Notes under the pieces: model-generated
The model's input: only the letters and a program-made list of their open reading frames with translations
What the model was told of the DNA's origin: nothing
Databases searched by the model: none
DNA from: a virus
Taxonomy: Duplodnaviria; Heunggongvirae; Uroviricota; Caudoviricetes
Virus record (IMG/VR): IMGVR_UViG_3300037471_001511
Coordinates: 1 to 64,000 of that record
DNA: 64,000 nucleotides
Reading direction: 5' to 3' (one strand)
Position numbers and translations under genes: made by a program
Shown: positions 1 through 64,000 of the stretch, piece after piece
Layout: every line of letters begins with the position of its first letter
How positions within the stretch are numbered: position 1 is the stretch's first letter

Positions 1-1320
1 GACGTCCCGGCCAAGCAGATCAAGCTGAAGATCATCGACCTGATCGGCGAGATGGCGAGCATCGAGCAGCGCATGAAGCTGTATCTGACGCCGTACCTGT
101 TCCTCACCGATCCCGAGACCGGACGGCTGTACCCGCACGTCAGCGCCATGCTGAACACGCGGCGCCTGGCGGCGGAGAGCCCGAACTCCGGCCAGATGAG
201 CAAGCGCGGCGAGTCGACCTACGTCCGCGGCTTCGTCGAGGGCGACACCCAGGACCACGTCGTGGTCAGCGTGGACTGGTCTTCGGTCGAGCTGGTGATC
301 ATCGGCGAGCTGTCGGACGACCCGCTGTTCCACGACGCGTTCGGACAGCGTCCGTACAAGGACCTGCACGCCGGCGCCGCGACCTCGGTGCTGCAGGTCG
401 AGATGCCGTGGCTGACCGAGGACCAGTTCAAGTCCCTGAAGTCGCTGCGCAAGCTCGAGGACTTCTACGACAGCTACGGCGTCCAGCCGACGGACGCCGA
501 GCGCCTGTTCACTAATCTCAAGGGCGAGCCGATCGAGGACTGCCCGGGCGCGTACAAGCTGTGGCGGACCGAGATCGGCAAGGGCGCCAACTTCAACTAC
601 TGGTTCTCGGGCTTCCTGCACACGATCGGCCAGAAGATGGGCTGGGGCCTGAACGTCACCGGCGCGGCCACCGACAACTACCGCAACCGGTTCTGGAAGG
701 CGGAAGAGTGGCGGCTCGACACCATCGACCACGCCCGGTCCTTCGGCTGGGTGGAGCTGCCCGACGGGCACCGCCGGCACAAGTACGAGGCGACCTGGCA
801 GTGGGTGGACGAGTTCAAGGCCAAATTCCCCCGCGACGAGCTGCTGGATCCCATCGTCCACGAGATCTGCCGGCGCATCCAGAAGCGGGCGCTGAACCAG
901 TGCGTCAACGCCGTGGTGCAGGGCACCTGCGCCACGCTGATGAAGCGCTCGACGCTGCGGATGCGCTCGCTGCTGCGGGAGCGGGGCTGGACCAAGGGCG
1001 ACATCGCCCGCTTCCTGATCCCGATCCACGACGAGAAGGTCTACAGCGTCCACCACGAGCTGGCGCCGTCGTTCATCACCACCCTGCGCGACGTGATGAT
1101 CGACCACCCGGACCTGTTCCGGAACCTGGTGCTCGACGCCAGCCCGGCCGTGGGCCTGACGTTCGAGCCGTGGCACCCGACCAAGGCCCCGTTCGGGCAG
1201 GTCGAGCTGGCCGAGCCGCCCGCCGAGATCGTGGGCGCCGCCCGCGCCGGCAAGCCGCTCGACGAGGAAGGTTACCGGGAGGTGATCCAGTACCTGCGGC
1301 ACACTAGGATGGCGGCATGA
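1..1320 (+). CDS. DNA polymerase I-like (family A) polymerase domain, C-terminal part; 5' end is upstream of the window
   Basis: DWSSVELVIIGELS (motif A-like, cf. DYSQIELR), KDLHAGAA, PIHDEKV (motif C-like, cf. QVHDE); strong GC3 bias in this frame; stop at 1318-1320. Confidence 0.8.
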   Translation, partial: DVPAKQIKLKIIDLIGEMASIEQRMKLYLTPYLFLTDPETGRLYPHVSAMLNTRRLAAESPNSGQMSKRGESTYVRGFVEGDTQDHVVVSVDWSSVELVIIGELSDDPLFHDAFGQRPYKDLHAGAATSVLQVEMPWLTEDQFKSLKSLRKLEDFYDSYGVQPTDAERLFTNLKGEPIEDCPGAYKLWRTEIGKGANFNYWFSGFLHTIGQKMGWGLNVTGAATDNYRNRFWKAEEWRLDTIDHARSFGWVELPDGHRRHKYEATWQWVDEFKAKFPRDELLDPIVHEICRRIQKRALNQCVNAVVQGTCATLMKRSTLRMRSLLRERGWTKGDIARFLIPIHDEKVYSVHHELAPSFITTLRDVMIDHPDLFRNLVLDASPAVGLTFEPWHPTKAPFGQVELAEPPAEIVGAARAGKPLDEEGYREVIQYLRHTRMAA

Positions 1321-1565
1321 AAAAGATTCTTCTGAACCTCATCGGCGGCCTCGGCAGCTTGTCGCTGGCTGGTGCCGTCCTGCTGCTCGCGATGCACGGC
1401 GAGTGGCGCTGGGCGATCGGCCTCTCCCCTGTCGTGATCGGTTTGGGCACGTTCGGGATGCGCTACGGGTTCGGCGGGAGCGCCCGTTCGGCGCTCACCC
1501 CGGCGCTGATCGTCACCGCCGCCTGTGCGGTGTGGGTGATCTTGGTATGGGGCAAGCTGCCGTAA
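1317..1565 (+). CDS. small hydrophobic membrane protein (82 aa)
   Basis: ATGA overlap with preceding stop; two predicted TM stretches (LLNLIGGLGSLSLAGAVLLLA, ALIVTAACAVWVILVW). Confidence 0.45.
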   Translation: MKKILLNLIGGLGSLSLAGAVLLLAMHGEWRWAIGLSPVVIGLGTFGMRYGFGGSARSALTPALIVTAACAVWVILVWGKLP

Positions 1566-1569
1566 TCTA

Positions 1570-1582
1570 GTTCCAGTGGAAC
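1570..1582. promoter_or_regulatory. GTTCCAGTGGAAC palindrome (member of recurrent motif family)
   Basis: perfect GTTCCA-N-TGGAAC in the 60-bp gap upstream of the resolvase/MTase/exonuclease operon. Confidence 0.5.
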
Positions 1583-1625
1583 CGAGCAGTCTTTTCACCC
1601 AAGACTGATAGCGTTCGGTATCCCG

Positions 1626-2063
1626 GTGTTCATGGTCAAGAACACCGGCAAGCCTTCGGAAGAGATTTTCGACAGCCACTGGCCGCTGCGCTACGGCAAG
1701 CGCGCTTGGGTGTTCAAGTTCACCGACTCCGCCGAGGCCACCGGCCAGAACAAGCGGATCACCAAGGTCAAGGCCCAGCCCAGCGACCGCGTCGTGGTCT
1801 GCAACGGGCGCACCATGTTCGCCGAGGTGAAGTCGACGTGGGACGCGTTCCGCTTCGACTTCAGCCTGCTGCGCCGGACGCAGAGCGCCATGGCCCGGAT
1901 GATCATGGTCGCCGGGGGCGAGTATTACGTGTACGTCCACGCGCTGGCCTTGGACCGATGGTTCTGTGTTCCCTACCGGACCATCCTGCAGACCAAGGAC
2001 GTGGGCCGCGCCTCACTCCGCTGGGAAGAGCTGCGCGGGCTCGAGTGGGACTGCGCGGCATGA
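1626..2063 (+). CDS. PD-(D/E)xK nuclease, Hjc-like Holliday junction resolvase (putative)
   Basis: PSDRVVVCNGRTMFAEVKST matches the D..(I/V)(I/V)A..NG....(I/A)E(V)K(S)(T) core of archaeal-type Hjc resolvases; 4-bp ATGA overlap with the downstream MTase. Confidence 0.5.
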   Translation: MFMVKNTGKPSEEIFDSHWPLRYGKRAWVFKFTDSAEATGQNKRITKVKAQPSDRVVVCNGRTMFAEVKSTWDAFRFDFSLLRRTQSAMARMIMVAGGEYYVYVHALALDRWFCVPYRTILQTKDVGRASLRWEELRGLEWDCAA

Positions 2064-3346
2064 GGTTCGCGACGGTCTGCTCAGGGGTTGAGGCCGTCAG
2101 CCTCGCGTGGGAGCCGCTGGGCTTCACGCCGGTGTTCTTCAGCGAGAACGCCAAGGCGCCGAGCAAGGTGCTCAAGCACCACTGGCCGCACGTCCCGAAC
2201 CTCGGCGACATGACCCAGATCGACGGCCGGGCGTGGCGCGGCCAGGTCGACGTGCTGTGGGGCTCGACGCCCTGCCAGAGCTTCAGCCTCGCCGGCCGGC
2301 GGGCCGGTCTGGCCGACCCGCGGGGCGGTCTGACCCTGAAGTTCGTGGACCTCGCCGACGAGATCGACCCAGCCTTCGTCTGCTGGGAGAACGTGAAGGG
2401 GGTGCTCAGTGACAAGCACAACGCTTTCGGATGCCTTCTCGCTGGTCTGGCCGGAGAAGATGTGCCGCTGGTCCCGTCAGGGACCAAATGGTCGAACGCT
2501 GGTTATGTGCTTGGACCCCAGAGAGCAGTCGCGTGGCGGCTCTTCGACGCCGAATACGCAGGCCTGGCGCAACGACGCGAGCGTGTCTTCCTTGTCAGCT
2601 GTCCTCGAGACGGGGCCGATCCCCGAGAGGTACTATTTGAGCGTGACGGCCTGCGTCGGGATCATCCGCCGAGCCGCGAAACGGGGACGGTCGTTGCCGC
2701 TCTTACTGCTCGCGGCGTTGGGGTCGGTGGTCCTGACCTCGCTCACGCCCAAGCAGGACATCTGCTCCCTGTTGTCGCTGTCCGCGGCGAAATAACCCAC
2801 CCCCTGCGCGGCGAAAGCCACGACGGCGGCGAGGACGGTCTCGGCAAGGGTACGCCGATCGTGGCGTTCTCCTGCAAGGACGACGGCGGCGACGCGGCCG
2901 GCGACGTGGCTCCGACGCTCAGGGCCATGACCCACGAGGGGTCGCACGCCAACGCAGGCGGTCAGCTGGCGGTCGCCTACGCCGTCGCCAGCCGTGGCCG
3001 GGACGACGGCGCCACCCTCGAGCTGGGCGGCGAGGTCGCCAACAGCCTGCGGGCGGCGGACGGCGGCGGCTCCCGTGAGCTGGTGCTGATCGCCGAGGCG
3101 CCCCTGTTCCAGAAGGTTCCGGTCACGCCACAGACGTTGGTGACGGCCGCACGGCTGGTCAGGGCGCGCGTTCGGCGGCTCACGCCGCTCGAGTGCGAAC
3201 GCCTGATGGGCTTTCCCGACAATCACACGCTGGTGCCGGGGATGGCCGACGCCCCCCGCTACAAGATGTGCGGCAACAGCGTGGCCGTTCCCGACGTCCG
3301 GTTCATCGGACAGGGCATCAAGAAGGTGGGGCTATGCAAGACGTAA
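2060..3346 (+). CDS. DNA (cytosine-5)-methyltransferase, orphan
   Basis: motif I VCSGVEA, motif IV GSTPCQSFSLAG, motif VI WENVKGVLS, C-terminal GNSVAVP (motif X); variable target-recognition region in the middle; start ATG 2060 in frame with track ORF 1706..3346. Confidence 0.9.
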   Translation: MRFATVCSGVEAVSLAWEPLGFTPVFFSENAKAPSKVLKHHWPHVPNLGDMTQIDGRAWRGQVDVLWGSTPCQSFSLAGRRAGLADPRGGLTLKFVDLADEIDPAFVCWENVKGVLSDKHNAFGCLLAGLAGEDVPLVPSGTKWSNAGYVLGPQRAVAWRLFDAEYAGLAQRRERVFLVSCPRDGADPREVLFERDGLRRDHPPSRETGTVVAALTARGVGVGGPDLAHAQAGHLLPVVAVRGEITHPLRGESHDGGEDGLGKGTPIVAFSCKDDGGDAAGDVAPTLRAMTHEGSHANAGGQLAVAYAVASRGRDDGATLELGGEVANSLRAADGGGSRELVLIAEAPLFQKVPVTPQTLVTAARLVRARVRRLTPLECERLMGFPDNHTLVPGMADAPRYKMCGNSVAVPDVRFIGQGIKKVGLCKT

Positions 3347-3894
3347 TGGTGGACATCGAGACCACGGGCACCGACCCGTGCCACACCTCGATCATCCAGC
3401 TCTCAGCGGTAAAGTTCGACTACGAGACCAGCCAGATCGGCGACTCGTTCGACATGTGCCTGTTCCCGCTGCCCGAGCGGTTCTGGGACGAGGACACCCG
3501 CGCGTTCTGGAACAAGAACAGCGAGGTGCTCGAGAGCATCCTGCACCGTGCCCAGGATCCGGCCGCGGTGATCCACGCCTTCGTGCAGTGGGTCCGCGAC
3601 GGCGGCAACGGCCAGCCGATGCGGCTCTGGGCCAAGCCGGCCACGTTCGAGCAGCCGTTCCTGGCCAGCTACTTCCGCCGCTTCGGCCTCGACAACCCGT
3701 TCCACTACCGCTTCACCATCGACCTGAACTCCTTCGTCCGCGGCATGCAGGGCGACCCCGGCGCCGAGCCGCTGGAGAAGAAGATCCCGTTCCAAGGCAA
3801 CATGCACGACGCGCTGGACGACGTGCTCCACCAAGTGAAGGTCGCGCTGATGGCCCGACACATGGTCGGGGGCGGCGCCGATGCGACTGCCTGA
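3334..3894 (+). CDS. DEDDh-type 3'-5' exonuclease (DnaQ-like)
   Basis: Exo I VDIETTG, Exo III HDALDD; ATG 3334 overlaps the MTase stop. Confidence 0.75.
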   Translation: MQDVMVDIETTGTDPCHTSIIQLSAVKFDYETSQIGDSFDMCLFPLPERFWDEDTRAFWNKNSEVLESILHRAQDPAAVIHAFVQWVRDGGNGQPMRLWAKPATFEQPFLASYFRRFGLDNPFHYRFTIDLNSFVRGMQGDPGAEPLEKKIPFQGNMHDALDDVLHQVKVALMARHMVGGGADATA

Positions 3895-4339
3895 CTGGCT
3901 GAAGGAGCGTCTGTTCAGTAGCGCGTTCGACGCGACCTGGCGCGACCCCGACCTGCTGATCGGGCCGGAGAACAACCCCTACCTGCGGCGCTGGTGGCTG
4001 GTCCCACGCAACCCGTTCCTGAACGTCTACCTGCACAACATCCGCAGGTCGGACGACGCGACCCGCGGCCTGCACGATCATCCATGGTGGTCGGTCAGCG
4101 TGCTGCTGAAAGGCAGCTACTACGAGATCGTGCCGCTGAACCCGCGCAACCCGAGGGGGCGGACGCAGCGCCTGTTCTGGCGATCAGGCTCGGTGATCTT
4201 CCGCGGCGCCAAGCACGCCCACCGGCTTGAGGTCACGCTTCCCAAGGCGAACGTCTGGACCCTGTTCATCACCGGTCCCCGCTTCCGCCAGTGGGGCTTC
4301 TGGGAACCCGAAGGATGGAGGGCGCACGATGCTCTATGA
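3881..4339 (+). CDS. hypothetical protein, possible cupin-fold metalloprotein
   Basis: GLHDHPWW (HxH) and a downstream AKHAHRLEV histidine, reminiscent of cupin metal-binding motifs; weak. Confidence 0.4.
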   Translation: MRLPDWLKERLFSSAFDATWRDPDLLIGPENNPYLRRWWLVPRNPFLNVYLHNIRRSDDATRGLHDHPWWSVSVLLKGSYYEIVPLNPRNPRGRTQRLFWRSGSVIFRGAKHAHRLEVTLPKANVWTLFITGPRFRQWGFWEPEGWRAHDAL

Positions 4340-4538
4340 CCTGAGCGCGTACCGTGAGGCTCGCGTCGAACCGCCTCCGGCCCCTCTGCCGGCCGAGGAC
4401 GAGGTGCTCTGCACCGTCACGATCACTTCCGAAGGGGTGCAGGTGTGGGTGTCCGACCAGGTCGCCACCCTGCCCCAGCGCGCCTGGCTGGCGCGCCGGA
4501 TCAATCAAGCGAAGGACATGCTGACATGGCGCGACTGA
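4329..4538 (+). CDS. hypothetical protein (69 aa)
   Basis: ATG 4329 in frame with track ORF 4227..4538; overlaps upstream stop. Confidence 0.35.
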   Translation: MLYDLSAYREARVEPPPAPLPAEDEVLCTVTITSEGVQVWVSDQVATLPQRAWLARRINQAKDMLTWRD

Positions 4539-5485
4539 AGCTCACCGGCGACGTCCATCTGGGCAAGAAGTTCCAGCAGAACGTCCCGCTTCACCGGCGC
4601 GGTGACCGCGAAAAGATGCAGTGGGAGCAGCTCGAGCGCGAGCTGATGGACTGCGACGGGGCCGACGCCCACATCCAGATGGGCGACATCTTCGACGGCT
4701 TCGTCGTCTCGTTCGCCGTGATCATGCGGCTGGTCGAGCTGTACAAGCGAGCCCGGGCCAAGAACCCGAACGTCCGCTTTGGCGTGCTCAGGGGCAACCA
4801 CGACGCGGACCGGGACCTGGACCGCGTGTCGGCGTTCGACGTGCTGGCCGAGCTGCTGGCCGCGATCGGCGTGGTGGTGGCCAAGGACGAGCCAGTGGAG
4901 ATCCTGCCCGGGCACTGGATGATCCCGTGGCACCCGATCATCTCGGCCCAGGCGATGGTCAACCACTACGCCGACCGGCTGGCCGGCGCCGCGGCGGTGT
5001 TCGGTCACTGGGACGTGGTCATGGGCGAGGAGAACCGCTGCCCGGCCCAGGCGCTGGCCCAGCTGGGCGTCGGCGCGATCTACACCGGCCACGACCACCT
5101 GCCGCGGATCGAGCGCGTGGACGGGGTCGACGTGTTCGTGGTGGGCTCGATGCAGCCCTACAGCCACGCCGAGGATCCGGGCGAGATCATCTACGTGACC
5201 CGCACCTTGGCCGAGGTCCGCGCCGACCCGAACGGCTTCGCCATGAAGGCGCTGCGCGTGGTGCTGGATCCGGGCGAGACCTTCGACCTGCAGATCGACT
5301 GCCTGCAGCTGCAGGTCACCCGCGGCAAGGTCGAGGCGGAGGAAGTCGACTTGGGCGAAGTCCAGTTCGAGGCCTTCGATCTGAACGAGCTGTTCGCGGC
5401 CGCCTGCCGGCAGATCGGGCTCGACGCCGAGACCCAGGCGCTCACCAGCCGGCGTCTGGAGGAAGAACGTGCGGCCCGCGCTTAG
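4526..5485 (+). CDS. sbcD: SbcD/Mre11-like metallophosphoesterase nuclease
   Basis: GDVHLG, GDIFDG, LRGNHD, GHWD, TGHDH calcineurin-like motifs; immediately followed by an SbcC-like ATPase. Confidence 0.8.
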   Translation: MARLKLTGDVHLGKKFQQNVPLHRRGDREKMQWEQLERELMDCDGADAHIQMGDIFDGFVVSFAVIMRLVELYKRARAKNPNVRFGVLRGNHDADRDLDRVSAFDVLAELLAAIGVVVAKDEPVEILPGHWMIPWHPIISAQAMVNHYADRLAGAAAVFGHWDVVMGEENRCPAQALAQLGVGAIYTGHDHLPRIERVDGVDVFVVGSMQPYSHAEDPGEIIYVTRTLAEVRADPNGFAMKALRVVLDPGETFDLQIDCLQLQVTRGKVEAEEVDLGEVQFEAFDLNELFAAACRQIGLDAETQALTSRRLEEERAARA

Positions 5486-5678
5486 CGACGCCCACGTCGC
5501 CGTGCTGACGGCCTGCCTCGAGCTGCCGCTCGCCCCGGGCGAAATGGCCCTGCTTCGATCCATCGTTCACCACGCCGGCATGGGAACCCTGCACGACTGG
5601 GGCATGGCCAACTTCATGCGCCAGGACGAGGTGAACGCCCTCTTCAACCGCTGTCAGGAGTTGCTCCGTGTTCCATAA
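5469..5678 (+). CDS. hypothetical protein (69 aa)
   Basis: short ORF bridging sbcD and sbcC, overlapping both. Confidence 0.35.
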   Translation: MRPALSDAHVAVLTACLELPLAPGEMALLRSIVHHAGMGTLHDWGMANFMRQDEVNALFNRCQELLRVP

Positions 5679-7749
5679 GCTGGACTACTCGGTCACCTTC
5701 GACAAAGGACCGAACGGCCCCCGCACGCTGCGGGCGTCGCTGAACTTCACCACCGGGTTCACCGTGATCAGCGGCCCGAACGAGGCCGGCAAGAGCTTCG
5801 TCTTCGAGATGATGCGCTTCGCCCTGTTCGGGACGCAGGCGCTGCGGGGCGCCGCTGAGGACTACAAGAGCCTGCGCATGTCGGCCGAGGTCGACATCCG
5901 CGGCGAGCGCTACCGGATCGACCGCAACATCGACAAGGCCACGCTGTACCGGGGCGGCCAGGTCGTCTGCAACGGCGTGCGCGCGGTCAACGACAAGATC
6001 GTCCGCATCCTGGGCTTCGGCCTGCAGGTGTTCGACGTGGCCTGCTCGGTGAACCAGGGCGAGGTCGAGCGCCTCGGCGCCATGGCGCCGGCGGAGCGCA
6101 AGAAGATGGTCGACGGCGTGGTCGGGATCGACACGCTGGACGTGGTGGCCAAGTGGTTCGTCGACGAGGCCAAGGTGTTCGACCGGGAGGCGGAGGCGAT
6201 CCGGTCCCGGCTCGTGGTCCCGGTCCGTCCGGCCGTGCCTGACGGCTATCGGTCCAGCGCCGAGATCCCGCTCGAGACCGCCCGCGCCCAGGCTCGCGAG
6301 CTGGCCGAGCTGACCGGCTGGTTGGCGCACGCCCGGCCCAAGCCGGCCGAGCCGACCTGCAAGGTCGATCTGCCGGCGGTGAACCTGACGGTGTTCGCCA
6401 ACAAGCGCCGCAAGCTGCGCGAAGAGATCGCCGACCTCGAAGCCGTGCCGCACGCGGTGGCGTTCTACACCGACGCGCAGCTCGACGAGGCGGAGACCGA
6501 CTGGCAGGCGTACGTCGAGTACGAGAACGCCCAAGCCTGGCTGCGCAACAACCCGGCGCCGCGGGCGACCGGCGAGCTGCAGCTCGACGTGTTCGAGGAC
6601 GACTGGACGGCGATCCACAACGTCGAGACGCGCGCCTCGCTCTGCCAGCGGATCAAGGCGCTGCAGGAGAAGGGCTTCAAGCTGTGCCCGCACTGCGGCG
6701 GCGAGATCCCGCTCGAGGAAGACGCCATCGAGCAGCTGGTCCAGCAGCACGACGCCCTGCCCGTGCCGGACAGCGGCCGGGCGCCGCCCACGCCGCCGCT
6801 CACCCCGGCCGAGATCGCGGTCGAGCGCCAGCGGCTGAAGACCTGGGACGCCGCGAAGGCCGAGCAGATGCGGGCCGTCGCGGAGATTCCCCGGCCGGGG
6901 ATTCCGAAGGAGGACATCCCGGTCCACCGCACGGTGATCAAGCAGGCCCAAGCTTGGAAGGACGCGCAGGGTCTGCTTGCGGCGACGCGGCATCAGTTCG
7001 CCGAGATGCCCGACTACGAGACCATGCTGATCGAGCGGCAGGCCTACGAGGAAGCCCTGCCCCGCTACCGGCAGGAGCTGGCCGACTGGGAGGCGTGGAA
7101 CACCGAGCGGCAGAAGAAGGAGCTGCGGCGCACCCAGCTGGCCGGCGCCGAGGCGACGCTCGCCGCGCTCGAGGCCGAGCACCGGACCGCCGTGGCGTTC
7201 GAGCAGCAGCTCGCCGTCTACGAGGCCGCCCGGCAGGCCTATGAGACCGGGGAGCGGGACGCCAACGACCTGACGGCCAAGGCCGAGCGCTACCGGAAGG
7301 TCCGCGACGTGATGGCGGTGCTGCGCTCGCTGATCAAGCAGCACCTGCTGCCCAGCCTGAACACGGTGGCCAGCGCGCTGCTGGCCGTCATGACCGGCGG
7401 CCAGCGCCGGTCGATCTACGTGGACGAGGAGTTCGACGTGCTGGTCGACGGCCAGCGCCTGAACACCCTGTCCGGCTCCGGCAAGGCCTGCGCCAACCTC
7501 GCGCTGCGCATCGCGCTCGGCCAGGTGCTGACCAACCGGGTGGTCTCGGTGCTGCTCGCCGACGAGATCGACGGCAGCATGGACGACTTCCGGGCCGAGA
7601 AAACGTCACAGATCCTATGGAACCTTACAAATAGCATCTCCCAGGTGCTGCTGGTCTCCCATAAGCAAATCGAAGGCGAACATCACGTTCGTATCGGAGG
7701 CTTAAGTGGGGACGGAGAACCAGCAGATCTCCTTGGATCGGCTGCGTGA
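5668..7749 (+). CDS. sbcC: SbcC/Rad50-like SMC ATPase
   Basis: Walker A GPNEAGKS near N-terminus, CPHCGG zinc hook in a coiled-coil middle, C-terminal LLADEIDGSMDD (Walker B/D-loop). Confidence 0.85.
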   Translation: MFHKLDYSVTFDKGPNGPRTLRASLNFTTGFTVISGPNEAGKSFVFEMMRFALFGTQALRGAAEDYKSLRMSAEVDIRGERYRIDRNIDKATLYRGGQVVCNGVRAVNDKIVRILGFGLQVFDVACSVNQGEVERLGAMAPAERKKMVDGVVGIDTLDVVAKWFVDEAKVFDREAEAIRSRLVVPVRPAVPDGYRSSAEIPLETARAQARELAELTGWLAHARPKPAEPTCKVDLPAVNLTVFANKRRKLREEIADLEAVPHAVAFYTDAQLDEAETDWQAYVEYENAQAWLRNNPAPRATGELQLDVFEDDWTAIHNVETRASLCQRIKALQEKGFKLCPHCGGEIPLEEDAIEQLVQQHDALPVPDSGRAPPTPPLTPAEIAVERQRLKTWDAAKAEQMRAVAEIPRPGIPKEDIPVHRTVIKQAQAWKDAQGLLAATRHQFAEMPDYETMLIERQAYEEALPRYRQELADWEAWNTERQKKELRRTQLAGAEATLAALEAEHRTAVAFEQQLAVYEAARQAYETGERDANDLTAKAERYRKVRDVMAVLRSLIKQHLLPSLNTVASALLAVMTGGQRRSIYVDEEFDVLVDGQRLNTLSGSGKACANLALRIALGQVLTNRVVSVLLADEIDGSMDDFRAEKTSQILWNLTNSISQVLLVSHKQIEGEHHVRIGGLSGDGEPADLLGSAA

Positions 7750-8104
7750 GATCTACGAAAAACACGGCGGCAATCTCAATCTGATCGCTGCTGAACTCGG
7801 GATTTCACAAGGGGACATTCAAGAGAAGTTCACGACGCCGCCGACGCCGCCGGCGCGGGGACGCACCCCGCCGGCGGACCTGGGGTCTGAGAGCCTGCGG
7901 CAATTCATCGTCGCGTACCGCCACGCCGACTGTCCGGTGTGGAGGAAGGAAGACCAGAAGAAAATCGAAGAGGCCCGCGCCCTGTACTGCGCCGGCACGC
8001 ACGAGGTCTTCCAGGGCCGCGACCAGAACTGGTTCATCCTCTACTGCCAGCCCCGCAAGAAACGTTGCGGCGCTCGCAAGTGGTACACGGCTTTCGGGGA
8101 ATAG
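7706..8104 (+). CDS. HTH plus Cys-cluster protein (GTG start), in a lower-GC island
   Basis: N-terminal LNLIAAELGISQGDIQEK HTH-like; C-terminal C..C..C cluster; RBS GGAGG upstream; local GC about 50%. Confidence 0.45.
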   Translation: MGTENQQISLDRLREIYEKHGGNLNLIAAELGISQGDIQEKFTTPPTPPARGRTPPADLGSESLRQFIVAYRHADCPVWRKEDQKKIEEARALYCAGTHEVFQGRDQNWFILYCQPRKKRCGARKWYTAFGE

Positions 8105-8110
8105 GGGGGT

Positions 8111-8344
8111 ATGATGCGTACAGATCCGCACGGTCCGCTGAACGCGAACCAGCGCGCGCTCATGACGAAATTCACCCGCGAGACGCTCGAGGGGAAGAAA
8201 GAGCCGCAGCGCGACTACTCAAATCGCAAGCCCTACCGCAACAAGAACCAGAAGAAGGTGGCCCGCATGACGGCCGCCCGCGGTCAGGACGGCGTCTGGC
8301 GCTCCAACGCGCCCACGATGCAGCACCCCGAGGTGCGCTCATGA
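8111..8344 (+). CDS. hypothetical basic protein (77 aa)
   Basis: Lys/Arg-rich; lower-GC region. Confidence 0.35.
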   Translation: MMRTDPHGPLNANQRALMTKFTRETLEGKKEPQRDYSNRKPYRNKNQKKVARMTAARGQDGVWRSNAPTMQHPEVRS

Positions 8345-8610
8345 CCCACAATCTAGCGGACACCAGCCGCTCGGCGTTCGAACAGAACGCTGAGCGGCTG
8401 CAGGCTACGCGCGCGCGGACGCTGGCAGAGCTTCGGCGACGCCCGCAGACCGCATTCGAACTGGCCGAGAGCCTGCACGAGCCGTTCTACAACGTGCAGC
8501 CGGCCTGCTCGAAGCTGCGTTCCGACGGCCAGATCAAGGACTCCGGCGAGCGCCGGCCGTCGCCGCGCAGCGGTCTGCCCGCCATCGTGTGGAAGGCGGT
8601 GGCGCCATGA
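8341..8610 (+). CDS. hypothetical protein, possible winged-helix
   Basis: ATG 8341; TAFELAESLHEP...KLRSDGQIKDSGERR resembles MarR-like wHTH. Confidence 0.4.
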   Translation: MTHNLADTSRSAFEQNAERLQATRARTLAELRRRPQTAFELAESLHEPFYNVQPACSKLRSDGQIKDSGERRPSPRSGLPAIVWKAVAP

Positions 8611-9161
8611 TCGTCGGGCTCACCGGCCGGAAGGGCTCCGGCAAGGACACCGCCGCCCAGGTCTTCGAAGCCTGCGGCTTCACGCACCTCAAATTCGCCG
8701 ACTGCCTCAAAGGCATGCTGGCCTACCTGCTGCGCTATCAGGGCCTGCCTCAGGAGCTGGTCCTGCGCATGGTCGAGGGCGACCTGAAGGAGACGCCGTC
8801 CCCCTACCTGGCGGGACGGACGCCTCGCTACGCCATGCAGACGCTGGGCACCGAGTGGGGCCGGCAGATGATGGGCGAGGACATCTGGGTCGACGCGGTG
8901 CTGCACGCCTCGCAGGAGTTCGATCACATCGTGATCAGCGATGTGCGGTTCCCCAACGAATTCGAGGCGATCAAGGAAGAAGAGGGCAACGTCGTCTACC
9001 GGATCGACCGACCCGGGCTCGACGCCTCCGACACCCACGCCTCGGAAAGCCACGTCGACAGCTTCGACGTGGACTGCGTGCTGCTGAACGACCGGCCCAC
9101 CCCGGAAGACTTCCAGCAGCTCGTCTACGGGGTGCTCAGCCCGGCGCAAGGAACCTGCTGA
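8607..9161 (+). CDS. deoxynucleoside monophosphate kinase (phage dNMP kinase-like)
   Basis: P-loop GLTGRKGSGKDT and ISDVRFPNEFEAIKE as in T4 gp1-type dNMP kinases; ATGA overlap upstream. Confidence 0.65.
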   Translation: MIVGLTGRKGSGKDTAAQVFEACGFTHLKFADCLKGMLAYLLRYQGLPQELVLRMVEGDLKETPSPYLAGRTPRYAMQTLGTEWGRQMMGEDIWVDAVLHASQEFDHIVISDVRFPNEFEAIKEEEGNVVYRIDRPGLDASDTHASESHVDSFDVDCVLLNDRPTPEDFQQLVYGVLSPAQGTC

Positions 9162-9394
9162 TGGACCGCTACTTCATCCCGGCCGCCAAGGCGGTCGCGT
9201 ACGTGATCGGCCTCGTGGCCGCACTGATCTTTCTGTTCCGGAACGTCGTCGGCCCCCTGTTCGGCTCGACCTCCGATCTGGGCGTGCTCGGCGCCGTGGG
9301 CGCCGCGATGCTCGGCCTGATCGGCTTCGCGTGGGCGGTCCGCGCCGCCGTCCGTGACCTTCGGCGCGAATTCCAGAAAGCCAACAAACAATGA
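9161..9394 (+). CDS. small membrane protein (77 aa)
   Basis: two hydrophobic helices; ATG 9161 overlaps preceding stop. Confidence 0.45.
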   Translation: MDRYFIPAAKAVAYVIGLVAALIFLFRNVVGPLFGSTSDLGVLGAVGAAMLGLIGFAWAVRAAVRDLRREFQKANKQ

Positions 9395-10227
9395 AACGCA
9401 TCATCACGTCTGTGGCGGCCCTCGGGGCCGCCCTGTCCCTGAGCGCCTGCATCGGCCAGACCGTCGACCCCGGCAACGTCGGGGTGAAGATCAAGCGCAT
9501 CGGCTCGGGCGCCGGCGTCCAGGCCGAGCCGCTGCCGGCCCGCTGGCACGCGCTGGGCTGGGGCGAGGACATCGTCCAGTACCCGATCATCCAGCGCACC
9601 TACCCGTTCGCCCGCGAGAAGTCGGCCGACGGCTCGACGGATAACGAGGAGCTGGTGTTCTCCGACAACACCGGCCTGCCCATGACCGCCGACGTGGCCC
9701 TGACCATGCAGGTCGACCCGGCCGCGGCGCCGAAGCTGTACACCAAGTACCGGCTGACCTTCGACCAGCTGCTGCTGGGACCGATCCGCAACGACCTGCG
9801 CTCGGCCATCGCCGCCGAGACCGAGAAGGTCGGCGTGGCCGATCTGTACTCCGGCGGCCGGCAGGCGGTGATCCACCGCGCGCTGGCGACGATCCAGCCG
9901 AAGTGGGCGGCCGAGGGCGTCCACATCAGCCAGCTCGAGTGGATCGGCTCCATCCGCTACCCGGAAGCGATCCTGCAGCAGATGCAGGAGAAAACCCGGC
10001 TCGAGCAGGAAGCCATCGCCGCCAAGGCGTTGGCCGCCAAAGCCGAAGCGCTGGCCGCCGCCAAGGTCGCCGAGGCCAAGGGCGACGCCGAGTCGACCCG
10101 GATCCGCGGCGAGGCGCTGCGTTCCAACCCCCAGGTGCTGCAGCAGCAGGCCATCATGAAGTGGAACGGCGTGCTGCCGACGGTGACGAGCGGCGGCGCC
10201 GTCCCGTTCGTCAATGTCAAGCCGTGA
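9391..10227 (+). CDS. SPFH/band-7 domain lipoprotein
   Basis: lipobox LSLSAC; SPFH-like core; C-terminal Ala/Glu-rich coiled coil as in HflK/C and prohibitins. Confidence 0.55.
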   Translation: MKRIITSVAALGAALSLSACIGQTVDPGNVGVKIKRIGSGAGVQAEPLPARWHALGWGEDIVQYPIIQRTYPFAREKSADGSTDNEELVFSDNTGLPMTADVALTMQVDPAAAPKLYTKYRLTFDQLLLGPIRNDLRSAIAAETEKVGVADLYSGGRQAVIHRALATIQPKWAAEGVHISQLEWIGSIRYPEAILQQMQEKTRLEQEAIAAKALAAKAEALAAAKVAEAKGDAESTRIRGEALRSNPQVLQQQAIMKWNGVLPTVTSGGAVPFVNVKP

Positions 10228-10325
10228 GAGGTCTAGTGGATCCTCAGAGTTAATCACTCTCGGCACGGTCGGGACGACCTAGCGTCATAGGTTCTTCCCG
10301 ACCCCTCCCGCAGGAGATCTCTCCC

Positions 10326-12536
10326 GTGATTGTGCGTGAACTCGACCCTGGCATGGGCCAGGCCGTCGCCGAGCGGACTGTGCTCCGCCGCCAGCCGGAT
10401 GGCACTTTCGAGACCTGGGGCGACGTCGCCCACCGCGTCGCGGTCGGCAACTCGATGCTGACCGGAGACGTCAGCGACTACGCCCTGATGAAGCACCACT
10501 TGGGCCAAGCGACGCTGCTGATGTCTGGCCGTCACCTGCAACACGGGGACGAAACTCAGCCACAACGCAACCAAGAAGTTTATACAAATTGCTCAACTGC
10601 TGCGTGTACATTCGCCCTGTTTCTGCTGCTGCTGAACGGCTCGGGCGTCGGCCGCTGCTACGACGACGACATGATGCAGGTCGACTGGGAGTATGCGCCC
10701 GCCCTGCGTGTCGTGCTCAGCGACAGCCACCCGGACTTCGACTGGGCCAAGCACGAGAGCCTGCGCGAGGCGCGGCACAAGTACCGGGGCGCGATCTGGC
10801 ACGTGGTCGAGGACAGCCGGGAGGGCTGGGCCAAGGCCGTGGAGCTGTGGGAGACGCTGGCGTTCGAGAAGATCCACCGGGACAAGCTCCTGGTGCTGGA
10901 CTTCAGCCGGGTCCGGCCCCGAGGCGCGCCGATCGCCGGCATGCAGAACCGCCCCGCTTCCGGCCCGGCGCCGCTGATGGACGCCTTTCTGAAGGCGAAC
11001 ACGGTCCGCGGCGCCGGCCTCGAGCCGTGGCAGCAGACCATGTACATCGACCACTACTTCGCGGAGTGCGTACTGGTCGGCGGCGCCCGCCGGGCTGCGC
11101 GCATGGCCACCAAGTTCTGGCGCGACCGCAGCGTGCTCGAGTTCATCCACGTCAAACGGCCCGTCGAGTACGAGGGCCTGACCATGGACGAGATCGCGGC
11201 GCTGCCGTTCAAACCGTCGTCGTTCCTGTGGTCGTCGAACAATTCGGTGGCGGTGGACGCGGAGTTCTGGGCGCTGCTCGAGCAACCAGCCGACAGCAGC
11301 GCCGACGCCGCCCACGCCCACCGCGTCTGGAAGGCGCTGACCGAAGCCTCCTACGGCGACGGCACCGGCGAGCCCGGGATCATCAACGTCGACAAGCTCG
11401 AGCGGAACGACGAAGGCCTGATCGAGGACGGCGACTTCATCGGGTCGCGGAAGTACCAGGTGAGCCGGGAGACCCGGCGCTACCTCGCCAAGCTGGCCAA
11501 GCGCGCCAGTCAGAAGACCTACAACGTCATCGTCAACCCGTGCGGCGAGATCGTCCTGAACCTGCTCGGGGCCTACTGCGTGATCGCCGACGTGGTGCCC
11601 TACCACGCCCCGAACCTGGACGAGGCCGAGGAGGCCTTCCGGGTGGCCACCCGGGCGCTGATCCGCGTCAACCTGATGGACTGCCTGTACGGCCGCGAAA
11701 CGCGCCGCACGAACCGGATCGGCGTCGGCATGACCGGGGTCCACGAGTTCGCCTGGAAGTTCTTCTGGGTCGGCTTCCGCGACCTGATCAACCCGGACTT
11801 CGACGGCATCGACCAGCACGATCCGCGCGTGCGGGCGGCGTGCTTCTGGCGGACCATCGCCCGCTTCCGCGAGGCGGTGAAGGACGAGGCGATCACCTAT
11901 TCGCGCGAGCTGGGCGTCGCGATCCCGCACACCGCGTTCACCATCAAGCCGGCGGGCACGACTTCGAAGCTGTTCGGCCTTACCGAGGGCTGGCACCTGC
12001 CGCCGATGCGCGAGTACCTGCGCTGGGTGCAGTTCCGCGAGGACGACCCGCTGATCGCCACCTACGAGGCGGCCGGCTATCCGATCCGCAAGCTGAAGAC
12101 CTACACCGGCACGGTGATCGTCGGCTTCCCGACGCAGCCGGCGATCTGCCGGCTCGGCATGGGCGAGGCGCTGGTCACGGCCGGCGAGGCCACGCCGGAA
12201 GAGCAGTACCGGTGGCTGCAGCTCGGCGAGCGGTTCTGGATCGGCGACGACGGCATGGGCAACCAGATCAGCTACACGCTGAAGTACGATCCCAAGGTCG
12301 TGGGCTTCGACCAGTTCGAGTCCATGATGCGTGCCTACCAGCCGACCATCCGCTGCTGCTCGGTCATGCCCCAGGTCGACATGGCGGCCTACGAGTACCA
12401 GCCGGAAGAGCGGATCTCGGAACTCGAGTACGCCCGTCTGGTGCAGCAGATCGAGCGCAAGGCCGAGGACGTCGACCGGGAGCACGTCGACTGTTCCACC
12501 GGCGCTTGCCCGATTGACTTCCGCAAGACCGCCTGA
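10326..12536 (+). CDS. nrdJ: ribonucleotide reductase class II (adenosylcobalamin-dependent)
   Basis: catalytic NPCGEIVL motif, C-terminal CSTGACPIDF redox cysteines; 736 aa. Confidence 0.9.
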   Translation: MIVRELDPGMGQAVAERTVLRRQPDGTFETWGDVAHRVAVGNSMLTGDVSDYALMKHHLGQATLLMSGRHLQHGDETQPQRNQEVYTNCSTAACTFALFLLLLNGSGVGRCYDDDMMQVDWEYAPALRVVLSDSHPDFDWAKHESLREARHKYRGAIWHVVEDSREGWAKAVELWETLAFEKIHRDKLLVLDFSRVRPRGAPIAGMQNRPASGPAPLMDAFLKANTVRGAGLEPWQQTMYIDHYFAECVLVGGARRAARMATKFWRDRSVLEFIHVKRPVEYEGLTMDEIAALPFKPSSFLWSSNNSVAVDAEFWALLEQPADSSADAAHAHRVWKALTEASYGDGTGEPGIINVDKLERNDEGLIEDGDFIGSRKYQVSRETRRYLAKLAKRASQKTYNVIVNPCGEIVLNLLGAYCVIADVVPYHAPNLDEAEEAFRVATRALIRVNLMDCLYGRETRRTNRIGVGMTGVHEFAWKFFWVGFRDLINPDFDGIDQHDPRVRAACFWRTIARFREAVKDEAITYSRELGVAIPHTAFTIKPAGTTSKLFGLTEGWHLPPMREYLRWVQFREDDPLIATYEAAGYPIRKLKTYTGTVIVGFPTQPAICRLGMGEALVTAGEATPEEQYRWLQLGERFWIGDDGMGNQISYTLKYDPKVVGFDQFESMMRAYQPTIRCCSVMPQVDMAAYEYQPEERISELEYARLVQQIERKAEDVDREHVDCSTGACPIDFRKTA

Positions 12537-12608
12537 CACCGTCGGGCTGTTGAGGCCGGGCTAGGGCTGGACCCCACACCCAACCGTGACACGCGGACAC
12601 GCGCAAGG

Positions 12609-12645
12609 CAGCGCCCCGGTCTACAGACCGGGGCGCTGTTTTCGT
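12609..12645 (+). terminator. rho-independent terminator after nrdJ
   Basis: GCGCCCCGGTCT-acag-ACCGGGGCGC followed by TGTTTTCG. Confidence 0.55.
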
Positions 12646-12656
12646 CTGTACGGCTT

Positions 12657-12702
12657 GTTCTACTGGAACCCGATACTTTCCTCCCCGACATCCACTGGAA
12701 TG
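12657..12702. promoter_or_regulatory. two motif-family half-palindromes (TTCTACTGGAACC, TCCACTGGAAT)
   Basis: located between the nrdJ terminator and the xis/int genes. Confidence 0.4.
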
Positions 12703-12751
12703 AACAACTCGCCGCCCGCAGGCCGGCGAGCGCCGAGTCATGGTCGCGTGC

Positions 12752-13054
12752 ATGGATCCGACTACGCTCCCGCCACGCCTGACGCGCTCGGAAGTCCTTG
12801 CTCTGGCGAGGATCAGCGACAACACGCTGCGCAAGCACATCCGCGCCGGTCGGTTCCCTGCGCCAATCGACCGCGGGAAAGAGCAACTCTTCGCGCGCGA
12901 CCAGGTACTCAAAGTGATACAATCACGCCAGCAAGTACCTGATGTACCTGCGCTTTCGGAGACAGAGTATGACCACCAGAGGCAAGAAGCGATCCGCCTC
13001 GAATTCGAAAGGATCGCCCGCCGAAGTCGAGCGAAGGTTTCTCGATCAACTTGA
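12752..13054 (+). CDS. xis: excisionase/AlpA-like HTH protein
   Basis: SEVLALARISDNTLRKHIRAGRFPAPI resembles AlpA/phage excisionase HTH; 3' end overlaps int, so the true extent is uncertain. Confidence 0.45.
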   Translation: MDPTTLPPRLTRSEVLALARISDNTLRKHIRAGRFPAPIDRGKEQLFARDQVLKVIQSRQQVPDVPALSETEYDHQRQEAIRLEFERIARRSRAKVSRST

Positions 13055-14222
13055 ACTCGGCCAGTACGTCGAGGCGCGGAAGCGTGCAAACGGCACGTAT
13101 GCGGTGCGGTTCAAACTGTCACCTGCCATGACGCCAAAGGACTGGCCCTCGGTCTGGCCGCTTCCCCGCACCGGCAATTGGCCTGGCAACCTACTCGACC
13201 CTCAAGAAGTCCAAGCCATCCGTGACGACGCCGCTGCGCTCCGCGTGGAAGTCCAGATGGCTCGGGCGACGCAGAAGGTCGATGAGAACCAGGCCCTGCA
13301 GCCTCGGACGTGGGAAACCCTACGTGACCGGTGGGAGGCCGATCCGGAATTTAAGCGTCTCGACGACACGACCAAGCACGGCTATCGCGCCAATGTCAGG
13401 CGGGCCATCAGGCTGGCCACCGAGGATAACGTTCGACCCTCGACCGCATCAGAACTGGAAATCACAACAGCTCTGAACCGGGTGACGCACCCAGTCACCC
13501 GTACGGCGACCCTTCACGCCTTCCGTGTGATGCTCCGTGACGCCAAACGGCTCGGTTGGCGCAAGGACAACCCTACCGAGGACATCAAGATCAAGGGCCG
13601 AGCCAAAGCATCGCAGCAATCCCGCGTCGGAATTTGGGAAGCCGACGACGTGGCGTTTTATGCCCGCAAGGCGGAGGAAGCCGGCCTAGTTTCACTGGCT
13701 GGCATCATTCAGACCGAGTGGGAGATCGGCCAACGCCTGACCGATGTGCGCCTGTTCCGCTACGCCAAGGACAAGAAGGATCGCGAGGGACAATACCTTC
13801 GCTCCGACGGCGTGTTCCGCTTCTGGCAGAACAAGACACAGCAGTGGGTGACCATCCCAGTTTCAGATCGTTTGATGGGCCTCCTGAACCGGCCCGGCGG
13901 AAGCCTGCTGTTCCCGCACCCCACCACTGGCGAAGCCTACACCAGTGACCAACTGACGAAGGAGTTTAACGGGCTCCGGAAGCTGGTCGGCCGGAACCGT
14001 CGCTTCCTCGAAATGAAGCACCTGCGCCACTCCTGCGTCGTTCAGTTGGCGACCGCTGAACCGGTCCCATGCGAGATCCTCGAGATCGCGGCGATCACGG
14101 GGCACACAGTCGCGTCTGTGAATACGATCATTCAGCGCTACTGCCCGAGGGACAATCGCCTGGCTTGGGCGGCGCAGCGGAAACGCGGACTGGTCCGTTC
14201 GGAGCCTGCGGTCGCCCAATAA
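12969..14222 (+). CDS. int: tyrosine integrase
   Basis: C-terminal HLRHSCVV..., ITGHT and terminal Y (RHRY catalytic pattern); N-terminal arm-binding-like region; start could be 12942 or 12969. Confidence 0.85.
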   Translation: MTTRGKKRSASNSKGSPAEVERRFLDQLELGQYVEARKRANGTYAVRFKLSPAMTPKDWPSVWPLPRTGNWPGNLLDPQEVQAIRDDAAALRVEVQMARATQKVDENQALQPRTWETLRDRWEADPEFKRLDDTTKHGYRANVRRAIRLATEDNVRPSTASELEITTALNRVTHPVTRTATLHAFRVMLRDAKRLGWRKDNPTEDIKIKGRAKASQQSRVGIWEADDVAFYARKAEEAGLVSLAGIIQTEWEIGQRLTDVRLFRYAKDKKDREGQYLRSDGVFRFWQNKTQQWVTIPVSDRLMGLLNRPGGSLLFPHPTTGEAYTSDQLTKEFNGLRKLVGRNRRFLEMKHLRHSCVVQLATAEPVPCEILEIAAITGHTVASVNTIIQRYCPRDNRLAWAAQRKRGLVRSEPAVAQ

Positions 14223-14323
14223 TGGCGTTGTCCCCAAATTGCGGTTCTGTGCGGCCCCATGAGGCTCTGTGCGGTTTCTTGTCCCCAAACATCAATAAAA
14301 TCAATAGCTTACCTCTGATTTCG

Positions 14324-14373
14324 GTGGATTCATAACCCACAGGTCGCGAGTTCGATCCTCGCCCCAGCTACCA
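14324..14373 (+). other. 3' portion of a tRNA-Met(CAT)-like gene (anticodon arm, T arm, acceptor 3' strand, CCA) with no 5' half; putative attP core
   Basis: GTGGA-TTCATAA-CCCAC anticodon arm, GCGAG-TTCGATC-CTCGC T arm, CCCAGCT-A-CCA; upstream sequence cannot form D arm or acceptor 5' strand; lies 100 bp downstream of int. Confidence 0.6.
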
Positions 14374-14400
14374 AATTTCCCCTTCTAAATCAGAGAGTTA

Positions 14401-14431
14401 GGCCCCCGGAAACGGGGGCCTCTTTTTGTTT
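14401..14431 (+). terminator. rho-independent terminator downstream of int
   Basis: GGCCCCCGG-aaa-CGGGGGCC followed by TCTTTTTGTTT. Confidence 0.65.
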
Positions 14432-14599
14432 GGGGACATTTTGGGGACATGACACTGTCCCCAACGTTTTCACACGTTCTCGAGAATCACTGGTCAATGA
14501 AATGTGGCGGGGCGGCGGGGCGCGTAACTCCCCTGTTAACGTGTCCGCCGCCCCGCCTCGTGGCTCTCCGTCCCCAGGTCGAGGGAGCCACGAACTTGT

Positions 14600-14672
14600 T
14601 GGACGCGGTCGGGATCGAACCGACGGCCGAGGACTTTAAGTTCCCCTGCTCTCACCACTGAGCTACGCGCCC
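14600..14672 (-). tRNA. tRNA-like gene (73 nt, no encoded CCA) with canonical acceptor, D and T arms but ambiguous anticodon loop
   Basis: reverse complement GGGCGCG-TA-GCTC-AGTGGTGA-GAGC-A-GGGGA-ACTTAAA-GTCCT-CGGCC-GTCGG-TTCGATC-CCGAC-CGCGTCC-A; the anticodon stem has a mismatch in either register, giving UUA or UAA. Confidence 0.65.
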
Positions 14673-14831
14673 GAAAAACACCGCTACTCCCAGAGCCGCA
14701 CGTGCGGCCCCTCGACCCGGCGCCAGTACCGCCATTTCAACGTCAGTAGCCGGTCGTAGCCCGACCCGCGCCGGAACGCTGCGGCGACCTTGCGCCGGTA
14801 CTTCCGCAGCCGATGGTGGTCAGACCACTTG

Positions 14832-15044
14832 TCAGCCGCGCCAAGCATCAGGCGAGCCCCTCGAGATCATCCGTTGGCCCAGCGCGGCCCTGTAGCCGTG
14901 CAGGAACCCGGTCCACAGGATCTGGATGTCGTGCCGGCGGTACTGGCCGTGCTCGGGGTGGCGCTGCAGGTAGGGCGGGCCTGGCGACCTGGCGCGCAGG
15001 TCCGCCTCGAACAGCTCGCGGATCGCGTCCTCGTTCCCGATCAC
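14832..15044 (-). CDS. hypothetical protein (70 aa, GTG start)
   Basis: very high GC3 in this frame; RBS GGGAGGA 5 nt upstream of GTG; GTGA overlap with upstream gene. Confidence 0.45.
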   Translation of the reverse strand: MIGNEDAIRELFEADLRARSPGPPYLQRHPEHGQYRRHDIQILWTGFLHGYRAALGQRMISRGSPDAWRG

Positions 15045-15331
15045 AGCCAATCCTCCCGGCCGCACACGGCGCAGCGATAGATGGTGTAGACGTTGCCGTG
15101 GATCGGCGGTGGCGACCAGTCGCAGATGTACTCGCCGCACCGGCCGTTCTCCGGCTCGTGCTGCAGCGCCGGATGGTCCGCTTGGATCACCGGCTCGTCG
15201 GGCATGGGCTTCAGGCCGGCGGCCTCGAGCAGCTCACCGGCCGCCTCTGCGGCGTCGACGAGCCCCAGCCCGCACCGACTGACCAAGAACGCCCCCACGG
15301 CGTTGAGCTGGGCGCGCGTGTAGTGGGTCAC
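15041..15331 (-). CDS. small zinc-ribbon-like protein
   Basis: C-terminal CGEYICDW...YRCAVCG; high GC3; alternative ATG start at 15205. Confidence 0.45.
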   Translation of the reverse strand: MTHYTRAQLNAVGAFLVSRCGLGLVDAAEAAGELLEAAGLKPMPDEPVIQADHPALQHEPENGRCGEYICDWSPPPIHGNVYTIYRCAVCGREDWL

Positions 15332-15516
15332 GACGCGAGCCCCATCCGCCTTGCGATCAGGTAGCCCAGTTCCGTCGCGGCGTGCGGGTCGTACTCTTCC
15401 TCGACCGTGACGCGCCGGCCCCGCCGACCGCGGTTCCGAGCCGCGGCCCGTTCGCGGGCGTAGTTCCACTCGATCTCGCAGCCCAAGGCCCACGGGCAGC
15501 GCCTATTCTTCGTCAC
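15328..15516 (-). CDS. hypothetical small protein (GTG start)
   Basis: high GC3, RBS GGGAGGG upstream. Confidence 0.35.
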   Translation of the reverse strand: MTKNRRCPWALGCEIEWNYARERAAARNRGRRGRRVTVEEEYDPHAATELGYLIARRMGLAS

Positions 15517-15691
15517 ACAGCCCTCCCCGCACGATGGTGGCCTTCCAGCCCTTGTGTTCGAAGTAGCTCCGGCACCACTGGGCGTTCCGGCCCAGGCACG
15601 CGTTGCGCAGGATCGGCGCAGCTTGGACGCAGACGTCCATCTTGAAGATCAGGCCGGCCACGAAATAGGGCGCCTCAACGCGGACCAGCAT
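15503..15691 (-). CDS. hypothetical Cys-containing small protein
   Basis: ORF in series with neighbours; weak. Confidence 0.3.
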   Translation of the reverse strand: MLVRVEAPYFVAGLIFKMDVCVQAAPILRNACLGRNAQWCRSYFEHKGWKATIVRGGLCDEE

Positions 15692-15950
15692 TTCGGTCGA
15701 GCCCGGCCGTCATCAGCGTGCGGTCGATCTCCCGCATCGTTTCTTCGGTGAACGAGAGCATGAAGGCGTGCGCCCAGTCCTGGGTGTAGTCGCACGACGG
15801 ACAGGCCCAGCCGGTCTCGTGCGCGATCAGCAGCTCGTCGGCGCCGGGCGCGTGCTTCTCCTTCGTGCCGCAGGTGAACCCATGGAAGCCGCCCCACTGC
15901 TGGTAGCGGTTCAGGTTCTCGACCTGCTCAGGCGTCCACGGGGCTTTCAT
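15675..15950 (-). CDS. hypothetical small protein with Cys pairs
   Basis: FTCG...CPSC motifs; overlaps neighbours by a few bp. Confidence 0.4.
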   Translation of the reverse strand: MKAPWTPEQVENLNRYQQWGGFHGFTCGTKEKHAPGADELLIAHETGWACPSCDYTQDWAHAFMLSFTEETMREIDRTLMTAGLDRNAGPR

Positions 15951-16306
15951 CCCAGCACCCCGTGTTTCTGCAACTGGGCGCGCAGCTCGAAGGCCTCGCC
16001 CCGCCGGCTCGCTTCGAAATTGTCGAGCAGGATCTTCAGCATGAGCGTGACCGCCTCAGGCCGGTCGAGCCGCTTGCCGCTCACCGCCTCGACGAACCCC
16101 GCCAAGCGGGCCGCGCCCGCGTTCACCCCGCCCATGGCGCCGGACATGGCCACGCTCAACAGGACCGCCGGGTTTCCTTCCAGCGAGGCGAGGTCCATCG
16201 TGTGTTCGAAGGCCCGTTCAATGTCGCCCTGCAGTTTATGGCACAGGTCCCGGGTCAGCTCGCCCTGTTGCCGGGCGTCCCAGACGACCTTGTCACGCGT
16301 TTCCAT
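15947..16306 (-). CDS. hypothetical protein (119 aa)
   Basis: ORF in operon series. Confidence 0.4.
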   Translation of the reverse strand: METRDKVVWDARQQGELTRDLCHKLQGDIERAFEHTMDLASLEGNPAVLLSVAMSGAMGGVNAGAARLAGFVEAVSGKRLDRPEAVTLMLKILLDNFEASRRGEAFELRAQLQKHGVLG

Positions 16307-16811
16307 TGACCATGACCTCGAGCACGTTGATGGCGGTGAGGCCGGCCCCGTAGTTTTCGGGCCAGACCCTGTCGGCGGTGGCGACGGTCTGTCGAAACCC
16401 GAACTCCTTCAGGATCATGTCGACCGCCACGATGTTGGGCAGTTTGCCGCCTTCGACCGAGACGGACAGATGGCGGGCCAGGCCCGGCGGCTGTTGTTCG
16501 TGGGTGTAGGTGACCGTGAAGCCCACGGGCAGGTCTATGGTGAACTTCAGCGGCAGCGTGCGCTTGCCGTCGCGCGAGCGAGGGTTCTCCGGATCGAAGC
16601 CCTTCGACCAGTCTTCCAGCTCTGCCAACGTGATCGGCTCGGCCTGCGCCAGCGCGATCAGCTCTTCGATCTTGGCGCGCTCGTCGGCGCCGATCACCAG
16701 TGGTCTCACTTCACCCTCCCCTTCAGCCGCACCCCGAGCTGCTCCACGATCTCCATGTGACCGGTCTCGGCTTCGGCCCAGGTCGCGTAGCGGTGGCACA
16801 GATCGGTCCAC
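16293..16811 (-). CDS. hypothetical protein; true start probably internal
   Basis: N-terminal approximately 35 aa of the track ORF are Arg/Gly-rich and look non-coding. Confidence 0.35.
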   Translation of the reverse strand: MDRSVPPLRDLGRSRDRSHGDRGAARGAAEGEGEVRPLVIGADERAKIEELIALAQAEPITLAELEDWSKGFDPENPRSRDGKRTLPLKFTIDLPVGFTVTYTHEQQPPGLARHLSVSVEGGKLPNIVAVDMILKEFGFRQTVATADRVWPENYGAGLTAINVLEVMVNGNA

Positions 16812-17077
16812 TCGTCGTTCTTCCAGTTCCCGTCCGCGGCCGGTCTGAAGATCATGGTCTCGAACAGGATCGGCGGCCCCTCGCCGAAGAAATTGTGGTC
16901 GAGTCCGAGGAACACGGTCGAGACCTCGAAACCCGACTCAAGCTTCGTGCGCGCCACCCTGCGGTCGGCCTGATCCATCCACAGCGCCCACGTCAGCAGA
17001 TCCGGCTCCGGCACCGGTTCGTGAGCGTCGTTGAGGGTGTAGCGGTCAACCATCCAAGTGCCGCCGCTCGATGTCAC
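16706..17077 (-). CDS. hypothetical protein (123 aa, Trp-rich)
   Basis: ORF in series. Confidence 0.4.
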   Translation of the reverse strand: MTSSGGTWMVDRYTLNDAHEPVPEPDLLTWALWMDQADRRVARTKLESGFEVSTVFLGLDHNFFGEGPPILFETMIFRPAADGNWKNDEWTDLCHRYATWAEAETGHMEIVEQLGVRLKGRVK

Positions 17078-17330
17078 GGCGCATCGCGTCGAGCGGCTCG
17101 GCCAGCTTCTGTGCGCGCTCGAGATCGTTCAGCGCGTCCTGGGCGATGGCGGCCACGTCGTTCCACGCCGCGTTCACGCCCTTCCAGAAGTCGGCGGTGT
17201 ACTCGGCGCCGCCGGTCGGACGGGCGTGCGCGCCCCCGCGCTCGACGATCTGCCGGAGCGCCACCTCCGCGATGGTCAGTTGGGCCGCGGCGCGCAGGCC
17301 GGCCTCGGCGAGTTCGTCTTCCCGGCTCAT
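17046..17330 (-). CDS. hypothetical protein (94 aa)
   Basis: ORF in series. Confidence 0.4.
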   Translation of the reverse strand: MSREDELAEAGLRAAAQLTIAEVALRQIVERGGAHARPTGGAEYTADFWKGVNAAWNDVAAIAQDALNDLERAQKLAEPLDAMRRDIERRHLDG

Positions 17331-17713
17331 GCGACGAACCAGCTCGGTGGCATGGGGATGGTCCCATGGTGCGGACGCCAGATGTGCAGGCAGTAGGGGT
17401 GGACGTTCTTGTAGTCCGACAGCGACGGGTGCAGCTGCATCGCCGTTTCGTGCGGCTCGAAGAACATCCGCTTGGTCTGTTCCATCTCATCCCAAGTCGG
17501 GCAGCGGTGCTCGAGCGAGACCGACACATGGTCCCAGCCCATCGCGTCGCTGACGATCGCACGCAGGATCGCGGCCTTCCGGCTGCTCTTGGACGGGTAC
17601 ATGAACACCCCTGCCTGGAAGACGCCGACGCCCTCCCACTCGCTGATCTCGCCGGTGAGCCGCAGTTCGTGGTCCCGCCGGCGCCACTTCTCGAGCGTGC
17701 GCAGGTCTACCAT
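17327..17713 (-). CDS. hypothetical protein (128 aa)
   Basis: ATG 17713 overlaps upstream TAG (ATGGTAG). Confidence 0.4.
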   Translation of the reverse strand: MVDLRTLEKWRRRDHELRLTGEISEWEGVGVFQAGVFMYPSKSSRKAAILRAIVSDAMGWDHVSVSLEHRCPTWDEMEQTKRMFFEPHETAMQLHPSLSDYKNVHPYCLHIWRPHHGTIPMPPSWFVA

Positions 17714-17949
17714 GGCTGAGACGCCTTGATTCCGATGAACTTCCAGTCGCCGCCCGGCACGTACCGGGCGGTGAAAAAGCCGCACCCGCGGCCCTGCACA
17801 GACCGTGCGACCCAAGGGGGCACGGCCTGCCTGCGCACGCCTTTGCGACCTTGAACGAACACGTCGTAGGCGCCCTCGAAGGCCTCGACCTTCACCACGA
17901 AAACGGCGCCCAGCTCGGCGTCGAACACCAGCGGTTTCACGTCGTCCAT
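17707..17949 (-). CDS. hypothetical protein (80 aa)
   Basis: C-terminal 80 codons of track ORF 17707..18468 look protein-like whereas the rest is Arg/Pro-rich; ATG 17949. Confidence 0.4.
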   Translation of the reverse strand: MDDVKPLVFDAELGAVFVVKVEAFEGAYDVFVQGRKGVRRQAVPPWVARSVQGRGCGFFTARYVPGGDWKFIGIKASQPW

Positions 17950-18515
17950 CATCGGCGATACCCCAACTTGACCTGTCGCATCGGCCGGGTGCCGCGGCCG
18001 GGCATGTCGTGGCTGGGGATCGCCACCTGCGCGCCGACGAACAACTGCGGGTACTGGGCGCGACTGTAGGTTTTCCCGGCCGGGGAAAAAATGGTGTGTC
18101 CTTCGGTTCCGCCGCCGACCACGACGATGGCCTTCAGGTCGATGGCGAGATTGCGCAAGCCCCGCTGCTGGGCCTTCCACGCGTCGGGCCGTTTCGGATC
18201 GACGTGGACCGTGAGCACCATCGGCGAGCCGTGCGGGTCGGACACGGCGACCACGAAGCCCACCTTCATCGGGTGCCACGCGTCGGGAATGTACTGGGTA
18301 GCCCGCCACAGGCAGTAGAACTCCTGACACGACTTGGGCCGCTCGGCGTACTTGGTGCAGCCGCAGCCCAGGCCCGGGGCCATCTGCAACGGGCAACGCA
18401 CGCCGGCCGGCTTGTCGGGCATCTCGTTGACGCCCAGCGCCTCGCAGCACAGGTCGCAGCCGCGGCACGACCGGCCGTTGGCTTCGATCTGGGCGATGAT
18501 GGCGTCGAAGTTCAT
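17949..18515 (-). CDS. Cys-rich protein with CRGCDLCC motif (YkgJ/UPF0153-like zinc/iron-binding)
   Basis: CRGCDLCC...C...CGC...C...C; the 18-bp palindrome copy at 18071 lies inside this ORF and encodes FSPAGK. Confidence 0.5.
   Translation of the reverse strand: MNFDAIIAQIEANGRSCRGCDLCCEALGVNEMPDKPAGVRCPLQMAPGLGCGCTKYAERPKSCQEFYCLWRATQYIPDAWHPMKVGFVVAVSDPHGSPMVLTVHVDPKRPDAWKAQQRGLRNLAIDLKAIVVVGGGTEGHTIFSPAGKTYSRAQYPQLFVGAQVAIPSHDMPGRGTRPMRQVKLGYRR
18071..18090. repeat. near-perfect copy of the TTTCCCCGGCCGGGGAAA palindrome (TTTTCCCGGCCGGGGAAAA)
   Basis: lies within a coding region, unlike the other four copies. Confidence 0.4.
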
Positions 18516-18805
18516 GACGCCCGCCGATGCTCCCGTTCGGACAGCGCCCGCATCAGCTCGCCCGTGGTGCGGCCCATCTCGAGCAGCAGCATGTTGGGGT
18601 TCTGGATCACCGTATCGAAATCGAGCGACGTGGTGAGCGCCCCCACGACACCGCCGTCGGCGCCCATCCGGCAGCAGACGACCTTGAACCCCTCCGGCTC
18701 AATCTCAAGCGTGGTCCGGTAGATGTTGCCGCCCTTGATCTGCGCTTCGCGCACGGCTGCGCCCAGGAACGCGTAGGCTTCGGCCACCGACGGTATGTGC
18801 GTCAC
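18512..18805 (-). CDS. hypothetical protein (GTG start)
   Basis: RBS GGGAAAGAAG upstream of GTG. Confidence 0.35.
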   Translation of the reverse strand: MTHIPSVAEAYAFLGAAVREAQIKGGNIYRTTLEIEPEGFKVVCCRMGADGGVVGALTTSLDFDTVIQNPNMLLLEMGRTTGELMRALSEREHRRAS

Positions 18806-19281
18806 TTCTTCTTTCCCTTCCCGAACAGCTCGTTCCACGTCTTTTCCGGATCGACCACCGGCGGAAACTCGACGCCGTCGTTGCGCGCCTTGGTGATCGC
18901 CGAGTAGACGGTGCCCACCTTGATGTTCAGCTCTCGGGCGATGTCGCCCGGCGGCATGCCCTCGATCCGAAGCTTGACCACCTGCGGCCACTTCACCTGC
19001 TCGCCGCCGTAGGTCCGCAGGTGTTCGTCCCCGAACTTCACCCCGAACTTCCGGGCCTGGGCGATCTCGGCCTTCACGGCTTGCAGCGACATGCCCTCGG
19101 CCTCGGCGATCCCTTCCGGGGTTTCGCCCCGCAGCCGCCGTTCGACGATCCGCGCCCCGGGGCTCTCGCTCACGTAGCCAGCCTGCTCGAGCGCGCCCTG
19201 CATCACCGCCTGACAGTTCGGCAGGTCGAGGAAGCGACGAACGAGGATCCAGAACTCCGCCTCGGTGAGGGGTTCGGTCAT
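18802..19281 (-). CDS. DNA-binding protein with two tandem sigma-70-region-4/GcrA-N-terminal-like HTH units
   Basis: GETPEGIAEAEGMSLQAVKAEIAQARKFG and GMPPGDIARELNIKVGTVYSAITKARNDG; basic C-terminal tail. Confidence 0.55.
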   Translation of the reverse strand: MTEPLTEAEFWILVRRFLDLPNCQAVMQGALEQAGYVSESPGARIVERRLRGETPEGIAEAEGMSLQAVKAEIAQARKFGVKFGDEHLRTYGGEQVKWPQVVKLRIEGMPPGDIARELNIKVGTVYSAITKARNDGVEFPPVVDPEKTWNELFGKGKKK

Positions 19282-19991
19282 GCGGCCTTCTTACGAACCT
19301 TGGGCAGCTTGCCGTGCTGGCGCATCCAGTAGATGTCGTTGTCGACCCGGTGCGGTTCGATTTTCAGCTCCTCGGCGATGGCTTTGTTGGTCATGCCGCG
19401 CAGGTGCAGCTTGCGGACCTCGGCGTGGCGGGCCTCGACCTCGGGGTCGCGTTTGTATGCCTTGCGCTGCGGCTTGGTGCCCTTCGCAAGGTACAGATAG
19501 TTGGCCACCTGCTTGCGGGTGACGCCCCCGCCCAGCGCCTTGGCGATGGCCCCCGGCTTCTGGCCGAGGTCCATCAGCGTCTTGGCCCGGAGCTTCTGGT
19601 CCTCGGTCAGCCCCGTTTTGTTGGACGGCGGGAACGGGTCGTCGCCGCCGCCGCTCAGGATCTTGCGCGCCGCCCCGCCTCGTGGCGCGGGCGGGAACTT
19701 CACCCCTTCGTTCACCATGCGCGCCAGCAGTTTGTGGATGATCGTCGGATCGACGTTTTCGTTCCTGGCGATCTGGGCGGGGATCTCGCCGCGCCGTCGG
19801 CGCTCGAGCACGCGGCTCTCGAAGTCCTCAGGCAGCGGGGCTTCGATGGCGAGCGGCGCCGGCCCGGCGATGGCACGGACGTGGTCCAGCAGCGTGCGCC
19901 GCGCCATGCCCCGCAGGCTGGCCAGCGCGTCGATCCAGTCGGCAGCGTCGTCGCTGGCGATGAAGGCGGCAAGCGACTGAGGATTGATCAT
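19278..19991 (-). CDS. DNA-binding protein with three tandem GcrA-N-terminal-like HTH units (paralogue of the previous gene)
   Basis: GEIPAQIARNENVDPTIIHKLLARMVNEG, GQKPGAIAKALGGGVTRKQVANYLYLAKG, GMTNKAIAEELKIEPHRVDNDIYWMRQHG; resemblance to GcrA SQIAKQLGGVTRNAVIGKVHRLG is from memory. Confidence 0.55.
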   Translation of the reverse strand: MINPQSLAAFIASDDAADWIDALASLRGMARRTLLDHVRAIAGPAPLAIEAPLPEDFESRVLERRRRGEIPAQIARNENVDPTIIHKLLARMVNEGVKFPPAPRGGAARKILSGGGDDPFPPSNKTGLTEDQKLRAKTLMDLGQKPGAIAKALGGGVTRKQVANYLYLAKGTKPQRKAYKRDPEVEARHAEVRKLHLRGMTNKAIAEELKIEPHRVDNDIYWMRQHGKLPKVRKKAA

Positions 19992-20341
19992 TTCGGCAGC
20001 ATGTAGGGGTTGACGTTGCGGTCGGCGCCGTCAGACCAGATCTTGGTCCAGCCGATGGCGCGCATCACCATGGTCATGGTGTAGTTCTGCGGGCGCTTGG
20101 TGCCGCCGTGCAGCCACCCGAGGATGGCGTAGCGGCTGACCTTGTTGCCCATTTTCTCGGTCTCGCGCTCGATCCACTCCGGCGTCTTGCCGCTCTCTCG
20201 GATCGCCGCGGTGACAAATTCCAGCTCGGGATCCTTGTCCCAGGTAAATCGGCCGGCGACTTCGGTCTTCGTCCCGATCTGGCGCAGGTCGTTCGGCTTG
20301 CGCCGGGGACCGGCTGGGTGTTGGGCGACAACAGCAGGCAC
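19988..20341 (-). CDS. hypothetical protein (117 aa)
   Basis: stop overlaps the ATG of the downstream gene. Confidence 0.4.
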   Translation of the reverse strand: MPAVVAQHPAGPRRKPNDLRQIGTKTEVAGRFTWDKDPELEFVTAAIRESGKTPEWIERETEKMGNKVSRYAILGWLHGGTKRPQNYTMTMVMRAIGWTKIWSDGADRNVNPYMLPK

Positions 20342-20353
20342 GTTTCCCTCCTT

Positions 20354-20596
20354 CTACAGGAACCACGTTTCGACGATCACAGGGTCGTCTTCTGGCGCCC
20401 TGTTGATCTGGTTGCAGAACCCTTCGCCCACGATGCGCTCCCGCAGCTCGTCAAGCGACTTCGAGATCAGGACGACACCGGTCGGTCGCGGCTCCGGCAG
20501 CGCGAACCACAGTCGGGCCACGTAGCTGTCCGGGCAGTCCGCCGGCTTGTCCGTCACCACCCAGTGTGGAAGCCAGTTCGGGTCGATGTTCGTCAT
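20354..20596 (-). CDS. hypothetical protein (about 80 aa)
   Basis: internal ATG (MTNIDPNWLPHWVV...); upstream part of track ORF is Arg/Ser-rich. Confidence 0.35.
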   Translation of the reverse strand: MTNIDPNWLPHWVVTDKPADCPDSYVARLWFALPEPRPTGVVLISKSLDELRERIVGEGFCNQINRAPEDDPVIVETWFL

Positions 20597-20704
20597 GGGT
20601 TTCGTTCCACGGAGACGGCGCGCCGCAGCGGGCGCACTCGGCCGAGAATGGCTGGTCCGTCTCGACGTCCCAAGCGTGGCCGACAAGTTTGCACCACAGA
20701 CGGA

Positions 20705-21016
20705 TCACAGGTCGGGCCTCTTAATCCCGCCCGGCGGTCGACGGATGATCGCGACGAGGAAGATGACGGTCAGCACCAGCATCAGGATGTTGGGCGCCGC
20801 GACCCATACAGGTTTGTGACCAGCGATGTTGCGCCCAAGCTCGCCGAGGTAGTTGCCGAGGACGGCCCCCCATCCCCCCAGCGCCATCGCCCGGAAGAAC
20901 TGGACGTCGCGGATCGCCAGGTCCATTACCCGTTCGAAGCGGGCAAACAGTTCTTCAATTGCTGTCGGCGCCCACGGCCCCCGCGCGCGTGGGTTCAGGT
21001 CGGGGAGGGTGTTCAC
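20705..21016 (-). CDS. membrane protein (C-terminal TM), co-transcribed with repressor
   Basis: NILMLVLTVIFLVAII TM segment; 4-bp overlap with repressor stop. Confidence 0.5.
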   Translation of the reverse strand: MNTLPDLNPRARGPWAPTAIEELFARFERVMDLAIRDVQFFRAMALGGWGAVLGNYLGELGRNIAGHKPVWVAAPNILMLVLTVIFLVAIIRRPPGGIKRPDL

Positions 21017-21645
21017 GCGACCTTCTCCACGAGGTAGCCGCTCCCGGTCGTCCGCACGGCGAGTCGTCCGGCCCCCACGCTGGCGGCCATCGACTTGACG
21101 GCCTGCGGCGAGCTGAAGATCCCGAACGGGAAGGTGATCTTCTCACCGGTGGATTTTTCGAGCAGCGATTCCATCTGCAGCCGCTCGGGCGACTTCTGCC
21201 GCCCGGTCTGCCGCGGCTGCACGGCGACGGTGACGGCGTCCTCACGGATCGGCGGCAGGTCGTTCCTGCAGCGAAGCTGACTGGCGCCTACGGCGAGATC
21301 CCTGATCAGCTTGCGCTGGGCCGGATGCAGTTCGAGCAGGGCGGTGACGATCTCATGACCGTAGTCGACCGCGAGCAGCTGCTCGAGCGGCGAGGAGGGC
21401 ATCTCGTACCCGGCCTCCAAGCCCTCGAAGAAGTAGGAAATGGGGACCTGCAGCTTCTTCGCCGCCATCATCAGGCTCGACGAGGAAACCCGGTTGGTGC
21501 CTTTCTCGTACTTCTGAACCTGCTGGAACGTGACCTCCATCGCGGTGGCCAGTTCCGATTGGGACACTCCGATCTGCTTGCGACGCGATCGGATACGAGT
21601 ACCCACGTAAACGTCGACTTCGTGCAAACCACTACCCCCGGTCAC
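21013..21645 (-). CDS. XRE-family HTH transcriptional regulator, candidate phage repressor (GTG start)
   Basis: IRSRRKQIGVSQSELATAMEVTFQQVQKYEKGTNRVSSSSLMMAAKKLQVPISYF is a classic XRE/Cro-CI HTH; about 110-aa C-terminal extension of unclear type. Confidence 0.7.
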   Translation of the reverse strand: MTGGSGLHEVDVYVGTRIRSRRKQIGVSQSELATAMEVTFQQVQKYEKGTNRVSSSSLMMAAKKLQVPISYFFEGLEAGYEMPSSPLEQLLAVDYGHEIVTALLELHPAQRKLIRDLAVGASQLRCRNDLPPIREDAVTVAVQPRQTGRQKSPERLQMESLLEKSTGEKITFPFGIFSSPQAVKSMAASVGAGRLAVRTTGSGYLVEKVA

Positions 21646-21797
21646 ATGTACCCGCGACGGTAGTAGCGTCGTTTCAGGGTTGTAAAGCCCCCTTGCGACG
21701 GCTGCGGCAAGAAATCACGATTTTTCACGATGAATGTTCGGTGAAAGACGATCACCTGAAAGAAATCGTGGGCCGGTGAACACGTTCGCTCATGAAC
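21646..21797. promoter_or_regulatory. AT-richer promoter/operator region with TCACGAT-type repeats upstream of the repressor gene
   Basis: AAATCACGAT-ttt-TCACGATG ... ACGATCAC ... AAATCGTG (21711-21772). Confidence 0.45.
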
Positions 21798-24434
21798 TCA
21801 TGTGTCGGTGGCGATGCTCGGAATAGCAACGCCGTTGATGCGCAGCGAATCGTTGGCCGGGATCGTCGTCGAATTGCGGCCGACGCGCTTGAGGTTCTGC
21901 GGCGTGTTGCCGCCCACCGCGGCCTGACCGGACTGGTCGAGCAGCCAGCGCTGCACCCAGATGTCACCGTAATTGAAATCGGTGCCGGTGTTCGTGTCCA
22001 TATAGAGCGCGTGGGTGGCCCAGTTGTTGGGCTTGAAGTTGTTGGCCGACTGGTTGTGCGTGCCGGCCACCACCCGGCAGTTGTTCATCACCACGTCGTT
22101 GACCTGGCCGACGAACCGGAAGGCCGCTCGGATGGTGGGGTGAGTCGCGCCCGAAACCACCGAGGTGTCCTGGAAGGTCATGCAGGCCGTGTCGTCGGCG
22201 GTGCAGCCGACCAGGTTCAGGGTGTGCATGTACTTCGAGTTGGCGATCACCCAGTTGTCGCCCATCGACTCCTGCCCGTGGCAGGCGATGAAGTCGGTGC
22301 GCCCGGCGCCCTCGAGCACCCAGTTGGCGTAGCGGTCCGACGTGCCGGGATCCGGCGGCGAGCCGGAGGTCGCCGACTTGCCGTTGAAGAACGACTTGCA
22401 GTTGGCGAAGCGGCACGAGGCGGTGGAGACGTAGAAGCCCGACTTGCTCGAGCCGCCCGCGTTCACACGGTCCAGGCTTAGGTCGAAGGAGTTGATTTCC
22501 ACGCCGCGCAGGGCCGAGTTGTAGATGCCGATGTCGCCGAACATCGACTCGCCGCGCAGCCAGTTGTAGGTCAGGCCGTTGCCGGCGATGTCCCACATGT
22601 GGATGTGGTGGAACCGCGTGTAGGTGTCGACGTAGTCGCCGACCTGCGGGAAGAACACCGAGCCCGCAGTGTCCTTGCTGGTGTCGAAGTAGATGCCGTG
22701 GACGAACGGTCCCGCGCCGCTGCCGCCGATGAAGTGCTTCTTGCCGTCCAGCCCGAAGCCGAACAGATGCAGGAACAGCGACGTGACGGAGTCGTAGCCG
22801 CTGGCCGGGCTCACATCCATCATGTTGATCATGGCGTCCCAGCGGCCGGCCTTGGAGCCGCCGGAGCCCGACGTGTCGGTCGCGCTGCTGGTCTTGTAGT
22901 TGCCCGGACGCGCCCACAGCTGGCACTGCAGCGGACCGTAGCCCATCAGCGCCACGCCCTGCGGGATCTTCAGCGGACCAGTCAGGTAGTTGCCGGGCGG
23001 TAGGACCACCACCGAGCTGGCGCGGGTGCGCGCCGAGGTGCCCTGCTTCTTCGCCGCGTTCAGCGCCGCCTGGATGGCGGCGGTGTCGTCGTGGCCCCAC
23101 AGCGCGCGACTGGCCGCCTGCGACGAGCCGGAGGCGGTGGTCAGGGTGACTTGGGTGGCGCTGTCGACCGAGCCGATGACCCGCGGGTTGAAAGTGCCGC
23201 CCACCGAGGCGAACCAGATGGTGGCCCCGACGTGCTCGGGCCGGAACGGACCGGACGCGGCGGTGACCGTCGTCGAGCCCGAGTTACAGACCACGTCGTG
23301 CGCTTCCTGGGCCGCACCCTTGGCGCCGTAGAGCAGCACGTTGAACGTGCGGCCGGTCATGGCCCGGGCCTTCTCGCCGAACGTCACGGCCTTCCACTCG
23401 CCCGACTGCCAGATCAGGTCGCCGTCGCCGTCCACCAGCTGGGAGTTGCTGTGGTTGAGGCCGGTGTAGGGCGTCATGCCGCCCCCACCCCCGCCGGCCG
23501 GCACCGTCCAGTTTCCCGTGCCGTTCAGGAACTTGGTGGCGTCGTTCGGGTAGGCCAGCAGCTTCGACGCGTGGGTGACGAAGGTGACCGCCGTGGTCCC
23601 CAGCGTGCCGCTCGAGGCGTCGTTGGTGCAGTAGAAGAACTTGTCGCCGTTGGTCGTGCCTTCCTGCACCTCGACGATGCACCCGGCCAGCTCGCCCCAG
23701 CTGTCCGCCTCCGGCGCGCGGGTCAGGGCGGCGCTCGACCCGTTGAACTTGTACACGCCGTTCTGCGACCCGGTGGTCTGCGACATCAGCAGCAGGTAGT
23801 CGCCGCTGGTCAGGGTCACGCCGTCGAAGATGGCCGCGCCAGGGTTGGTGACAGTGACGTTGCCGGTGGCCGCGGCCCGTGCCTTGACCGTCGTGGATGA
23901 CAGCGAGGTGCCGCCGGCGCCTGCGGCCTTGAGGTCGATCTTCCCGGTGGCGTCGTTGTAGGTGATGGTCACCGAGCTGTCGCTCGAGGTGAGCATCGCC
24001 GCAACGGTGTCCTGGATGAACTCGGCCGAGACGGTCAGATTGTAGGTGCCGCCGTTGTCGTCGTAGCTCAGCCCGACCGAGCCGTCGCTCGAGGTCAGCA
24101 TCGCGCCGACGATGTCCTGCACCGCCTCGGGCACCAGGCTGAGGTCCAGCACGTTGGCGGCGTCGTTGTAGGTCACCGCGACCGTGCCGCCGCTCGACAC
24201 CACGAACGCGCCGACGATGTCTTGGATCTGCTCGGTGGTGAGCGAGCTGCCGCCGCCGCTCGGCATGTCGCCGACGGTGTACGTGCCCCAGCCGTCGCCG
24301 GCCCGGTAGATGATCAGCTTGTCGGTCAGCTCGGCCGGGGCCAGGCTGCTGTAGCTGTTGATGTCGGTGGGCAGACCGCCGCTGCCGCTCAGCGTGGTCG
24401 AGCCGCCACCGGTGGGACCGAGGTTCACAGGCAT
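21798..24434 (-). CDS. tail fibre/tailspike with probable polysaccharide-depolymerase (beta-helix) domain
   Basis: N-terminal triple repeat (VAVTYNDAANVLDLSL, VGLSYDDNGGTYNLTV, VTITYNDATGKIDLKA); long Gly/Thr/Asn-rich beta-helix-like C-terminal part. Confidence 0.65.
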   Translation of the reverse strand: MPVNLGPTGGGSTTLSGSGGLPTDINSYSSLAPAELTDKLIIYRAGDGWGTYTVGDMPSGGGSSLTTEQIQDIVGAFVVSSGGTVAVTYNDAANVLDLSLVPEAVQDIVGAMLTSSDGSVGLSYDDNGGTYNLTVSAEFIQDTVAAMLTSSDSSVTITYNDATGKIDLKAAGAGGTSLSSTTVKARAAATGNVTVTNPGAAIFDGVTLTSGDYLLLMSQTTGSQNGVYKFNGSSAALTRAPEADSWGELAGCIVEVQEGTTNGDKFFYCTNDASSGTLGTTAVTFVTHASKLLAYPNDATKFLNGTGNWTVPAGGGGGGMTPYTGLNHSNSQLVDGDGDLIWQSGEWKAVTFGEKARAMTGRTFNVLLYGAKGAAQEAHDVVCNSGSTTVTAASGPFRPEHVGATIWFASVGGTFNPRVIGSVDSATQVTLTTASGSSQAASRALWGHDDTAAIQAALNAAKKQGTSARTRASSVVVLPPGNYLTGPLKIPQGVALMGYGPLQCQLWARPGNYKTSSATDTSGSGGSKAGRWDAMINMMDVSPASGYDSVTSLFLHLFGFGLDGKKHFIGGSGAGPFVHGIYFDTSKDTAGSVFFPQVGDYVDTYTRFHHIHMWDIAGNGLTYNWLRGESMFGDIGIYNSALRGVEINSFDLSLDRVNAGGSSKSGFYVSTASCRFANCKSFFNGKSATSGSPPDPGTSDRYANWVLEGAGRTDFIACHGQESMGDNWVIANSKYMHTLNLVGCTADDTACMTFQDTSVVSGATHPTIRAAFRFVGQVNDVVMNNCRVVAGTHNQSANNFKPNNWATHALYMDTNTGTDFNYGDIWVQRWLLDQSGQAAVGGNTPQNLKRVGRNSTTIPANDSLRINGVAIPSIATDT

Positions 24435-24862
24435 CAGCGGCTCCGATACGGCACGATGTTGACGGTGACGCTGCCGCTGGCCGACTTGAACTTGACGACG
24501 GCTCCCTCCTCGACCGGGAAGTTCTCAGGCCCCATCACGTAACCGGCGGCGCCGCTGGCGTCGCTGGTCGCCTTCCCGTCGGTGCGGATCCACAGCGAGC
24601 CGCCGATCGGCACCAAGCGGATGTAGCGACACGCGGCCGGGACCGTGTACGAGGCGTCCGCCGTCTCGTCGACGAAAACGTTCCGCGCGAAGTTGAAGTC
24701 GAGTAGAGGATCCTCCGCCGGGTGGAACGCGCGAGGGTCGATAGGAAGTCCCGTCTCGGGATCGGTCGCCAAGTGCATCGGCGCGTAGATCGGCACGCCG
24801 TCGTCCGCGACTTGTACAGCCGCGTAGTCGAACTGCGTCTTCCGCTCGATGGGATTGACCAT
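24434..24862 (-). CDS. hypothetical tail-associated protein (142 aa)
   Basis: first gene of the leftward tail-fibre operon; ATGA overlap with tail fibre. Confidence 0.45.
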   Translation of the reverse strand: MVNPIERKTQFDYAAVQVADDGVPIYAPMHLATDPETGLPIDPRAFHPAEDPLLDFNFARNVFVDETADASYTVPAACRYIRLVPIGGSLWIRTDGKATSDASGAAGYVMGPENFPVEEGAVVKFKSASGSVTVNIVPYRSR

Positions 24863-25067
24863 GGCGCACCTGGCATACGGCCGAGCAGCCGTAACATCGG
24901 GGTGCCCTTGACCCGGCGATTATCTTTGATGATCTAATGGAAGCGGACCCGCCCTACCCAGCATTGGGCAGGCGGGTCCGGGGGTCTCTCGACGCCGTGA
25001 CTAGACGGGGTCGAAGGATCGCTCTTATGGTGAAGACCGTCCCTCAGGCAACGGGGACGTGCGATCC

Positions 25068-25104
25068 GGTTCCAGCGGAACAGTTTCTTAGTTCCACTGG
25101 AACC
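25068..25104. promoter_or_regulatory. tandem motif copies GGTTCCAGCGGAAC and GTTCCACTGGAACC
   Basis: two copies 10 bp apart in the 310-bp gap upstream of the tail-fibre operon. Confidence 0.5.
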
Positions 25105-25172
25105 GGACAGTTCGTTGATCGGCGCTGATCAACGCAGGTGTATGTACGAGTCGGCCACGGGGTTGTGGCTCT

Positions 25173-25907
25173 CTACTCCTGACACGAACTCGGGGCGGAT
25201 CCGCAAAGGTCCGCCCTCTCTTTTAAGGCCCGGAAGGCCTTCACCCACCGTCGGCACAGGTCGCTGCGGACCACGTCCTCTTCGGTGAATTTGGTCACTG
25301 CGTGAGGGATGTCCTCCGCCCACGCCATCTGCAGCAACGTCGCAAGCACCCGTTCATCGGGAACGCGGTCGGACTGGTCGGGATCGCCTTCGATCACCAG
25401 ACGCGTGCCCGGTCCGTGCCTGGTCAGGACAGCCTCGGCCTGTTTCAACGACAGGTTTTGGGCTTCCGACACATGCACCAGAGCGTTGCTAAATGTCCTC
25501 CCTCGAATGTGAGCGATGGTGCAAAACTCGATGCGCTGTTGGTCTAACCAATTTCGAGTCCTGTCAACACCAGCGATCAAACGCACTTCCTGCAGCACCG
25601 GTTTCATCCATGGCTCAGTTTTTTGGTTTAGCGAGCCAGGCAGGTATCCCATCTCCTCGTCGTCCACCGCTATTGTTGGCCGGACGATGATGTACTTCTC
25701 GATCCCGCGCAGCGGATCTTCATCGTATTCGAGTAGACCTGCAACCGCTCTGTGCGCCGTTACATAGGTCTTGCCGGTCCCGGCGGGGCCGATCGCGAAG
25801 ACGAGGTCCGCAGAATTCAACTGCTCATGATAGCGTTGCTGGTTGGGCCGGCGGGCGCGAAAGGGCGGCAGCGGCTGGGGATCTGCCTTCTTCTTGCGCT
25901 GGGTCAA
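25173..25907 (-). CDS. phoH: PhoH-like ATPase
   Basis: Walker A VFAIGPAGTGKTY and PhoH-family core. Confidence 0.8.
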   Translation of the reverse strand: MTQRKKKADPQPLPPFRARRPNQQRYHEQLNSADLVFAIGPAGTGKTYVTAHRAVAGLLEYDEDPLRGIEKYIIVRPTIAVDDEEMGYLPGSLNQKTEPWMKPVLQEVRLIAGVDRTRNWLDQQRIEFCTIAHIRGRTFSNALVHVSEAQNLSLKQAEAVLTRHGPGTRLVIEGDPDQSDRVPDERVLATLLQMAWAEDIPHAVTKFTEEDVVRSDLCRRWVKAFRALKERADLCGSAPSSCQE

Positions 25908-26226
25908 CGCAGGCTCCCTCGATTATTTTGTTGGCCGCGAGGATGGAACAGACGCTGCGCAGCTGCCGTTCGCAGCCACGGTAGGCCTCGACGGCCTTGC
26001 GGCCCCATGTCGCAATTTCGGCGTCTGTGGCGCCCGGTCCCCAGGTCTGTGGATAGTTCGCCGGGCAGCGAAATTCAGTGGCGGGCAGTTTGAACGGCGG
26101 TCCCGGCGCCGTCGGGGCAGTCACCCTGAAGGGAGCACAGCTGGCGACGAAGCTCGACGACAGCAGGAGAAGAAGCACACTGGCGGTCCTGCGCACGGCC
26201 GGCCTCCTGGATTTTCGCGATGTCAC
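25825..26226 (-). CDS. outer-membrane lipoprotein, candidate o-spanin
   Basis: signal plus lipobox LLLLLSSSFVASC, Pro-rich mature part; start embedded in the i-spanin gene in another frame; 3' end overlaps phoH. Confidence 0.5.
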   Translation of the reverse strand: MTSRKSRRPAVRRTASVLLLLLSSSFVASCAPFRVTAPTAPGPPFKLPATEFRCPANYPQTWGPGATDAEIATWGRKAVEAYRGCERQLRSVCSILAANKIIEGACVDPAQEEGRSPAAAALSRPPAQPATLS

Positions 26227-26497
26227 GGTCCAGCCGGGCGCGGTGGACCTGTTCCGCTTGGTTGTTCTTGGAGATCGCGGTGGTGACGTCGGTCTGGACG
26301 TCGACTTTTTTCTGCAACTGGGCGTCGCTCCACGCCTTGGCCGCGTCGCGGATCCGGGCCGGGCAGGCGCCGTAGGAGCCGTGGGTCTGGATGTCCCGGG
26401 CGCAGCGGTCGACGTCGAACCAGTTCTTGGCGGACACGAAGGCCAGTGCGCCGCCCAGGACGGCGATGACGACCAGCAGGATGCGGATCACCCCTGC
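26075..26497 (-). CDS. candidate i-spanin (N-terminal TM plus periplasmic coiled region), GTG start overlapping endolysin stop
   Basis: VIRILLVVIAVLGGALAFV TM then charged/coiled region; GTGA overlap with endolysin stop. Confidence 0.45.
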   Translation of the reverse strand, partial: AGVIRILLVVIAVLGGALAFVSAKNWFDVDRCARDIQTHGSYGACPARIRDAAKAWSDAQLQKKVDVQTDVTTAISKNNQAEQVHRARLDRDIAKIQEAGRAQDRQCASSPAVVELRRQLCSLQGDCPDGAGTAVQTARH

Positions 26498-27270
26498 GCC
26501 CTCCGGATCTCGATCACCCGCTTGAGGAGCAGCGCGAGGGCCAGCAGGGTGACCGCGACGCTCGCCGCGGTGACCGCTGGCGCCCAGTCGATGCTGTCCT
26601 TGAACTGACCCAGCGCGTCCTTGATCTGGCCCAGCACGGTGATGGACCCGAGCCCCCCGGCGCCGAGCAGCCCCCACACGTCGGCGCTCTTGTGAACGGC
26701 CTTGTCCTCCGCGACGAGCGGCGCCGCTTCGACGTTGCAGGCGGCGGGTGCGAGTTTCGGGGCCGGTTTGGGCGGATCCTCGACGTGGTCGCACCACATG
26801 TGCGCCTCGGCCTGCCGGCGCCGCTGCAGGCCCGGCACCACCTTGCCGCCGTCGCGGCACCAGCGCAGGAACTGCTGCGTGATCTCCGCGTCGGACGCTC
26901 CGGCGTTGACCAGCTTCACCAGCGTCGACTTGGCGAACGCGGCGTTGCCGATGTTGTAGGCCAAGCTCACGCAGGCGTCGTACTGGTGCTGCCCGACAGG
27001 AACCTTCAGCGCCGCACGCACGGCCGGCTCGACCTTGGCCAGATCGTCCCGCAGCAGCTGCTCGGCGGTCTCCTTGGTGATCGACCGGCCGATCACGACG
27101 TCCGGCCCGGTGTGGCCGTAGCCGATCGTCAGCACCCCGATGGGTACGTCGCTCAGCTTGAGCACCTTCTTGGGCTGGCGGTCGTCGTAGGTGCGGCTGC
27201 GGAACTCTTCCCAGCCCGCGATGAACTTCACGCCTTCCGGCGAGATCTGCATGTCGGCCATCAGCCCCAT
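26488..27270 (-). CDS. endolysin, GH24 T4-lysozyme-like, with C-terminal hydrophobic extension
   Basis: ISPEGVKFIAGWEEF...D...LTIGYGHTG (E/D/T catalytic triad pattern of T4 lysozyme); C-terminal AVTAASVAVTLLALALLL. Confidence 0.75.
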   Translation of the reverse strand: MGLMADMQISPEGVKFIAGWEEFRSRTYDDRQPKKVLKLSDVPIGVLTIGYGHTGPDVVIGRSITKETAEQLLRDDLAKVEPAVRAALKVPVGQHQYDACVSLAYNIGNAAFAKSTLVKLVNAGASDAEITQQFLRWCRDGGKVVPGLQRRRQAEAHMWCDHVEDPPKPAPKLAPAACNVEAAPLVAEDKAVHKSADVWGLLGAGGLGSITVLGQIKDALGQFKDSIDWAPAVTAASVAVTLLALALLLKRVIEIRRAQG

Positions 27271-27560
27271 CCGAACAGCTTGCCGGCGCCCGCGATGGCG
27301 ATGCCGCCGATGATGGTGGCGAGGAACCCGATGACCCAGTTGATCACCTGGTCACGGCCCCGCCGGATCGCGAGTTCGTCCTTGATCTGGCCGAGCCCGG
27401 TCTCGAGGGCCTCGTGCTTGGCCTTGTTGTTCCGGTTGTCCGCCCGGATCTCTTCGAGCAGCGCGTCGAAGCGCTGGGCGAAGGTGTTGCCGAGGGCGAC
27501 GACGCGCTCGTCCAGCCGGATCAGCAGCGCGTCACGGTCGGAAGGCATGGGTTCAGACAC
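27261..27560 (-). CDS. putative holin/lysis membrane protein (single C-terminal TM)
   Basis: WVIGFLATIIGGIAIAGAG TM; immediately upstream of endolysin. Confidence 0.45.
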   Translation of the reverse strand: MSEPMPSDRDALLIRLDERVVALGNTFAQRFDALLEEIRADNRNNKAKHEALETGLGQIKDELAIRRGRDQVINWVIGFLATIIGGIAIAGAGKLFGWG

Positions 27561-27738
27561 GGCGCCGCTCTCCCGCCAGTTTCGGGTCCAGATCTCCGAA
27601 CAGCTCGAGGTACTTGGCGCGGATGGTGGCCACGAGAAAATCGCTGGCGCTGCGATGGCCCAAGGCCTTCGCGACCGCAGCCAGACGGAGGCGGTCTTCG
27701 TGTTCGCCGTAAGCGATGATGCCGTGGTTCCGTGCCAT
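27553..27738 (-). CDS. ribbon-helix-helix (CopG/ParD-like) protein
   Basis: GIIAYGEHEDRLRLAAVAKALGHRSASDFLVATIRAKY fits beta-alphaA-alphaB RHH. Confidence 0.5.
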   Translation of the reverse strand: MARNHGIIAYGEHEDRLRLAAVAKALGHRSASDFLVATIRAKYLELFGDLDPKLAGERRRV

Positions 27739-27790
27739 CGCGGATGGATGGCACGGCTTCGCTATCAGGTCTCTGGGGTCGTGCCTGAAG

Positions 27791-27801
27791 GTTCTACTGG
27801 A
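27791..27801. promoter_or_regulatory. motif half-copy GTTCTACTGGA upstream of the RHH gene
   Basis: same half-site as at 12658. Confidence 0.3.
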
Positions 27802-27804
27802 TAA

Positions 27805-28185
27805 TCACACTTCCTCACGCAGTCGAACGCCGAAGCGTTCCGGCGTGAGATCCAGTTGATCGTGCGCGTCCCACGCCCGTTCGACCAAGTCGACCACGGT
27901 GCGTTTCTGGAAGCCCAGTTCGCGGGTCAGGTCGACGGTCTGGCCTTCGGTGGTCATGATTACGGCTTGGTAGGGCGGTTGGGGCGCGATGAAATACGGC
28001 TCGAGCGCCTTGCCGTCTTCGCCGCAGACCGACCCGGTCAGCTCGAACACCAGTCGCGTCGGGTTCTTCAGCACCAGGTTCGTGCGGATCTTCACGATCC
28101 GCCCGGTCTCCGTCTCGAAGACGGTGTCTTCCGGGTTGATGTCCGTCAGGGTGTCGGTGATTTCGGTCGGGTTCTTGTTCGGCAT
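27805..28185 (-). CDS. hypothetical protein (126 aa)
   Basis: between gpJ-like gene and RHH gene. Confidence 0.45.
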   Translation of the reverse strand: MPNKNPTEITDTLTDINPEDTVFETETGRIVKIRTNLVLKNPTRLVFELTGSVCGEDGKALEPYFIAPQPPYQAVIMTTEGQTVDLTRELGFQKRTVVDLVERAWDAHDQLDLTPERFGVRLREEV

Positions 28186-28188
28186 GGC

Positions 28189-31100
28189 TCACAACCGGAT
28201 TGTGTATTTTCCACCCCCGCCGAGAGGCGGAGGCGGCGGGGGCGAGTAACCACCTGTCGTCAACTGGGTCAGCATGGCGCCGATGTAGAAGTACCGGCTG
28301 ATGTCCGTCCAATACGCGCCGGCGTTTTGCAGCGTGGCCGCGACATAGGTCATGGTCTGCAGGTCGAGGAACACATGATACCAGGTGTTCGCCGACAGGC
28401 CGTTGATCGCCGCGCCAGGCGCGCTCAGCGTTTCGGGACCGGGCAGCGTGTAGGTGTGCGCCGCGACGACGATGGCCGTTGAGAACGAGGACATCGGCGC
28501 GTCGTTGTCGCGGAAGTAGCTGTTGCCGGTCAACACGTTGCGCGCCAGCGCCCGGTAGTTGGTCATCACCCCCGACGTGTCGAAGTGCTGGGTGCGGTCG
28601 ACCACGTACTGGGAGTCCTGCAGGTTGCCCAGCGGCGTGCCCTGCGGCGCGCCGATCGTGGCGCCGAACTCGCCTTCCATGCCCTCCGTGAACGACGGAT
28701 TGGTCGTGGCGGTGCTGTGGATCTGCCGCAGGAACGGCATCTCGATCCCGAGCGTGCAGCCGCCGGTGGTCGTCGTGGCCTTCAGACCGATGAACTCCAC
28801 GTAGCAGAACTTGGCGGTGGCCGGGGCGTCGACGATCTCGAACGCCTCGGTGTCGTCCACGGTCGCGTCGAAGCTGCTCACCGGGGTCGGGTCGGCGATC
28901 GGCGTCAGGTTCTTGGTGAAGAACTTCACCCGCACACGCAGGCCGGTCGCGCCGGGACCGCGGCCGGTCAGGGTTCCCCCGCCCGCGTAGCGCTTGCCGC
29001 CCTTGATCTTGATGTACTGCGCCTTTCCCTTGGTGGTGTCGACGCCCAAGCTGCAGGCCGCGAACACGGTGTTGCCGGCCTGGCCCGTGCTGGTGCCGAG
29101 GATCATCACGGGATCCCCGGTCGTTCCGCCGAGGATCAGGCTCGAGGTGTTCAGCGTCGCCCCGCCGCCCGGGTTCTGGGTGATCGAGTGACCTTTGATG
29201 CCGAGCTGGTAGCGGGTCAGGCGGATCAGGTTGGAGCCGGCCGCGTTGATCGCGGACAGATCAGCCCCACTGGCCGACGCCGCGACATCGACTTGGGCAG
29301 GCACCGTGTACCAGTTCAGATCCTGCTGGCTGTAGGCGTCGTAGTGCGCCACCTGCACCGAATAGCTGCCCGGGGCGAGCGGGATGGTGACCTGCGCCGC
29401 CTTACCCGCGTCCTTCGCCGGTAGCCCGTTCACCTGCACCAGCGTGCCGGCGAAGTCGAGTTCGGGCGGCGGATCCCAGTCGACCAGCAGCGCGCCGGTC
29501 AACCCGGTCGCGTCCACGCCCACGGGCGTGGCCGGGGCCGGGTTGGTGACCGTCAGCTCGATTTCCGGCGACTCCTCGCCGAACTGATCGACGCAGCAGA
29601 CCTGGAAAGTGAAGGTCCGCAGGATCGTGCTCGCGAGCTGGTCGGGGAAATTGTACTTCCACGACCGCGCGTCGTTCACGTCGGCCTGCCGCACGAGCTG
29701 GCCGGTGTCGGGGTCGATGATCTTCACCCGGTAGGTCTTGAACAGCGGATCCGGGCTCAGCGGCGGATCCCACTCGAACACCGGGTCGAGCGTCTCGAAC
29801 GTCGTGCCGCCGCCGACCAGGCGCACGTTCTCGGGCGGGTCGAGCGCGCGGATCAGCAGGTCGCCGATCTCGTCGTTGTCGGAGACGTTGAAGAAGATCC
29901 GCACCGGCTTGCTTTCGCGGCCGAGCACGTTGATCGCCGTCACGTCGAAGACGTACTGACCCCGCTGCGCGTACGGCATGCGGAACTCGGTCAGGTACGT
30001 CTCCGACTCGTTGATCGGCTGGTTATTGACGTAGGCCTTGACCCGGAACCGGCGTACCCAGCGGTTCAGCGGCTTCACCCAGCTGATCACCAGGATCCGG
30101 CTGACGACGGCGCCGTGACGCTCGGTCAGCACGTCCACCTTCGCGCCGCGGATCTCGTCGACGAAGGTGTTGCTCAGGTCCGTGTAGCTCAGGTCGGGCT
30201 GTTCGACCGCCGTGTCGATGTAGGCGAACTTGTTCCGGTTCAGCTCGAGGGCGGTGAGCGTGATCACCTCGCCGGTGCTGGAGTCGTCGTCGATGTCGAG
30301 CAGACGGTACGGCTTGGGCAGGCCGGTCACCCCGTCGGCCGACAACGCGAAGGCGGCGTACTCCGGCAGGTTGTCCGGCAGGTCGTCGGCGAACTCGAGC
30401 GTGCTCAGGCCCGAGCCGGCCGGGGTGGCGACCTCGAGCTGGACGATCTTGAACGGGTTGGTTTCCCCGGCCGGGTAAGCCGGGTTCCGGATGGTGAAGG
30501 TGGCGATGTAGGTGAAGCCCGCCTCGAGCGAGACAGGGTCGCGCAGGGAGACCTGGCGCGGCCCGGTCACTTCGCGCACGCGCCCGGACAGGCCCCGCCC
30601 CTGTTTGGGATCGGCCACGAGGATCACGTCCCACTCGCGGAGGAACTTGCCCTGCCGGTTGGTGGTGAAGGTGACGAACTCCTTTTCGGTCAGGCCGCCG
30701 ATCAGGCGCCGGCGCATGCGCCGGTCGGCCTCCCACACGTTGGTGCAGCCGACCATCTCGAAGGGCTCGGTGATCCGGCCGTAGTCGGCGATGTCCTGCT
30801 CGTCGCGGAGGATGCGGGTGTCCGACTGCCAGTTCAGCTCCGGATTGATGAAGGTGCCCTGGATCTCGTTGGCGCGGGTCTGGCGGTCCGAGTAGCTGTA
30901 CTTGAAGCCGTCCTCGCTGACGTTCTCGGGCGTGAACAGCGCCACCGGATCATCGTTGGCGTCGATCAGGATCTCGACGTTGCCCGCGCCGTCGTCCACG
31001 TATTTGGCCGCGCCGATCGAGGCGATGAACTGCGCCATCTCCCGCGCGTCGCGGGGCTGCTGCAGGTAGTCGTTGTAGGTCCAGCGCGGCTGGGTCGTGC

Positions 31101-32643
31101 CGTCGGGCAGCGGCACCCGCTCGTCGCAGGACACGCCCCACTGGTAGATCTGGGCGTTGTTGACGACGTGCGGATAGACCGACGACAGGCCGTAGCGGTC
31201 GTTCTCGACGAAGTCCTTGAACACGAAGGCGGGGTTGTTGTTGCACGCCAGCTTCCAGGTGCCGTCCCACGTTCCGCTGAAGATGCGCGTGTCGGGATCG
31301 TAGTTCGACGGCACGCGGATGATCCGGCCCATGTAGATGCCGTTCCATGTCGGCAGGGCCGTGAACTGGTCGGACGCTTGGCCGACCACGCGGGCCATCG
31401 CCAGACCGTAGAAGGTCCGCGCCTCGCGCTTGATCTCCGTGAAGCTCTCGAAGGTGACGTCGCGGAACTGGGTCTTCGCGTTGCTGTCGGGGGACAGCTT
31501 GGTCACCCGCACCTCGACCGGGTATTCCTGCTTGGGGATCAGGATCCGGATGTCCTTGGGCGTGGGCGAAGTCGCCTTGGCGACGATCGACCAGACGCCG
31601 TCCTCGGTAGACCCTGAAATGATCTGGGTGGGGCTGCCCGACTTCAGCCAGCTTCCGGTGAAGTAGATGTACCACTGACCGTTGCTGGTGTTCTTCCACA
31701 TGTCGCCCGCGACCGCGTTCTTGCGCATGTCGGCGGTGAGCGAGGGCGTAGCCGGCCAGATCCGGTGGACCCGCCCCTGCTGATCGGTGAAGCTGCCGCC
31801 GGTGATGGTGCTGGCGTCGAGGATCTGTTCCCACGTCTGCTCCGGCAGGGTGTTCAGCACCACGTCGTCGGCGAACAGCGCCACCGGGTGGGATTGGGCG
31901 TAGAGCGTGCCGGTGAGCGTATCCTCGTAGACCGCGTTCGGATCGGTGACGGTCGTGGAGACCGAGGGCGGCCCCTCCCCGGTCACGATCTGGCGGGAGC
32001 CTTGGAAGGTGGCCGACGTCGGCGCCGAGGCGGTGGTGTCGCTGGTCCAGTGGTCGCCGGTCGGATCGCCGCTCGGCGGGAACGTGTCCGGCACCTCGAT
32101 GTGGGCGGCCGCCGGGATCGCGGGACGCCACGCCGCCTCGTGGATGCCTTTCCACTCGAGCTTGACCTTCAGGTCGAGTTCGAAGGTGCCGTCGTCGTTG
32201 GTCTTCTGCAGGTTGTTGACGACGAGGCGGAAGTCGATGGCGTCGATGCCGTAGGTCAGACCACGGCGGACGACGGGCGTGTCCTGGGCCAGCGGTACGC
32301 CCACCTGGATCGGGTTCGCGAAGCCGCCGAGGTGCATCGCCACCTCGTGGCCGGTCTCGTTGCCGGGCCAGGTGTCGAGCGTGAAGTTCTTGAAGTTGGG
32401 CTTGCCGCTGCCCTCGTTGATCAGCGGCGTGTCGTCCAGCATGAACGACTTCGGCCCGTTCTTCAGACCGAGGATCGGCCCCTCGGAGATCCCGAGCAGC
32501 ACCTCGACCGTATCGTCCGACCGCAGCGTGTCCGGCGTGCGTTGGGGCGAGTCGCCCGAGCCGCCCTTGCGGAAGAGCAGTTCCTGTCCCATCACGCCGC
32601 CTCGCTGAACATCTCGGGGGTGACGACGGCGCGGCCCACGCAA
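28189..32643 (-). CDS. tail tip/host-specificity protein (lambda gpJ-like), 1484 aa
   Basis: size, position after gpI-like gene, Thr/Gly/Asp-rich beta-rich sequence with fibronectin-III-like stretches. Confidence 0.75.
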   Translation of the reverse strand: MRGPRRRHPRDVQRGGVMGQELLFRKGGSGDSPQRTPDTLRSDDTVEVLLGISEGPILGLKNGPKSFMLDDTPLINEGSGKPNFKNFTLDTWPGNETGHEVAMHLGGFANPIQVGVPLAQDTPVVRRGLTYGIDAIDFRLVVNNLQKTNDDGTFELDLKVKLEWKGIHEAAWRPAIPAAAHIEVPDTFPPSGDPTGDHWTSDTTASAPTSATFQGSRQIVTGEGPPSVSTTVTDPNAVYEDTLTGTLYAQSHPVALFADDVVLNTLPEQTWEQILDASTITGGSFTDQQGRVHRIWPATPSLTADMRKNAVAGDMWKNTSNGQWYIYFTGSWLKSGSPTQIISGSTEDGVWSIVAKATSPTPKDIRILIPKQEYPVEVRVTKLSPDSNAKTQFRDVTFESFTEIKREARTFYGLAMARVVGQASDQFTALPTWNGIYMGRIIRVPSNYDPDTRIFSGTWDGTWKLACNNNPAFVFKDFVENDRYGLSSVYPHVVNNAQIYQWGVSCDERVPLPDGTTQPRWTYNDYLQQPRDAREMAQFIASIGAAKYVDDGAGNVEILIDANDDPVALFTPENVSEDGFKYSYSDRQTRANEIQGTFINPELNWQSDTRILRDEQDIADYGRITEPFEMVGCTNVWEADRRMRRRLIGGLTEKEFVTFTTNRQGKFLREWDVILVADPKQGRGLSGRVREVTGPRQVSLRDPVSLEAGFTYIATFTIRNPAYPAGETNPFKIVQLEVATPAGSGLSTLEFADDLPDNLPEYAAFALSADGVTGLPKPYRLLDIDDDSSTGEVITLTALELNRNKFAYIDTAVEQPDLSYTDLSNTFVDEIRGAKVDVLTERHGAVVSRILVISWVKPLNRWVRRFRVKAYVNNQPINESETYLTEFRMPYAQRGQYVFDVTAINVLGRESKPVRIFFNVSDNDEIGDLLIRALDPPENVRLVGGGTTFETLDPVFEWDPPLSPDPLFKTYRVKIIDPDTGQLVRQADVNDARSWKYNFPDQLASTILRTFTFQVCCVDQFGEESPEIELTVTNPAPATPVGVDATGLTGALLVDWDPPPELDFAGTLVQVNGLPAKDAGKAAQVTIPLAPGSYSVQVAHYDAYSQQDLNWYTVPAQVDVAASASGADLSAINAAGSNLIRLTRYQLGIKGHSITQNPGGGATLNTSSLILGGTTGDPVMILGTSTGQAGNTVFAACSLGVDTTKGKAQYIKIKGGKRYAGGGTLTGRGPGATGLRVRVKFFTKNLTPIADPTPVSSFDATVDDTEAFEIVDAPATAKFCYVEFIGLKATTTTGGCTLGIEMPFLRQIHSTATTNPSFTEGMEGEFGATIGAPQGTPLGNLQDSQYVVDRTQHFDTSGVMTNYRALARNVLTGNSYFRDNDAPMSSFSTAIVVAAHTYTLPGPETLSAPGAAINGLSANTWYHVFLDLQTMTYVAATLQNAGAYWTDISRYFYIGAMLTQLTTGGYSPPPPPPLGGGGKYTIRL

Positions 32644-33764
32644 CCGAAGCGGTCGTCGTAGGTCATGCAGCTGGCTTCCTGCTCGCTCAGGTACGCGTGC
32701 CGGGCGGAGTGGGAGTCGGGCGCGGCCAGCGTCGGGTGCTGGATCACCTTGACGCCCGGGAACTCCTTCTCGTCGACGTGGTGCCGGTGCCCGGTGTGGA
32801 TGTAGCGCTTGCGGGTCGCGCCCCAGACCACCGGGTAGCGCGCGGCGAACAGCAGCGGCAGGCTCTCGTTCTTGGCCAGATGGCCGTGGTGCATGCCCAG
32901 CATCACCACGCCGTGCTGGTGGACGTAGTAGGGCAGTTCGGAGTCATCGACGAACAGCCGCGGCTCGCGCTCGTACAGCGCCTTGAACATGTGCCGCAGC
33001 CACAGCGAGGACACGAGGTCGTGGTTGCCCTCCGCGAACACCACGTAGACTTCCTCGTGCGTGCGCAGCGCCAGGTCGATCATCCGCCGCAGCACCCGGA
33101 TCGCCGCCGCGATGATCTCCGAGAGCTTGCCGGCCGCGTCGAGGACGTGGCCGTGGGTGGGCGTGACCGGCAGCAGGCTGTCGAAGTGCAGGAAGTCGCC
33201 TTGGATGTTCAGCAGCGCCGTCCGGGCCGCCGGCGCCGAGACCAGCATGTGGCGAAACACCGAGAACAGCAGCCGCTCGGCGATCTCGATGTTCCAGTCG
33301 GCGCCGGTCTCCTTGCCCCAAGCCAGCATGCCGAGGTGGTAGTCGGTGAAGGTGTAGAGGTTCAGCAGGTGGGCGAAGACGTCGTCCGGCGGCGCGATCG
33401 GCTCGAGCCGAGGCAGCTCCGCGGTCATCGCCTCGAGCGCGGCCTGCCGTGCGGCCTCGAGCTGCTCGGCGTCCGGCTTGGCCTGCACCCACTGGCCGCC
33501 GACCTTGCCGTCACGGCCGTAATAGGTGGACACCTTGCTGACTTGGAAGGTGTCGGGCACCGGGCGGGTCATCCCGTGTTCAGGCGCGTAGCCGCGGCTC
33601 GCTGCCTTGGCGACCAGTCGCTTGATCGTCACCCGGATGGTGCCGTCGCTGACGCCGAGCACCCGGGCGGCGGGACGGAAGCCGCCGTACTTGTTCACGG
33701 CCTCGAGGAACTCGCTCTGCCGGGGCGAGGCGTAGCGCTTCAGGCCCTCGTCGAGCGGCTTCAT
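32592..33764 (-). CDS. N-terminal HTH fused to calcineurin-like metallophosphoesterase, embedded in tail module
   Basis: HTH GGFRPAARVLGVSDGTIRVTIKRL; phosphoesterase motifs TDYH (DxH), QGDF (GD), FAEGNHD (GNHD), GMHHGH, HTGHRHH (GHxH). Confidence 0.7.
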   Translation of the reverse strand: MKPLDEGLKRYASPRQSEFLEAVNKYGGFRPAARVLGVSDGTIRVTIKRLVAKAASRGYAPEHGMTRPVPDTFQVSKVSTYYGRDGKVGGQWVQAKPDAEQLEAARQAALEAMTAELPRLEPIAPPDDVFAHLLNLYTFTDYHLGMLAWGKETGADWNIEIAERLLFSVFRHMLVSAPAARTALLNIQGDFLHFDSLLPVTPTHGHVLDAAGKLSEIIAAAIRVLRRMIDLALRTHEEVYVVFAEGNHDLVSSLWLRHMFKALYEREPRLFVDDSELPYYVHQHGVVMLGMHHGHLAKNESLPLLFAARYPVVWGATRKRYIHTGHRHHVDEKEFPGVKVIQHPTLAAPDSHSARHAYLSEQEASCMTYDDRFGCVGRAVVTPEMFSEAA

Positions 33765-34321
33765 TTCTTGCCCACGTCCTTGGCGTCGATGTTCAAGGAC
33801 ATGATGTGGCCGCCGCAGCGGTACTCGCCGTAGAGCAGCGGGATCGGTGTCCCGATCTTCACGGTGTTCTGGGTCGAGGGAAGGTACTTGGAGCGCTTCT
33901 CGGGGCTCTCCGGCTTGGGCACCGGGTAGAGCATCTGCATGACGCCGCCGATCACCAGCGATAGGCCCATCATGAACAGCTTCAACGACAGCGTGCCGCC
34001 GGTGAATTCGTCCATGGGCGCGATGGCGATGGCCGTGATGATCAGGACCACCCCGATGATCGTCTGGATCACCCCCTGCCGCTTGGCGAAGGTCAGCGCC
34101 GGGAAGACGTGGATGTCCTCCTCGTTGGTCGGCGCGCGCAGACTCTCCAAGCTGTAGAAGCCGGCGACCTGGACGCGCTTGCGGCCGTCGAGGTCCGGCT
34201 TGAAGCCCGGGAGCTGGCGGGTCACCAGCTCGATGGCCTCCCAGACCGTGGCCGCCACCACTTCGATCGGCCCGTCGTGGAAGGCGGCGAAGGCGCCGTG
34301 CAGGTGGACACGCTTACGCAT
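33761..34321 (-). CDS. tail assembly protein (lambda gpI-like)
   Basis: size, position and hydrophobic central segment IIGVVLIITAIAIAP. Confidence 0.55.
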   Translation of the reverse strand: MRKRVHLHGAFAAFHDGPIEVVAATVWEAIELVTRQLPGFKPDLDGRKRVQVAGFYSLESLRAPTNEEDIHVFPALTFAKRQGVIQTIIGVVLIITAIAIAPMDEFTGGTLSLKLFMMGLSLVIGGVMQMLYPVPKPESPEKRSKYLPSTQNTVKIGTPIPLLYGEYRCGGHIMSLNIDAKDVGKK

Positions 34322-34658
34322 TGACCACCGCCCTTCCCTTGACGGCGTACCAGCGTACTCCGTCGGTCCCGACGATGGCGTGCAGCCACGCGGGCCAGCC
34401 CCGGAAGGTCTCCCAGTCTTCGGTGGTCAAAGTGGCGCTGGCGTCCGGATGGGTGTGCCAGCTCGCCACCACGCGGTGTTCGTACGGGATCAGTTGCCCG
34501 ACGTCGAAGACCGCCAGGTTTTCAGGGTCGTCGGCCAGATTGATGAACTCGACGACGCTGCCGTCGTCGAGGATCACCCCTCCCCGTTCAGGTCCGGGGG
34601 CCAGCCGCTCCGTCAGCGCCGCGTCGAGTTCTGAGTTCTTCCAGGCGGCGTTCGACAT
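34314..34658 (-). CDS. JAB/MPN-domain protein (lambda gpK N-terminal-like) as a separate gene
   Basis: SWHTHPDASATLTTED approximates the JAMM HxHx7Sx2D motif. Confidence 0.5.
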   Translation of the reverse strand: MSNAAWKNSELDAALTERLAPGPERGGVILDDGSVVEFINLADDPENLAVFDVGQLIPYEHRVVASWHTHPDASATLTTEDWETFRGWPAWLHAIVGTDGVRWYAVKGRAVVNA

Positions 34659-35109
34659 GCTGCGGGAGCACCGTTCGGAAATCGACAGCGGTCTCGACGC
34701 GGACCCTCGGCGCGCTCTTGTGCCGATAGACCCCGACGAGGTTGTTCCTGAAGATCCCGCCGTAAGCGGTCTCGCAGGACAGTTGTCCGACTAGGTGATG
34801 CAGGATCCTGTTATTGTCGAGCCAGATCATGCAGTGATTTCCAATGGAACTTTCCACTGCGGACACCAGCACGTCGCCGACTTTCCACTCCCGTGGATTT
34901 AATTCCACTGGAACGAAATCTTCCTCGGCCGCCAGATCACGGAACAGGTCGAGCGAGCAGAACCCCTGCCCCCAGTTGGCCGGGTAGGGGTAGTCGCTCA
35001 GCTCGAGGCCGAAGTTGTCCCGGTAGAAGTCCCGCACCAGCGTGTAGCAGTAGCGGGCGTTGGGATCCCACGGGATGCCGATCAGGTGCCGGTAGCGCAG
35101 CTCGTTCAT
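34588..35109 (-). CDS. NlpC/P60-family protein (lambda gpK C-terminal-like)
   Basis: RYCYTLV...GNHCMIW...HH Cys/His pattern; ATG 35109. Confidence 0.55.
   Translation of the reverse strand: MNELRYRHLIGIPWDPNARYCYTLVRDFYRDNFGLELSDYPYPANWGQGFCSLDLFRDLAAEEDFVPVELNPREWKVGDVLVSAVESSIGNHCMIWLDNNRILHHLVGQLSCETAYGGIFRNNLVGVYRHKSAPRVRVETAVDFRTVLPQHVERRLEELRTRRGADGAAGPRT
34837..34915. promoter_or_regulatory. intragenic cluster of four motif-family copies inside the NlpC/P60 gene
   Basis: ATTTCCAATGGAAC, TTTCCACTGCGGAC, TTTCCACTCCCGTGGA, ATTCCACTGGAACG within 80 bp; local GC clearly below genome average. Confidence 0.45.
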
Positions 35110-35906
35110 CACAGCACCACGAACGGATAACCTTCGCTCGGCGAGAAGATCCGGCGCGGCGTCTGCCATGCCGGCATGTCGAGCGGCGAACCGAGTTCGA
35201 GCGTCAGCACCTGGTCGGTGACCTCGAGCGGCCGGCGCACCAGCCACAGGCGCTTCTGGAAGATGTTGACGTTGGCGAGCACGTGCCGGCCGAGCACGCG
35301 GAAGCGCGTCACCTCCGCCAGATCGAAGAAGCCCTCGGCAGCGTAGGCGCCGAAGACGTTCTCCGGGTTGACCACGATCAGTTTCGGCCGGGCCGCCTGG
35401 TCGTCGGTCGAGCGCCGCTCGCCCTGCATCTGACAGGCCAGCGCCTCATAGGTCTCGCCCTGCCAGACAATCTCGGCGCCGTCGCTCACGGCCTGGGTGA
35501 AGCGGTAGATGATGCCCACCTTCTTCAGGCGGATCTCCCACAGGTCGACGTAGCCGTCGGCCTCGAGCTTGAGCGACTCGTCGATGTGGTCCCCGGGCGG
35601 CGCCCCCGGGCCGACCTGCGGGACGCTGGGCGGCAGCGGCGGAGGCGGCGGAGGCGGCGGAGGCGGCGGCGAGGGCAGCGGACCGGGATCGTCGGGGCTG
35701 TCGTAGAGCACCGCGAACGCGGTCAGCTTGGAGACCTTGTACTCTTCCGACGGGACGAGTACCGCGAACTTGCTGATCTTGGTGGCGACGACAGCGTCCG
35801 AAGGCGGCCCCAGCACCGCGAAGCCCGTTACCTTGGTGACGACGGGATTGCCGGTCGGGGGCGTCAGGACCGCGAACGCTACGAGCTTGGAGACGTCCAC
35901 GCTCAC
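35109..35906 (-). CDS. minor tail protein (lambda gpL-like) with N-terminal 4x repeat module and polyproline linker
   Basis: repeats VSKLVAFAVLTPP, VTKVTGFAVLGPP, ATKISKFAVLVP, VSKLTAFAVLYDSP; PPPPPPPPPPPLPP; gpL-like C-terminal half. Confidence 0.6.
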   Translation of the reverse strand: MSVDVSKLVAFAVLTPPTGNPVVTKVTGFAVLGPPSDAVVATKISKFAVLVPSEEYKVSKLTAFAVLYDSPDDPGPLPSPPPPPPPPPPPLPPSVPQVGPGAPPGDHIDESLKLEADGYVDLWEIRLKKVGIIYRFTQAVSDGAEIVWQGETYEALACQMQGERRSTDDQAARPKLIVVNPENVFGAYAAEGFFDLAEVTRFRVLGRHVLANVNIFQKRLWLVRRPLEVTDQVLTLELGSPLDMPAWQTPRRIFSPSEGYPFVVL

Positions 35907-36289
35907 AGCGGTTGCTCCACCAAGGTCAGCTCGAGCTTGTCGGTGGCCCCCGCCGCGTTCTTCAGGCTCTGCGGCGTCTCAAGCGGCTCCTTGAACCGGA
36001 CGATCAGAGTTCCATACACCGGGTGCGGGTAGAGGAACTTCTTCCAGGTCTGGTGTTCCTCATAGAACTCGATCAGCCGCTGCATGTTGATGCCCGGCTC
36101 GGTCGCGGTGTCGGCCGAACCGTCGTCGTTCAGGAACCAGACCATCGCCTCGAAGGTCAGCTTGAACGTCCGCTGCGGCGGACCGAACGGCTTGGCGGCG
36201 AACTCGTAGCCGTTGCCGAACTTGAAGCTGTCGCCCTTCGGGTAGACGTGGGTGACCGTGTGGTTGGGGAAATCGAAGATCTCCATCAC
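35903..36289 (-). CDS. minor tail protein (lambda gpM-like)
   Basis: size and position between tape measure and gpL-like gene. Confidence 0.55.
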   Translation of the reverse strand: MMEIFDFPNHTVTHVYPKGDSFKFGNGYEFAAKPFGPPQRTFKLTFEAMVWFLNDDGSADTATEPGINMQRLIEFYEEHQTWKKFLYPHPVYGTLIVRFKEPLETPQSLKNAAGATDKLELTLVEQPL

Positions 36290-39200
36290 AGCCCCCCGAC
36301 CTGGACTTGTTTGATCAGCTTCTTGGTCATCCCGCCGGTCTGGATGTCGTCGGAGATGACGGCGATCACGTCGCGCTTGGTCATCTGCGGCTTGTGGTTC
36401 GGCGCGACGACGTAGACGTTGACCTGATCGGGCTCGCGCTTCTGCTGCGCAGCCATGGGCGTGACCGCGCTGAGCCGGCGGTTGCCCATGGCGTTGACCT
36501 GCGACAGATGATCCTCGCCGATCATGTCAACCGCCGACTTGTTCAGGATCGCCTCGCCCGGCATCACCTTGGCGAGCACGCTGTCACGGAACGGCGCCGG
36601 CGTGCCCTGCGCGTAGCCGCGGACCGGCACCATGCCTTGCGCCGCCGCCATCCAGCCGGACGCCTCGCCCGCCGTGGAGAGGATGTCGGCGGTCTCGGCG
36701 GCGGGCGCCCCCATCCCGAACGCCCCCAGCACCGCGTTGGTGATGCCGCTGAACGTGCCGCCGGCGCCGAAGGCGTTGGCGATGCCTTGGATGGCCGCCT
36801 TCGCGGCGATCTCCGCAAGCATGTCGAGCGCCGCGTCCAGGATGCGGTGGATCATGCCCATGATCCCCTGCTCGACCGATACTTGGCCGGAGAGGATGTC
36901 GTGGATCGACGACCGCAGGCCTTCCTTGGCCTCGGCGAAGACGTTGCGCATGCCATCCGCGACGTCGGCGAGGACCGGCCGGTTTAGGCTCGCCTGTTCA
37001 CGGAAGCTCGCCCAAGCCGCCGCGATGGCCTCCGACGCGTTCTGGAATTCCTGGGCCGGCGCGGTCAGGCTGTCGAGCCGGACCTTCGTGGCGGCTACCG
37101 CCCGCTCGGCGTCTTGGAACGCGCGCGCGGTCTCACGCGCTTGGGCGGCGAACTCCTTGCTGCCGGTATCGGTCGCCGCCTTGTGCTGCGCCTCGACCAT
37201 CTCGCCGCGGCGCTTTTCCATCTCCGCGACGGCGCGGTTGTAGTCTGCCCGGGCGGCGTCGGCGGCGTTCAGGTCAGAGATCCGCTGCACGATCCGCTCG
37301 CGCTGCACCTCGCCGACCCGGCCTCGATTGATCGGGTTGTCGAGCGCGGCGAGCACGCCCTCGCGACGGGTGATCCGCTGGCGAACCACCTGCTCTTCGT
37401 TGATGGCGCGTTGCAGCACCGCCTCGAGCAGCGTGTTCGCGTCGGTCGCGGCCTTGTCGACGTACTCGTTGGTGATCTTCCGGCGCGCCTCGACCGCCTC
37501 GTGCGCGGTCGCCACCTGCTCGGCGGTCAGGTGCTTCTCACGCATGAACTTGGCGTCGGAGGCCGCGAGCGCCTGCTTCAGCGCATCCTGCCACGCCGTC
37601 ATGACGCCCTTGTTGGCCTGCTCGAGCGTCATCGAGCCGTTCTCGACGGCCTGGGCGGCGTCGGCGGTGGTCCGGTTGGCGGTCCGCTCGGCCTCGAGCG
37701 CCAGCAGGTCGTGGTAGGCTTCCAGGTTGCCGCCCACGATCTTGTCGAGGAACGCCTTGACGTCCTTGTCGCGGAAGGCCTCCAGACGTTCCTGCAACTG
37801 GCCGGCGTCGATCCCTTCGGCCTTGCCCTGCTGGCGGATGGCGTTCTCCTTCAACGCCTTCCACTGATCGAGCATGGCTTGGAGCTGCTTCAGTTTCTCC
37901 GGGTCCTGCAGATCCTTGGCCTCGGGGCCGAAGGACGCGACGAAGCTCTCGATCTGCTGCTGCAGGGCGTCGGCCTGCTTGGCAAAGGTGGTCGACCGGC
38001 TCTTGGCGGCCATGTCGAACTTCGAGCCGCCGCCACGCTCAGGCTTGAGCGGCGTGTTCTCAGCGATCCCGAGGTTGTCGGCGGCGGTCGCCGGGTCTTC
38101 GCCGTTGGCGATGGCCTTGTCGAACGCGGCTTCGGCCTTGAGACCCTGCGCCTTCTTACGCAGCTCGTCACGCTTCTTCTTGTCCTTCTCGTTCGCGGCC
38201 TCGGCCTCGTACTTCTTGGCCAGCACCTCTTTGGTCGACGCCGGCATGTCGGCGAGCTGCCGGCCGCCCGCCGCCGCGATCTCGGGACCACCCTCGACAC
38301 GGGACAGCAGGTATTCCTCCGCCGCCTTGTTCAGATCGACGACTTTGTTCTTGGCCTTGGGGTCGACGAAGATGCCGCGCCGATTAGCGAAGGCGGTGAG
38401 CATCTCCGTCGCGCCCGGCGTCTTCAGGAAGTCGGGCACGTTGGACTGCACGGTCTTCAGCAGTTCCTGATAGTTCTGCTGCGCCTGCGTGCGCCCTTGT
38501 AGGGCGGCGGCGGCCTTCTCGGCGGTGGTCCCGCCCGGCTGCGGTTTCTCCCGATGGATAATCGTGTCCGCCGCGCCCTGCACGTTCTGGTACGCCTTGC
38601 TGAGTACGGCGTCGGTTTGGCTCAGCTGTTCGTTCAGCGTGTCGATGTGACGATCCTGCGCCTCCACCTCGTTGGCTTGGATGGTCGCCTGGTCGAGCCC
38701 CTGTGTCAGGCCGCGCGCGTCGATGCCGCGGAATAGCCCGGCGTTCAGCGGCTTCCGGCCCGATCCCTCCGCCGGATGGTTCGCCTTGAACAGCTGGTCC
38801 TGAAGCTTGCGGAAGTCGGCCGGAGCGAGGGTCTTGCCCTGCGCCAGCACCTCGACCAGTTTTTTGTCCACGCCGGCTTCCTCGAGCGCGCCGCCGCGAA
38901 GCAGCAGCAGGCTCTGGGCGTAGCCCCGGGTCATCTGCACCGCCTTGTCGCGAGCCGACTCGGCGGCGTTGCGGGTGGCGGTGGCCTTCGAGCGCTCGAG
39001 CACGAGGAAGTCGCGGGCCTGCTTGGCCTGCTCGACGCTCAACTGGCGCAGCTTCACGATCAGGCCGTCGACATGGATCCCCACGTCGTCGATCTTCAGG
39101 CCCCAGTCCCCGAACTTCTTGATCGCGTTCTCGGTCGCGGTCCGGACGTTGTTGGTCTCGCCCGCTAGGTCGGCGTGGTGGTTGGTCAGGAACTTGATGT

Positions 39201-42200
39201 AGCCGTCGATCTCGGCCACCCGGTCCTGATACATCTTCACCTTGCCGGCCAGCTCGTCCATCTCGCCCTTGAACTTCTGCACCTGCGCCGTCGCGGACGC
39301 CTGCACCGCGTCGTAGCCGCTCAGGGCGAAGGTCAGGGCGGTGATCGCCGCCCCCATGAGGAAGACCGGGTTAGTGATCATCGCGGCCGTGAAGCCGCGT
39401 ACGGCGCCACCAGCGATGGCGGCCGACATGCCCACGTCCTTGATGTTCAGAGCGGCCAAGGCGAGACCGCTGGCGAGGATCCGCGTGGCGGGTGTCATGC
39501 CCAGGAAGCCGATCGTCAGACGTGTCAGCCACATGACCGTCGACGCCAGCCCCATGGACGCCAGCGCGATGGCGATCACTTGGAACGCGGGACCGGCCCG
39601 CGCCGCGCCGCTGACCACGGCGGCCAGCCCCTTGATGAACCCACCGAGCACCGCCAGCACCGGGGCGCCGGCCGTGTAGGTGAATTGGGTCACCGCGTTG
39701 GTGAGCTGGGTCCAGCGGGCCGCGAAGGTGTTGAGCTGGATCGCCGCCGCCTCGTTGGCCGCGTGGCTGTCCCGCACCGCTTCGGAGACCTCGTGCAGCT
39801 TGTCGAGGTTGCCGCTGAGCGCCGCGAACATGGACGCCGAACGGATCTCCAAGGTGTTCATCGCGTCGGCTGTGGTGAAGCCAGCGGTCTTCAGCGTCTC
39901 GAGCGCCCCCTCCAGCCCGTGCAGCGTGGGGTTCACGTCGGAGGCCGACAGGTGGAGCTTGGTCAGCACCGCCTGCAGCTTCTTGTTCGGCTCTTCCAGT
40001 TCGGTCAGCAGCGAGCGCACGCCGGTGCCGATTGTGGAACCGCTCTTGATGCCGGCGTCGGCAGCCGCCGACATGGCCCCGACCAGCTCCTCGAACTCGA
40101 TGCCGGTCTGCGCCGCCGTGTTGCCGGCATACTGGATGCCCAGGCTCAGCTGCTCCATCGACAGCTTCGAACGGTTCAGCGCCTCGGTCAGGGCGTTGGC
40201 CACGTAGCCTGACCGCTCGATGGACATGTTCCAGATGTTCAGCACCGAGGTGACGATGTTCGTCGCGTCCTCGAGGCTGGACCCGGACGCCGCCGCCAGC
40301 TTGGCGATGTCGCCCAGCGCCATCTGGATCTGGCTGGCGCTGTAGCCGGCCTGCGCCATGGTGGTGGCCGACTTGGCCAGTTCCGCCGTGGAGAATTTCG
40401 AGGTCTGGCCGATCTCGAAGATCGTGCTCCGCAGCTTGTCCATCGCCGGGTCGGTCGCCTGGGCGATGGCCTGCAGGTTCTTCAGCTCCTTTTCGAGCTG
40501 GATGGTCGACGACGCCGCGTAGGCCGCCGTGCCGATGCCGGCCCCGAGCAAGGCGTAGTTGCCGAGGAACCCGGCCTGCAGTCCGAGCTGGGCGGCGCCG
40601 CCCTGTGCGCTCTGCCGCATCCGGCTGTACTGGATGCCGGCTTGGACCCGTTCCTCCATGGTGGGGGTGGGTGCCTTGGTGGCGACAGGCGTGGGCGTGC
40701 GCGGCGGCTTGGGCGGCAGCGGCACGAACGACGCCATGCGGGCGTTGATTTCCTTGTCGAGCACCGCCGCCAAGCTCGCCCGGTCGGGCACGAACCCGGA
40801 CGGTCCGTAGGCCGTGCCGTGGCCGACCAGCCGGTTCAGCACCTCTTCGCGCCGGACGCCGCGCAGTGCGGCGTCGGGCAGCTTGGCGATGGTGCCGGCC
40901 GCGTTCTTGGCGAAGCGCTCGAGGCTCTTCTGTTCGAGGTCGAACCGCTCCTTGACGGCCTTCGTCTTGGCCGCGGTGACCTCGTCCTCGAACTTCTTGT
41001 AGTCGCCCATCGCGCCGCGGACGAACTCACGCCAGTTCGGGTCGCCGGGGCGGACGCCGTAGAGCTGGGCGGCGCCCGACACGTAGGCGCGGCGCGTGTC
41101 GGCCGCCGTGCCGCCGAGGGCGGAGGCGCGCTCGAACAGCACCTTGCGCAGCGCCTCGTCGCGCCCCGCCTCGGCCTTCATCAGCTTCAGACGCTGGACG
41201 GCCGGGTCGTGCTTCAGATCGTCGAGGATCTGCTGCGCCTTCGGCGCCGTCTTGGGCAGCTTGTCCACCACCGTGGCCAGATGCTGCGCGATGGCGTCGT
41301 CGAGCTTGGCGGCGAGCTTGCCCTTCTCGAGCGTGAAGCCCTCGGGCGAGAACCGGCCCGAGTAGCGCTCCAAGCCCTCGAGCGCCTTGGCGACGGCGAC
41401 GGCCCGCTCACCTTCCGGCAAGCCGGCGATCTTGCCGGCCGAGCGCGCGGCCAGGTTCTCGAGCCGCTCCTGCTCGAGCTGCATCGCCGACTTGCCGACC
41501 TTCACCGGCCTGGGTTTGGCGACCTGCTCGACCGCGGTGGCGATGTGACGCTCGATCTCCCGGTCCAGTTCGGCCGTGAGCTTCGCCGAGTTGAGCCGAA
41601 CGCCCTCGGTGTCGGCCAGATCCTGCAGGCGCTTGACCACCAGATCCCGGCGCTGGGCGCGGATCTCCGGATCCTGGATACGGGCGATGGACCGGGCCGA
41701 ACGCTTGGCTTGGCGCTCGAAGTCGGCCTGCTCGACCCGGGCGCGCTGGTCGAGCGCCTTCTTGGCGATGACCGCGCGCTCGTCCTCGAACTTCTGGAAG
41801 TTGGCGATCTCGTCGCGGCGGAGCTGCTCGAAACGCTCCTTGTCGGCCTTGGCGATTCCGACCGCCCGGGCCACCTCGTTCACGTAGACCTTCTGCAGGT
41901 CGGACGCCCGCGCGTTCTGGGGCGCCGCCGCACGGATGCGGTCGTAGAGCACCCGGCGCGCATCGAGCACCTTGTTCAGTTCCGTCTCGGTCTTGATCAG
42001 ACGCACCACGCCGTCGGCCTGGACGGTGTTCGCCAGCGCCCGCTGCTGGGCGTTGGTGAGCGCGACCTCGGGCGTGCCCTGACCGATGGCGGCCACCGCC
42101 CGGGTCAGGCTCTTCATGTTGGCGGGGAGTTTGACCTCGCCGAACTGACGCTGGATCTTCTCGAAGCCCTTGGGGATGTCGACCGATAGCGCCTGTCGCA

Positions 42201-42327
42201 GACGGACCTCGAACGCCTCGAGCACGCCGATGAGCTGCACCAGCTCTTGGGAGGTGGTCCGGATGGCGTTGTTGGCGGCTGTCGCGTCCGCCTCGACAAT
42301 GACGTCGACTTCCTGCCGGTCGGTCAT
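36286..42327 (-). CDS. tail tape measure protein (2013 aa)
   Basis: very long, Ala/Glu/Lys-rich coiled regions plus hydrophobic central segments; follows the G/GT chaperone genes. Confidence 0.9.
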   Translation of the reverse strand: MTDRQEVDVIVEADATAANNAIRTTSQELVQLIGVLEAFEVRLRQALSVDIPKGFEKIQRQFGEVKLPANMKSLTRAVAAIGQGTPEVALTNAQQRALANTVQADGVVRLIKTETELNKVLDARRVLYDRIRAAAPQNARASDLQKVYVNEVARAVGIAKADKERFEQLRRDEIANFQKFEDERAVIAKKALDQRARVEQADFERQAKRSARSIARIQDPEIRAQRRDLVVKRLQDLADTEGVRLNSAKLTAELDREIERHIATAVEQVAKPRPVKVGKSAMQLEQERLENLAARSAGKIAGLPEGERAVAVAKALEGLERYSGRFSPEGFTLEKGKLAAKLDDAIAQHLATVVDKLPKTAPKAQQILDDLKHDPAVQRLKLMKAEAGRDEALRKVLFERASALGGTAADTRRAYVSGAAQLYGVRPGDPNWREFVRGAMGDYKKFEDEVTAAKTKAVKERFDLEQKSLERFAKNAAGTIAKLPDAALRGVRREEVLNRLVGHGTAYGPSGFVPDRASLAAVLDKEINARMASFVPLPPKPPRTPTPVATKAPTPTMEERVQAGIQYSRMRQSAQGGAAQLGLQAGFLGNYALLGAGIGTAAYAASSTIQLEKELKNLQAIAQATDPAMDKLRSTIFEIGQTSKFSTAELAKSATTMAQAGYSASQIQMALGDIAKLAAASGSSLEDATNIVTSVLNIWNMSIERSGYVANALTEALNRSKLSMEQLSLGIQYAGNTAAQTGIEFEELVGAMSAAADAGIKSGSTIGTGVRSLLTELEEPNKKLQAVLTKLHLSASDVNPTLHGLEGALETLKTAGFTTADAMNTLEIRSASMFAALSGNLDKLHEVSEAVRDSHAANEAAAIQLNTFAARWTQLTNAVTQFTYTAGAPVLAVLGGFIKGLAAVVSGAARAGPAFQVIAIALASMGLASTVMWLTRLTIGFLGMTPATRILASGLALAALNIKDVGMSAAIAGGAVRGFTAAMITNPVFLMGAAITALTFALSGYDAVQASATAQVQKFKGEMDELAGKVKMYQDRVAEIDGYIKFLTNHHADLAGETNNVRTATENAIKKFGDWGLKIDDVGIHVDGLIVKLRQLSVEQAKQARDFLVLERSKATATRNAAESARDKAVQMTRGYAQSLLLLRGGALEEAGVDKKLVEVLAQGKTLAPADFRKLQDQLFKANHPAEGSGRKPLNAGLFRGIDARGLTQGLDQATIQANEVEAQDRHIDTLNEQLSQTDAVLSKAYQNVQGAADTIIHREKPQPGGTTAEKAAAALQGRTQAQQNYQELLKTVQSNVPDFLKTPGATEMLTAFANRRGIFVDPKAKNKVVDLNKAAEEYLLSRVEGGPEIAAAGGRQLADMPASTKEVLAKKYEAEAANEKDKKKRDELRKKAQGLKAEAAFDKAIANGEDPATAADNLGIAENTPLKPERGGGSKFDMAAKSRSTTFAKQADALQQQIESFVASFGPEAKDLQDPEKLKQLQAMLDQWKALKENAIRQQGKAEGIDAGQLQERLEAFRDKDVKAFLDKIVGGNLEAYHDLLALEAERTANRTTADAAQAVENGSMTLEQANKGVMTAWQDALKQALAASDAKFMREKHLTAEQVATAHEAVEARRKITNEYVDKAATDANTLLEAVLQRAINEEQVVRQRITRREGVLAALDNPINRGRVGEVQRERIVQRISDLNAADAARADYNRAVAEMEKRRGEMVEAQHKAATDTGSKEFAAQARETARAFQDAERAVAATKVRLDSLTAPAQEFQNASEAIAAAWASFREQASLNRPVLADVADGMRNVFAEAKEGLRSSIHDILSGQVSVEQGIMGMIHRILDAALDMLAEIAAKAAIQGIANAFGAGGTFSGITNAVLGAFGMGAPAAETADILSTAGEASGWMAAAQGMVPVRGYAQGTPAPFRDSVLAKVMPGEAILNKSAVDMIGEDHLSQVNAMGNRRLSAVTPMAAQQKREPDQVNVYVVAPNHKPQMTKRDVIAVISDDIQTGGMTKKLIKQVQVGGL

Positions 42328-42982
42328 CCCAGTCTCTTAAGCAGAAGGGCCTCGAGTTGGTCCGCCGTCTTGGGTGCGCTGGAAGGATCGGCGCCCTTCT
42401 TCCCGCCACCGAGAGCCCTCGCCACGACGATGCTTAGGGTCTCGTAGAACTGAGCAACATCAGCCGTCTTTTCTTCACACCGCAGATTGATCTTGGCCTT
42501 CAGATCTTCGTACGAGCACCGACCATAAAGATCGCGGAGTTCGCTCGGGACTACGCCGAACGCCCAGCAGCAAGATCTTTCGAAATTAAGTCGCGTAAGC
42601 CAGGAAGTGACGACTGAAGGGCCGCCGTGATCGGTTCCAGATTTGCGGCCTGCTTTGCTGACATCTGGAACTGCCTCGCGAAAAAACTCATCAGGTGCCC
42701 TTGCACCCACATGAGGATCTTCTCGATTTCATCGGCGGTGAGTTCGTCTTCGGCCAGCGGGTAGTCGAGACCTCCGGCCGGGCCGGCCTTGCTGTCGAGC
42801 ATGACCTTCAGGATCATCTCGCTGAGGTCCGGGTCGTAGACCAGGAACGGAAGGCGGTCCGGCTCGCCCAGCATCCGCAGACACTGGTTCAGGCGCAGGA
42901 ACGACATGAACAGTTCGCGCGGCCCGTCTCGGTGCGTGATCTCAAGTCGGGCCGGCGGGATGGGGATTTCAGCGGCTTCCAA
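42324..42982 (-). CDS. tail assembly chaperone G-T fusion produced by programmed -1 frameshift
   Basis: the -1 frame of the gpG-like gene continues as track ORF 42324..42710 (EFFREAVPDVSK...) from the slippery heptamer. Confidence 0.6.
42551..42982 (-). CDS. tail assembly chaperone (lambda gpG-like)
   Basis: position upstream of tape measure; contains slippery site. Confidence 0.65.
   Translation of the reverse strand: MEAAEIPIPPARLEITHRDGPRELFMSFLRLNQCLRMLGEPDRLPFLVYDPDLSEMILKVMLDSKAGPAGGLDYPLAEDELTADEIEKILMWVQGHLMSFFARQFQMSAKQAANLEPITAALQSSLPGLRDLISKDLAAGRSA
42680..42686 (-). other. slippery heptamer T TTT TTC for -1 ribosomal frameshift
   Basis: minus-strand ATG AGT TTT TTC GCG; X XXY YYZ pattern. 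Confidence 0.6.
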
Positions 42983-43061
42983 GGAGGGGCTCCGATACGG
43001 AAAGGGCCTGCGCCGCGAATTTCGCGTGGCGCAGGCCCCCCTTCAAGGACAAGCCTCGGAG

Positions 43062-43078
43062 CGGTTCCAGTAGAACCG
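43062..43078. promoter_or_regulatory. motif copy CGGTTCCAGTAGAACCG
   Basis: between the major tail gene and the G/GT genes. Confidence 0.4.
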
Positions 43079-43079
43079 G

Positions 43080-43874
43080 TTAGCGCTTCAGCACCTTCCA
43101 GGTCTTCAGCCCGCCGAATTCAGCATAGTGCGCGTCCGCCGGCAGCAGCGTGTACGGCGTGAACTCGAACGGCATGTTGCTGAAGTTGTCGGTCTGGAAG
43201 GCCAGATTGATGCCCTTGGTGATCTTCACTTTCGGGAAGATCAGCACGCAGGGCTCGCCCGACTCCGGCAGGTTGCCGACCAGCTTGATGCCGTACTGGG
43301 GCTGGCGGGCTTGGCCGCCCACGTTGATCGAGTGGACCCGGTAGACCGTGGTGGTGGCGACCGCCCAGCTCCGCTTGATCGGGTAGCCCGACGCCATGGT
43401 CAGGGTGTCGGTGGACTTGGACGCGACCTTGCCGACGTAGACGTCGTCGGAGTCGGTGGTCTGCATCAGCACCCAGTCGCCCGCGGCGAAGTCGGCGCCG
43501 TCGCCGGTGCCCAGAGGCAGCGTCACGTTGCTCGGACCGCCGGTGATCGCCGAGCCCAGCGCGTAGGTGTCGGTGATCGGGTCGTACGTGGACGGCGAAC
43601 CGTCGAGGCCGGCGCCGTAGGCCAGGTTGCGGGCGGTGTATTCGTAGATCTCGGCCGAGATCTTGGCAGTGTTCTGGGTGTTCACCGAGGCCACGACCTG
43701 CGCCTGCACGCCCTGCGTCAGCTCGACGAAGGACTGCTCCACGCTCACCTGGACGTTCTTCACCAGTCCGAGGCTGTGCGTGGTGGGGATCAGATCGAAG
43801 ACGTCCGCCGACGGGCCGACCATGAGGGTCGCGTTGGTCAGCAGGAAGTCATTGGTTTTAGCCTCACCGCTCAT
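43080..43874 (-). CDS. major tail protein (gpV-like)
   Basis: 264 aa, position upstream of G/GT, Thr/Val/Gly-rich. Confidence 0.6.
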   Translation of the reverse strand: MSGEAKTNDFLLTNATLMVGPSADVFDLIPTTHSLGLVKNVQVSVEQSFVELTQGVQAQVVASVNTQNTAKISAEIYEYTARNLAYGAGLDGSPSTYDPITDTYALGSAITGGPSNVTLPLGTGDGADFAAGDWVLMQTTDSDDVYVGKVASKSTDTLTMASGYPIKRSWAVATTTVYRVHSINVGGQARQPQYGIKLVGNLPESGEPCVLIFPKVKITKGINLAFQTDNFSNMPFEFTPYTLLPADAHYAEFGGLKTWKVLKR

Positions 43875-43973
43875 GGCGGAGCCCTCCGAGATCTCTGGCG
43901 AGTATCAGGAGGGTATTTGCCGACGGCCTATTCTGCTGTACATGATGGAGAATAATGAAAAGGACGGAACTAT

Positions 43974-44406
43974 GAGCAAGCAGCGCAACATCAGCTTCAT
44001 GGTCCCGAAGTATCTACTGGAACAAATCGAAAATCGGGCCAGGCTGAACGGCCGCAAGCGCAACGCCGAGGTGCGCTACCTCGTGGCCATGGCGCTCGAC
44101 CTTGTCGGGGACGAGGACTTCCGCCTCGACCTGCCGCCCGCCGCCGAGGTGCCGTGGGTCCACATCCCGGCCGGCTTCAAGCACGAGACGTTCTCCCAGA
44201 TCGAGGAGCGCGCCGAACGCTTCGAACGCTCCGTCGGCCGCGAGATCGTCCGCCTCGCCGGCTACGCGCTGCAGGAGACCGCCAACCGCGACATCAAGCT
44301 GCTCGCAGACCTGATGCAGCACCAGGATCCAGCAGGGCCTGCACGTTCAGAAACCGGACCGAGCGCATTTCCGCCTTCGCCGGAGGCGACACTTCCTGCG
44401 GCGTGA
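43974..44406 (+). CDS. ribbon-helix-helix (Arc/MetJ-like) DNA-binding protein on the opposite strand within the tail/head module
   Basis: ISFMVPKYLLEQIENRARLNGRKRNAEVRYLVAMAL; possible second RHH-like unit (FERSVGREIVRLAGYAL); AT-richer 100-bp upstream region; 3' end overlaps a convergent gene, so true stop is uncertain. Confidence 0.5.
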
Positions 44407-44761
44407 CCACCACCATCCAGGTGGCCGGCTCAGTGCTGTCGTGGTCGTAGACCGCCATCCGCGTCGTCGGCTTCAGAAGGCCGCGCAGCTCGGAAATCAT
44501 CTTGGTCAGGGTGAAGTGGTTCGGGTCCGACACCACGCACACGCCGATCGAGAAGGTGATCAGGTAGATCCCCTCCTCCTCCTCCCGCAGCGAGATCATC
44601 GCCGGCCCGACGAGGTTCCCCTCCGGCAGCTCAGACAGCTCGGCGTGGGCGTCCCAGTTCACGTACTTCAGCTTGGACGCGACGGTCTGGGTCTCGCGCC
44701 AGTCCTGCACCCACTTCACCACCGACTGGTAGACGTTGTTGAACAGGTCCACGTCCTTCAT
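44294..44761 (-). CDS. hypothetical head-tail joining/tail terminator-like protein (155 aa)
   Basis: position between major tail and head genes. Confidence 0.4.
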   Translation of the reverse strand: MKDVDLFNNVYQSVVKWVQDWRETQTVASKLKYVNWDAHAELSELPEGNLVGPAMISLREEEEGIYLITFSIGVCVVSDPNHFTLTKMISELRGLLKPTTRMAVYDHDSTEPATWMVVVTPQEVSPPAKAEMRSVRFLNVQALLDPGAASGLRAA

Positions 44762-45687
44762 CGCTGCCCCCTCGACGAACGGTTGACGAAGCCGGTCAGA
44801 CGCCGGCGCAGCACGTTGGGCAGGCGCACGAGCACCCAGAACTGCACCGCCGGGGCGACCAGCCCCCGATAGTGAGAAACCAGAGCCCCGTGTCCCCGAC
44901 CTTGGCCGTGCGAGTGCCAGTGGCGCTGTACGAGCTTGGCCGCCGTGCGCAGGCCGCCGAACATCGCTTCCTCAAGCCGGCCGGACTGGTTCACGTTCGC
45001 CCAGTTACCGCTGAACAGGCCCGGCGCGACCAGCGGGCTCAGCTTCGGGAACATGCGAACGCGCAGCGTCCCGATGATGAACTTGTCCACCGACGCGGCG
45101 GCGCCCTTGCCGGGTCCGAGCCCCACGAGCTGGCGGCTCCGGCCGCCGACGTTCAGGTGCAGCCGCTGGTTCTGCCCCTTCGAGATCGCGCCGTCCGCGA
45201 TCTCGACCTGCACGCCGCCAAGCCGGCTGTGGACGATGGAGACGCCGAAGCGGTTGAAGTAGGCCTTCAGCCCGCCGCGCAGCACGAAGAACTTGTGGGC
45301 GTTGTGCGGGAACTTTCGCCGCTTGTAGTTGGCGTAGCGGAGCGTCAGCGACCGCCACTCGACGTTGCCGCCCGCCCGCAGCACGGAGGGCACCTCGCCC
45401 AGGCTGCCGCCGGCCAGCATCTTGCCGGTGAGCAGGTTGTAGTCCGTGCCCAGTCGGGACTGGTCGATGATCTGGGCGATGGTCGGGAACAGCCTGTTGG
45501 CTTCCTCGACCGCGGCGATTTGGAGCTTCGCCCGCAGCTCTCGGAGCATCTGCGGCGAGGCGTCGAGCGTGGCCTGCTTGACCTCGTCCACCAAGATCGA
45601 CTGCAGACGGTTCTGTGCCGTGGCCAGAAACGCAGGCTTGCCCGGCCGCGACTCGAGCACCAGTTGCCGGCCGACGAACACCTTCAT
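44758..45687 (-). CDS. hypothetical structural protein (309 aa)
   Basis: internal ATG (MKVFVGRQLVLESRP...); upstream part of track ORF is Arg-rich. Confidence 0.4.
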   Translation of the reverse strand: MKVFVGRQLVLESRPGKPAFLATAQNRLQSILVDEVKQATLDASPQMLRELRAKLQIAAVEEANRLFPTIAQIIDQSRLGTDYNLLTGKMLAGGSLGEVPSVLRAGGNVEWRSLTLRYANYKRRKFPHNAHKFFVLRGGLKAYFNRFGVSIVHSRLGGVQVEIADGAISKGQNQRLHLNVGGRSRQLVGLGPGKGAAASVDKFIIGTLRVRMFPKLSPLVAPGLFSGNWANVNQSGRLEEAMFGGLRTAAKLVQRHWHSHGQGRGHGALVSHYRGLVAPAVQFWVLVRLPNVLRRRLTGFVNRSSRGQR

Positions 45688-46217
45688 CCCTGCAGCACCG
45701 CGATGGTGACGCCGAGCGCCGAGGCGACGCGGTCCACCTTCTTGCCGTCGATGTAGTCGTTGATCTGCACCGGGGCGCCGGTGGCGATGGTGTACTGTTC
45801 CTGCGAGATGCGCAGGCTCAGGTCGACGAACTCGCGTCGCACCCGCTCCCACATCACCCAGATCGTGCCGAGCAGCTCCTGCTGACCCCCTGCGCGTTCG
45901 AGCTTGGTCAGCGGATCGACGCCCACCTGCGGCCGGGTCCAGTCGACCTGACGGTCGCATCGGAACAGATGATGGATCCGCCAGTCCTGGTCGGAGAAAT
46001 GGTCGCAGACGAGGTAGTTGGCCCCGCCCTGGATGGTGATCACCTGCCCCGACTTCACCAAGCTGTCCCGCCGCACCCGGCAGGTCAGCTTGGGGTGGGC
46101 GAACTCGAGGCCGGGCTGATCGACCTGCGAGGGGCGCTGCACGATGGCGCGGGTCTTCGGCCCGCCGATGATCTGGACGGGCTCGAAGAACCGCTCGTCG
46201 GTCTTCGAGATCCTCAT
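45684..46217 (-). CDS. hypothetical head-tail connector region protein
   Basis: ORF in series, overlapping stops/starts. Confidence 0.4.
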   Translation of the reverse strand: MRISKTDERFFEPVQIIGGPKTRAIVQRPSQVDQPGLEFAHPKLTCRVRRDSLVKSGQVITIQGGANYLVCDHFSDQDWRIHHLFRCDRQVDWTRPQVGVDPLTKLERAGGQQELLGTIWVMWERVRREFVDLSLRISQEQYTIATGAPVQINDYIDGKKVDRVASALGVTIAVLQG

Positions 46218-46218
46218 C

Positions 46219-46932
46219 TCACACCCCCAAGAACGGATCGGTGCGGTCGGTGAAGATCAGCGGCTGGTAGCCGGTCAGGGTCCGCCCGGAGAGCGTGGTG
46301 ACGGCCGCATCCAGTTCGAGGGCGGCGACGCGCCGCAGTTTCTCGAGGTCGACCGGGAACCGTTCGGTCTTCAGCGCGCCGTCGGCCTCCGACTTGGTCA
46401 GCCGCAGCTGCAGCGACGGGATCAGGTTCAGCACGGCCTGGGCGACCACCGCCTTGTTGGCGGAGCGCTCGTCGACCTCGTCGCCGGCCAGCGCAGCGTC
46501 CAGCACGGTCAGGGTCAGTTTCTCGCCGACGTCGAAGTAGGCGGCGACCATGTCGATGTCGGCGTCGGGCAGCTCGCTCGGCGACACGCCGACGAAGCTG
46601 CGCACGTCGGCCGGCCCCACCGCCAGGTTCAGGAAGCCGATCAGGCGGTAGACCACCGGGATCGAGAACGGCTTGTTGTCGACCGTGCCGCTGACGATGA
46701 GCGTGCGCTTCTCGGTCTTCCGCCCGCCGCTCAGGGCGTTGTTGATCGCGCCGATCGGCACGAGCGCGACGGTGTCGGTCTGGCCGGACAGCGCCCAGTT
46801 CACCAGAACCGCGCCGGTATGTCCGCGCAGCTCGAGATTGATGCTCCCTGCGTCGGCCACGAAGGGTTCGTCGTCCCGCAGCAACGGGACGGCGAGGGTG
46901 ATGTCCGTGCCGGCGAGGAAGGCCTGCGTCAT
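46219..46932 (-). CDS. hypothetical structural protein (237 aa)
   Basis: ORF in series. Confidence 0.45.
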   Translation of the reverse strand: MTQAFLAGTDITLAVPLLRDDEPFVADAGSINLELRGHTGAVLVNWALSGQTDTVALVPIGAINNALSGGRKTEKRTLIVSGTVDNKPFSIPVVYRLIGFLNLAVGPADVRSFVGVSPSELPDADIDMVAAYFDVGEKLTLTVLDAALAGDEVDERSANKAVVAQAVLNLIPSLQLRLTKSEADGALKTERFPVDLEKLRRVAALELDAAVTTLSGRTLTGYQPLIFTDRTDPFLGV

Positions 46933-47282
46933 CCCTTGCCTCGACGGGGATAGGTCTTGCTGGCGGCCACCGATTTCGGCGCTTGCGGCGCCGGCGCCTC
47001 AGGCGCTGGCGCGGGTTCAGGCGCCGCGGCGGCTTCGACCGGATACATGGCCAGGAAGGCGGCGACCGCGAGGTCGGCCCCGTCCTGCTTCACCATGGCG
47101 GCGAGTTCCTTGTCGGTGCCGGCGTCGTTGACCTGGCCCAGCACCTTCACGCGCCCGCGCGCGACGGCCTGGTCGACCAGCGTGAACGACCGCACGACGC
47201 ACGGCCGCTGCGGACGGACCCACTGCTCTTCGCCAGCGCCGTAGATCTGGAACGGTCCCGTGGTGGCGACGACCAGTTTCAT
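46929..47282 (-). CDS. hypothetical protein with Ala/Pro-rich C-terminus (117 aa)
   Basis: internal ATG 47282. Confidence 0.4.
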   Translation of the reverse strand: MKLVVATTGPFQIYGAGEEQWVRPQRPCVVRSFTLVDQAVARGRVKVLGQVNDAGTDKELAAMVKQDGADLAVAAFLAMYPVEAAAAPEPAPAPEAPAPQAPKSVAASKTYPRRGKG

Positions 47283-47338
47283 GATGGATGCTCCAAGTAG
47301 AAAGGGCCGGGGTTTCCCCCGGCCCCCTCGTCTCGCCG

Positions 47339-48556
47339 TTAGGCGCTGTAGTCGAAGATCGACCGGGTGTCGCCGAAGACCAGGCGGTAGCCCGCGTTGA
47401 TGGTCTTCACGTACTTCACCTCTTGGGTCTCGATGGACCGCTCGGACTCGTTGATCAGCGAGCCCGCTTCGACCAGCTCTTCCAGCGTGTCGGCCTTGGA
47501 GAAGCCAATGAGCTGGTTGGCCGGCGCCGTCGAGGACAGGACGAAGTCCACCGAGCCCTGCAGGATCGGGATCCCGCGCAGCTGGTAGCCCGAACGGGCC
47601 ATCAGCTCGACGTCGGTGTGGAGCTTGTCGCTCGAAGGCACCGCGAAGAGCCACAGCCACTGCAGGTAGGCGTCCCAGTTACCGACGATGGTGTCGACCG
47701 GGGTGCCGTTCTTCGCGCGGCTGATCAGCCAAGCCGTCAGGTTGCGGTAGGCGATCTTGCCGGGCGTCGAGGCGACACCGGCGTCGGTGTCGAAGTCCGA
47801 CTGGTCGACCACGGTGGCCGCCGGGTGGGCGGACAGGCCGTCGCCGTTGATCAGCATGGAGGTCGCCGCGGCCACCTTCGAACGCTCGATCTGGGCTTGG
47901 GTGCGCTGGGCGTACGGGGTCAGCAGGTCGAGGCCGGCCCGACGAGCGAACTCGTAGGTGACCTTGTAGCCGTTGCCGTACTTCCAGAACTTCACCGAGT
48001 GCTCGGACGTGCGGATCGAGTGGATCGGCACGCGCGAACCTTCGGCGATGGCCCGGGTCGTCTCTTCGTAGTCCGCCTGCGCGTCCTCGACGACGGTGGT
48101 GAGCAGCTCCACGCCGTTGACGGTGCGGGTCTGCGCGACCATGCCGGCCGTGGTCTCGAAGTTGGTCTGGCGGTACTTCCACTGGACCATGTCGTCGATC
48201 ACTTCGGGGAACATCGCCCGAGTGCCCGGGAAGGTCTGGAAGGTGTCCGCCGCGGCCTGCAGCATGATGCCGCCATCGAGGTCGTCCCGCACCGGCAGAT
48301 GGAGGTAGCTGAGCGCCGCCTCGTAGCCGTTGATGAACTTGCCCTCGCCGTCGACGTACTGCTTGCGCTCGTCGCCTTCGGACAGACGGGGATCGACCGC
48401 CAGGCGCAGGTAGGAGCGCAGGTCCAGCCCGTAGTCACGGGCCGAGGCGATCAGCTTCAGGCCGGCCTCCTTCGACTGGCCTTCGCTTTCCGACCGGAGG
48501 CCGGAGAGCAGGGCCGAAGGAGCCTGGCGCTTGATGTCGGTGGTGCTGCGGAGCAT
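47339..48556 (-). CDS. major capsid protein (HK97-fold candidate)
   Basis: 405 aa, position after scaffold/decoration genes, RBS GGAAG. Confidence 0.65.
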   Translation of the reverse strand: MLRSTTDIKRQAPSALLSGLRSESEGQSKEAGLKLIASARDYGLDLRSYLRLAVDPRLSEGDERKQYVDGEGKFINGYEAALSYLHLPVRDDLDGGIMLQAAADTFQTFPGTRAMFPEVIDDMVQWKYRQTNFETTAGMVAQTRTVNGVELLTTVVEDAQADYEETTRAIAEGSRVPIHSIRTSEHSVKFWKYGNGYKVTYEFARRAGLDLLTPYAQRTQAQIERSKVAAATSMLINGDGLSAHPAATVVDQSDFDTDAGVASTPGKIAYRNLTAWLISRAKNGTPVDTIVGNWDAYLQWLWLFAVPSSDKLHTDVELMARSGYQLRGIPILQGSVDFVLSSTAPANQLIGFSKADTLEELVEAGSLINESERSIETQEVKYVKTINAGYRLVFGDTRSIFDYSA

Positions 48557-48575
48557 GGGTCAGGCTTCCTTCAGG

Positions 48576-48998
48576 TCAGACCTTCAGCACCCAGGCGGTG
48601 CTGCCGGAGACTTCGACGACGAGGGGGTAGGCGGGCGCGCCGAGGTCGGTGCTGCCGTCCACGGCCTTGATCTCACCGGAGCCGGCGCCCTTGACGCGCG
48701 AGCCGACGGCCACGACCGCGGCGCCCGACAGGCCCGACTTGATGGTGAGCTTGGCGGCGAAGCGCAGGGCGACGGTGCCGAGCAGCGTGCCTTCGTTGGT
48801 GCGGTCCTCGACCGTCTCGAGACGGCCGATGATCACGTCGCCGTCGCCAGCGAGCTTCACCGTGTTGGCGGCGGACGTGTCGAGCGACACGGCCTTGCCG
48901 ACGTCACTGGTGGTGATGCCGGACTTCAGCTTGAAGGTCAGCTGGCTGTCGGGGAAAGAATAGCCCGACAGGTGAACCTGAGTGTGGAAAGCAGCCAC
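48576..48998 (-). CDS. head decoration-like protein (GTG start)
   Basis: 140 aa Gly/Ala/Val/Thr-rich; RBS AGGAGGG. Confidence 0.45.
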   Translation of the reverse strand: MAAFHTQVHLSGYSFPDSQLTFKLKSGITTSDVGKAVSLDTSAANTVKLAGDGDVIIGRLETVEDRTNEGTLLGTVALRFAAKLTIKSGLSGAAVVAVGSRVKGAGSGEIKAVDGSTDLGAPAYPLVVEVSGSTAWVLKV

Positions 48999-49010
48999 GT
49001 CGATCCCTCC

Positions 49011-50117
49011 TTAACGGGCGGTCTTGAACGCGGTGCTGGACCGCGTGTTGGTGTCGGCGTTGTCGACGCCCGGCCCCTTGGACTTGCCGCCGACCGGAAC
49101 CACCGCAGCGAATTGCGCGCGATGCTCGTCGATCAGGGCCAGAAGGGCGTCGACGTCTGAGGGCAGGTTGTCCGAAGACTTGCCGCAGGCGGTCAGGACC
49201 GTGCGGGCTTCGGCCTGGAGCGCGGTGACCGCCTTCTCGACGGCGGCCTTGGCCGCGTCGCGTTCGGTCGCGGCAGCGGCCAGCGGCTCCAGTTCGGCCA
49301 CCCGGGCGTTGGCCGCCTCGAGCTGCGTGGTGGCGGCGGCCAGCTGGGCGAGCGCGGTCGCCTTCTCGGAGGCGGACGCCTCGAGACGCGTCAGGAGTTC
49401 AGGGTCCATCTTGGCGGGGTCCTGCTTGGGGGTCGGAGGCGTGGCGGTCAGGCGCACGCCCGCGAAGCCGGTCTCGGCTCGGGCGGAAGCGGCCAGGCGC
49501 TGGGTTTCGGCGCTGCGGGCGAGGACGGCGTCGGACGGGCCGACGATGCGGGCGCCGTTGGCGGCGCCCTTGCCCACGAGGGACAGTTCGAAGAAGTTCT
49601 TCAGCCCGTCGACGAAGACGTGGACGCCGTTCTCGCCGATGGCGTGGCCTTCGTCGCAGGTCAGCTCGTAGCGCTGCTCCCACGCGTCCGGACCCATGTA
49701 GTCGAAGCCGCAGGCCGAGCAGGTCAGCGACTTCATGAGGAAGCCGACCGAGACCTGGTCGATGACGCCGCTGTCGAGCTTGGCGACGACCTCGGGGTGG
49801 GTGGATCCGTCGACGGCGAACCAGCCGCGTAGCTGGTCGTCGGACCCGACCTCGCCGTAGAAGAGCCGGCCGAACGGCGCAGCCTCGGTGTCGTGCTGCA
49901 TCTGCAGCGGCACCGACTCCTTGTTGATGGCGGTCGCCATCTCGCTCAGCAGCGAGAGGCTGTTGCGCGCACCTTGGAAGATCCCGCTGGATTTCCGGAG
50001 CGGCAGAGTGTTGAGCAGCGTCGCCTCGTAGACCGCAAGACGCGACAGGTCGGCGTCCGCGCCGAAAGCGGCGCGAAGTCGCTCAAGAACCTGCGGGGTC
50101 TTCGAGATCTGCTTCAT
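49011..50117 (-). CDS. prohead protease/scaffolding protein
   Basis: N-terminal globular domain followed by long Ala/Glu-rich coiled-coil (scaffold-like); position after portal region. Confidence 0.5.
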   Translation of the reverse strand: MKQISKTPQVLERLRAAFGADADLSRLAVYEATLLNTLPLRKSSGIFQGARNSLSLLSEMATAINKESVPLQMQHDTEAAPFGRLFYGEVGSDDQLRGWFAVDGSTHPEVVAKLDSGVIDQVSVGFLMKSLTCSACGFDYMGPDAWEQRYELTCDEGHAIGENGVHVFVDGLKNFFELSLVGKGAANGARIVGPSDAVLARSAETQRLAASARAETGFAGVRLTATPPTPKQDPAKMDPELLTRLEASASEKATALAQLAAATTQLEAANARVAELEPLAAAATERDAAKAAVEKAVTALQAEARTVLTACGKSSDNLPSDVDALLALIDEHRAQFAAVVPVGGKSKGPGVDNADTNTRSSTAFKTAR

Positions 50118-50194
50118 GCGGCCAGATAAATGACCGCACGACAGGTTGAAGCAACAGCTTCACTCTATGACGACTGATGAGAACTGATGATCTA

Positions 50195-50431
50195 CTAGAA
50201 ATTTCCGAGCAGAGACTGCCCGGCGAACGCCGCCCGGGGCTTCAGCACCGCGAACGCCGCGACCTTGCTGACCATGAACTTGTCAGATGGATTCAGCACC
50301 GCGAACGCGGTGAACTTGGTCACCCCCAGGCCGCTCATGCCCAAGACCGCAAAGGAGGTCACTTTGGTGACCACTTCGCGGTCGCTGGGCGGCCCGAGGA
50401 CCGCAAAGCTGGAGAGCTTTGAAACGTCCAT
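50195..50431 (-). CDS. small protein made of four copies of the same VSK..FAVL repeat found at the gpL-like N-terminus
   Basis: VSKLSSFAVLGPP, VTKVTSFAVLG, VTKFTAFAVLNP, VSKVAAFAVLKP. Confidence 0.5.
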   Translation of the reverse strand: MDVSKLSSFAVLGPPSDREVVTKVTSFAVLGMSGLGVTKFTAFAVLNPSDKFMVSKVAAFAVLKPRAAFAGQSLLGNF

Positions 50432-50434
50432 GGC

Positions 50435-51410
50435 TTAGGCGATGGACTTCACGCCGATCTCGGCGGCGTTCAGGTTGGTGGCGCCCCAGATCGACCCGGT
50501 CGACGGGTCGGTGGCGAAGATCCCGACAACCGGTCCGAACCCCGACGACACGTTCGACAGGTTGCTCGAGAAGTAGTTGGTGCCGCCGATGCGCAGGGCC
50601 GCCTGCAGGTTCTGCGGACCGGTGGCGCCCTTCTTGGCCCGGGCGGTGACCACCAGCGCCTTGATGTCCAACGACCCGATGGTGGCGTCGGTGCAGCCGT
50701 AGGTCTCGACGTCGCCAGCCGAGGTCGAGCTGATGAAGTCGGTGTCGTCGAACGTCGTGGCCTCGTCGACCGCGTTGAAGTCGCCGGTCCACGCCGTGTT
50801 GGTGGCGCTGTTGGCGTTCGGATACATAGTCGCCAGCTTCATGCCGACCGTGCTCTCGTCGGCGCAGATGATCTGTGACCAGTTCAGCGACCCGCCGGTT
50901 TGCGAATGGCGGAACCGGGCCGAAGCGATGTTGGTCACCGCCGACGTGGTGATGGCGCCGGTGGTGGCGACTTGGCTCCCACTTTGGAACAGGGTGGCGG
51001 TCGTCGTCGCGCCGACGACGATGTGGACGTCCCAGGTCTGCAGGTTGGTGTAGTCGAGGGACGTGGGCGACGTGCCCGCCTGCCACGCCGACCCGTCCCA
51101 CACCTCGAGACGCCAGACGTTGCTGCCCGAGGAACTGTTGCGCAGGCGCACGACGTTGGTGCCGCTGCCGTTGAACCACTGGATGCAGTCCGCCACCGCC
51201 GAGCCGAAGTTCGAAAGCTTGGCCTCGAAGTGGCACCAGTAGTCGGTCGTGTTCGCGTGCGTCGGCGTGTCGAAGTAGCTGGTTTGGTTGCTCACGCTTA
51301 TCGCCGACCGGGCGTAGGTCGAGTTGAACGTCCCGGCGGTGGTGACTTCAGTCACGGAGCCGGTCGGGGTGAAGGCGGAAAGTTCGCCGCCAGCGTGAAG
51401 GATCGTCATG
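50435..51410 (-). CDS. hypothetical structural protein (Ser/Thr/Gly-rich, 325 aa)
   Basis: ATG 51410. Confidence 0.45.
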
Positions 51411-51783
51411 CGGCCTCCAGTGCGCCGAAGAGGGTCCAAGTGTCGGTGCCGGTCTTCAGCAGCTGCAGCACGCCGTACTGGCCGGTCGCGGAAGCGTTGA
51501 AGTTGGTCACCTTGTTGATGGTCACGCCGCCGGCGCCGACCACGCTGACCTTGCCGGCGCCGCTCTGGTGCAGCGCGATCGGCGTCCACAGCGGGAAGGC
51601 GACCGAGGCGTTGGTCGGCACGGTCACGGTGACCGCCGAGGCGCTGGTGTAGTCCACCACCCCGCCCAGGTCGGCCAGCACCAGCGTGTCGGTGGTCCCC
51701 GACACGGTGCGGGAGGGCATCGCGTTCTTGGCGAACGCGTCCCGGCTCTGGCTGTCGGTCAGGGCGGCGCCGAGGTACTGCAT
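51406..51783 (-). CDS. hypothetical structural protein (125 aa)
   Basis: TGATG stop/start overlap with upstream gene. Confidence 0.4.
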   Translation of the reverse strand: MQYLGAALTDSQSRDAFAKNAMPSRTVSGTTDTLVLADLGGVVDYTSASAVTVTVPTNASVAFPLWTPIALHQSGAGKVSVVGAGGVTINKVTNFNASATGQYGVLQLLKTGTDTWTLFGALEAA

Positions 51784-52580
51784 CAGCCGACCACCACGAC
51801 GCGGTAGGCGTTGGTCGCCGGCGCCGAAGCGAAGGCGACGGTCACCTGGTTGACCGAGGTGCGGGTGACATCGGCGAGCACCTCGTCGTAGCTGCCGCTG
51901 TTCTTGTAGACCGCGACGGTCACGTCCCGGGTGTTGAGGTTGTGGTTCAGCACGAAGCTCGTCGCCGAGCCGTCGCCGAGGTTGCCAGCCGCCTTCTTGA
52001 TCCGGCCCGACCACGTCGCGAGCTTCAGCGGCGTGACGATCCGCGCGTCGTCGGTGCCGGCGTCCACTTCCGATTGGGTGGCGATCTCGGCGATGCCGGC
52101 GGTGCTCTCGCTGGCGCTCGGCGCGGTCGGAATGAAACTGGTGAAAGTGATGGCGGTGGTGCCGACGGTCGGATCGGCGACGGTGCAGCGCCACGTCGTG
52201 CCGCCGTTGTTGGCGCCACCCGGCTTCACCGGGACGATCGCCGAGTTGAACTCGGCGGAGACGCTCATGTCGGCGGCGCGGGTGGCCGCGCTCGAGGCCC
52301 CGTTCCAGACGTAGATCCCGTTCTCCGAGGGGTCGGTCTGGTTGGGCGCAAGGAAGCGGTCGTTCAGGCCCATGGTCACGCCGTCCAGGCTCGCGCCCGG
52401 CGAGGCGAGGTTCACGTTGACGGCCGGGGCGGCCACCACGTCGTCCTTCCACGCCATGCCCTCGACGGCGGCGTTGAGCTGCTCGTAGACGACCGGCTGG
52501 CCGCTGGCGGTCGCGACCGGCAGGCCGTCGATGCCGGCGCCGCCAGCGAACAGGAGGGAGGTCAGGACGGGTTTGGACAT
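51783..52580 (-). CDS. hypothetical structural protein (265 aa, Ig-like/beta-rich)
   Basis: Ala/Gly/Thr/Val-rich. Confidence 0.45.
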   Translation of the reverse strand: MSKPVLTSLLFAGGAGIDGLPVATASGQPVVYEQLNAAVEGMAWKDDVVAAPAVNVNLASPGASLDGVTMGLNDRFLAPNQTDPSENGIYVWNGASSAATRAADMSVSAEFNSAIVPVKPGGANNGGTTWRCTVADPTVGTTAITFTSFIPTAPSASESTAGIAEIATQSEVDAGTDDARIVTPLKLATWSGRIKKAAGNLGDGSATSFVLNHNLNTRDVTVAVYKNSGSYDEVLADVTRTSVNQVTVAFASAPATNAYRVVVVG

Positions 52581-52590
52581 CGGTGTTCCC

Positions 52591-52890
52591 TCAGATGCAG
52601 CGGACCGAGCCCGTGAACGGGACGGCGAAGGTGACCTGCAGCAGGTTGTCGGTGAGGTGCGCGACGGCCGCCTCCACCTCGAGGCCGCCGTCGCTCAGGA
52701 CGGTGACCACGGGCTTGCGGCCGAGGTTGTGGTTGACGTTCCAGGTGGCCGAGATGCTCGACTGGACATGGACGAAGTCGTCGATGGTCCCGGTCGGGCC
52801 GGCCGGGCCACGCGGACCGCGGATCACCTGCGACACGCCCGCGCGCAGGATCTCGGTGGTGCGGGGACGGCGGATGACCTGCGTCGTCAT
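52591..52890 (-). CDS. small protein with collagen-like GPRGPAGPTG segment
   Basis: Gly-X-Y triplets then beta-rich domain. Confidence 0.4.
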   Translation of the reverse strand: MTTQVIRRPRTTEILRAGVSQVIRGPRGPAGPTGTIDDFVHVQSSISATWNVNHNLGRKPVVTVLSDGGLEVEAAVAHLTDNLLQVTFAVPFTGSVRCI

Positions 52891-53216
52891 GGATCGACGC
52901 TTTCGATCACGATGACTTCGCCACGCAGGAAGGCTTCGGTCTCGAAGTCGATCTGCAGGTCGTAGGTCCCGACCGTGGCGTCGTCGGGCACGTCGTAGAC
53001 GATCTGGAAGCCGGCTCCGCCCGTCTTGCCGACGGTGAGCGTGATCGGCGCCGGCCGGACCTTCCCCGGGCCGACGCGCAGCCGCATGGAGGCGGTGATG
53101 GTGGTGCCCGACAGATCGTCAGGGTCGGTCAGGTCTTCGCCATAGCTTTCGAACGGCTCGATCCAGCGTCGGCCGGTGTAGGCGTAGTACGGCTCGGTCG
53201 CGATGGCGGCTGACAT
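52887..53216 (-). CDS. hypothetical protein (109 aa)
   Basis: ORF in series after portal. Confidence 0.4.
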   Translation of the reverse strand: MSAAIATEPYYAYTGRRWIEPFESYGEDLTDPDDLSGTTITASMRLRVGPGKVRPAPITLTVGKTGGAGFQIVYDVPDDATVGTYDLQIDFETEAFLRGEVIVIESVDP

Positions 53217-53253
53217 GCGGCAGAGCAGATGCCGCAGTCTAGATCAGACGCAA

Positions 53254-54756
53254 TTATGAGGTCTGATGATCCAGTAGATCGAGCGCGGCTTTCACCTTGT
53301 TGTCCCGCGTCTTCTTCGCGCCGTCTGAAACCATGCTCTTGCCGACGGTGCCGCCGTTGACGTTGGAACTGACGTTGTCGGTGTTCACGCCGGCCGGCTG
53401 GGGTTGCATGAAGTTGGTGCCCGACAGCGGCGGCGCGCCGTCGTTGGGCAGGCGGCCGTACATCTGCAGGGTGTACTCCTCGTCGGTGATGATCCCGCTG
53501 CTGAGATCCGCCAGCAGGCGGGTCGACTTCAGCACCCGCTGCGGCTCCAGCTCCAGTTCCGGGCGCAGTTCGGCCGGGGCGAAATGCACCTCGACGAAGC
53601 CGGGGATGCCGTTGGCGTTGAGCAGGAAGGTCAGCAGCTGGTCGAAGAACTGCTTCAGCGGCACGTTCAGCTCGTCGGCGGTCATGGCCGCGATCCGCGC
53701 CTCGACCGAGGCCATGTTGACCCCGCCCTGCCCGCCGCGGCCGATCACCGTGGCCATGGTCTTCAGGGCGGCCTGGTTCTGCGCGTTCAGCACCTCGATC
53801 ACCGAGGTGATGTCGAGCCCGGCGCCCGGGTTCTTCTCGTTGATCATCGACGGCTCGACGCTGTCGAAGTGGACCACCGGCTCGTCGGCGCGCACCGTGC
53901 TCCACGCCTGGGCGATGGCGGTGAGCTGGTCCTTGGCCCACTTGGTCAGTTCTTCCGGCTGGTCGCGGACGTTGGCCGGCGCGTTCTTGAGCAGCACCTC
54001 CTCGACCACCTTGACCGAGATCCGGGGGAAGCCGGTCACGTTCATGATGCGGTAGAGATCGTTGATCACCTGCTGGCGGGCGGCCACGATGTTGATGGCC
54101 GAGACCAGGCTCGAGGTCGGGTAGATGTCGAGCGGGTCGCGGCGATGGAAAGCCACGAAGAAGCTCGGGATGTCGAGCATCACCGGGTCGGATTTGCCCG
54201 GGATCTGCTGGCCGGGCTTCAGGACGCCGGCCTCCTTCTCGAACCACTTGATGGTGTCGATGTCGACGAGCTGGATCCGGTTGGGGACCAGCTTCTTGTC
54301 GAACACCAGTTCGCCCGCGATGGCCCCGCGCAGCAGCAGCATGTAGCGCAGGTCGGCGCACAGGTTGGGCAGGTCGAACTTGAGCTGGAAGCCCTGCGTG
54401 TAGTCGACCGGCCGGGTCAGGATGGTGACCGCCTTGTTCAGTTCGAGGGTGGCGGCCGGGTCGATCTGGCCGTCCGGGTCCTTGACCAGCCAGGTCATGG
54501 GCGTGTTGGCCAGGGTCAGGTGACCGTGGACCGCGGCCGACACGTCCGGGTCGCCCTTGAACAGATCCCGCAGCAGTTCGCGGGAGGTCTTGATCGGCCG
54601 GTCGTCGTACAGCGAGGCGATGTGCTCTCGGTACTGCGGCGCGGTCAGGACCTGGTCCTTCTGCGTCGGCTGGAAGGTCGGGGTGATGGACTGCGCAGCC
54701 TTGGGCTGGCGCTTCACGCCGATCGCGGTGAGGACGGAGTCGAAGACGCTGGCCAT
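53254..54756 (-). CDS. portal protein
   Basis: 500 aa; start ATG 54756 overlaps terminase stop (TGATG); position immediately after large terminase. Confidence 0.7.
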   Translation of the reverse strand: MASVFDSVLTAIGVKRQPKAAQSITPTFQPTQKDQVLTAPQYREHIASLYDDRPIKTSRELLRDLFKGDPDVSAAVHGHLTLANTPMTWLVKDPDGQIDPAATLELNKAVTILTRPVDYTQGFQLKFDLPNLCADLRYMLLLRGAIAGELVFDKKLVPNRIQLVDIDTIKWFEKEAGVLKPGQQIPGKSDPVMLDIPSFFVAFHRRDPLDIYPTSSLVSAINIVAARQQVINDLYRIMNVTGFPRISVKVVEEVLLKNAPANVRDQPEELTKWAKDQLTAIAQAWSTVRADEPVVHFDSVEPSMINEKNPGAGLDITSVIEVLNAQNQAALKTMATVIGRGGQGGVNMASVEARIAAMTADELNVPLKQFFDQLLTFLLNANGIPGFVEVHFAPAELRPELELEPQRVLKSTRLLADLSSGIITDEEYTLQMYGRLPNDGAPPLSGTNFMQPQPAGVNTDNVSSNVNGGTVGKSMVSDGAKKTRDNKVKAALDLLDHQTS

Positions 54757-56489
54757 CAGATGACCCTTTCGAGGCGGCGGCCTTTGCCGGGGAGCTGGCC
54801 GAGCGTGGCGAGGGGAGCGGTCCGGACCCCGAGCAGCCCGACGAGCGTGCGCAGCTCGGTCTCGGACTGGGCGAGGATGATGTTGCGGATCTTCACGCTG
54901 GCCTTGAGCATCACCAGCGAGTGCATGAAGTGGTCGGCCCCGGTGGTCTTCTCCCAGGTGGCCGGCTTCTCGTCCGTCTCGATGCGGACCATGTCGCACA
55001 TGTGCTCGATCAGCACCGAGGCGAGCCCGCCGTAGCCGCGCATCTCGAAGCTGCGGTTCAGCACCGCCTTGACCACCGCGTCGATGGCGGCGGTGCGGTT
55101 GATCTGCACGAAGTTCAGGTTGTCGTACTCGTCGTGGACCAGGTTCACGAGCGGGGCGCCGCGGTACTCCACCGGCAGGACCACGCCCCTGCTCAGGATC
55201 CGGATCCGGTCGGCGGTGGGCGTGTACGGGTGGCGGTCCACCGCGCCGGCCACGATGTTGTAGCTCCGCAGCAGCTGCTCGATGCGGTCCTCAATCTTCT
55301 CCGAGGGCACCTGCTCGAAGTGGAACGGGTCGACGTCGTCACCGCGGGGCACGCCCAGCACGAGGTGGCAGGTCTTGCCCATGTCGCAGCCCAGCGCGAC
55401 GGGAACGGTGGATCCGACCTCGACGCGTTCGGGACCGCGCATGATCAGCTTGACCTTGTCGGGCTCGAGCTTGGAGTTGCCGTCCGAGTAGGTCTGGCCG
55501 AGCACGGTGTTGTACCAGCCCTTGAGCTGGTTGAGCTGCTTCATGCGCAGCAGCTGCTGCAGGATGTACTGGACGGTGATGCGTCCGTGGCAGGGCGAGA
55601 ACGGCGACACCCGGTAGCCGCGGCCCATTCGCGCCGGGTAGGCGGCGACCCACTCCCGCTTGCCGGGATCCCAGAGGTCGAGCTTGGCCGAACAGTGCTC
55701 GCACTTCACGTAGCAGCCGTCGAGGTCGATGCCGGCCACGCCGTCGGCGTCCAGATCGTCGAGCTTTCCGTCGCCCGCGTAGCCGGGCAGGTGCAGGAAG
55801 CCCATCTCGAACCCCGGCGCCTGCCAGTGCCCGCAGCCGTCGCAGCGGACCATGTACTGGCGCTGGTCGGAGGCCTGGTAGGCGGCGTCGATGCCGAAGC
55901 CCGGGTGGGTCGGGGTCGAGAACCGCTGAGTGATCTTGAAGTCGGAGTTCTGCAGGCGCGACTGGTACAGGCCGATCATGGCTTGGTCGGACAGGTCCAG
56001 CTCGTCGTGGAACAGGATGTCGGCCGGTGTCGAGGTGGCGTCGCCCTCGGTCATGCCCAGGATGTGGGCGAAGGAGCCGTCGATCTCGTAGAGTTCCATC
56101 GACCGCGAGGGCTTGGTCTCGTTCAGGGTCGAATTGAACACCGGCTGCGAGACCACGGGCTTGATGCGGGTCTTGCTGTTCTTCTTGAACATCTTCTCGT
56201 CGGGGAAGGTGAAGATCCCAGACGTCGAGCGGTGCCGCTTCAGGAAGGCGAGGAACTTGCGGATCTGCGTTTCGGTCAGGCCGATCTGCGAGCATTTGAT
56301 CACCGCCATGTCGGGGTGCATGTCGTCGACGATCGCCTGCTGGAACTCGAAGCCCTTGAACCCGAACGGCCGCACGCCCAAGCGCGTGTTGGCGGCCAGC
56401 CACTGCGAATAGGTCATCGTCGCGCCGTCCAGCGGGTAGCGGGCGCGCAAGTCCTGATGGAACTGCTCGAGGTGGGGGTTCCGGGCCAT
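54756..56489 (-). CDS. terL: terminase large subunit (lambda gpA-like)
   Basis: 577 aa; CDGCGHW...CEHCS zinc-finger-like pairs as in GpA family; first gene of leftward morphogenesis operon. Confidence 0.7.
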   Translation of the reverse strand: MARNPHLEQFHQDLRARYPLDGATMTYSQWLAANTRLGVRPFGFKGFEFQQAIVDDMHPDMAVIKCSQIGLTETQIRKFLAFLKRHRSTSGIFTFPDEKMFKKNSKTRIKPVVSQPVFNSTLNETKPSRSMELYEIDGSFAHILGMTEGDATSTPADILFHDELDLSDQAMIGLYQSRLQNSDFKITQRFSTPTHPGFGIDAAYQASDQRQYMVRCDGCGHWQAPGFEMGFLHLPGYAGDGKLDDLDADGVAGIDLDGCYVKCEHCSAKLDLWDPGKREWVAAYPARMGRGYRVSPFSPCHGRITVQYILQQLLRMKQLNQLKGWYNTVLGQTYSDGNSKLEPDKVKLIMRGPERVEVGSTVPVALGCDMGKTCHLVLGVPRGDDVDPFHFEQVPSEKIEDRIEQLLRSYNIVAGAVDRHPYTPTADRIRILSRGVVLPVEYRGAPLVNLVHDEYDNLNFVQINRTAAIDAVVKAVLNRSFEMRGYGGLASVLIEHMCDMVRIETDEKPATWEKTTGADHFMHSLVMLKASVKIRNIILAQSETELRTLVGLLGVRTAPLATLGQLPGKGRRLERVI

Positions 56490-56535
56490 CCAAGTGACGG
56501 AAGGGCGAAAACCTACTGAAAGCAAGGTTTGATAC

Positions 56536-56565
56536 TTCCACTGGAACCAATGGTTCCAGTAGAAC
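56536..56565. promoter_or_regulatory. 30-bp compound palindrome TTCCACTGGAACCAATGGTTCCAGTAGAAC in the divergent region between terminase and the primase operon
   Basis: two overlapping motif copies sharing a CCAATGG centre. Confidence 0.55.
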
Positions 56566-56626
56566 CCGACAGTTACCACGACCGTCCTACTAGACGATCC
56601 GAGCATTTAATGAACAGCTCGGACTC

Positions 56627-57088
56627 ATGACTGAAAATCCCACCTACCCGACCCTGACGGACGCCGCCCTGGTTCCGTTCCGCGCGCTCGAGGTCCAGCT
56701 CGACAAGTTCCCTGACCTGTTCGACCGGCCCGACTGCCCCTACCCGCCTCACATCCGCACCGTCGTGCAGCGCCTGTGCGGCGTGACCGCGGAGGCGCCC
56801 ACCGCCTACGACGACGAGAGTCTCGAGAGCGAGATCGTCAGCCTCTACAACGAGCTGAAACGCGTCGGCCTGAACGTCACCGGCGTCGACGCCAAGGAAA
56901 AAATCGCCCTGCTCAAGACTTCGGGCGATCTGCTGACCAAGATGGTCCAGCTCCGAGAGCGTCAGATCAACGTACGAGAGATGGGCGCCTTCCAGCGACT
57001 GGTGATCCAGTTCATGGAAGAGAGCATGACGCCTGCTCAGCGCAACGAATTCATTGAAAAGATGGGGAAATACCTCGATGTTCGCTGA
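56627..57088 (+). CDS. hypothetical protein (153 aa)
   Basis: first gene of rightward operon. Confidence 0.45.
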   Translation: MTENPTYPTLTDAALVPFRALEVQLDKFPDLFDRPDCPYPPHIRTVVQRLCGVTAEAPTAYDDESLESEIVSLYNELKRVGLNVTGVDAKEKIALLKTSGDLLTKMVQLRERQINVREMGAFQRLVIQFMEESMTPAQRNEFIEKMGKYLDVR

Positions 57089-59513
57089 GTACGCCCCGTT
57101 CTACTGGGCCAAGGGCCTGCCGGCGATGCCGCTGCGGCCCAGGTCCAAGATCCCGGCCCTGATGTCGTGGCAGCACTTCGCCAAGAAGATGCCCAACGCC
57201 GACGAACAGGCGGCCTGGCTGGCCGCCTACCCCGACGGCAACATGGGCCTGCCGCTGGGCGAGCAGTCGAGGATCGTGGTGATCGACCTCGACACCGACG
57301 ACCCCAAGGTGCTCAGGATCCTCGAGAGCCTGATGCCGCCGACCCCGTGGGTGAGACGGGGCAAGAAGGGCGCGGTCTACGCGTTCCGCTTCAACGGCGA
57401 GCGCAGCTTCCGCATCAAGGACGAGGACGGCGCGTCGATCCTGGAGGTGCTGTCGAGCGGCACGCAGGTGGTGCTGCCGCCGTCGATCCACCCCGACACC
57501 CAGCTGCCCTACGAGGCCAACGCGCCGCTGTACGAGGTGCTCGACCGGCTGAACCCGCTGCCGGCCAACTTCGAGGGCGCCGTCCGCAAGGCGCTGATCG
57601 ACGAGGGCTACAAGCTCACCACGCGCGGCCAGACCAAGCTGATCGAGTGGGTGCCGGCCGGCGGCCGGGACTCGGCGCTGGTGTCCGTCGCCGGCCTCAC
57701 CGCCCGCGACATCCTGAGCGGGCGGATTTCGCTGCTCGAGGGGCTGAACCAGATCGCCACCTGGGTGTCCGCGTTCACCGAACGGGTGATCGGCGACAGC
57801 ATGAGCGCGGCCAAGGCGCAGGAGAAGGTGCTCGAGTTCCTCCGCCGCGACGTGGTCGAGCACAAGAAGATGCTCCCGCCCGGCTGGGACGCCGGCATGG
57901 ATCCGAGCGAGGTGATCCGCCTGCGCACCTACTTCGGCGAGGACGTCGAGGAATGGGACCAGGCCCGGCTGCTGGACTACCTGACGCAGAAGTTCATCGA
58001 GATCCCGCGCGAGGACATCCTGGGCCGCACCAAGATCATCGACGAGACGGTGATCAGGATCGCCCGCTCGACGGCGCTGACCAGCATCGACGAGGACGTG
58101 ATCGTCCGCTTCATCGTCTCGGCCAACAACCGGCTGATCACCGCCGAGTCGCTGCGCAAGGAGCTGAAGAAGCTGCGGGCCGGCGAGATGCAGGGCAACG
58201 ACCACACCGAGATCGCCACCGCCCTGCTGGAACGGCTCGAGGCCTACGGCGAGATCCGCTTCTACGGCACCACCTTCTACCAGTGGCGGGGGTCGCACTG
58301 GCAGGAGCTGCCCGAGACCCGGCTGTTCGACGAGCTGGCCAAGGAGTTCGGCAAGCTGCCGGCCGCGCGCCGGCACGCCGACCACAAGGGCATCATCGCG
58401 GTGGTCCGCACGCTGGCCAGCAAGCCGCTGGTCGAGCTGTCGGTCCCGGGCGTCAACTTCGCCAACGGCTACCTGACCCTGGACCTCGAGCTGCGCCCCC
58501 ACGAGCCGAAGTACGGGGCCACCTACGTGCTGCCGTACCGCTACATGCCCGAGTGCGGCACGCCGCTGCGCTTCCTGTCGTTCCTCGACCAGTGCTGGGG
58601 CGAGGATCCCGACTACCCTGAGAAAGTGCAGGCGGTGCGCGAGGCGGTGGCGGTGACGCTGTTCGGCCTGGCCGCCCGTTTCTCGAGGGCGATCTGCCTG
58701 TACGGCGTGCCCAACTCGGGCAAGTCGACCCTGTCGAAGATCGTGCTCGGCCTGGTCCCCGAGAGCGCCGCCTGCAGCGTCCCGCCGCACGACTGGGGCG
58801 ACAAGTTCCTGCCCAGCCAGATGGCCGGCAAGTTGGTCAACTTCTGCGGCGAGCTGTCGGAGTCGGCGATGATCTCGGGCTCGGCGTTCAAGTCCATCGT
58901 CGAGGGCGAGGAGATGAACGGCCAGCACAAGGGCAAGGACATCTTCAAGTTCCGCCCGTTGTGCGCCCACTGGTTCGCCTCCAACCACCTGCCCCGCACC
59001 CGGGACACCAGCGCAGGCTTCAACAGGCGGTGGCTGTTCCTGCACTTCACCCGGGCGATCAGCCAGGCGATCAAGGTGCTGGGTCTCGAGAACGACATCC
59101 TGGCCGAAGAGCGCGAGATGATCGCGTCGTGGGCGGTGGGGGTCCTACCAGAGCTGCTGCAGCGGCAGGAGTACACGCTGCCGCGGTCGCACTGGGAGCT
59201 GGTGTCGGAGGTGGCGGCGTCCAACAACAGCATCCGTTTTTTCTTGCTGTCGGGAGCGGTCGAGGTCCGCGCCGCTCCCGAGGACGGGGGATCCTCGATC
59301 CGCACGTCCGAGAGGGACCTGTACGGGCGCTACTATGCCTTCTGCAAGACGTTGGCCAATGTACCGCCTGTTGCCTTGAAGCGCTTCAGGCTGATGGCCC
59401 AGGAGCTGCAATCCGAGCTAGGGTTCAACATCCGCGTCACCACGGGCAATTGCGGGGAAGAGTGCCACTACGAGAACCTCATGCTCGTCACTGCAGCAAA
59501 GAGGGCCTCGTAG
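57078..59513 (+). CDS. primase-helicase (N-terminal PrimPol-like domain, C-terminal P4/D5-type SF3 helicase)
   Basis: VVIDLDTDD acidic primase motif near N-terminus; Walker A GVPNSGKST in C-terminal half. Confidence 0.7.
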   Translation: MFAEYAPFYWAKGLPAMPLRPRSKIPALMSWQHFAKKMPNADEQAAWLAAYPDGNMGLPLGEQSRIVVIDLDTDDPKVLRILESLMPPTPWVRRGKKGAVYAFRFNGERSFRIKDEDGASILEVLSSGTQVVLPPSIHPDTQLPYEANAPLYEVLDRLNPLPANFEGAVRKALIDEGYKLTTRGQTKLIEWVPAGGRDSALVSVAGLTARDILSGRISLLEGLNQIATWVSAFTERVIGDSMSAAKAQEKVLEFLRRDVVEHKKMLPPGWDAGMDPSEVIRLRTYFGEDVEEWDQARLLDYLTQKFIEIPREDILGRTKIIDETVIRIARSTALTSIDEDVIVRFIVSANNRLITAESLRKELKKLRAGEMQGNDHTEIATALLERLEAYGEIRFYGTTFYQWRGSHWQELPETRLFDELAKEFGKLPAARRHADHKGIIAVVRTLASKPLVELSVPGVNFANGYLTLDLELRPHEPKYGATYVLPYRYMPECGTPLRFLSFLDQCWGEDPDYPEKVQAVREAVAVTLFGLAARFSRAICLYGVPNSGKSTLSKIVLGLVPESAACSVPPHDWGDKFLPSQMAGKLVNFCGELSESAMISGSAFKSIVEGEEMNGQHKGKDIFKFRPLCAHWFASNHLPRTRDTSAGFNRRWLFLHFTRAISQAIKVLGLENDILAEEREMIASWAVGVLPELLQRQEYTLPRSHWELVSEVAASNNSIRFFLLSGAVEVRAAPEDGGSSIRTSERDLYGRYYAFCKTLANVPPVALKRFRLMAQELQSELGFNIRVTTGNCGEECHYENLMLVTAAKRAS

Positions 59514-59579
59514 ACTTCGACCTGTGGGAACACGGCTGGGCGTGGAAGATCCTCCACGCCCAACCGGAGAAGCGCCCCG

Positions 59580-59813
59580 TCACGTCGAAGCGGCGGTGAA
59601 CGTCAGGTAGTAGGCCTTGCCGGGCTCGAACTGGATGGCGGCGTCAGGGTTGTCGATCGTCATCCAGAGTTCGCCCGACGGCGTGGCCTTCGTGAACCGC
59701 TTGTTCTCCTCGTTCTCGCCGAGCGCCCCCTCATAGACGGGGATCAGCTTGACCTTCTTCGAGTAGCCGTAGTCCTCGACAGAAATGCAGGTGAATTTCG
59801 CGCGCACGGACAT
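59580..59813 (-). CDS. hypothetical protein (77 aa)
   Basis: protein-like composition. Confidence 0.45.
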   Translation of the reverse strand: MSVRAKFTCISVEDYGYSKKVKLIPVYEGALGENEENKRFTKATPSGELWMTIDNPDAAIQFEPGKAYYLTFTAAST

Positions 59814-59956
59814 GCGTGTGCTCCTATGGCTTTCAAGGTTTGGGGGAGGCCTCCCCAGTCTCTGTCGGCCCGGAATTGGATCGTCGGGCGAGACGGGCTG
59901 GGGATCAGCTCGAACGGCCTAGCACGGCCTCGGTCGGCGCGGTCGGAAACCTATTC

Positions 59957-59979
59957 GGTTCCACTGGAACACTGGTTCC
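59957..59979. promoter_or_regulatory. motif copy GGTTCCACTGGAAC plus partial ACTGGTTCC
   Basis: 145 bp upstream of the 59813 gene start. Confidence 0.45.
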
Positions 59980-60101
59980 GGACTTGCGGACCTTTTCCCG
60001 TAATGACCACCTCGCTGGCACGAGGCCCACCCCACGGGTAGCAGGTCCGCCTTGATGCCCGCCCTGTCCAGACATGGGCCGCGGGGAGTCCCTGGGGTGG
60101 C

Positions 60102-60302
60102 TTAGGTGTGTTGGTCGAGAAAGTTGCGGAGCGCTTCCAGCTCGAGCTGGTCGATCCTGTGCTCGAGCAGCTCGTATTCGGTCTCGACGGCGAGGACCGC
60201 GCCGCCCTCGGGGCGGATCGCGAGGCTGAAACCGCTGTCTTCGGGCCGGCCTGGCCACCCGTAGGTGTCGCCCGACACCACGCCGAACTGGATCTGGCTC
60301 AT
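60102..60302 (-). CDS. hypothetical protein (66 aa)
   Basis: ATGA-coupled to upstream tiny gene. Confidence 0.4.
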   Translation of the reverse strand: MSQIQFGVVSGDTYGWPGRPEDSGFSLAIRPEGGAVLAVETEYELLEHRIDQLELEALRNFLDQHT

Positions 60303-60400
60303 CGGTTGGCCACCCAAGTGCAGAAAGCGAGCGCCACAAGGCCCATCACCCAGACGATGCCTTCGATGGCGGCGATTTTGACGTCGTTGTCGGTCTTCAT
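60299..60400 (-). CDS. tiny membrane protein (33 aa)
   Basis: MKTDNDVKIAAIEGIVWVMGLVALAFCTWVANR. Confidence 0.3.
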   Translation of the reverse strand: MKTDNDVKIAAIEGIVWVMGLVALAFCTWVANR

Positions 60401-60530
60401 GCTCGGCTCTCCGGCCTCGGTCGGCGGGGTACGGCTCGGGACCGTCCCCGCCGGCCTCGGTGCGTTGCCAGGGAGGCTACACAGCGAAGCTAGACCCGAA
60501 AAACGCGATTGGGGGCCGGAATCGTCACTA

Positions 60531-60542
60531 TTCCACTGGAAT
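60531..60542. promoter_or_regulatory. motif copy TTCCACTGGAAT followed by an AT-rich stretch
   Basis: in divergent intergenic region 60401-60835. Confidence 0.45.
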
Positions 60543-60787
60543 TGGCGAAAAATGGGCCGTTTTTGAGTAAATCCGGCTCATTTTTGAAGATTTCGCTATG
60601 ATAGCAGTCAATTTTCGAAAATTTCCGCGAGGTATTTTCGAGATGGTCGGCCTGGGGCCATTGATTTTGCTCAATAAATCGGTGTACGGCTCCTGGCCGA
60701 GGTCCTCATCCGCGACCATAGGTCCGTCAGTTGTATTGTTCGGGTGCGAGTATCCTTCTGTCGCTGCGGCGACGGGGGCCGCGCCTC

Positions 60788-60809
60788 GGTTTCCCCGGCC
60801 GGGGAAAAC
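60788..60809. repeat. palindrome GGTTTCCCCGGCCGGGGAAAAC, copy 1
   Basis: 27 bp upstream of ATG 60836. Confidence 0.6.
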
Positions 60810-60835
60810 GCAACGCAACCGAGAGGCTTAGACCC

Positions 60836-61714
60836 ATGACCGTTGTCGATACCGCCGCCCCCGTGGCCCCCGCCGCGACCGTGGCCCCCGCCCCCGTCGC
60901 CCCCGTCGCCCCCGCGACGCAAACCGCGTCGGCGCCGCTCGCCGCCGCGTCGGCTCCGGCCGAACAACCGGCCGTCCTGTACTCGGCTGAAGTGTACGTC
61001 GCCCCCTTCCGCGACAACGTGTCCAACGCGGTGAACGTGTTGATCGAAGCGAACAAATCGCTCCTCGCCCGCACGTCCGAACTCGCCTTGGCGTACATGG
61101 CCGCGTTCCCCGCCGCGTCGGTCGGGGATTGGACGAAATACATGAAGGACGCGGAACCCTCCGACGGTTCGGTTTCCACCTCCACGCTCAACAACAACCG
61201 GACCTATGTGAAGAACTGGCTGAACGCGGGGCACATGGCGGGGGTCCGTCACCACGTCGGCGACCCGTCGCGACTGACGGCCGAACAGTTCAAGGCGGCC
61301 GTAGTGGCGTACGCGGAAAAGAACGGGACGGCGCCCCGCCCGACCGAAACCCGCACCACGCGGGCCGCGCAACCCCCCGCGCAACCGGCCCCCGCGCAAG
61401 GGACCATCGGCACGTCGCAACCGGCGCCCGAACCGGCCCCCGCCGCGACCACGCAACCGGCGCCGGAACCGGCCCCCGCGACCACGACGGCGGACCCGGC
61501 CCCCGTCGCGGCCACGGGCGACGGCGCGGCCAAGGCGGACAACCTGCGGGGCCGCGTGTGCGACTTGATCGCCATGCTGGAGGCCGACGCGGTGACGGGC
61601 GACGGCCACGCGCTCGCCGCCTTGGAGGCGATCGCCGAACGGGTGACGGTCGCGCTCGCCGCCGCGACCGCTCCGGCCCCCGCCACGGCGGCGACGGCCC
61701 CCGCCGTCCACTAA
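60836..61714 (+). CDS. Ala/Pro-rich protein (292 aa) with central globular domain
   Basis: APVAPAATVAPAPVAPVAPA and QPAPEPAPA low-complexity flanks. Confidence 0.5.
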   Translation: MTVVDTAAPVAPAATVAPAPVAPVAPATQTASAPLAAASAPAEQPAVLYSAEVYVAPFRDNVSNAVNVLIEANKSLLARTSELALAYMAAFPAASVGDWTKYMKDAEPSDGSVSTSTLNNNRTYVKNWLNAGHMAGVRHHVGDPSRLTAEQFKAAVVAYAEKNGTAPRPTETRTTRAAQPPAQPAPAQGTIGTSQPAPEPAPAATTQPAPEPAPATTTADPAPVAATGDGAAKADNLRGRVCDLIAMLEADAVTGDGHALAALEAIAERVTVALAAATAPAPATAATAPAVH

Positions 61715-61739
61715 CGGTTTCCCCGGCCGGGGAAAACCG
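61715..61739. repeat. palindrome CGGTTTCCCCGGCCGGGGAAAACCG, copy 2
   Basis: starts 1 bp after stop of the 292-aa gene. Confidence 0.6.
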
Positions 61740-61744
61740 ACCTC

Positions 61745-61777
61745 GCCCCCCGGGCTCCGGCCCGGGGGGCCTTTCCC
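61745..61777 (+). terminator. GC-rich hairpin GCCCCCCGGG-ctccgg-CCCGGGGGGC followed by CTTTCCC (weak U-tract)
   Basis: perfect 10-bp stem. Confidence 0.4.
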
Positions 61778-61831
61778 GCATCGACGCCCAGGATCCTGGG
61801 CCGCGCCTTCCGTGCGCGAAGGGAGATCCGC

Positions 61832-62048
61832 CATGACCGTTTCCGCCGGCCGCGCCGCCGAATGGCGCGCCCGCGCTCACGCCGCCTTGACGCGGCGCGA
61901 GGCGATTTTCGACGAACTCGAAACCGAGACCGATCCGGAGCGCGCGGCCCTGTTGCGCCGCTCGCTGGAGGACGAACGCGCCCGCTTCGAGACCGCCCTG
62001 CAGACCGCCGGCCGCTACATGCGGTTCCGGCCCCGGTCCGCCGCCTGA
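61832..62048 (+). CDS. hypothetical protein (72 aa)
   Basis: ATG 61832. Confidence 0.4.
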
Positions 62049-62066
62049 TTTCCCCGGCCGGGGAAA
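62049..62066. repeat. palindrome TTTCCCCGGCCGGGGAAA, copy 3
   Basis: fills the 35-bp gap between two small genes, starting 1 bp after a stop; RBS AAGGAG follows. Confidence 0.6.
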
Positions 62067-62083
62067 CCGCCAAGGAGACCGCC

Positions 62084-62470
62084 ATGCCGATCACGATCAC
62101 GACGGTGATCCGCCGTCGCGTCGAGCCCCCGCCCCCGCCCGAGGCGGTGGACGGAACCATCCACTACGACCCGCGCGACCCGGCCGGGTTTTCCGATCCC
62201 GGTCGGCGCCGCTACGACGACCGCTCCGGCACGTGGCTGCGCGTGCCCGATCCCGATCCGCGGGACACCCGACGGCCGGCGTTCAAGACCGTGACCCCGC
62301 GCACCGTGGCCGGGGGATCGCCCTACGTGGTTCGGGACCGCGTCACGGGCTCGATCCTGTGGCGCTTCCGGGCGTGGACGCGCCAGGCCGCGCAGTCGGA
62401 GTGCGACCGCCTGACCCTGCTCTCGGGCGGACGCGTGCATTGGACCAGGCTGGAGGACGACGCATGCTGA
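62084..62470 (+). CDS. hypothetical protein (128 aa)
   Basis: RBS AAGGAGACC; ATG 62084. Confidence 0.45.
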   Translation: MPITITTVIRRRVEPPPPPEAVDGTIHYDPRDPAGFSDPGRRRYDDRSGTWLRVPDPDPRDTRRPAFKTVTPRTVAGGSPYVVRDRVTGSILWRFRAWTRQAAQSECDRLTLLSGGRVHWTRLEDDAC

Positions 62471-62601
62471 TCCGCTCGAACCCGTACGGGGCCTACCGGC
62501 CGTCGCTGACGCTCGACCTGCGCCGTCGCGAACTGGTGTGGATCGCCCGCACCTTCATCGTGGTCTGGGGCCGCTATGTGGAGTACGCGTGGCGGGTCTG
62601 A
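62464..62601 (+). CDS. hypothetical small protein (45 aa)
   Basis: ATGCTGA overlap with previous stop. Confidence 0.3.
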   Translation: MLIRSNPYGAYRPSLTLDLRRRELVWIARTFIVVWGRYVEYAWRV

Positions 62602-62689
62602 CCGGGAGGGGGGTGCCGTCGCCGCCGCCCGGGAGGCTTGCGTCGGTAGAATGTGGCCTTTTTGCGCCCGAAAAGTGCCTTTACGCCTC

Positions 62690-62860
62690 AAGTCTCCTTA
62701 CTTTGATTTCTTCAGACACAGATTGTTCTATTAGAAATATATATAAGATTTGATGCTAAATTAGGGACGATGAAGCGTTTAATGCTATCATCGTTTGTCG
62801 ATAAATAACCTAGCCAGCCCGCAAATTTCACGCGAGCCAAGCTTTTGTATTGCTTGTTGA
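62690..62860. other. AT-rich island (about 30% GC in a 65% GC genome)
   Basis: ctattagaaatatatataagatttgatgctaaattaggg...atcatcgtttgtcgataaataacc. Confidence 0.6.
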
Positions 62861-62880
62861 TTTCCCCGGCCGGGGAAATC
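62859..62880. repeat. palindrome GATTTCCCCGGCCGGGGAAATC, copy 4 (perfect 22-mer)
   Basis: 75 bp upstream of ATG 62953. Confidence 0.6.
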
Positions 62881-62952
62881 CGAGCCCGATCCCCACCCTG
62901 AACCTTCACCCACGCCGCTCGATCCTCGGGCCGCTGCAAAGGAGCCTGCGTC

Positions 62953-63318
62953 ATGCACGTCTTCGTCGATCTCACCGACCCCCAGCTCGACCAGCTGCTC
63001 AAGAACAGCATCGAGCGGGTCGTGAACACCAGCATCAGCATCATCGAAACGACGCCGTCGGACGAGCCCGACCTGATCGAGACCAACCTGCTCGACTGGA
63101 AAGCGCTCAAGCCGATCGTCGTCGCCCTGTGGAGCGCGGCCCAAGCAGCGCGCAGACAGGATCTGCAGCCCGCACCCCCGATCATGGTCGACGCGGACAC
63201 GACCAAGATCCGCACCGTCCAACTCATGGGTATGGTCCACCACGCCTTCGAGGTGAATGGTGAGCTGTATGTCAGCCCCAAGCCGATCGGCCGGGTTGGC
63301 GACTGCATCCGCCCCTAG
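62953..63318 (+). CDS. hypothetical protein (121 aa)
   Basis: RBS AAAGGAG; protein-like. Confidence 0.45.
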   Translation: MHVFVDLTDPQLDQLLKNSIERVVNTSISIIETTPSDEPDLIETNLLDWKALKPIVVALWSAAQAARRQDLQPAPPIMVDADTTKIRTVQLMGMVHHAFEVNGELYVSPKPIGRVGDCIRP

Positions 63319-63330
63319 AAGGAGCTAGCC

Positions 63331-63606
63331 ATGTGGCCTGTCGTCGACGTTCCTGTACCACCCGCCCAGGTCCAAGCCTACGTGGTCGAGACCTGCATGC
63401 GCCGGCCCAGCTCGACGCCGCTGATCGTCACCAACGAGCGGCAGATCGACTGCGTAGGGCGCTTCGGGACCACCCGCTACGTGCTGCTGCCCACGCCCAA
63501 GGGCACCAAGGTGCAGGTGTCCGCCGAAGAACCGCTCATGACGCCGCAACAGGCCGAGGAGGACGCCCAGCGCTGGGCCGACGGCGTGAGGGAAGAATTC
63601 CCATGA
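63331..63606 (+). CDS. hypothetical protein (91 aa)
   Basis: RBS GAAGGAG; overlaps downstream start. Confidence 0.45.
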   Translation: MWPVVDVPVPPAQVQAYVVETCMRRPSSTPLIVTNERQIDCVGRFGTTRYVLLPTPKGTKVQVSAEEPLMTPQQAEEDAQRWADGVREEFP

Positions 63607-64000
63607 GATACAGCACCTTGGACGGCATGCGCGGCGTGGCCGCACTGGCCGTCGTCGTCGCCCACGTGTGCGAAATGCTGTTCGAGCTGCGCCTCGAGAA
63701 CATCAGCTTCGCGGTCGACTTCTTCTTCGCGCTCAGCGGCTTCGTGCTGGCCGACCCCAAGCCCGGCTTTCTCAAGCAGCGCGCGATCCGTCTGCTGCCG
63801 CTGAGCCTGCTCGGCCTCGTCGCCGGCCTGCTGCTGGACCCCTCTCCACCCTACAACTACGTGGTGCCGTGGAACGGGCCGCTGTGGTCGCTGGTGGTGG
63901 AGGCCGCAGCCAATCTCGTGTGGGGGCTCGCCGCACCGTACCTGCGGACGCGCCACCTCGTCCTCATCACCGCCACCTTCGGCGCCGTCCTGCTGGTCGA
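63603..64000 (+). CDS. acyltransferase-3 family membrane O-acetyltransferase (Oac/OafA-like), 3' end beyond the window
   Basis: N-terminal LDGMRGVAALAVVVAHV signature followed by multiple TM helices. Confidence 0.65.
   Translation, partial: MRYSTLDGMRGVAALAVVVAHVCEMLFELRLENISFAVDFFFALSGFVLADPKPGFLKQRAIRLLPLSLLGLVAGLLLDPSPPYNYVVPWNGPLWSLVVEAAANLVWGLAAPYLRTRHLVLITATFGAVLLV

What the first reader, a model, noticed from the sequence alone, without database searches (positions are those of the whole stretch)
18802..19991. Two adjacent paralogues built from tandem GcrA-N-terminal-like (sigma-70 region-4-like) HTH units, two and three repeats
Five repeats follow G-x-(T/P)-x-x-I-A-x-x-L-x-I/V-x-x-x-V-x-x-x-I-x-x-A-R-x-x-G. 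This matches my recollection of the DNA-binding domain of the alphaproteobacterial cell-cycle regulator GcrA (SQIAKQLGGVTRNAVIGKVHRLG). Multi-HTH versions are unusual. They could recognise direct or palindromic repeats such as the GTTCCAnTGGAAC family, or redirect host RNA polymerase to phage promoters in a GcrA-like way.
Basis: partly seen in the sequence, partly recalled or inferred. Interest (0 to 1): 0.6.

Follow-up and report, generated by a model that had tools for sequence, protein, structure and literature searches.

The report
Phage tandem helix-turn-helix DNA-binding pair
Two neighbouring genes of a Caulobacter-phage-Seuss-like virus encode small proteins made of two and three generic helix-turn-helix DNA-binding modules; they belong to an uncharacterised phage family that travels with a conserved partner gene, and they are not relatives of the cell-cycle regulator GcrA.

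Summary
Window 19278-19991 (A, 237 aa) and 18802-19281 (B, 159 aa) are real minus-strand genes joined by ATGA overlaps. They carry three and two tri-helical HTH units; A's middle unit is degenerate but significant.

New here:
- A and B belong to an unannotated phage family with a conserved ~45-aa N-terminal helical domain plus 1-3 HTH units.
- I collected 13 further family members from metagenome and IMG/VR sequences.
- A conserved ~120-aa partner gene precedes the family gene in 13 of 14 partner-bearing loci.

The most likely function is sequence-specific DNA binding that regulates phage or host transcription, reading composite sites as Pax, Cbp1/Cbp2 and Tc1 PAI-RED domains do. This is inferred, not shown. 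A link to the window's enriched GTTCCAnTGGAAC palindrome is untested and gets no support from relatives. Multi-HTH proteins are common in phages, so interest is modest.

The parts
19278..19991 (-). Gene A (237 aa, P0001): N-terminal three-helix domain plus three HTH units. Strongly basic (pI 10.1, net +15), with a basic C-terminal tail KLPKVRKKAA.
   Evidence: ORF and GC3; HTH_23 26.3 bits in 3 stretches; AF2 model; charge.
19857..19991 (-). A residues 1-45: the family-defining N-terminal helical domain (M-I-x-P-x-x-L-A-x-F...PDA...G-P-x-R). No Pfam or PDB match.
   Evidence: Conserved in P0003, P0016, P0026, P0034 and 10 IMG/VR proteins. Helices 4-12, 16-25 and 29-42.
19689..19823 (-). A HTH unit 1 (aa 57-101), ending in the G-V-K-F-P-P tail.
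   Evidence: Unit HMM 66.3 bits; BLASTP to both B units, E ~5e-6; helices 57-66, 71-78, 82-94.
19482..19604 (-). A HTH unit 2 (aa 130-170). Degenerate; contains the LGGGVTRKQV stretch that resembles GcrA by eye.
   Evidence: Held-out HMM score 9.5-12.1 bits, 0 of 2000 shuffles reach it. Only two helices are predicted confidently. GcrA model 12.6 bits against a cutoff of 280.
19308..19445 (-). A HTH unit 3 (aa 183-228), the best-predicted unit.
   Evidence: Unit HMM 66.2 bits; block pLDDT 86-92; local Foldseek matches to NarL, DegU and GerE DNA-binding domains, rmsd 1.6-2.2 A, 31-35% identity (the table does not say which unit of A is aligned).
18802..19281 (-). Gene B (159 aa, P0002): shortened N-terminal domain plus two HTH units. 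Near-neutral (pI 6.6, net 0), with a basic tail GKGKKK.
   Evidence: ORF; Sigma70_r4_2 48.8 bits and HTH_23 34.8 bits; AF2 model; 34% identity over 139 aa to P0026, E 1.6e-15.
19033..19161 (-). B HTH unit 1 (aa 41-83).
   Evidence: Unit HMM 70.5 bits; helices 41-50, 55-62, 66-78.
18856..18990 (-). B HTH unit 2 (aa 98-142). The most ECF-sigma-region-4.2-like unit (GTVYSAITKAR), ending in G-V-E-F-P-P.
   Evidence: Best Sigma70_r4_2 stretch 101-133; unit HMM 69.8 bits; helices 98-106, 111-118, 122-134.
19988..20341 (-). Conserved partner gene (117 aa; invariant T-K-R/K-P-Q-N-Y-T motif). Translationally coupled to A by an ATGA overlap. Fold unknown.
   Evidence: Homologues lie directly upstream of family members in L004, L005 and L006 (E 7e-23, 9e-31, 8e-16) and in 9 of 10 IMG/VR loci. 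No Pfam, NCBIfam or PDB match.
21013..21645 (-). First gene of the same leftward block: an XRE/Cro-CI-type HTH_3 regulator (210 aa as the longest ORF; called as 175 aa in L001).
   Evidence: PF01381 42.1 bits; PHROG transcriptional regulator/repressor families.
21646..21797 (-). 152-bp intergenic region upstream of the block, and the likely location of its promoter. No consensus promoter could be called.
   Evidence: Sequence read. The sigma-70 scan found none in 12000-28000. This is inference only.

Best explanation
A and B are members of an uncharacterised phage protein family: a short N-terminal helical domain followed by one to three tri-helical HTH modules, joined by flexible and partly basic linkers.

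The most likely mechanism is sequence-specific DNA binding. Each HTH module would sit in a major groove, and the linked modules together would read a long composite site made of direct or mixed-orientation half-sites. Pax paired domains, Tc1/Sleeping Beauty PAI-RED domains and the archaeal Cbp1 (three units) and Cbp2 (two units) work this way. Binding would switch phage, and possibly host, transcription.

The N-terminal domain is proposed to mediate oligomerisation or contact with the conserved, translationally coupled 117-aa partner protein. B is uncharged, so it may modulate A, for example through the shared N-terminal domain, rather than being the main DNA binder.

Shown: the gene structure, the five HTH units, the family, and the partner linkage. 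Inferred: DNA binding, the regulatory role, the partner interaction, and the division of labour between A and B.
For: HTH identity: HTH_23 and Sigma70_r4_2 score above the Pfam thresholds. HTH_23 is found in 14 of 15 family members. AF2 predicts three-helix units. Local structural matches to DNA-bound HTH domains have rmsd 1.3-2.2 A (NarL/DNA 1je8, DeoR/operator 7bhy and 8r7y).

The family profile matches the Sleeping Beauty PAI subdomain (E 3.7e-4) and the two-HTH Cbp2 across both of its units (2lvs, E 1.4e-3). Cbp1/Cbp2 are established multi-HTH binders of DNA repeats (PMC3597662).

A is highly basic (pI 10.1, +15), with basic linkers and a basic tail.

The genes sit in a 22-gene block of small phage genes headed by an XRE regulator. 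The genome is Seuss-like, and I found no phage RNA polymerase among the annotated large genes. Such a phage would have to reprogram host RNAP.

The partner gene is linked in 13 of 14 partner-bearing loci, and with 4-nt overlaps in at least five of them (window, L004-L006, L014).
Against: There is no experimental or comparative evidence for any DNA target. No operator-like repeats were identified next to the genes. The window's enriched palindrome is absent from all loci that carry relatives.

B is neutral overall, and the recognition helices of the first units are rather acidic, which is atypical for DNA readers.

Both AF2 models have low global confidence (pTM 0.32 and 0.39) and rest on 4-5 sequence alignments.

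HTH-clan folds are also used for protein-protein contacts; sigma region 4 binding the beta flap is one example.
Confidence: 0.6

Rival explanations
1. Sigma region-4 surrogate or appropriator. One or both proteins, B above all, bind host RNA polymerase (beta-flap tip or sigma) through their region-4-like modules. They would then replace or reposition sigma region 4 and redirect RNAP to phage promoters, possibly those marked by the GGAAC-containing palindrome.
Against: There is no region 2 or any other sigma part, so this is not a sigma factor. Family-wide, the units fit HTH_23 better than region 4 (14 against 6 of 15). No sigma chain appears in the profile-against-PDB list at E<=1. I found no consistent -10-like element at ECF spacing downstream of the palindromes (read). 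The palindrome is absent from relatives' loci.
Confidence: 0.12
2. GcrA-like sigma-70 cofactor. The HTH units are GcrA-type DNA-binding domains and the proteins ride on sigma-70 to activate promoters.
For: A's middle unit (IAKALGGGVTRKQV) resembles the GcrA motif by eye, and the NCBIfam GcrA model gives a faint hit there (E 0.12). The distant relative P0004 scores 24.6 bits on PF07750, below the cutoff of 26.9. The host range is probably alphaproteobacterial.
Confidence: 0.03
3. A DNA-binding accessory factor for something other than transcription: recombination directionality or excision, packaging-site recognition (small-terminase-like), replication-origin binding, or partition.
Against: The window phage has no integrase among the annotated genes, and its closest relative Seuss carries none either. 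The genes are 35 kb from TerL. There is no oligomerisation domain typical of small terminases. The context differs among relatives (tail fibre, integrase, RNA ligase), which points to a self-contained regulatory cassette.
Confidence: 0.15
4. A domesticated or decayed DNA-binding domain of an IS630/Tc1-type transposase with no current function. JGI's automatic name for A is 'transposase'.
For: HTH_23, HTH_28 and HTH_29 hits; a weak IS630 NCBIfam hit (16.5 bits against a cutoff of 100); Sleeping Beauty PAI match at E 3.7e-4; the JGI name.
Against: There is no DDE catalytic domain and no terminal inverted repeats. The family is conserved across 15 proteins with its own N-terminal domain and a coupled partner. 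Codon-position GC is that of a real gene.
Confidence: 0.05

Closest known systems
Cbp1 / Cbp2, archaeal CRISPR-repeat-binding proteins (PDB 2LVS; PMC3597662)
   Different: They are archaeal chromosomal genes, not phage genes. They lack the N-terminal domain and the partner gene. Sequence similarity is marginal, and their target (CRISPR repeats) has no counterpart here.
Paired-type bipartite HTH (Pax paired domain; PAI-RED of Tc1/mariner and Sleeping Beauty transposases; Pfam HTH_23/HTH_28/HTH_29)
   Same: Best family-wide Pfam model (HTH_23, 14 of 15). Sleeping Beauty PAI matches at E 3.7e-4. There are weak PAX hits covering A unit 1 plus its G-V-K-F-P-P...GG tail. The principle is the same: linked HTH modules read a composite site.
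   Different: No transposase catalytic domain. There are up to three units. The N-terminal domain is specific to this family. A scores only just above threshold (26.3 against 24.6 bits).
Sigma-70 region 4, ECF type (PF08281), and LuxR/GerE/NarL effector domains
   Same: B passes PF08281 (48.8 bits). B unit 2 carries the G-T-V-x-S-x-I-x-K-A-R signature. Local superpositions on NarL, DegU and GerE have rmsd 1.6-2.2 A at 31-35% identity.
   Different: No sigma region 2 and no receiver domain. A scores 12 bits on PF08281. No sigma chain reaches E<=1 with the family profile.
GcrA (PF07750 / NF050816; PDB 5YIU-5YIX; PMC5887438)
   Different: The family models do not match. The CCCH sigma-interacting domain is absent. 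GcrA has one HTH, not two or three. The m6A-reading residues cannot be aligned with confidence.
Poly-HTH repeat proteins found in the exhaustive search (P0004-P0010, P0012)
   Same: The same unit type (R-R-x-x-V-x-x-L-x-x-E-G-K-x-x-x-E-I-A-x-E-L-G-V-S-x-x-T-V), repeated 4-8 times. They are the best non-family hits to A (E 3e-13 to 4e-9).
   Different: They are low-GC, K/E-rich proteins, and at least one is chromosomal, next to secY. They lack the N-terminal domain and the partner. All are uncharacterised.

Membership tests
GcrA (PF07750 / NCBIfam NF050816) | Sequence match to the family model above the curated cutoff | tested here: not met
   PF07750 is absent at E<=10 for A and B. NF050816 scores 12.6 bits against a cutoff of 280, E 0.12, on A127-181 only.
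GcrA (PF07750 / NCBIfam NF050816) | C-terminal sigma-70-domain-2-interacting domain with a CCCH zinc finger (C-X14-C-X9-C-X2-H; PMC5887438) | tested here: not met
   A has 0 Cys and B has 1 Cys. No non-HTH C-terminal domain appears in the AF2 models.
GcrA (PF07750 / NCBIfam NF050816) | DNA-binding domain specifically closest to the GcrA DNA-binding domain | tested here: not met
GcrA (PF07750 / NCBIfam NF050816) | Preferential binding of m6A-methylated GANTC-type sites and a stable complex with RNAP-sigma70 | not testable with these tools
   Needs EMSA with methylated DNA and a pull-down or two-hybrid assay.
Sigma-70 family sigma factor | Region 4 HTH (PF08281 / PF04545) | tested here: inconclusive
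   B: PF08281 48.8 bits (cutoff 25.7) in two stretches. A: 12 bits, below the cutoff. 6 of 15 family members match at E<=0.01.
Sigma-70 family sigma factor | Region 2 (core binding and -10 recognition; PF04542) | tested here: not met
   No region 2 hit in A or B at E<=10. The NCBIfam ECF models match only their region-4 ends and score far below their cutoffs.
HTH_23 'homeodomain-like' / paired-type HTH (PF13384) | Model match above the cutoff | tested here: met
   A 26.3 bits and B 34.8 bits against a cutoff of 24.6. 14 of 15 family members match.
HTH_23 'homeodomain-like' / paired-type HTH (PF13384) | Tri-helical HTH fold | tested here: met
   AF2 gives three helices per unit in four of the five units, with local rmsd 1.3-2.2 A to solved HTH domains. 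Global model confidence is low.
IS630/Tc1-type transposase (JGI name for A) | DDE/DDD catalytic domain after the HTH region | tested here: not met
   NF033545 scores 16.5 bits against a cutoff of 100 and covers only the N-terminal HTH part. The proteins end after the last HTH unit.
Cbp1/Cbp2-type multi-HTH DNA-repeat binders | A protein consisting of 2-3 linked homeodomain-like HTH units | tested here: met
   The profile matches 2lvs over both units at E 1.4e-3. This is an architectural resemblance; common descent is not shown.
Cbp1/Cbp2-type multi-HTH DNA-repeat binders | Specific binding to reiterated DNA repeats | not testable with these tools
   Needs EMSA or DAP-seq. No candidate repeat array was found beside the genes.
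New family: N-terminal domain + 1-3 HTH units, with coupled partner (defined here) | Conserved N-terminal ~45-aa domain (I-x-P-x-x-L-A-x-F...P-D/G-A...G-P-x-R) | tested here: met
   A has the full domain. B has a shortened version that aligns at M1, F10 and L31.
New family: N-terminal domain + 1-3 HTH units, with coupled partner (defined here) | Partner gene (T-K-R-P-Q-N-Y-T motif) immediately upstream on the same strand | tested here: met
   Window 19988-20341 overlaps A by 4 nt. The same arrangement is seen in L004, L005 and L006, and 9 of 10 IMG/VR loci have a family member 0-660 nt downstream of the partner.

The most novel reading that the evidence does not exclude
The conserved cassette (partner protein plus N-domain multi-HTH protein, duplicated here as A and B) is a previously unrecognised phage promoter-specificity module. 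The region-4-like HTH units would stand in for, or reposition, host sigma region 4, and would direct host RNA polymerase to phage promoters marked by the intergenic GGAAC-containing palindrome GTTCCAnTGGAAC. That would be a new route to sigma appropriation in alphaproteobacterial phages.
Probability: 0.07. Interest if true: 0.7.

Novelty: new variant of a known kind. Interest (0 to 1): 0.3.

Why it matters
Phages without their own RNA polymerase must reprogram host transcription, and for Caulobacter-type siphophages such as Seuss nothing is known about how they do it. This work defines a small unannotated phage family with a clear signature: an N-terminal domain, 1-3 HTH modules and a translationally coupled partner. 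That makes it a concrete, cheap candidate for DAP-seq or EMSA and for knock-outs. It also corrects two misleading labels: the pipeline name 'transposase' and the first-pass reading 'GcrA-like'. If the proteins turn out to be plain DNA-binding regulators, as is most likely, the result is a routine annotation gain rather than a discovery.

Tried and rejected
1. GcrA membership: rejected.

2. Sigma factor: rejected, because region 2 is missing.

3. Transposase (JGI name): rejected, because there is no catalytic domain.

4. Homologues by word-index search and by tblastn against 50,697 phage genomes: nothing beyond the query itself. Relatives appeared only with exhaustive HMMER and pattern scans of IMG/VR.

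5. Synteny with the closest cultured relative, Caulobacter phage Seuss: the structural and replication modules are conserved at 35-64% identity. I detected no Seuss homologue for any tested ORF between 12.5 and 28 kb, so Seuss tells us nothing about A and B.

6. Palindrome as target: GTTCCAnTGGAAC is enriched (16 sites at <=2 mismatches against 1.9 expected; all 10 sites with <=1 mismatch are intergenic). Seuss has one site, and L004-L025, which carry relatives, have none. I saw no consistent ECF-like -10 element downstream. The link is therefore left open and is not claimed.

7. PDB 8VD6 'CAP repeat', the top profile hit (E 6e-5), is a de novo designed repeat protein (PMC12339374) and is uninformative.

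8. Partner protein: no Pfam, NCBIfam, PHROG or PDB-sequence match.

9. Whole-chain Foldseek against the PDB gave no significant hit, as expected for beads-on-a-string models.

10. The sigma-70 promoter scan found no promoter in 12-28 kb.
Full report
**Setting.** The window is 66-67% GC and is a tailed-phage genome. It encodes:
- a large terminase (54756-56606), portal and major head protein;
- a 2013-aa ORF homologous to the Seuss tape-measure protein, and a 1484-aa ORF homologous to the Seuss central tail fibre J;
- an endolysin;
- a DNA primase, DNA polymerase, SbcCD-like nuclease and ribonucleotide reductase.

The closest cultured relative is Caulobacter phage Seuss: TerL is 63.5% identical, and most structural and replication genes are 35-64% identical. 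The same sequence occurs on a 74,060-bp JGI contig and on a 14.3-kb Logan contig.

The two ORFs of the finding lie in a leftward block of about 22 small, tightly packed genes (about 21645 down to 14684). An XRE/Cro-type HTH_3 gene heads the block (21013-21645). The block ends at a tRNA-Leu (14600-14672) and a hairpin at 14400-14421. I detected no Seuss homologue for any tested ORF between about 12.5 and 28 kb.

**Check of the observation.** A (19278-19991, 237 aa) and B (18802-19281, 159 aa) are the only ORFs here with gene-like codon-position GC (GC3 0.89). The partner/A, A/B and B/next-gene junctions are ATGA, ATGA and GTGA overlaps, so these genes are translationally coupled.

BLASTP relates A59-101 to both B units (E 4e-6 and 6e-6), and A186-227 to B95-136 (E 0.011). 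I built a unit HMM without A's middle unit. It scores the four good units at 66-70 bits (these were in the training set) and the held-out A143-170 at 9.5 bits. As an isolated segment that unit scores 12.1 bits, while 2000 shuffles reach at most 5.1.

AlphaFold2 gives three-helix units at A57-94, A183-225, B41-78 and B98-134 (block pLDDT 77-92). The linkers are disordered. A's middle unit is only partly formed. The mean pLDDT is 70.5 for A and 68.7 for B, with pTM 0.32 and 0.39.

**What the units are.** Pfam places B in Sigma70_r4_2 (48.8 bits, cutoff 25.7) and HTH_23 (34.8 bits). A reaches only HTH_23 (26.3 bits, cutoff 24.6). Sub-threshold hits go to the resolvase HTH_7, GerE, HTH_28/29 and PAX.

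GcrA-specific models fail:
- PF07750 does not hit A or B.
- NF050816 scores 12.6 bits against a cutoff of 280.
- No GcrA chain appears in any sequence search of the PDB.
- GcrA works through a C-terminal CCCH zinc-finger domain that binds sigma-70 domain 2 (PMC5887438). A has no cysteine and B has one.

The units are therefore generic tri-helical HTH modules of the sigma-r4 / LuxR / resolvase / paired group. They are not GcrA domains.

**The family.** Word-index searches and tblastn against phage genomes found only the query itself. An exhaustive HMMER search with A found 35 proteins. These fall into two groups.

The first group, P0003, P0016, P0026 and P0034, shares A's N-terminal ~45 residues (M-I-x-P-x-x-L-A-x-F...P-D-A...G-P-x-R) followed by one or two HTH units.

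The second group is low-GC proteins with 4-8 tandem copies of the same unit type (P0004-P0010, P0012). At least one is chromosomal, lying next to secY.

B aligns with P0026 over 139 residues (34% identity, E 1.6e-15). That is better than its match to A, and the alignment includes a shortened N-terminal domain. A and B are thus two members of one family rather than a recent tandem duplicate.

Pattern scans of IMG/VR added ten more family proteins of 279-395 aa. In most of them three HTH-like units are visible in the alignment, as in A, although the unit HMM scores only one to three per protein. In the 15-sequence alignment, HTH_23 matches 14 members and Sigma70_r4_2 matches 6.

The family profile finds the Sleeping Beauty PAI subdomain (E 3.7e-4) and the two-HTH CRISPR-repeat-binding protein Cbp2 over both of its units (E 1.4e-3). 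No sigma or GcrA chain reaches E<=1. The top hit, 8VD6, is a designed protein and was set aside.

**A conserved partner.** The 117-aa gene directly upstream of A (19988-20341) has homologues directly upstream of the family member in L004 (58% identity), L005 (48%) and L006, each with a 1-4-nt overlap. In 9 of 10 IMG/VR loci found with the partner profile, a family member lies 0-660 nt downstream on the same strand.

The partner has an invariant T-K-(R/K)-P-Q-N-Y-T motif and no match in Pfam, NCBIfam, PHROGs or PDB sequences.

The surroundings of the cassette differ between phages: RNA ligase, HNH and Macro genes in L004, a tail fibre in L017, an integrase in L016. It therefore behaves as a self-contained two-gene module.

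**Mechanism.** The best-supported reading is that these are sequence-specific DNA-binding regulators. Their linked HTH modules would together read a composite site, as in Pax, Tc1/Sleeping Beauty PAI-RED and Cbp1/Cbp2 (PMC3597662). The evidence is:
- the fold and family matches above;
- A's strong positive charge (pI 10.1, +15), with basic linkers and tail;
- the location in a small-gene block headed by an XRE regulator;
- a phage in which I found no RNA polymerase gene.

DNA binding, the target site, the regulatory role and the partner interaction are all inferred. B is uncharged (pI 6.6). It may act as a modulator of A or as a protein-binding module. That keeps open the rival in which region-4-like units contact RNA polymerase.

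**The palindrome.** GTTCCAnTGGAAC is truly enriched: 16 sites at <=2 mismatches against 1.9 expected, with none of 100 shuffles reaching 16. All ten sites with <=1 mismatch are intergenic. Several occur in pairs, and some are followed by C-n-G-A-C-A-G-T-T.

Seuss has one site. No locus carrying a relative of A or B has any. The motif contains inverted GGAAC, which from general knowledge is the common -35 core of ECF-type promoters, and B unit 2 is the most ECF-region-4-like unit. I saw no matching -10 element at ECF spacing.

The link is a lead, not a result. The XRE protein or the partner are equally plausible binders.

**Novelty and score.** Multi-HTH proteins are not rare. Cbp1/Cbp2, Pax, Myb and Tc1 are characterised examples, BFVD holds many uncharacterised multi-HTH phage proteins, and metagenomes hold arrays of up to eight units.

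What is new is modest: an unannotated phage family defined by its N-terminal domain and its coupled partner gene, and here present in two copies. I rate it a new variant of a known kind, with interest 0.3.

Noticed in passing
window 1570, 12657, 25069, 25091, 34838, 34902, 43064, 56535, 56553, 59958 (13-bp sites): The palindrome GTTCCAnTGGAAC is strongly enriched: 16 sites at <=2 mismatches against 1.9 expected. All 10 sites with <=1 mismatch are intergenic, often in pairs 18-22 bp apart, and some are followed by CnGACAGTT. 34838-34914 is a cluster of TTCCAC half-sites inside a 450-bp gap in the tail module. Seuss has only one site. It is a likely phage-specific operator or promoter element, and the binder is unknown.
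   Followed up: partly
window 60790-60807, 61718-61735, 62049-62066, 62861-62878; partial copies at 6887, 18075, 30462: A second repeated perfect palindrome, TTTCCCCGGCCGGGGAAA, occurs four times between 60.8 and 62.9 kb. This region of small genes lies downstream of the primase. The sites could be hairpin terminators or regulatory stem-loops (k-mer count).
   Followed up: no
window 19988-20341 (-): A 117-aa protein with an invariant TK(R/K)PQNYT motif is conserved and translationally coupled upstream of the multi-HTH family in 13 of 14 partner-bearing loci. It has no match in any family or structure library. By eye its core resembles an XRE-type HTH.
   Followed up: partly
window 14600-14672 (-) and 14400-14421: A tRNA-Leu (anticodon TAA) closes the leftward small-gene block. 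A GC-rich hairpin follows it, where the block converges with the rightward 417-aa gene and ribonucleotide reductase module.
   Followed up: no
window 21798-24434 (-): An 878-aa protein whose residues ~160-390 match PHROG 'head decoration / virion structural' families. It sits after the lysis genes and just upstream of the regulatory block. I detected no Seuss homologue.
   Followed up: no
window 17327-17815 (-): A DUF7694 protein (85 bits) lies in the same small-gene block. The neighbouring 188-aa ORF (17949-18515) is Cys-rich and matches phrog_9155, of unknown function.
   Followed up: no
L007 172-1875; P0004-P0010, P0012: Proteins made of 4-8 tandem ~50-aa HTH repeats exist in low-GC metagenomic organisms. 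One lies next to secY and the ribosomal protein L15 gene, so it is chromosomal. This is an uncharacterised poly-HTH architecture.
   Followed up: partly
window 54756-56606 (-): The longest TerL ORF extends over the palindrome pair at 56535-56565, and the PHROG match begins at residue 49. The true TerL start is probably downstream, which would leave a divergent regulatory region between TerL and the gene starting at 56627.
   Followed up: no

Follow-up and report, generated by a model that had tools for sequence, protein, structure and literature searches.

A PHROG 704 metallophosphoesterase with an N-terminal HTH domain, encoded between gpI and gpJ of a Seuss-like siphophage: possibly an A1-like DNA nuclease

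Introduction

The A1 protein of phage T5 consists of an N-terminal DNA-binding domain of ~60 aa and a C-terminal nuclease domain (bioRxiv 10.1101/2022.08.27.505566). It is essential, degrades DNA non-specifically and is reported to be necessary and sufficient for the degradation of the host chromosome in vivo; its nuclease activity in vitro is unproven (bioRxiv 10.64898/2026.04.02.716235). A1 is also reported to bind RNA polymerase and to dampen pre-early promoters (bioRxiv 10.64898/2026.04.02.716235). Another phage metallophosphoesterase, Gp48 of mycobacteriophage A10ZJ24, is reported to disrupt host DNA and to silence defence genes (EMBO Rep 2025, PMC12287305).

Here we describe a metallophosphoesterase (MPP) which is encoded within the tail operon of a siphophage. 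The stretch of DNA that was analysed, 64,000 nucleotides in length, is referred to as the window.

Results

The gene and its neighbours

A sequence-only reading of the window had placed an HTH-fused metallophosphoesterase between two tail genes. The ORF is a real gene of 390 aa, which starts with ATG and has a GC3 of 0.95, matching gpI (0.95) and gpJ (0.93); the + strand ORFs overlapping it are high-GC shadows (Table 1). A recent foreign origin of the gene is not supported by this composition. One metagenome contig from JGI, 74,060 bp in length, encodes the identical protein.

Table 1. Features of the MPP locus and of the SbcCD-like locus in the window.
Feature	Position	Strand	Remarks
HTH-metallophosphoesterase (MPP) gene, 390 aa, PHROG 704 member	32592..33764	-	ORF, translation, phrog_704 match
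N-terminal four-helix HTH DNA-binding domain, sigma-70 region 4 / LysR-type, aa 6-56	33597..33749	-	
Linker module, beta-hairpin and long helix, aa 73-115	33420..33548	-	both models
Calcineurin-fold binuclear metallophosphoesterase core, full metal-ligand set, aa 130-381	32622..33377	-	
gpI-like tail assembly protein, upstream flank	33761..34321	-	phrog_32 (tail assembly protein I), E 6.7e-40
gpJ-like central tail fibre, downstream flank	28189..32592	-	phrog_31 (central tail fibre J), E 1.7e-137
ATGA overlap, gpI-like stop / MPP start	33761..33764	-	minus-strand read ...GGCAAGAAATGAAGCCG
TGATG overlap, MPP stop / gpJ-like ATG start	32590..32594	-	...GCGGCGTGATGGGACAG
SbcD-like gene, second MPP in the window	4445..5485	+	
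SbcC-like gene, adjoining the SbcD-like gene	5668..7749	+	

Both flanks were named correctly in that reading, as their PHROG matches indicate. The gpI-like protein is 56% identical to gp027 of Caulobacter phage Seuss, and the gpJ-like protein also matches Pfam FNIII-A_GpJ and Phage-tail_3. The ATG at 32592 was taken as the start of the latter; in the version that begins there, the alignment with relatives sets in at residue 5. The MPP gene shares bases with both neighbours, AAATGA at its start and the gpI stop, and GTGATGG at its stop and the gpJ start. In an MPP-less relative from IMG/VR (L078) the identical TGATG overlap joins gpI straight to gpJ. No promoter-like or terminator-like site was found near the MPP gene when the sigma-70 consensus was used. 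Given the translational coupling on both sides, the MPP and the tail-tip proteins are probably produced jointly, and we infer that this happens late. Such late, tail-coupled expression is hard to reconcile with host takeover, except if the protein enters the virion or has another role.

Domain architecture and catalytic motifs

The predicted architecture, a sigma-4-type HTH fused to a calcineurin-like MPP, was borne out, and every metal-ligand motif is intact. The motifs follow the canonical order D141-x-H143, G189-D190, G246-N247-H248-D249, H292/H293/H295 and G325-H326-x-H328 and show no variation in 46 close relatives. Among 58 diverse family members D141, H143, D190, N247, H248, H293, G325, H326 and H328 are invariant, and the other motif positions are kept in 55-57. 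The protein has the alpha/beta sandwich of the MPP fold and is in this respect nearest to Mre11/SbcD, with phosphodiesterases (PDEs) scoring below these nucleases. Both models show the linker module as two strands (73-82, 88-97) and a helix (99-115). Its residues S79, G86, Q91 and W92 are conserved among close relatives, and the module has no match to any known domain.

A Pfam search had been proposed as a check of the MPP assignment, and its outcome is divided. Neither Metallophos nor Metallophos_2 matched the window protein above the gathering score or at E < 0.01, and weak matches to Metallophos_2 were seen in 15 of the 46 relatives (best E 4e-4). The assignment to the superfamily therefore rests on motifs and fold, which support it. 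PHROG 704-type sequences are too divergent for the Pfam Metallophos HMMs. Pfam and NCBIfam scans of the window protein returned weak HTH matches and no MPP or PDE family, class III PDE families included; of the 46 relatives, 17 have NUMOD-like HTH matches. PDB sequences were searched both with the protein itself and with a profile of its family. No match was significant; a LysR HTH (E 0.47) and motifs I-II of SbcD from T. maritima (E 1.3) came closest.

Members of PHROG 704 in other phages

The window protein is not new. As its full-length match to phrog_704 shows ("DNA repair exonuclease"; E 2.3e-109, residues 30-386 aligned to profile positions 23-389 of 390), it belongs to a very common, already catalogued and uncharacterised phage family. 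PHROG 704 is present in 2016 phage records (about 2,000 sequenced phages), among them 559 from Escherichia, 468 from Klebsiella and 373 from Salmonella phages. In cultured phages it is represented by T1 gp16 / Rtp61, by proteins of Dhillonvirus, Jerseyvirus and Webervirus, and by Bonnellvirus J8-65 gp23, Rhodobacter phage RcMaeve gp50 and cyanophage Pam1 gp19. These proteins align with the window MPP over the full length, with 33-50% identity and identical catalytic residues, although many align only from about query residue 30-60 and may miss part of the HTH.

Unlike the window gene, none of these genes lies between gpI and gpJ. Some adjoin lysis genes or lie within the tail module on the opposite strand, and others are found in DNA-metabolism blocks or upstream of terminase. 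The homologue of the T7-like Bonnellvirus J8-65 belongs to a DNA-metabolism block, where it is placed between endonuclease VII/exonuclease and polynucleotide kinase. A literature search on members of PHROG 704 (T1 gp16, SECphi18, tail-associated phosphoesterases) found no functional data, and the label of the family is a guess. Many of the phages concerned (T1-like, Dhillonvirus, Jerseyvirus, Webervirus) serve as models or for therapy.

Occupancy of the gpI/gpJ slot

The tail region gave no megablast match among cultured phages, and relatives were therefore sought at the protein level. In all, 50 loci with related tail modules were informative. In 28 of them the slot between gpI and gpJ is filled, always by a gene for a DNA-binding domain fused to an MPP and always co-oriented with the tail genes. 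Four families contribute to these occupants: phrog_704 in four loci and in the window, HTH-bearing phrog_7339 in 17, the T5 A1 family phrog_1745 in one and a fourth family in six. The A1-family protein (phrog_1745, E 8e-183) is 36% identical to T5 A1; it is a true homologue of A1 that carries an additional HTH (L020/L040). The fourth family bears a 'FGTFEEFKRQAG' module, which we take to be HNH-repeat-like. Profile-profile links among the four families are weak, the best being 7339 versus 704 with E 4e-5 over 233 columns.

The window gene had been regarded as an inserted accessory gene, and the related loci agree with this. In L078, Seuss and Achromobacter phage JWF gpI is joined directly to gpJ. 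Homologues that are conserved tail components would speak against an accessory gene; of the 50 loci, 17 have an empty slot, those of L078, Seuss and JWF included. Among close relatives the window, L018 and L035 carry an MPP gene at this position, while L078 and Seuss have none, and no homologue of the window MPP was found in the whole Seuss genome. A structural or tail role of the MPP is rejected, since the gene is missing from the closest relatives and from all of Seuss. The comparison of these loci shows the MPP gene to be an optional cassette and not a part of the tail, with an exact point of insertion where gpI meets gpJ in a Seuss-like siphophage.

The window MPP is 49-59% identical to its 80 closest family members and 29-36% identical to the other slot members, which rank 96-102 of its 102 matches. 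No homologues of gpI, gpJ, gpK or gpL were found near the genes of these 80 nearest relatives. Vertical inheritance of one ancestral slot gene is rejected for PHROG 704, as the 80 nearest relatives reside in other genomic contexts.

Such a distribution raises the question of a selfish gene. A nuclease of the homing endonuclease kind would spread without benefit to the phage: its DNA-binding module would target a site near gpI/gpJ in relatives that have no cassette, the MPP would cut there, and repair would copy the cassette. The sporadic occurrence among close relatives fits this picture, as do the exact insertion with overlapping stop and start codons kept, the presence at one junction of five or more MPP lineages that are unrelated or polyphyletic, the different genomic contexts in which the nearest relatives of the window MPP occur, and N-terminal modules in the style of homing endonucleases. 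LAGLIDADG homing endonuclease genes themselves occupy the slot in two loci (L019, L047). However, the catalytic domain is an MPP and does not belong to the known classes of homing endonucleases (LAGLIDADG, HNH, GIY-YIG, His-Cys, PD-(D/E)xK, EDxHD), and we know of no homing endonuclease with an MPP fold. PHROG 704 also appears to be conserved, and not sporadic, across whole genera, the essential A1 of T5 degrades DNA without specificity, and recombination through the flanks between co-infecting relatives can spread any cassette that lies between conserved genes. We therefore regard a homing-type gene as unlikely. Slightly more doubtful is the wider proposal that PHROG 704, phrog_7339, the A1 family and the fourth family form an unrecognised class of homing-type MPP-fold cassettes which invade gpI/gpJ of Seuss/JWF-like siphophages time and again and in a site-specific manner, with the host-DNA degradation of the T5 type as a domesticated offshoot.

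Possible function of the cassette

The fold nearest to Mre11/SbcD, together with N-terminal modules that are nuclease-associated DNA binders, leads us to read the protein as a DNA nuclease of the A1 type that would serve in host takeover or counter-defence, a reading to which we give about an even chance. The earlier reading did not consider a DNA nuclease, which is favoured by the evidence. The HTH would tether the enzyme to DNA, and an Mre11/SbcD-like di-metal centre, probably with Mn2+, would cleave phosphodiester bonds. Host or competitor DNA would likely thereby be destroyed or processed during takeover, host gene expression including that of defence genes shut off, and nucleotides freed. 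Recurrent genes for DNA-binding domain-MPP proteins, including true T5 A1 homologues, substitute for each other at one locus. The N-terminal modules of the slot families seem to be of nuclease-associated kinds (NUMOD-like, HNH-repeat-like), and the J8-65 homologue is part of a DNA-metabolism block. With the A1 family the protein shares sequence similarity in the HTH region only, so the argument is one of positional analogy and not of orthology. Against a nuclease it counts that the HTH could serve regulation instead of substrate binding, and that A1 of T5 acts ahead of all other phage genes whereas the window gene is part of the tail (late) operon.

The difficulty of timing would disappear if the MPP were a virion-associated enzyme, located at the tail tip or ejected. 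Produced with gpI/gpJ, it would be taken up into the particle and reach the next host along with the DNA, where its A1-like activity would be available at once. Late expression and early function would then be in accord. This proposal is compatible with a nuclease and differs from it in where and when the protein acts. The translational coupling to tail-tip genes and the common orientation of all slot occupants point in this direction, as does the frequent position of PHROG 704 genes beside tail or lysis genes; in cyanophage Pan1 an A1-family gene lies between capsid and tail genes. However, a gene that is missing in the closest relatives is not required for tail building, the gene of Dhillonvirus and Jerseyvirus is on the strand opposite to the tail genes, and T7-like and temperate phages carry it in early or nin-type regions. 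In the papers on cyanophages Pam1 and Pan1 no mass-spectrometry evidence was found for an MPP in the virion, and a folded 43-kDa enzyme would be hard to thread through a siphophage tail. Altogether a virion enzyme seems improbable.

The sequence-only reading had put forward the hydrolysis of cyclic (oligo)nucleotides and a regulatory phosphatase, neither of which is favoured by our results. A counter-defence phosphodiesterase would act on immune signals (cAMP/cGMP, cyclic di- and trinucleotides, cADPR-type), and accessory, patchy genes of fast turnover are indeed typical of counter-defence loci. However, PDEs are not the nearest folds, and the window protein has neither NCBIfam nor PADLOC matches. 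Compared with the PADLOC defence HMMs, neither the window protein nor the slot MPPs of L018 (704-type) and L023 (7339-type) gave a match at E <= 0.1; the A1-type slot protein of L020 gave a spurious match to Cas12c (E 0.022). A DNA-binding domain is of no obvious use to a hydrolase of soluble nucleotides, yet all four slot families have one, of nuclease type. The site in a late operon is wrong for an enzyme needed at the onset of infection, and a literature search found no MPP-fold counter-defence enzyme for cyclic oligonucleotides. As nothing specific supports a PDE, we rate it, like the virion enzyme, as improbable.

A regulator of late expression, either an HTH factor for transcription or RNA polymerase binding or a DNA-tethered protein phosphatase, is very improbable. 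The HTH fold is that of sigma-70 region 4 / LysR-type proteins, T5 A1 is reported to bind RNA polymerase and dampen pre-early promoters, and in two temperate phages the gene is directly upstream of the terminase/late operon. In Pseudomonas phage IME307 antiterminator Q has a phrog_7339 relative just upstream of it, at the position that the NinI phosphatase holds in lambda. However, all eight metal ligands are strictly invariant, which argues for catalysis, and the position of the gene varies widely among phages. For a protein phosphatase there is nothing specific, and one of the slot families is the A1 family of T5.

Discussion

The interchange of four HTH-MPP families, including true T5 A1 homologues, at one junction of a tail operon leads to the hypothesis that these proteins are functional equivalents of A1. 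If this is true, a very common orphan family, PHROG 704, would gain a function in host takeover or counter-defence. It would also bear on defences which sense breakdown products of host DNA (Metis, PUA-Cal-HAD). The late, tail-coupled site raises the question whether the slot MPPs are loaded into virions.

Comparison with known systems

To Mre11/SbcD the window MPP shows 15-18% identity over about 185 residues, confined to the MPP core. The capping domain of these nucleases has no match in the MPP, whose gene neighbours are gpI and gpJ and not a Rad50/SbcC partner. The window does encode a bona fide SbcD/SbcC pair (4445-7749) at a separate locus, and the MPP had rightly been called unrelated to its SbcD-like gene. 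Class III PDEs (CpdA, Rv0805) and GpdQ score below the nucleases and have no DNA-binding domain.

Gp48 is likewise a phage MPE, with five conserved motifs and a reported phosphodiesterase activity, and is reported to counter host defence. In contrast to the window gene it is expressed early; the likeness is one by description, in which no fused HTH appears (PMC12287305).

T5 A1 (PHROG 1745, 'DNA transfer protein', a predicted metallophosphatase) belongs to a different sequence family. Phrog_1745 is absent from the PHROG matches of the window protein, and hhalign of A1-like against 704 sequences covers the HTH alone (38 columns, E 2.4e-4, probability 44%). The window MPP is ~150 aa shorter. While A1 is pre-early, encoded on the first-step-transfer DNA and essential, the window gene is part of the tail operon and its lineage can do without it, and the role of A1 with A2 in the second-step transfer of T5 has no counterpart here. 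Both proteins nevertheless share the layout of a DNA-binding domain and an MPP domain, and the motifs DxH, (S/G)NHD and GHxH are common to them.

The gene and its neighbours

The G+C content of the window amounts to 66.5%, and therefore long reading frames occur on both strands. The codon signature of the MPP frame, which starts with ATG, is that of a real gene, with a GC3 of 0.95 and a GC2 of 0.42 as in its neighbours, and one JGI metagenome contig of 74,060 bp carries an identical protein. Both flanking genes match profiles of the tail proteins I and J, as claimed in the sequence-only reading, and farther upstream of the gpI-like gene lie gpK-like (JAB), gpL-like and gpM-like genes and the gene of a 2013-aa tape measure protein. 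The ATG of the MPP gene overlaps the gpI stop (AAATGA) and the gpJ ATG overlaps the MPP stop (GTGATGG). No sigma-70-like promoter or intrinsic-terminator pattern was found on this strand between 28.2 and 36.3 kb, a result of little weight as E. coli is not the host. The MPP gene looks co-translated with the tail-tip proteins.

About 450 nt in the tail module are covered only by a reading frame overlapping both its neighbours, the gpK-like and gpL-like genes. It is probably a half of gpK of NlpC/P60 type that is encoded separately and starts at a later codon (compare the annotation of JWF gp023). The 878-aa protein, whose gene lies downstream of those for lysis, is a possible fibre or decoration protein. 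The separate SbcD-like gene, earlier placed at 4526, is indeed present in the replication module, where it pairs with an SbcC-like gene; its equivalent in Seuss is gp062, a 'metallo-dependent phosphatase'.

No cultured phage is close to the window at the DNA level. At the protein level Caulobacter phage Seuss agrees with the window in its tail module (gpI 56%) and overall gene order, and Achromobacter phage JWF does so more distantly. Window and Seuss (Seussvirus, 85 kb; NC_047757; loci L163 and L164) are syntenic, with the common order primase, terminase, portal, capsid, tail, J, lysis, RNR, SbcCD and DNA polymerase. This makes it probable that the window comes from a virulent siphophage of the Seuss type with an alphaproteobacterial host.

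Coordinates of features in the window and in the compared loci
Feature	Sequence	Position	Strand	Match or remark
SbcD-like	window	4445-5485	+	phrog_100, E 1.5e-18
SbcC-like	window	5668-7749	+	phrog_77, E 1.7e-41
878-aa protein	window	21798-24434	-	residues ~160-290 match head-decoration / Ig-like PHROGs (phrog_2647, E 4.6e-29)
gpJ-like, central tail fibre J	window			downstream of MPP gene; PHROG 31, E 2e-137; Pfam FNIII-A_GpJ and Phage-tail_3
MPP gene	window	32592-33764	-	390 aa; PHROG 704, E 2.3e-109
gpI-like, tail assembly protein I	window	33761-34321	-	upstream of MPP gene; PHROG 32, E 7e-40
gpK-like (JAB)	window	34314-34658
Overlapping frame	window	34588-35247	-
gpL-like	window	35109-35906
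PHROG 704 islet	L015, Bas70 (Dhillonvirus)	4405-6286
PHROG 704 islet	L016, Salmonella phage celemicas (Jerseyvirus)	4666-7146
PHROG 704 gene, T1 gp16 / Rtp rtp61	L014	4845-5981
Fourth-family gene	L059	6589-7833
Extended gpI	L046	5995-7215
Extended gpI	L060	1947-2855
Extended gpI	L071	6001-6816
Extended gpI	L073	5944-6894
LAGLIDADG-type gene	L019	4429-5226		phrog_4645, E 2.6e-44
LAGLIDADG-type gene	L047	6553-7359		motifs only
A1-family gp25	L031, cyanophage Pan1	4791-6422		'DNA transfer protein'
PHROG 7339-type MPP	L029, Pseudomonas phage IME307	6860-8268

Motifs, fold and family membership

All MPP motifs named earlier were found in the protein, as D141-x-H143, G189-D190, G246-N-H-D249, H292/H293/H295 and G325-H326-x-H328. 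They do not vary among 46 relatives (54-60% identity), and a set of 58 diverse members, T1-like, Jerseyvirus, Dhillonvirus and Bonnellvirus proteins among them, keeps the core metal ligands without exception. The Pfam Metallophos models stay below threshold for the window protein (15 of the 46 relatives give weak Metallophos_2 matches). PHROG 704, 'DNA repair exonuclease', is matched over the full length. The assignment to the superfamily therefore rests on the motifs and the fold. Comparison scores are 13.4 for Mre11, 13.3 for both MJ0936 and SbcD, 12.5 for the Pol delta B subunit, 12.0 for LpxH, 11.9 for PolD DP1, 11.2 for the class III cyclic-nucleotide phosphodiesterase Rv0805, 11.1 for GpdQ and 7.8 for the Ser/Thr phosphatase PP5, and due to these values the protein is regarded as a generic, divergent MPP that leans slightly towards the DNA nucleases. 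A conserved beta-hairpin and helix without known match separates the HTH from the MPP core. The protein belongs to the MPP superfamily and to PHROG 704, and neither to the T5 A1 family nor to Mre11/SbcD proper.

The window protein is a further member of a catalogued, uncharacterised family. By tblastn 2016 cultured-phage records match it, every one below 60% identity, the main hosts being Escherichia (559), Klebsiella (468), Salmonella (373) and Vibrio (254); at least 3,570 protein clusters of the metagenome collection and at least 572 IMG/VR stretches match as well. The PHROG 704 gene lies after the lysis genes in Rhodobacter RcMaeve, between endonuclease VII/exonuclease and polynucleotide kinase in Bonnellvirus J8-65, after the tailspike in cyanophage Pam1, upstream of the holin in Rtp (rtp61, annotated as highly similar to T1 gp16) and just upstream of the terminase in a Cupriavidus prophage and a P22-like contig. 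A literature search found no experimental work on any PHROG 704 member.

In Dhillonvirus and Jerseyvirus the gene belongs to a small islet on the opposite strand, which lies between the genes of the major tail protein and of the tail chaperones and looks like a moron or exclusion cassette; in celemicas the islet also holds the gene of a DNA-binding protein and one annotated as 'immunity to superinfection membrane protein'. Classical T1 'gene 2.5' mutants do not degrade host DNA and show high-frequency transduction. The PHROG 704 gene, about 2 kb downstream of the helicase gene, could be gene 2.5; a literature search on this link yielded nothing usable.

Genes at the gpI/gpJ junction

With the gpI protein and then a gpI alignment, 51 distinct IMG/VR loci with the tail module were collected and classified by their gpI-gpJ content. 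In 17 of them gpI abuts or overlaps gpJ, five have a gpI with a C-terminal extension instead, one is truncated and uninformative, and 28 carry a gene of 0.9-1.6 kb on the strand of the tail genes. The extension measures 90-220 aa in the tabulated loci. The empty loci include the closest relative, L078 (gpI 59%; junction ...ATCTGATGCTC), as well as Seuss, whose whole genome gave no tblastn match with any of the four slot families. Phages of this type can do without the MPP gene, and it is no component of the tail; the accessory insertion suggested from the sequence is thus supported.

In each of the 28 filled loci the product has a DNA-binding module at the N-terminus and behind it an MPP domain whose motifs are canonical, and four separate families are represented: PHROG 704 (four loci and the window), PHROG 7339 with an HTH (17 loci, several near-identical), PHROG 1745, the T5 A1 family (one locus), and a fourth family (L058, L059, L061, L065, L068 and L069). 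The HTH of the PHROG 7339 slot proteins shares the motif GGFRPAAR with the window protein. Members of the fourth family (352-414 aa) come from low-GC relatives, have the motifs SDxH, GDxFD, GNHE and GHHH and an N-terminal repeat 'FGTFEEFKRQAG'; the N-terminal stretch 'RNFFRNNS...SAWxKHFGTFEEFKRQAG' resembles an HNH-associated repeat. Profile-profile similarity among the families is weak, the best being PHROG 7339 against 704 (E 4e-5, 233 columns).

The 80 family members nearest to the window protein in IMG/VR are 49-59% identical to it, and no gpI/J/K/L homologue lies within 5 kb of any of them. It shares only 29-36% identity with the other PHROG 704 slot members, which rank 96-102 of 102 matches; judged by these identities the occupants from PHROG 704 are polyphyletic. 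Several independent events have filled the junction, each time with a protein of this one kind. What is new is comparative: the gpI/gpJ junction of Seuss/JWF-like siphophages is a recurrent landing site for DNA-binding-MPP cassettes of at least four families. In two loci a LAGLIDADG-type homing endonuclease gene lies between gpI and the MPP gene, and therefore the junction attracts other mobile nuclease genes too.

Possible functions and comparison with T5 A1

The cyclic-nucleotide phosphodiesterase proposed as a counter-defence enzyme is allowed by the fold alone, nothing specific points to it, and it would explain neither why a DNA-binding module is fused to every slot MPP nor why the gene lies in a late operon; it is not favoured. 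The sigma-4-like HTH and the position upstream of late operons or of antiterminator Q in some temperate phages suggest a purely regulatory protein, with which the strictly conserved catalytic residues are hard to reconcile. The proposed protein phosphatase is likewise not favoured. In the D3-like temperate phage IME307 the PHROG 7339-type MPP gene lies directly upstream of the gene for antitermination protein Q, the place of the NinI phosphatase in lambda.

The best-supported mechanism, by analogy, is that of a DNA nuclease like A1 of phage T5. T5 A1 is a predicted metallophosphatase, essential and with its gene on the first-step-transfer DNA; second-step transfer requires A1 and the DNA-binding protein A2, A1 is reported to bind RNA polymerase, and its nuclease activity in vitro is as yet undemonstrated (bioRxiv 10.64898/2026.04.02.716235). 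Its residues 1-60, in which escape mutations from retron Ec67 fall, were modelled as a GcrA-like DNA-binding domain (bioRxiv 10.1101/2022.08.27.505566). The MPE Gp48 of mycobacteriophage A10ZJ24 is reported to show phosphodiesterase activity, host DNA disruption and defence-gene silencing (PMC12287305). The PHROG 1745 occupant of the slot (L020, 540 aa) shares 36% identity with T5 A1 over 88% of its length and 62% with a phiCbK protein.

The tail-operon placement is odd for a takeover nuclease, since A1 acts before anything else, in contrast to a gene apparently co-translated with tail-tip proteins. The protein may be loaded into virions, for which the siphophage Pan1 offers a parallel: its gp25 gene, with the major capsid gene on one side and the tail genes on the other, is another A1-like MPP within a structural operon. 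It may also act late, for example on residual host or superinfecting DNA. Finally, the position may be a trace of how the cassette arrived and not of when it is needed, which leads to the possible reading as a free-standing gene of homing-endonuclease kind. To this would fit the sporadic occurrence among close relatives, the exact insertion between conserved genes, several unrelated MPP lineages at one junction, DNA-binding modules of homing-endonuclease style and the LAGLIDADG genes in the same slot. However, no homing enzyme with an MPP fold is known, and whole genera seem to have PHROG 704 as a conserved gene.

The A1-like nuclease is favoured because of the architecture, the nuclease-leaning fold, the nuclease-type DNA-binding modules and the interchangeability with an A1 homologue at the slot. 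The window gene is a common member of its family in an uncommon place, and by this clean natural 'swap experiment' the function of an orphan family very widespread in phages becomes open to testing. Like T5 A1 the window protein consists of a DNA-binding module and an MPP, and a true A1 homologue is positionally interchangeable with it; the claim is that it would 'work like A1', not that it 'is an A1'.

Follow-up and report, generated by a model that had tools for sequence, protein, structure and literature searches.

The NlpC/P60 tail-tip gene in the 64-kb stretch of phage DNA analysed here (the window) carries a cluster of sites related to a palindrome that is found mostly in the intergenic regions of the same DNA. 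Codon usage indicates that these sites are not a by-product of the encoded protein and that the DNA is under selection independent of that protein. The explanation that we put first, with confidence a little short of even, is that the cluster is an array of binding sites for the same, probably dimeric, protein as the ~10 intergenic copies, and that it works in cis as an operator or roadblock on the distal late genes.

A palindrome family dispersed over the window

The palindrome family is real. Its consensus, GTTCCAsTGGAAC, is a 13-bp symmetric dyad (GGTTCCAsTGGAACC in the 15-bp form), and with at most one mismatch allowed we found 13 occurrences of TTCCANTGGAA in the whole window (0.66 expected) and 10 occurrences of GTTCCANTGGAAC (0.14 expected). 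Ten strong copies are scattered over the 64 kb, one of them intragenic (site B, see below), and nine of the 10 strongest copies are intergenic, although 90% of the window is coding. Copies were scored with a matrix built from the ten copies outside the NlpC/P60 gene, the NlpC/P60 sites being left out; nine of these ten score 19.8–25.3 bits and the tenth (at 12689) scores 13.9 bits. The copies outside the gene are as follows (no strand is assigned to them):

1570–1582: perfect intergenic copy, 4 nt past a stop codon and ~50 nt before a Holliday-junction-resolvase-like gene
12657–12701: one strong and one weak copy, 32 bp apart, directly past the ribonucleotide reductase terminator (hairpin 12609–12638) and ~250 nt upstream of the integrase gene
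25069–25103: two intergenic copies, 22 bp apart, downstream of the PhoH gene, with hairpins on the flanks
43064–43076: intergenic copy, 3 nt past the stop codon of a 264-aa gene (43080–43874), with a G+C-rich hairpin and then TTT right after it
56535–56565: two copies with a spacing of 18 bp, where the large-terminase operon (minus strand) and the PrimPol/helicase operon (plus strand) diverge; the flanking genes encode GpA_ATPase and Prim-Pol/D5_N domains
59958–59970: perfect intergenic copy between two small minus-strand genes
60530–60542: intergenic copy ATTCCACTGGAAT, with both outer bases changed symmetrically, adjoining an AT-rich repeat region

Weaker intergenic matches are found at 15.5, 20.3, 44.0 and 62.7 kb. 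Another weak match, in the capsid gene (48176), is composed of preferred codons and so serves as an example of how a chance match looks.

The arms of the palindrome are conserved and its centre is variable, and paired copies are spaced 18, 22, 32 and 64 bp; a symmetric dyad of 13–15 bp with these properties fits binding by dimers. Its only asymmetric features are the central base and a T5 variant, and the orientation pattern that they give has a chance probability of ~0.06–0.12. The copies stand at no constant distance from start codons (50–280 nt). Given these variable distances and a copy placed between a stop codon and a terminator-like hairpin, one promoter–operator logic cannot cover all sites.

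Each copy could also be read as a small RNA hairpin (GGUUCC-AsU-GGAACC) that is the target of an RNA-binding factor or RNase and serves in processing, stability or antitermination. This would agree with the position of several copies beside terminator-like hairpins at operon ends, with the compensatory A...T pair at site 60530, with the ability of sites A and B of the NlpC/P60 gene to pair in a long imperfect hairpin, and with the strong mismatched copies that have a clear transcription direction (12657, 43064 and 34902), as all three differ by a transition after which the sense RNA can still form a G-U pair. But this orientation evidence amounts to only about 1 in 8, the hairpins are weak (stems of 5–7 bp closed by 3-nt loops, with energies of −2.3 to −8.1 kcal/mol that are for the most part no better than those of shuffled sequences), the fold of the whole patch around the NlpC/P60 cluster has a z-score of only −1.9, and there is no match to an Rfam family. 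A conserved stem with a variable loop is, moreover, the opposite of typical protein–RNA hairpin sites and is typical of DNA half-site recognition. We consider an RNA-level element the least probable of the readings discussed here.

Sites inside the NlpC/P60 gene

A preliminary description of this DNA reported four copies of the palindrome within the tail gene. The strings that it quoted, ATTTCCAATGGAAC (34837–34850), TTTCCACTGCGGAC (34851–34864), TTCCACTCCCGTGGA (34883–34897) and ATTCCACTGGAACG (34902–34915), are all present within the minus-strand gene at 34588–35109, and the peptide given for them is correct; but only two of the four are palindromes (34902–34914 and 34838–34850), and the other two are half sites. 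The gene, its cluster and the genes downstream are:

34588–35109, minus strand: NlpC/P60 (C40 peptidase) tail-tip gene, which carries the cluster (Pfam PF00877, 36.7 bits against a cut-off of 23, E 4e-9)
34780–34941, minus strand: patch of low GC3 and unusual codons, codons 57–110 of the NlpC/P60 gene, holding the cluster and ~30–60 bp on each side
34838–34850, no strand assigned: site A, weaker copy TTTCCAATGGAAC (12/13 match to the consensus, 11.2 bits)
34849–34858, no strand assigned: half site 1, ACTTTCCACT, with the left arm TTCCAC only (exact 10-mer repeat; −7.1 bits as a full palindrome)
34880–34889, no strand assigned: half site 2, ACTTTCCACT, identical to half site 1 and 31 bp away from it (4.5 bits as a full palindrome)
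34902–34914, no strand assigned: site B, strong copy ATTCCACTGGAAC, sense strand GTTCCAGTGGAAT (12/13 match to the consensus, 21.9 bits)
28189–34658, minus strand: genes downstream of the cluster, with no intergenic gap (junction overlaps of 4–71 nt), namely the following four
34314–34658, minus strand: JAB-like gene, overlapping NlpC/P60 by 71 nt (Prok-JAB E 2e-4, below the Pfam cut-off)
33761–34321, minus strand: ORF of 186 aa
32592–33764, minus strand: metallophosphoesterase gene
28189–32643, minus strand: gene for a gpJ-like tip protein (FNIII-A_GpJ, Phage-tail_3; PHROG 704, E 2e-109)

Both palindromes lie within the coding sequence (codons 66–70 and 86–91), in a reading frame that is backed by the alignment with 7 homologues. 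Their centres are 64 bp apart, and each has one mismatch to the 13-bp dyad, at the outermost base; the strings at 34851 and 34883 have more than one. Site B is the only strong copy within a gene, with a score inside the strong intergenic range (19.8–25.3 bits). It is coded by V66 P67 V68 E69 L70 (relative use GTT 0.03, CCA 0.04, GAA 0.24 and TTA 0.002); its TTA is one of at most six TTA codons and may be read by the phage's own tRNA(UAA). Site A is coded by E86 S87 S88 I89 G90 N91 (AGT 0.03, ATT 0.04, GGA 0.05 and AAT 0.07) and scores only 11.2 bits because of its central A; an A/T at the centre is found in no other copy.

Half site 1 is the core of what had been described as the second copy (34851), and its rare codons are GCA (0.03) and AGT (0.03). 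Half site 2 (E74 W75 K76 V77, with the rare codon AAA, 0.10) overlaps a small inverted repeat, TCCAC-N4-GTGGA (34884–34897), which had been described as the third. The two half sites lie in different reading frames, so that the 10-mer does not reflect a repeat in the peptide. The cluster packs four repeats into 77 bp and is the densest array in the window.

When the patch was compared with the rest of the window, only a 12-bp palindrome was found to be shared, and a copy-and-paste origin of the patch was rejected on this ground.

Codon usage of the patch

The patch had been called AT-rich, and its GC content is indeed 0.52 against 0.665; GC3 at 34837–34926 is 0.50 against a genome mean of 0.92 (sd 0.08). 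The codon anomaly is wider than had been described, covering codons 57–110 (about 34780–34941): GC3 of the NlpC/P60 gene is 0.98 in codons 1–56, 0.59 in codons 57–110 and 0.88 in codons 111–150. Rare codons make up 20 out of 54 in codons 57–110 (baseline 6.8%, P 1e-10) and nine out of 28 in the patch flanks alone (P 6e-5), and the codons of the motif mostly have a relative use of 0.2–5%.

Synonymous resampling with the codon usage of the window gave P values of 1e-4 for the best site and 5e-5 for the second site, and a count of seven TTCCA/TGGAA pentamers was reached in none of 20000 resamplings. The more conservative permutation of synonymous codons within the gene gave 0.002 for the best site, 0.0007 for the second and 0.00025 for the pentamer count. 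The rare motif codons, these probabilities and the identical half sites in different frames together point to selection on the DNA itself. The core idea of the preliminary description, that protein coding overlaps a binding-site cluster, thus receives strong support from the codon evidence and from a site that matches the intergenic copies.

It could be argued that the patch has no dedicated function and is a codon oddity (a rare-codon pause, a mosaic from a lower-GC relative or a local mutation bias) that happens to contain motif-like strings. Such an origin would account for the excess of rare codons past the motif, and the relatives are in fact lower in GC (0.60–0.61). However, rare codons alone do not yield 12/13 and 21.9-bit matches (P 0.002 and 0.0007 in the composition-keeping permutation), the GC3 of the patch (0.50–0.59) is below that of the relatives' genes (0.68–0.76), the homologues have no GC3 dip at the patch position, and a mere 12-bp palindrome is common to the patch and the remaining window. 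We regard this explanation as improbable.

Homologues and motif searches

The NlpC/P60 protein tolerates the motif. C21, H92, H104 and H105 do not vary across the alignment with 7 homologues; the residues beneath the motif differ from one family member to another, and S87, G90 and N91, which are conserved, are retained with rare codons. The nearest phage for this protein is Caulobacter phage Seuss (50% identical). No relatives of the protein were found in IMG/VR, and a search of 5.8 billion proteins returned only the protein itself and homologues with no more than 51% identity. Among Logan contigs, two match the window with 100% identity.

The homologues have GC-rich codons over the region of the patch, with no motif and no GC3 dip. 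Free codon variation without the motif is what the preliminary description had named as evidence against an overlapping element, and such homologues do exist; but they make an unfair test, as they are at most 51% identical and the motif is missing from the 5–40 kb fetched of each of their genomes, so that the regulatory system is not one that they have in common with this phage. We accordingly assign the feature to the regulatory system of this phage and not to the gene family. In the fetched parts of Seuss and of two metagenomic relatives we found neither the motif nor an enriched palindrome of their own.

A scan of IMG/VR for the motif returned only single chance matches and low-GC coding tandem repeats, and among the matches listed in a metagenome scan there was no locus with any protein in common with the window; five metagenome loci with two matches were inspected, of which two are paralogous coding repeats and three are single unrelated sites. 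A literature search for the exact motif returned only papers on archaeal ORBs and unrelated primers.

Phage character and candidate binding proteins

Judging by its genes, the window comes from a temperate, bacterial lambda-like siphophage (NlpC/P60, gpL/gpJ-like genes, GpA-type terminase). Its temperate hallmarks are an integrase gene (PHROG_1, E 1.5e-11), a CI-like HTH protein and two further HTH proteins; the replication genes encode PrimPol/D5 and a family A polymerase, and the structural genes are bacterial and lambda-like. A tRNA/attP region lies at 14.2–14.7 kb. The candidate DNA-binding proteins are:

18802–19281, minus strand: sigma-70 region 4-like protein (Sigma70_r4_2, E 5e-13)
19278–19991, minus strand: HTH protein (HTH_23)
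21013–21645, minus strand: XRE/CI-like HTH protein (HTH_3, E 9e-11), resembling the 434 and P22 C2 repressors

None of these proteins (18802–21645) could be linked to the motif in a co-occurrence search. The palindrome is absent upstream of the CI-like gene, where other repeats stand, and near 80 homologues of the XRE/CI-like protein (1.29 Mb of DNA) the motif occurs at background density, with no enrichment. The two other HTH proteins have no relatives in IMG/VR. A 153-aa protein that is encoded beside the divergent copies has conserved counterparts in Seuss- and JWF-type phages; the 40 kb fetched of Seuss is free of the motif.

A probable control point in a gene block without intergenic DNA

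From 42982 to 27805 the tail block consists of ~15 kb of abutting or overlapping genes with no intergenic gaps, so that a control point there must be intragenic. In the explanation that we favour, a sequence-specific and probably dimeric protein would recognise the ~10 intergenic GGTTCCAsTGGAACC copies as well as the NlpC/P60 cluster, the latter having been written into the coding sequence at synonymous and tolerant positions. Protein bound to site B, site A and the two half sites would act in cis on transcription that enters the JAB, phosphoesterase and gpJ genes from the tape-measure region. Such an intragenic operator or roadblock would help to keep the distal late genes silent or throttled, e.g. 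in a lysogen. We infer the protein binding, the identity of the binder and the direction of the effect on transcription alike. The unusual codons 30–60 bp beyond the sites speak against a roadblock, as a pure roadblock does not need them; a promoter or a larger nucleoprotein complex fits this part of the anomaly better. Nothing points to a packaging or recombination site, which had also been suggested: the motif is present at ~10 dispersed places, and a single-locus function (pac, cos, attP) does not fit such a distribution.

We favour the operator or roadblock role and place a regulated internal promoter second, as an unlikely but not negligible alternative. The cluster and the AT-shifted 160 bp would then drive the JAB, phosphoesterase and gpJ genes, with the palindrome-binding protein as activator or repressor. 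A rare-codon patch wider than the sites (9/28 in the flanks, P 6e-5) would be expected if a gene of 67% GC contained a −10 element or a melting region. The central base of site A, read in the sense direction, makes TTGGAA, a 4/6 match to the −35 hexamer, and the most AT-rich stretch, CAATAACA, lies ~25–30 nt downstream. The 71-nt overlap of the JAB gene with NlpC/P60 may hint at translation independent of NlpC/P60, and in the divergent terminase/primase region the palindrome centres are each ~68–70 nt from a start codon, a distance that would suit a site at about −41. On the other hand, a sigma-70-like promoter scan found no promoter in the patch or near any other palindrome copy: −35/−10 hexamers with a spacing of 16–18 nt are absent from both strands of 33500–36500 (by the E. 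coli consensus, which may not be that of the host). Nor is there a conserved −10-like element at a fixed distance from the copies. For an ECF-type promoter with a GGAAC −35 element (a sigma-70 region 4-like protein is encoded), the −10 element would be expected 16–17 nt downstream of GGAAC, but the copies have no 3- or 4-mer in common at any fixed downstream offset, whichever direction is read. Some copies, such as the one at 43064 with a stop codon on one side and a hairpin on the other, cannot serve the next gene as promoter elements.

Comparison with known systems

Among the systems closest to the present one are the stoperators of cluster A mycobacteriophages, which bind the L5 gp71-type repressor and are found at promoters and inside long structural operons; the bound repressor stops elongating RNA polymerase and silences the prophage (PMC9283540). 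The likeness lies in a site for a phage regulator that is repeated across the genome of a temperate, high G+C phage. However, stoperators are asymmetric 13-mers bound by a monomer, number more than 20, are strictly oriented with transcription and lie in short intergenic spaces, whereas here we have a symmetric dyad with ~10 strong copies, no clear orientation rule and a cluster deep in coding sequence.

Plasmid RK2, of about 60 kb, offers another comparison. Its KorB protein binds palindromic OB sites that are dispersed, lie from 4 bp to >1 kb from their target promoters and act at a distance (PMC11790492). By analogy, the palindrome could serve in cis for a protein that organises, partitions or replicates the genome, such as a clamp loader of the ParB/KorB kind or a primase-helicase that binds the origin. 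Such a protein would need copies at intervals, so that one of them would have to fall within the tail block, where there are no gaps. Between 1.6 and 56.5 kb, the six clusters of sites follow one another at distances of 8.2–13.5 kb with a CV of 0.17 (P ~0.002–0.004 for random placement, post hoc), the NlpC/P60 cluster is at most 0.8 kb from the midpoint between its neighbours, copies stand on both sides of the PrimPol/D5 helicase gene, and the densest array in an AT-shifted patch recalls iterons beside an AT-rich region. But this regularity is lost once the copies at 59.96 and 60.53 kb and the weaker matches at 15.5, 20.3, 44.0 and 62.7 kb are counted, and 34.9 kb does not stand out in GC skew. 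KorB, which acts together with KorA, is a CTPase of the ParB family with an unrelated sequence motif, and no ParB-family domain was found by Pfam in the ~60 proteins scanned from the part of the 74-kb contig covered here; this phage has an integrase and so needs no partition system. Sequence matches of the primase-helicase in the PDB cover the primase and helicase regions only and not the C-terminal 150 residues, and an origin-binding domain in this protein was rejected on that basis. A site of this kind is, in our judgement, very doubtful.

More speculatively, and quite unlikely in our estimate, the palindrome could be, in place of an ordinary promoter operator, the loading or anchoring site of a genome-wide system (a sliding-clamp silencer or DNA organiser, or an RNA-hairpin antitermination or processing factor) that needs a site every ~10 kb, strongly enough to have forced a tail gene into the rarest codons of the genome.

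In the lambda origin, four dyad-symmetric iterons lie inside the O gene and adjoin an AT-richer stretch, so that there too repeats are embedded in coding sequence. Those iterons, however, are at one locus and in the gene of the initiator itself, whereas the present motif is found at ~10 loci and its cluster is in a tail peptidase gene. The AT enrichment of the patch is modest (GC 0.52), and more AT-rich stretches are found at 60560–60638 (GC 0.34) and 62729–62807 (GC 0.28). A lambda-like iteron origin was rejected, as the motif is dispersed, the host gene is a tail peptidase gene and the patch is not strongly AT-rich.

The archaeal mini-ORB (TTCCAGTGGAAAC, bound by Orc1/Cdc6) has a core, TTCCAGTGGAA, that is identical, but the resemblance is in sequence only, and here no G-rich extension follows the dyad. 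An archaeal ORB or Orc1/Cdc6 origin was likewise rejected: no Orc1/Cdc6 was found, the replication genes are PrimPol/D5 and a family A polymerase, and the context is bacterial and lambda-like.

Sites at many separated genome positions, late regions included, are also seen in the conserved inverted repeats of phiC31, the C1 operators of P1 and the centromere repeats bound by SopB in N15. These systems differ from the present one in sequence and in binding protein, and we know of none among them whose dispersed sites have been described as built into a tail gene by means of very rare codons.

Implications

As a type, the feature is a variation on dispersed phage operators, which are already known. 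Within 15 kb of genes that have no DNA between them, the cluster is probably a control point to which a protein binds. It would belong to a new, putative regulon of dispersed palindromes, carried by an uncultivated temperate phage related to Caulobacter phage Seuss. If this is confirmed, it would provide a clear example from nature of a structural gene in a bacterial virus that has been overprinted with a regulatory array, with a signature that is visible in codon usage (GC3 goes down from 0.98 to 0.5, and rare codons reach 42% where the baseline is 7%). This suggests a general search in high-GC phages, in which local GC3 dips that coincide with an intergenic-enriched motif would indicate hidden intragenic control elements.

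Genome setting

The window has a G+C content of 66.5%, belongs to a 74-kb JGI contig and is matched at 100% identity by two Logan contigs. Its gene content reads as one tailed-phage genome, with these main parts:

~56.5 kb down to 14.7 kb, minus strand: GpA-type large terminase, capsid gene, 2013-aa tape-measure-sized ORF, gpM- and gpL-like minor tail genes, NlpC/P60 gene (34588-35109), JAB-like gene, metallophosphoesterase, gpJ-like tip protein, endolysin, PhoH and a small-gene block including three helix-turn-helix proteins
plus strand: PrimPol/D5 helicase, family A polymerase, SbcCD-like nuclease, ribonucleotide reductase and C5 methylase
12.9-14.7 kb: integrase (PHROG_1, E 1.5e-11) and a tRNA

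The integrase and tRNA indicate that the phage is temperate. The tRNA gene (anticodon UAA, 'Leu'; 14600-14672, minus strand, 73 nt) adjoins the integrase and seemingly lacks the long variable arm that is typical of bacterial tRNA-Leu. The metallophosphoesterase (32592-33764, minus strand), located between tail-tip assembly genes and the gpJ-like gene, resembles DNA-repair exonucleases (PHROG 704, E 2e-109), and a metagenomic relative has a 391-aa gene at the equivalent position. Downstream of the endolysin are two minus-strand ORFs, one for a PhoH-like ATPase, whose GC3 is lower (25173-25907), and one that is lipoprotein-like and perhaps encodes an o-spanin (25825-26226); paired palindromes at 25.07-25.10 kb come after them.

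A dispersed palindrome family

The preliminary description spoke of a 'regulatory palindrome', and as an enriched motif it is real: allowing at most one mismatch, TTCCANTGGAA occurs 13 times in the window (0.66 expected) and the extended dyad GTTCCANTGGAAC 10 times (0.14 expected). No other palindrome of the window comes near the enrichment of TTCCA-N-TGGAA (409-fold), and the full consensus is GGTTCCAsTGGAACC. A weight matrix trained on ten copies outside the NlpC/P60 gene sets ten strong sites (19.8-25.3 bits) apart from all others (at most 15.6 bits). Although 90% of the genome is coding, nine of these ten lie between genes:

1570: 4 nt past a stop codon, 50 nt ahead of the next gene
12657 (with a weak copy at 12689): directly past the ribonucleotide reductase terminator, 250 nt ahead of the integrase
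25069 and 25091: pair 22 bp apart, flanked by hairpins, downstream of PhoH
43064: 3 nt past the stop codon of a 264-aa gene, immediately ahead of a terminator-like hairpin
56535 and 56553: pair 18 bp apart, middle of the divergent terminase/PrimPol region
59958 and 60530: upstream of two small early genes

The tenth (34902-34914, site B) lies in the NlpC/P60 gene. Weaker matches (11-16 bits), too, lie mostly between genes or where two genes meet. The centre, CASTG, is the recognition sequence of TspRI; the window encodes a C5 cytosine DNA methyltransferase (2060-3226, plus strand; PF00145, E 1e-31). Four copies share an asymmetric extension, GGAAC-C(G)GACAGTT, always on the plus strand (1583-1592, 12670-12679, 25104-25113 and 56566-56575), which hints at composite sites in these four places; the copies in NlpC/P60 are without it.

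Among copies the dyad arms are conserved and the centre is variable; departures from the dyad keep its symmetry (A...T at 60530) or follow GTTCTACTGGAAC, a variant that recurs in three copies. Both this and the paired layout fit a dimeric DNA-binding protein. An RNA hairpin is the least probable reading of the palindrome: sense-strand mismatches are compatible with G-U pairs, but the hairpins formed are weak, and conservation concerns the sequence of the stem rather than its pairing.

In function the family is like the dispersed operators of phages or plasmids, such as stoperators and KorB OB sites; phiC31 CIRs, P1 C1 operators and N15 dispersed centromeres are further systems of this kind. 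It does not appear to belong to any of them. Stoperators are asymmetric whereas the site here is symmetric; an iteron origin occupies one locus only whereas the palindrome is dispersed; and the core of the archaeal mini-ORB is letter-for-letter identical, but the window otherwise holds nothing archaeal. A structural, partition or replication role, for which KorB/OB offers a precedent (PMC11790492), is quite unlikely. Clusters of strong sites (at 1576, 12675, 25086, 34876, 43070 and 56550) are regularly spaced by 8.2-13.5 kb (CV 0.17; P ~0.002-0.004 against random placement, a post hoc value calculated without the two copies near 60 kb, at 59.96 and 60.53 kb, and without weaker intergenic matches). 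KorB, however, is a ParB-family protein, of which none was found among the ~60 proteins scanned in the window, and the phage inserts itself into the chromosome of its host.

Sites inside the NlpC/P60 gene

All four strings reported as palindrome copies at 34837-34915 lie exactly there within the gene, and the peptide given for them is correct, but only two are palindromes. Site B scores 21.9 bits; site A (34838-34850) matches 12 of 13 dyad positions (11.2 bits) and has a central A, where every other copy has C or G. The remaining two score -7.1 and 4.5 bits and are half sites: two identical 10-mers, ACTTTCCACT, at 34849 and 34880 (31 bp apart), with one dyad arm each. The two 10-mers are read in different frames (E-W-K-V and A-V-E-S), so the pair is not a peptide repeat. 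Two further repeats bracket the cluster, neither significant individually: an exact 9-mer, GCCAGATCA, at 34821-34829 and 34931-34939 (110 bp apart, different reading frames), and a 21-nt direct repeat (71% identical, 31 bp apart) at 34783-34803 and 34814-34834.

Codon usage

The copies in this gene are neither chance nor a by-product of the protein. Motif codons are among the genome's rarest (relative use: TTA 0.002, GTT 0.03, GCA 0.03, AGT 0.03, CCA 0.04, ATT 0.04, GGA 0.05, AAT 0.07 and AAA 0.10). In 20 000 re-encodings of the same protein drawn from the codon usage of the window, a site of the quality of site B arose in 0.01% of trials, a second site matching site A in 0.005%, and seven TTCCA/TGGAA pentamers in none; a conservative permutation keeping the gene's own skewed codon set gave 0.002, 0.0007 and 0.00025 for the same three measures. 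That the cluster has no function is hard to square with these permutation tests, and we consider it very unlikely. A weak match in the capsid gene (48176) uses preferred codons throughout and is the picture of a chance match. TTA, which no codon of the genome undercuts in rarity, occurs at most six times in ~16,000 codons, once as L70 within site B.

The AT-rich patch noted earlier is borne out: GC3 is 0.50 at 34837-34926 (90 bp) against a genome value of 0.92 +/- 0.08, and along the gene it runs from 0.98 (codons 1-56) through 0.59 (57-110) to 0.88 (111-150). Comparably low stretches elsewhere are nearly all at ORF starts called too long or at gene overlaps. Rare codons, with a baseline of 6.8%, make up 11 of 26 in the cluster (P 4e-7) and 9 of 28 in its immediate flanks (P 6e-5). 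This reach of the anomaly past the sites would suit a regulated internal promoter, as would the odd central base of site A, which yields TTGGAA (sense) followed by AT-rich CAATAACA. Such a promoter, which the preliminary description had offered, is the leading alternative to the reading favoured below but nevertheless unlikely: a scan with the E. coli consensus, which may not be the host's, detected none, either here or at the other copies.

Homologues

Only seven homologues of the NlpC/P60 protein (the best 51% identical) were found in addition to that of Caulobacter phage Seuss, the closest described phage (50%). The alignment runs through the patch (codons 57-110; ~34780-34941) without indels and with P72, G78, D79 and H92 invariant, which shows that this stretch is truly coding. 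The patch sits over residues variable among homologues, including V-P-V-E-L beneath site B; the conserved S, G and N beneath site A are retained and encoded by rare codons. Seuss and two metagenomic relatives have GC-rich codons at this position, with no GC3 dip (0.95 in Seuss) and no motif in the 5-40 kb fetched per genome. Homologues without the motif had been named as evidence against an overlapping element. Formally they are what we found, but those phages lack the regulatory system altogether, so the result shows only that the overlay is lineage-specific. Close relatives for a synonymous comparison were absent from the searched collections, including IMG/VR and, among the matches listed, metagenomes (best protein 51% identical). 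The Seuss divergent primase/terminase region (1775-1850), equivalent to that of the window, is strongly AT-rich and contains AAATTCCA twice, one copy immediately ahead of TTGACC; it has no dyad like the window's.

Candidate proteins and other repeats

Three proteins of the window are candidate binders: one is a CI/434-like HTH protein, and the others have HTH or sigma-region-4-like domains; no link between the motif and any of the three was established. The palindrome is absent upstream of the CI-like gene (21646-21797) and is not enriched in the DNA surrounding 80 homologues of its product, and IMG/VR contains no relatives of the other two. The repeats upstream of the CI-like gene, TTTCAC-N12-GTGAAA (21723-21746) and direct repeats of ATCGTGA, are possible operators of its own protein.

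The early plus-strand region has a further palindrome, 18 bp long and perfect: TTTCCCCGGCCGGGGAAA stands four times within 2.1 kb (60790-60807, 61718-61735, 62049-62066 and 62861-62878), each time ahead of a small gene (at 62049, ~15 nt ahead of AAGGAG and ATG). Its outer arms, TTCC...GGAA, are identical to those of the main palindrome, and this motif may represent either another family of operators or a bidirectional hairpin. The window's most AT-rich stretches are 60540-60720 (GC 0.34) and 62729-62807 (GC 0.28); the former, a candidate origin or early promoter region, immediately adjoins the palindrome at 60530 and has four direct TTTTYGA repeats (60560, 60581, 60612 and 60635).

Proposed role of the cluster

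Adjacent tail genes between 42982 and 27805 either abut or share 1-71 nt; in these 15 kb of gapless genes any binding site must be intragenic. We tentatively favour, at somewhat below even chances, an intragenic array for a palindrome-binding protein that affects transcription into the downstream JAB-to-gpJ genes (28189-34658, minus strand); both the binding protein and the direction of its effect here are what we infer. Most likely the bound array would act as an operator or roadblock, comparable to mycobacteriophage stoperators (PMC9283540), and would strengthen silencing or throttle the distal tail genes. The observation itself is solid, and its codon signature is unusually clean.
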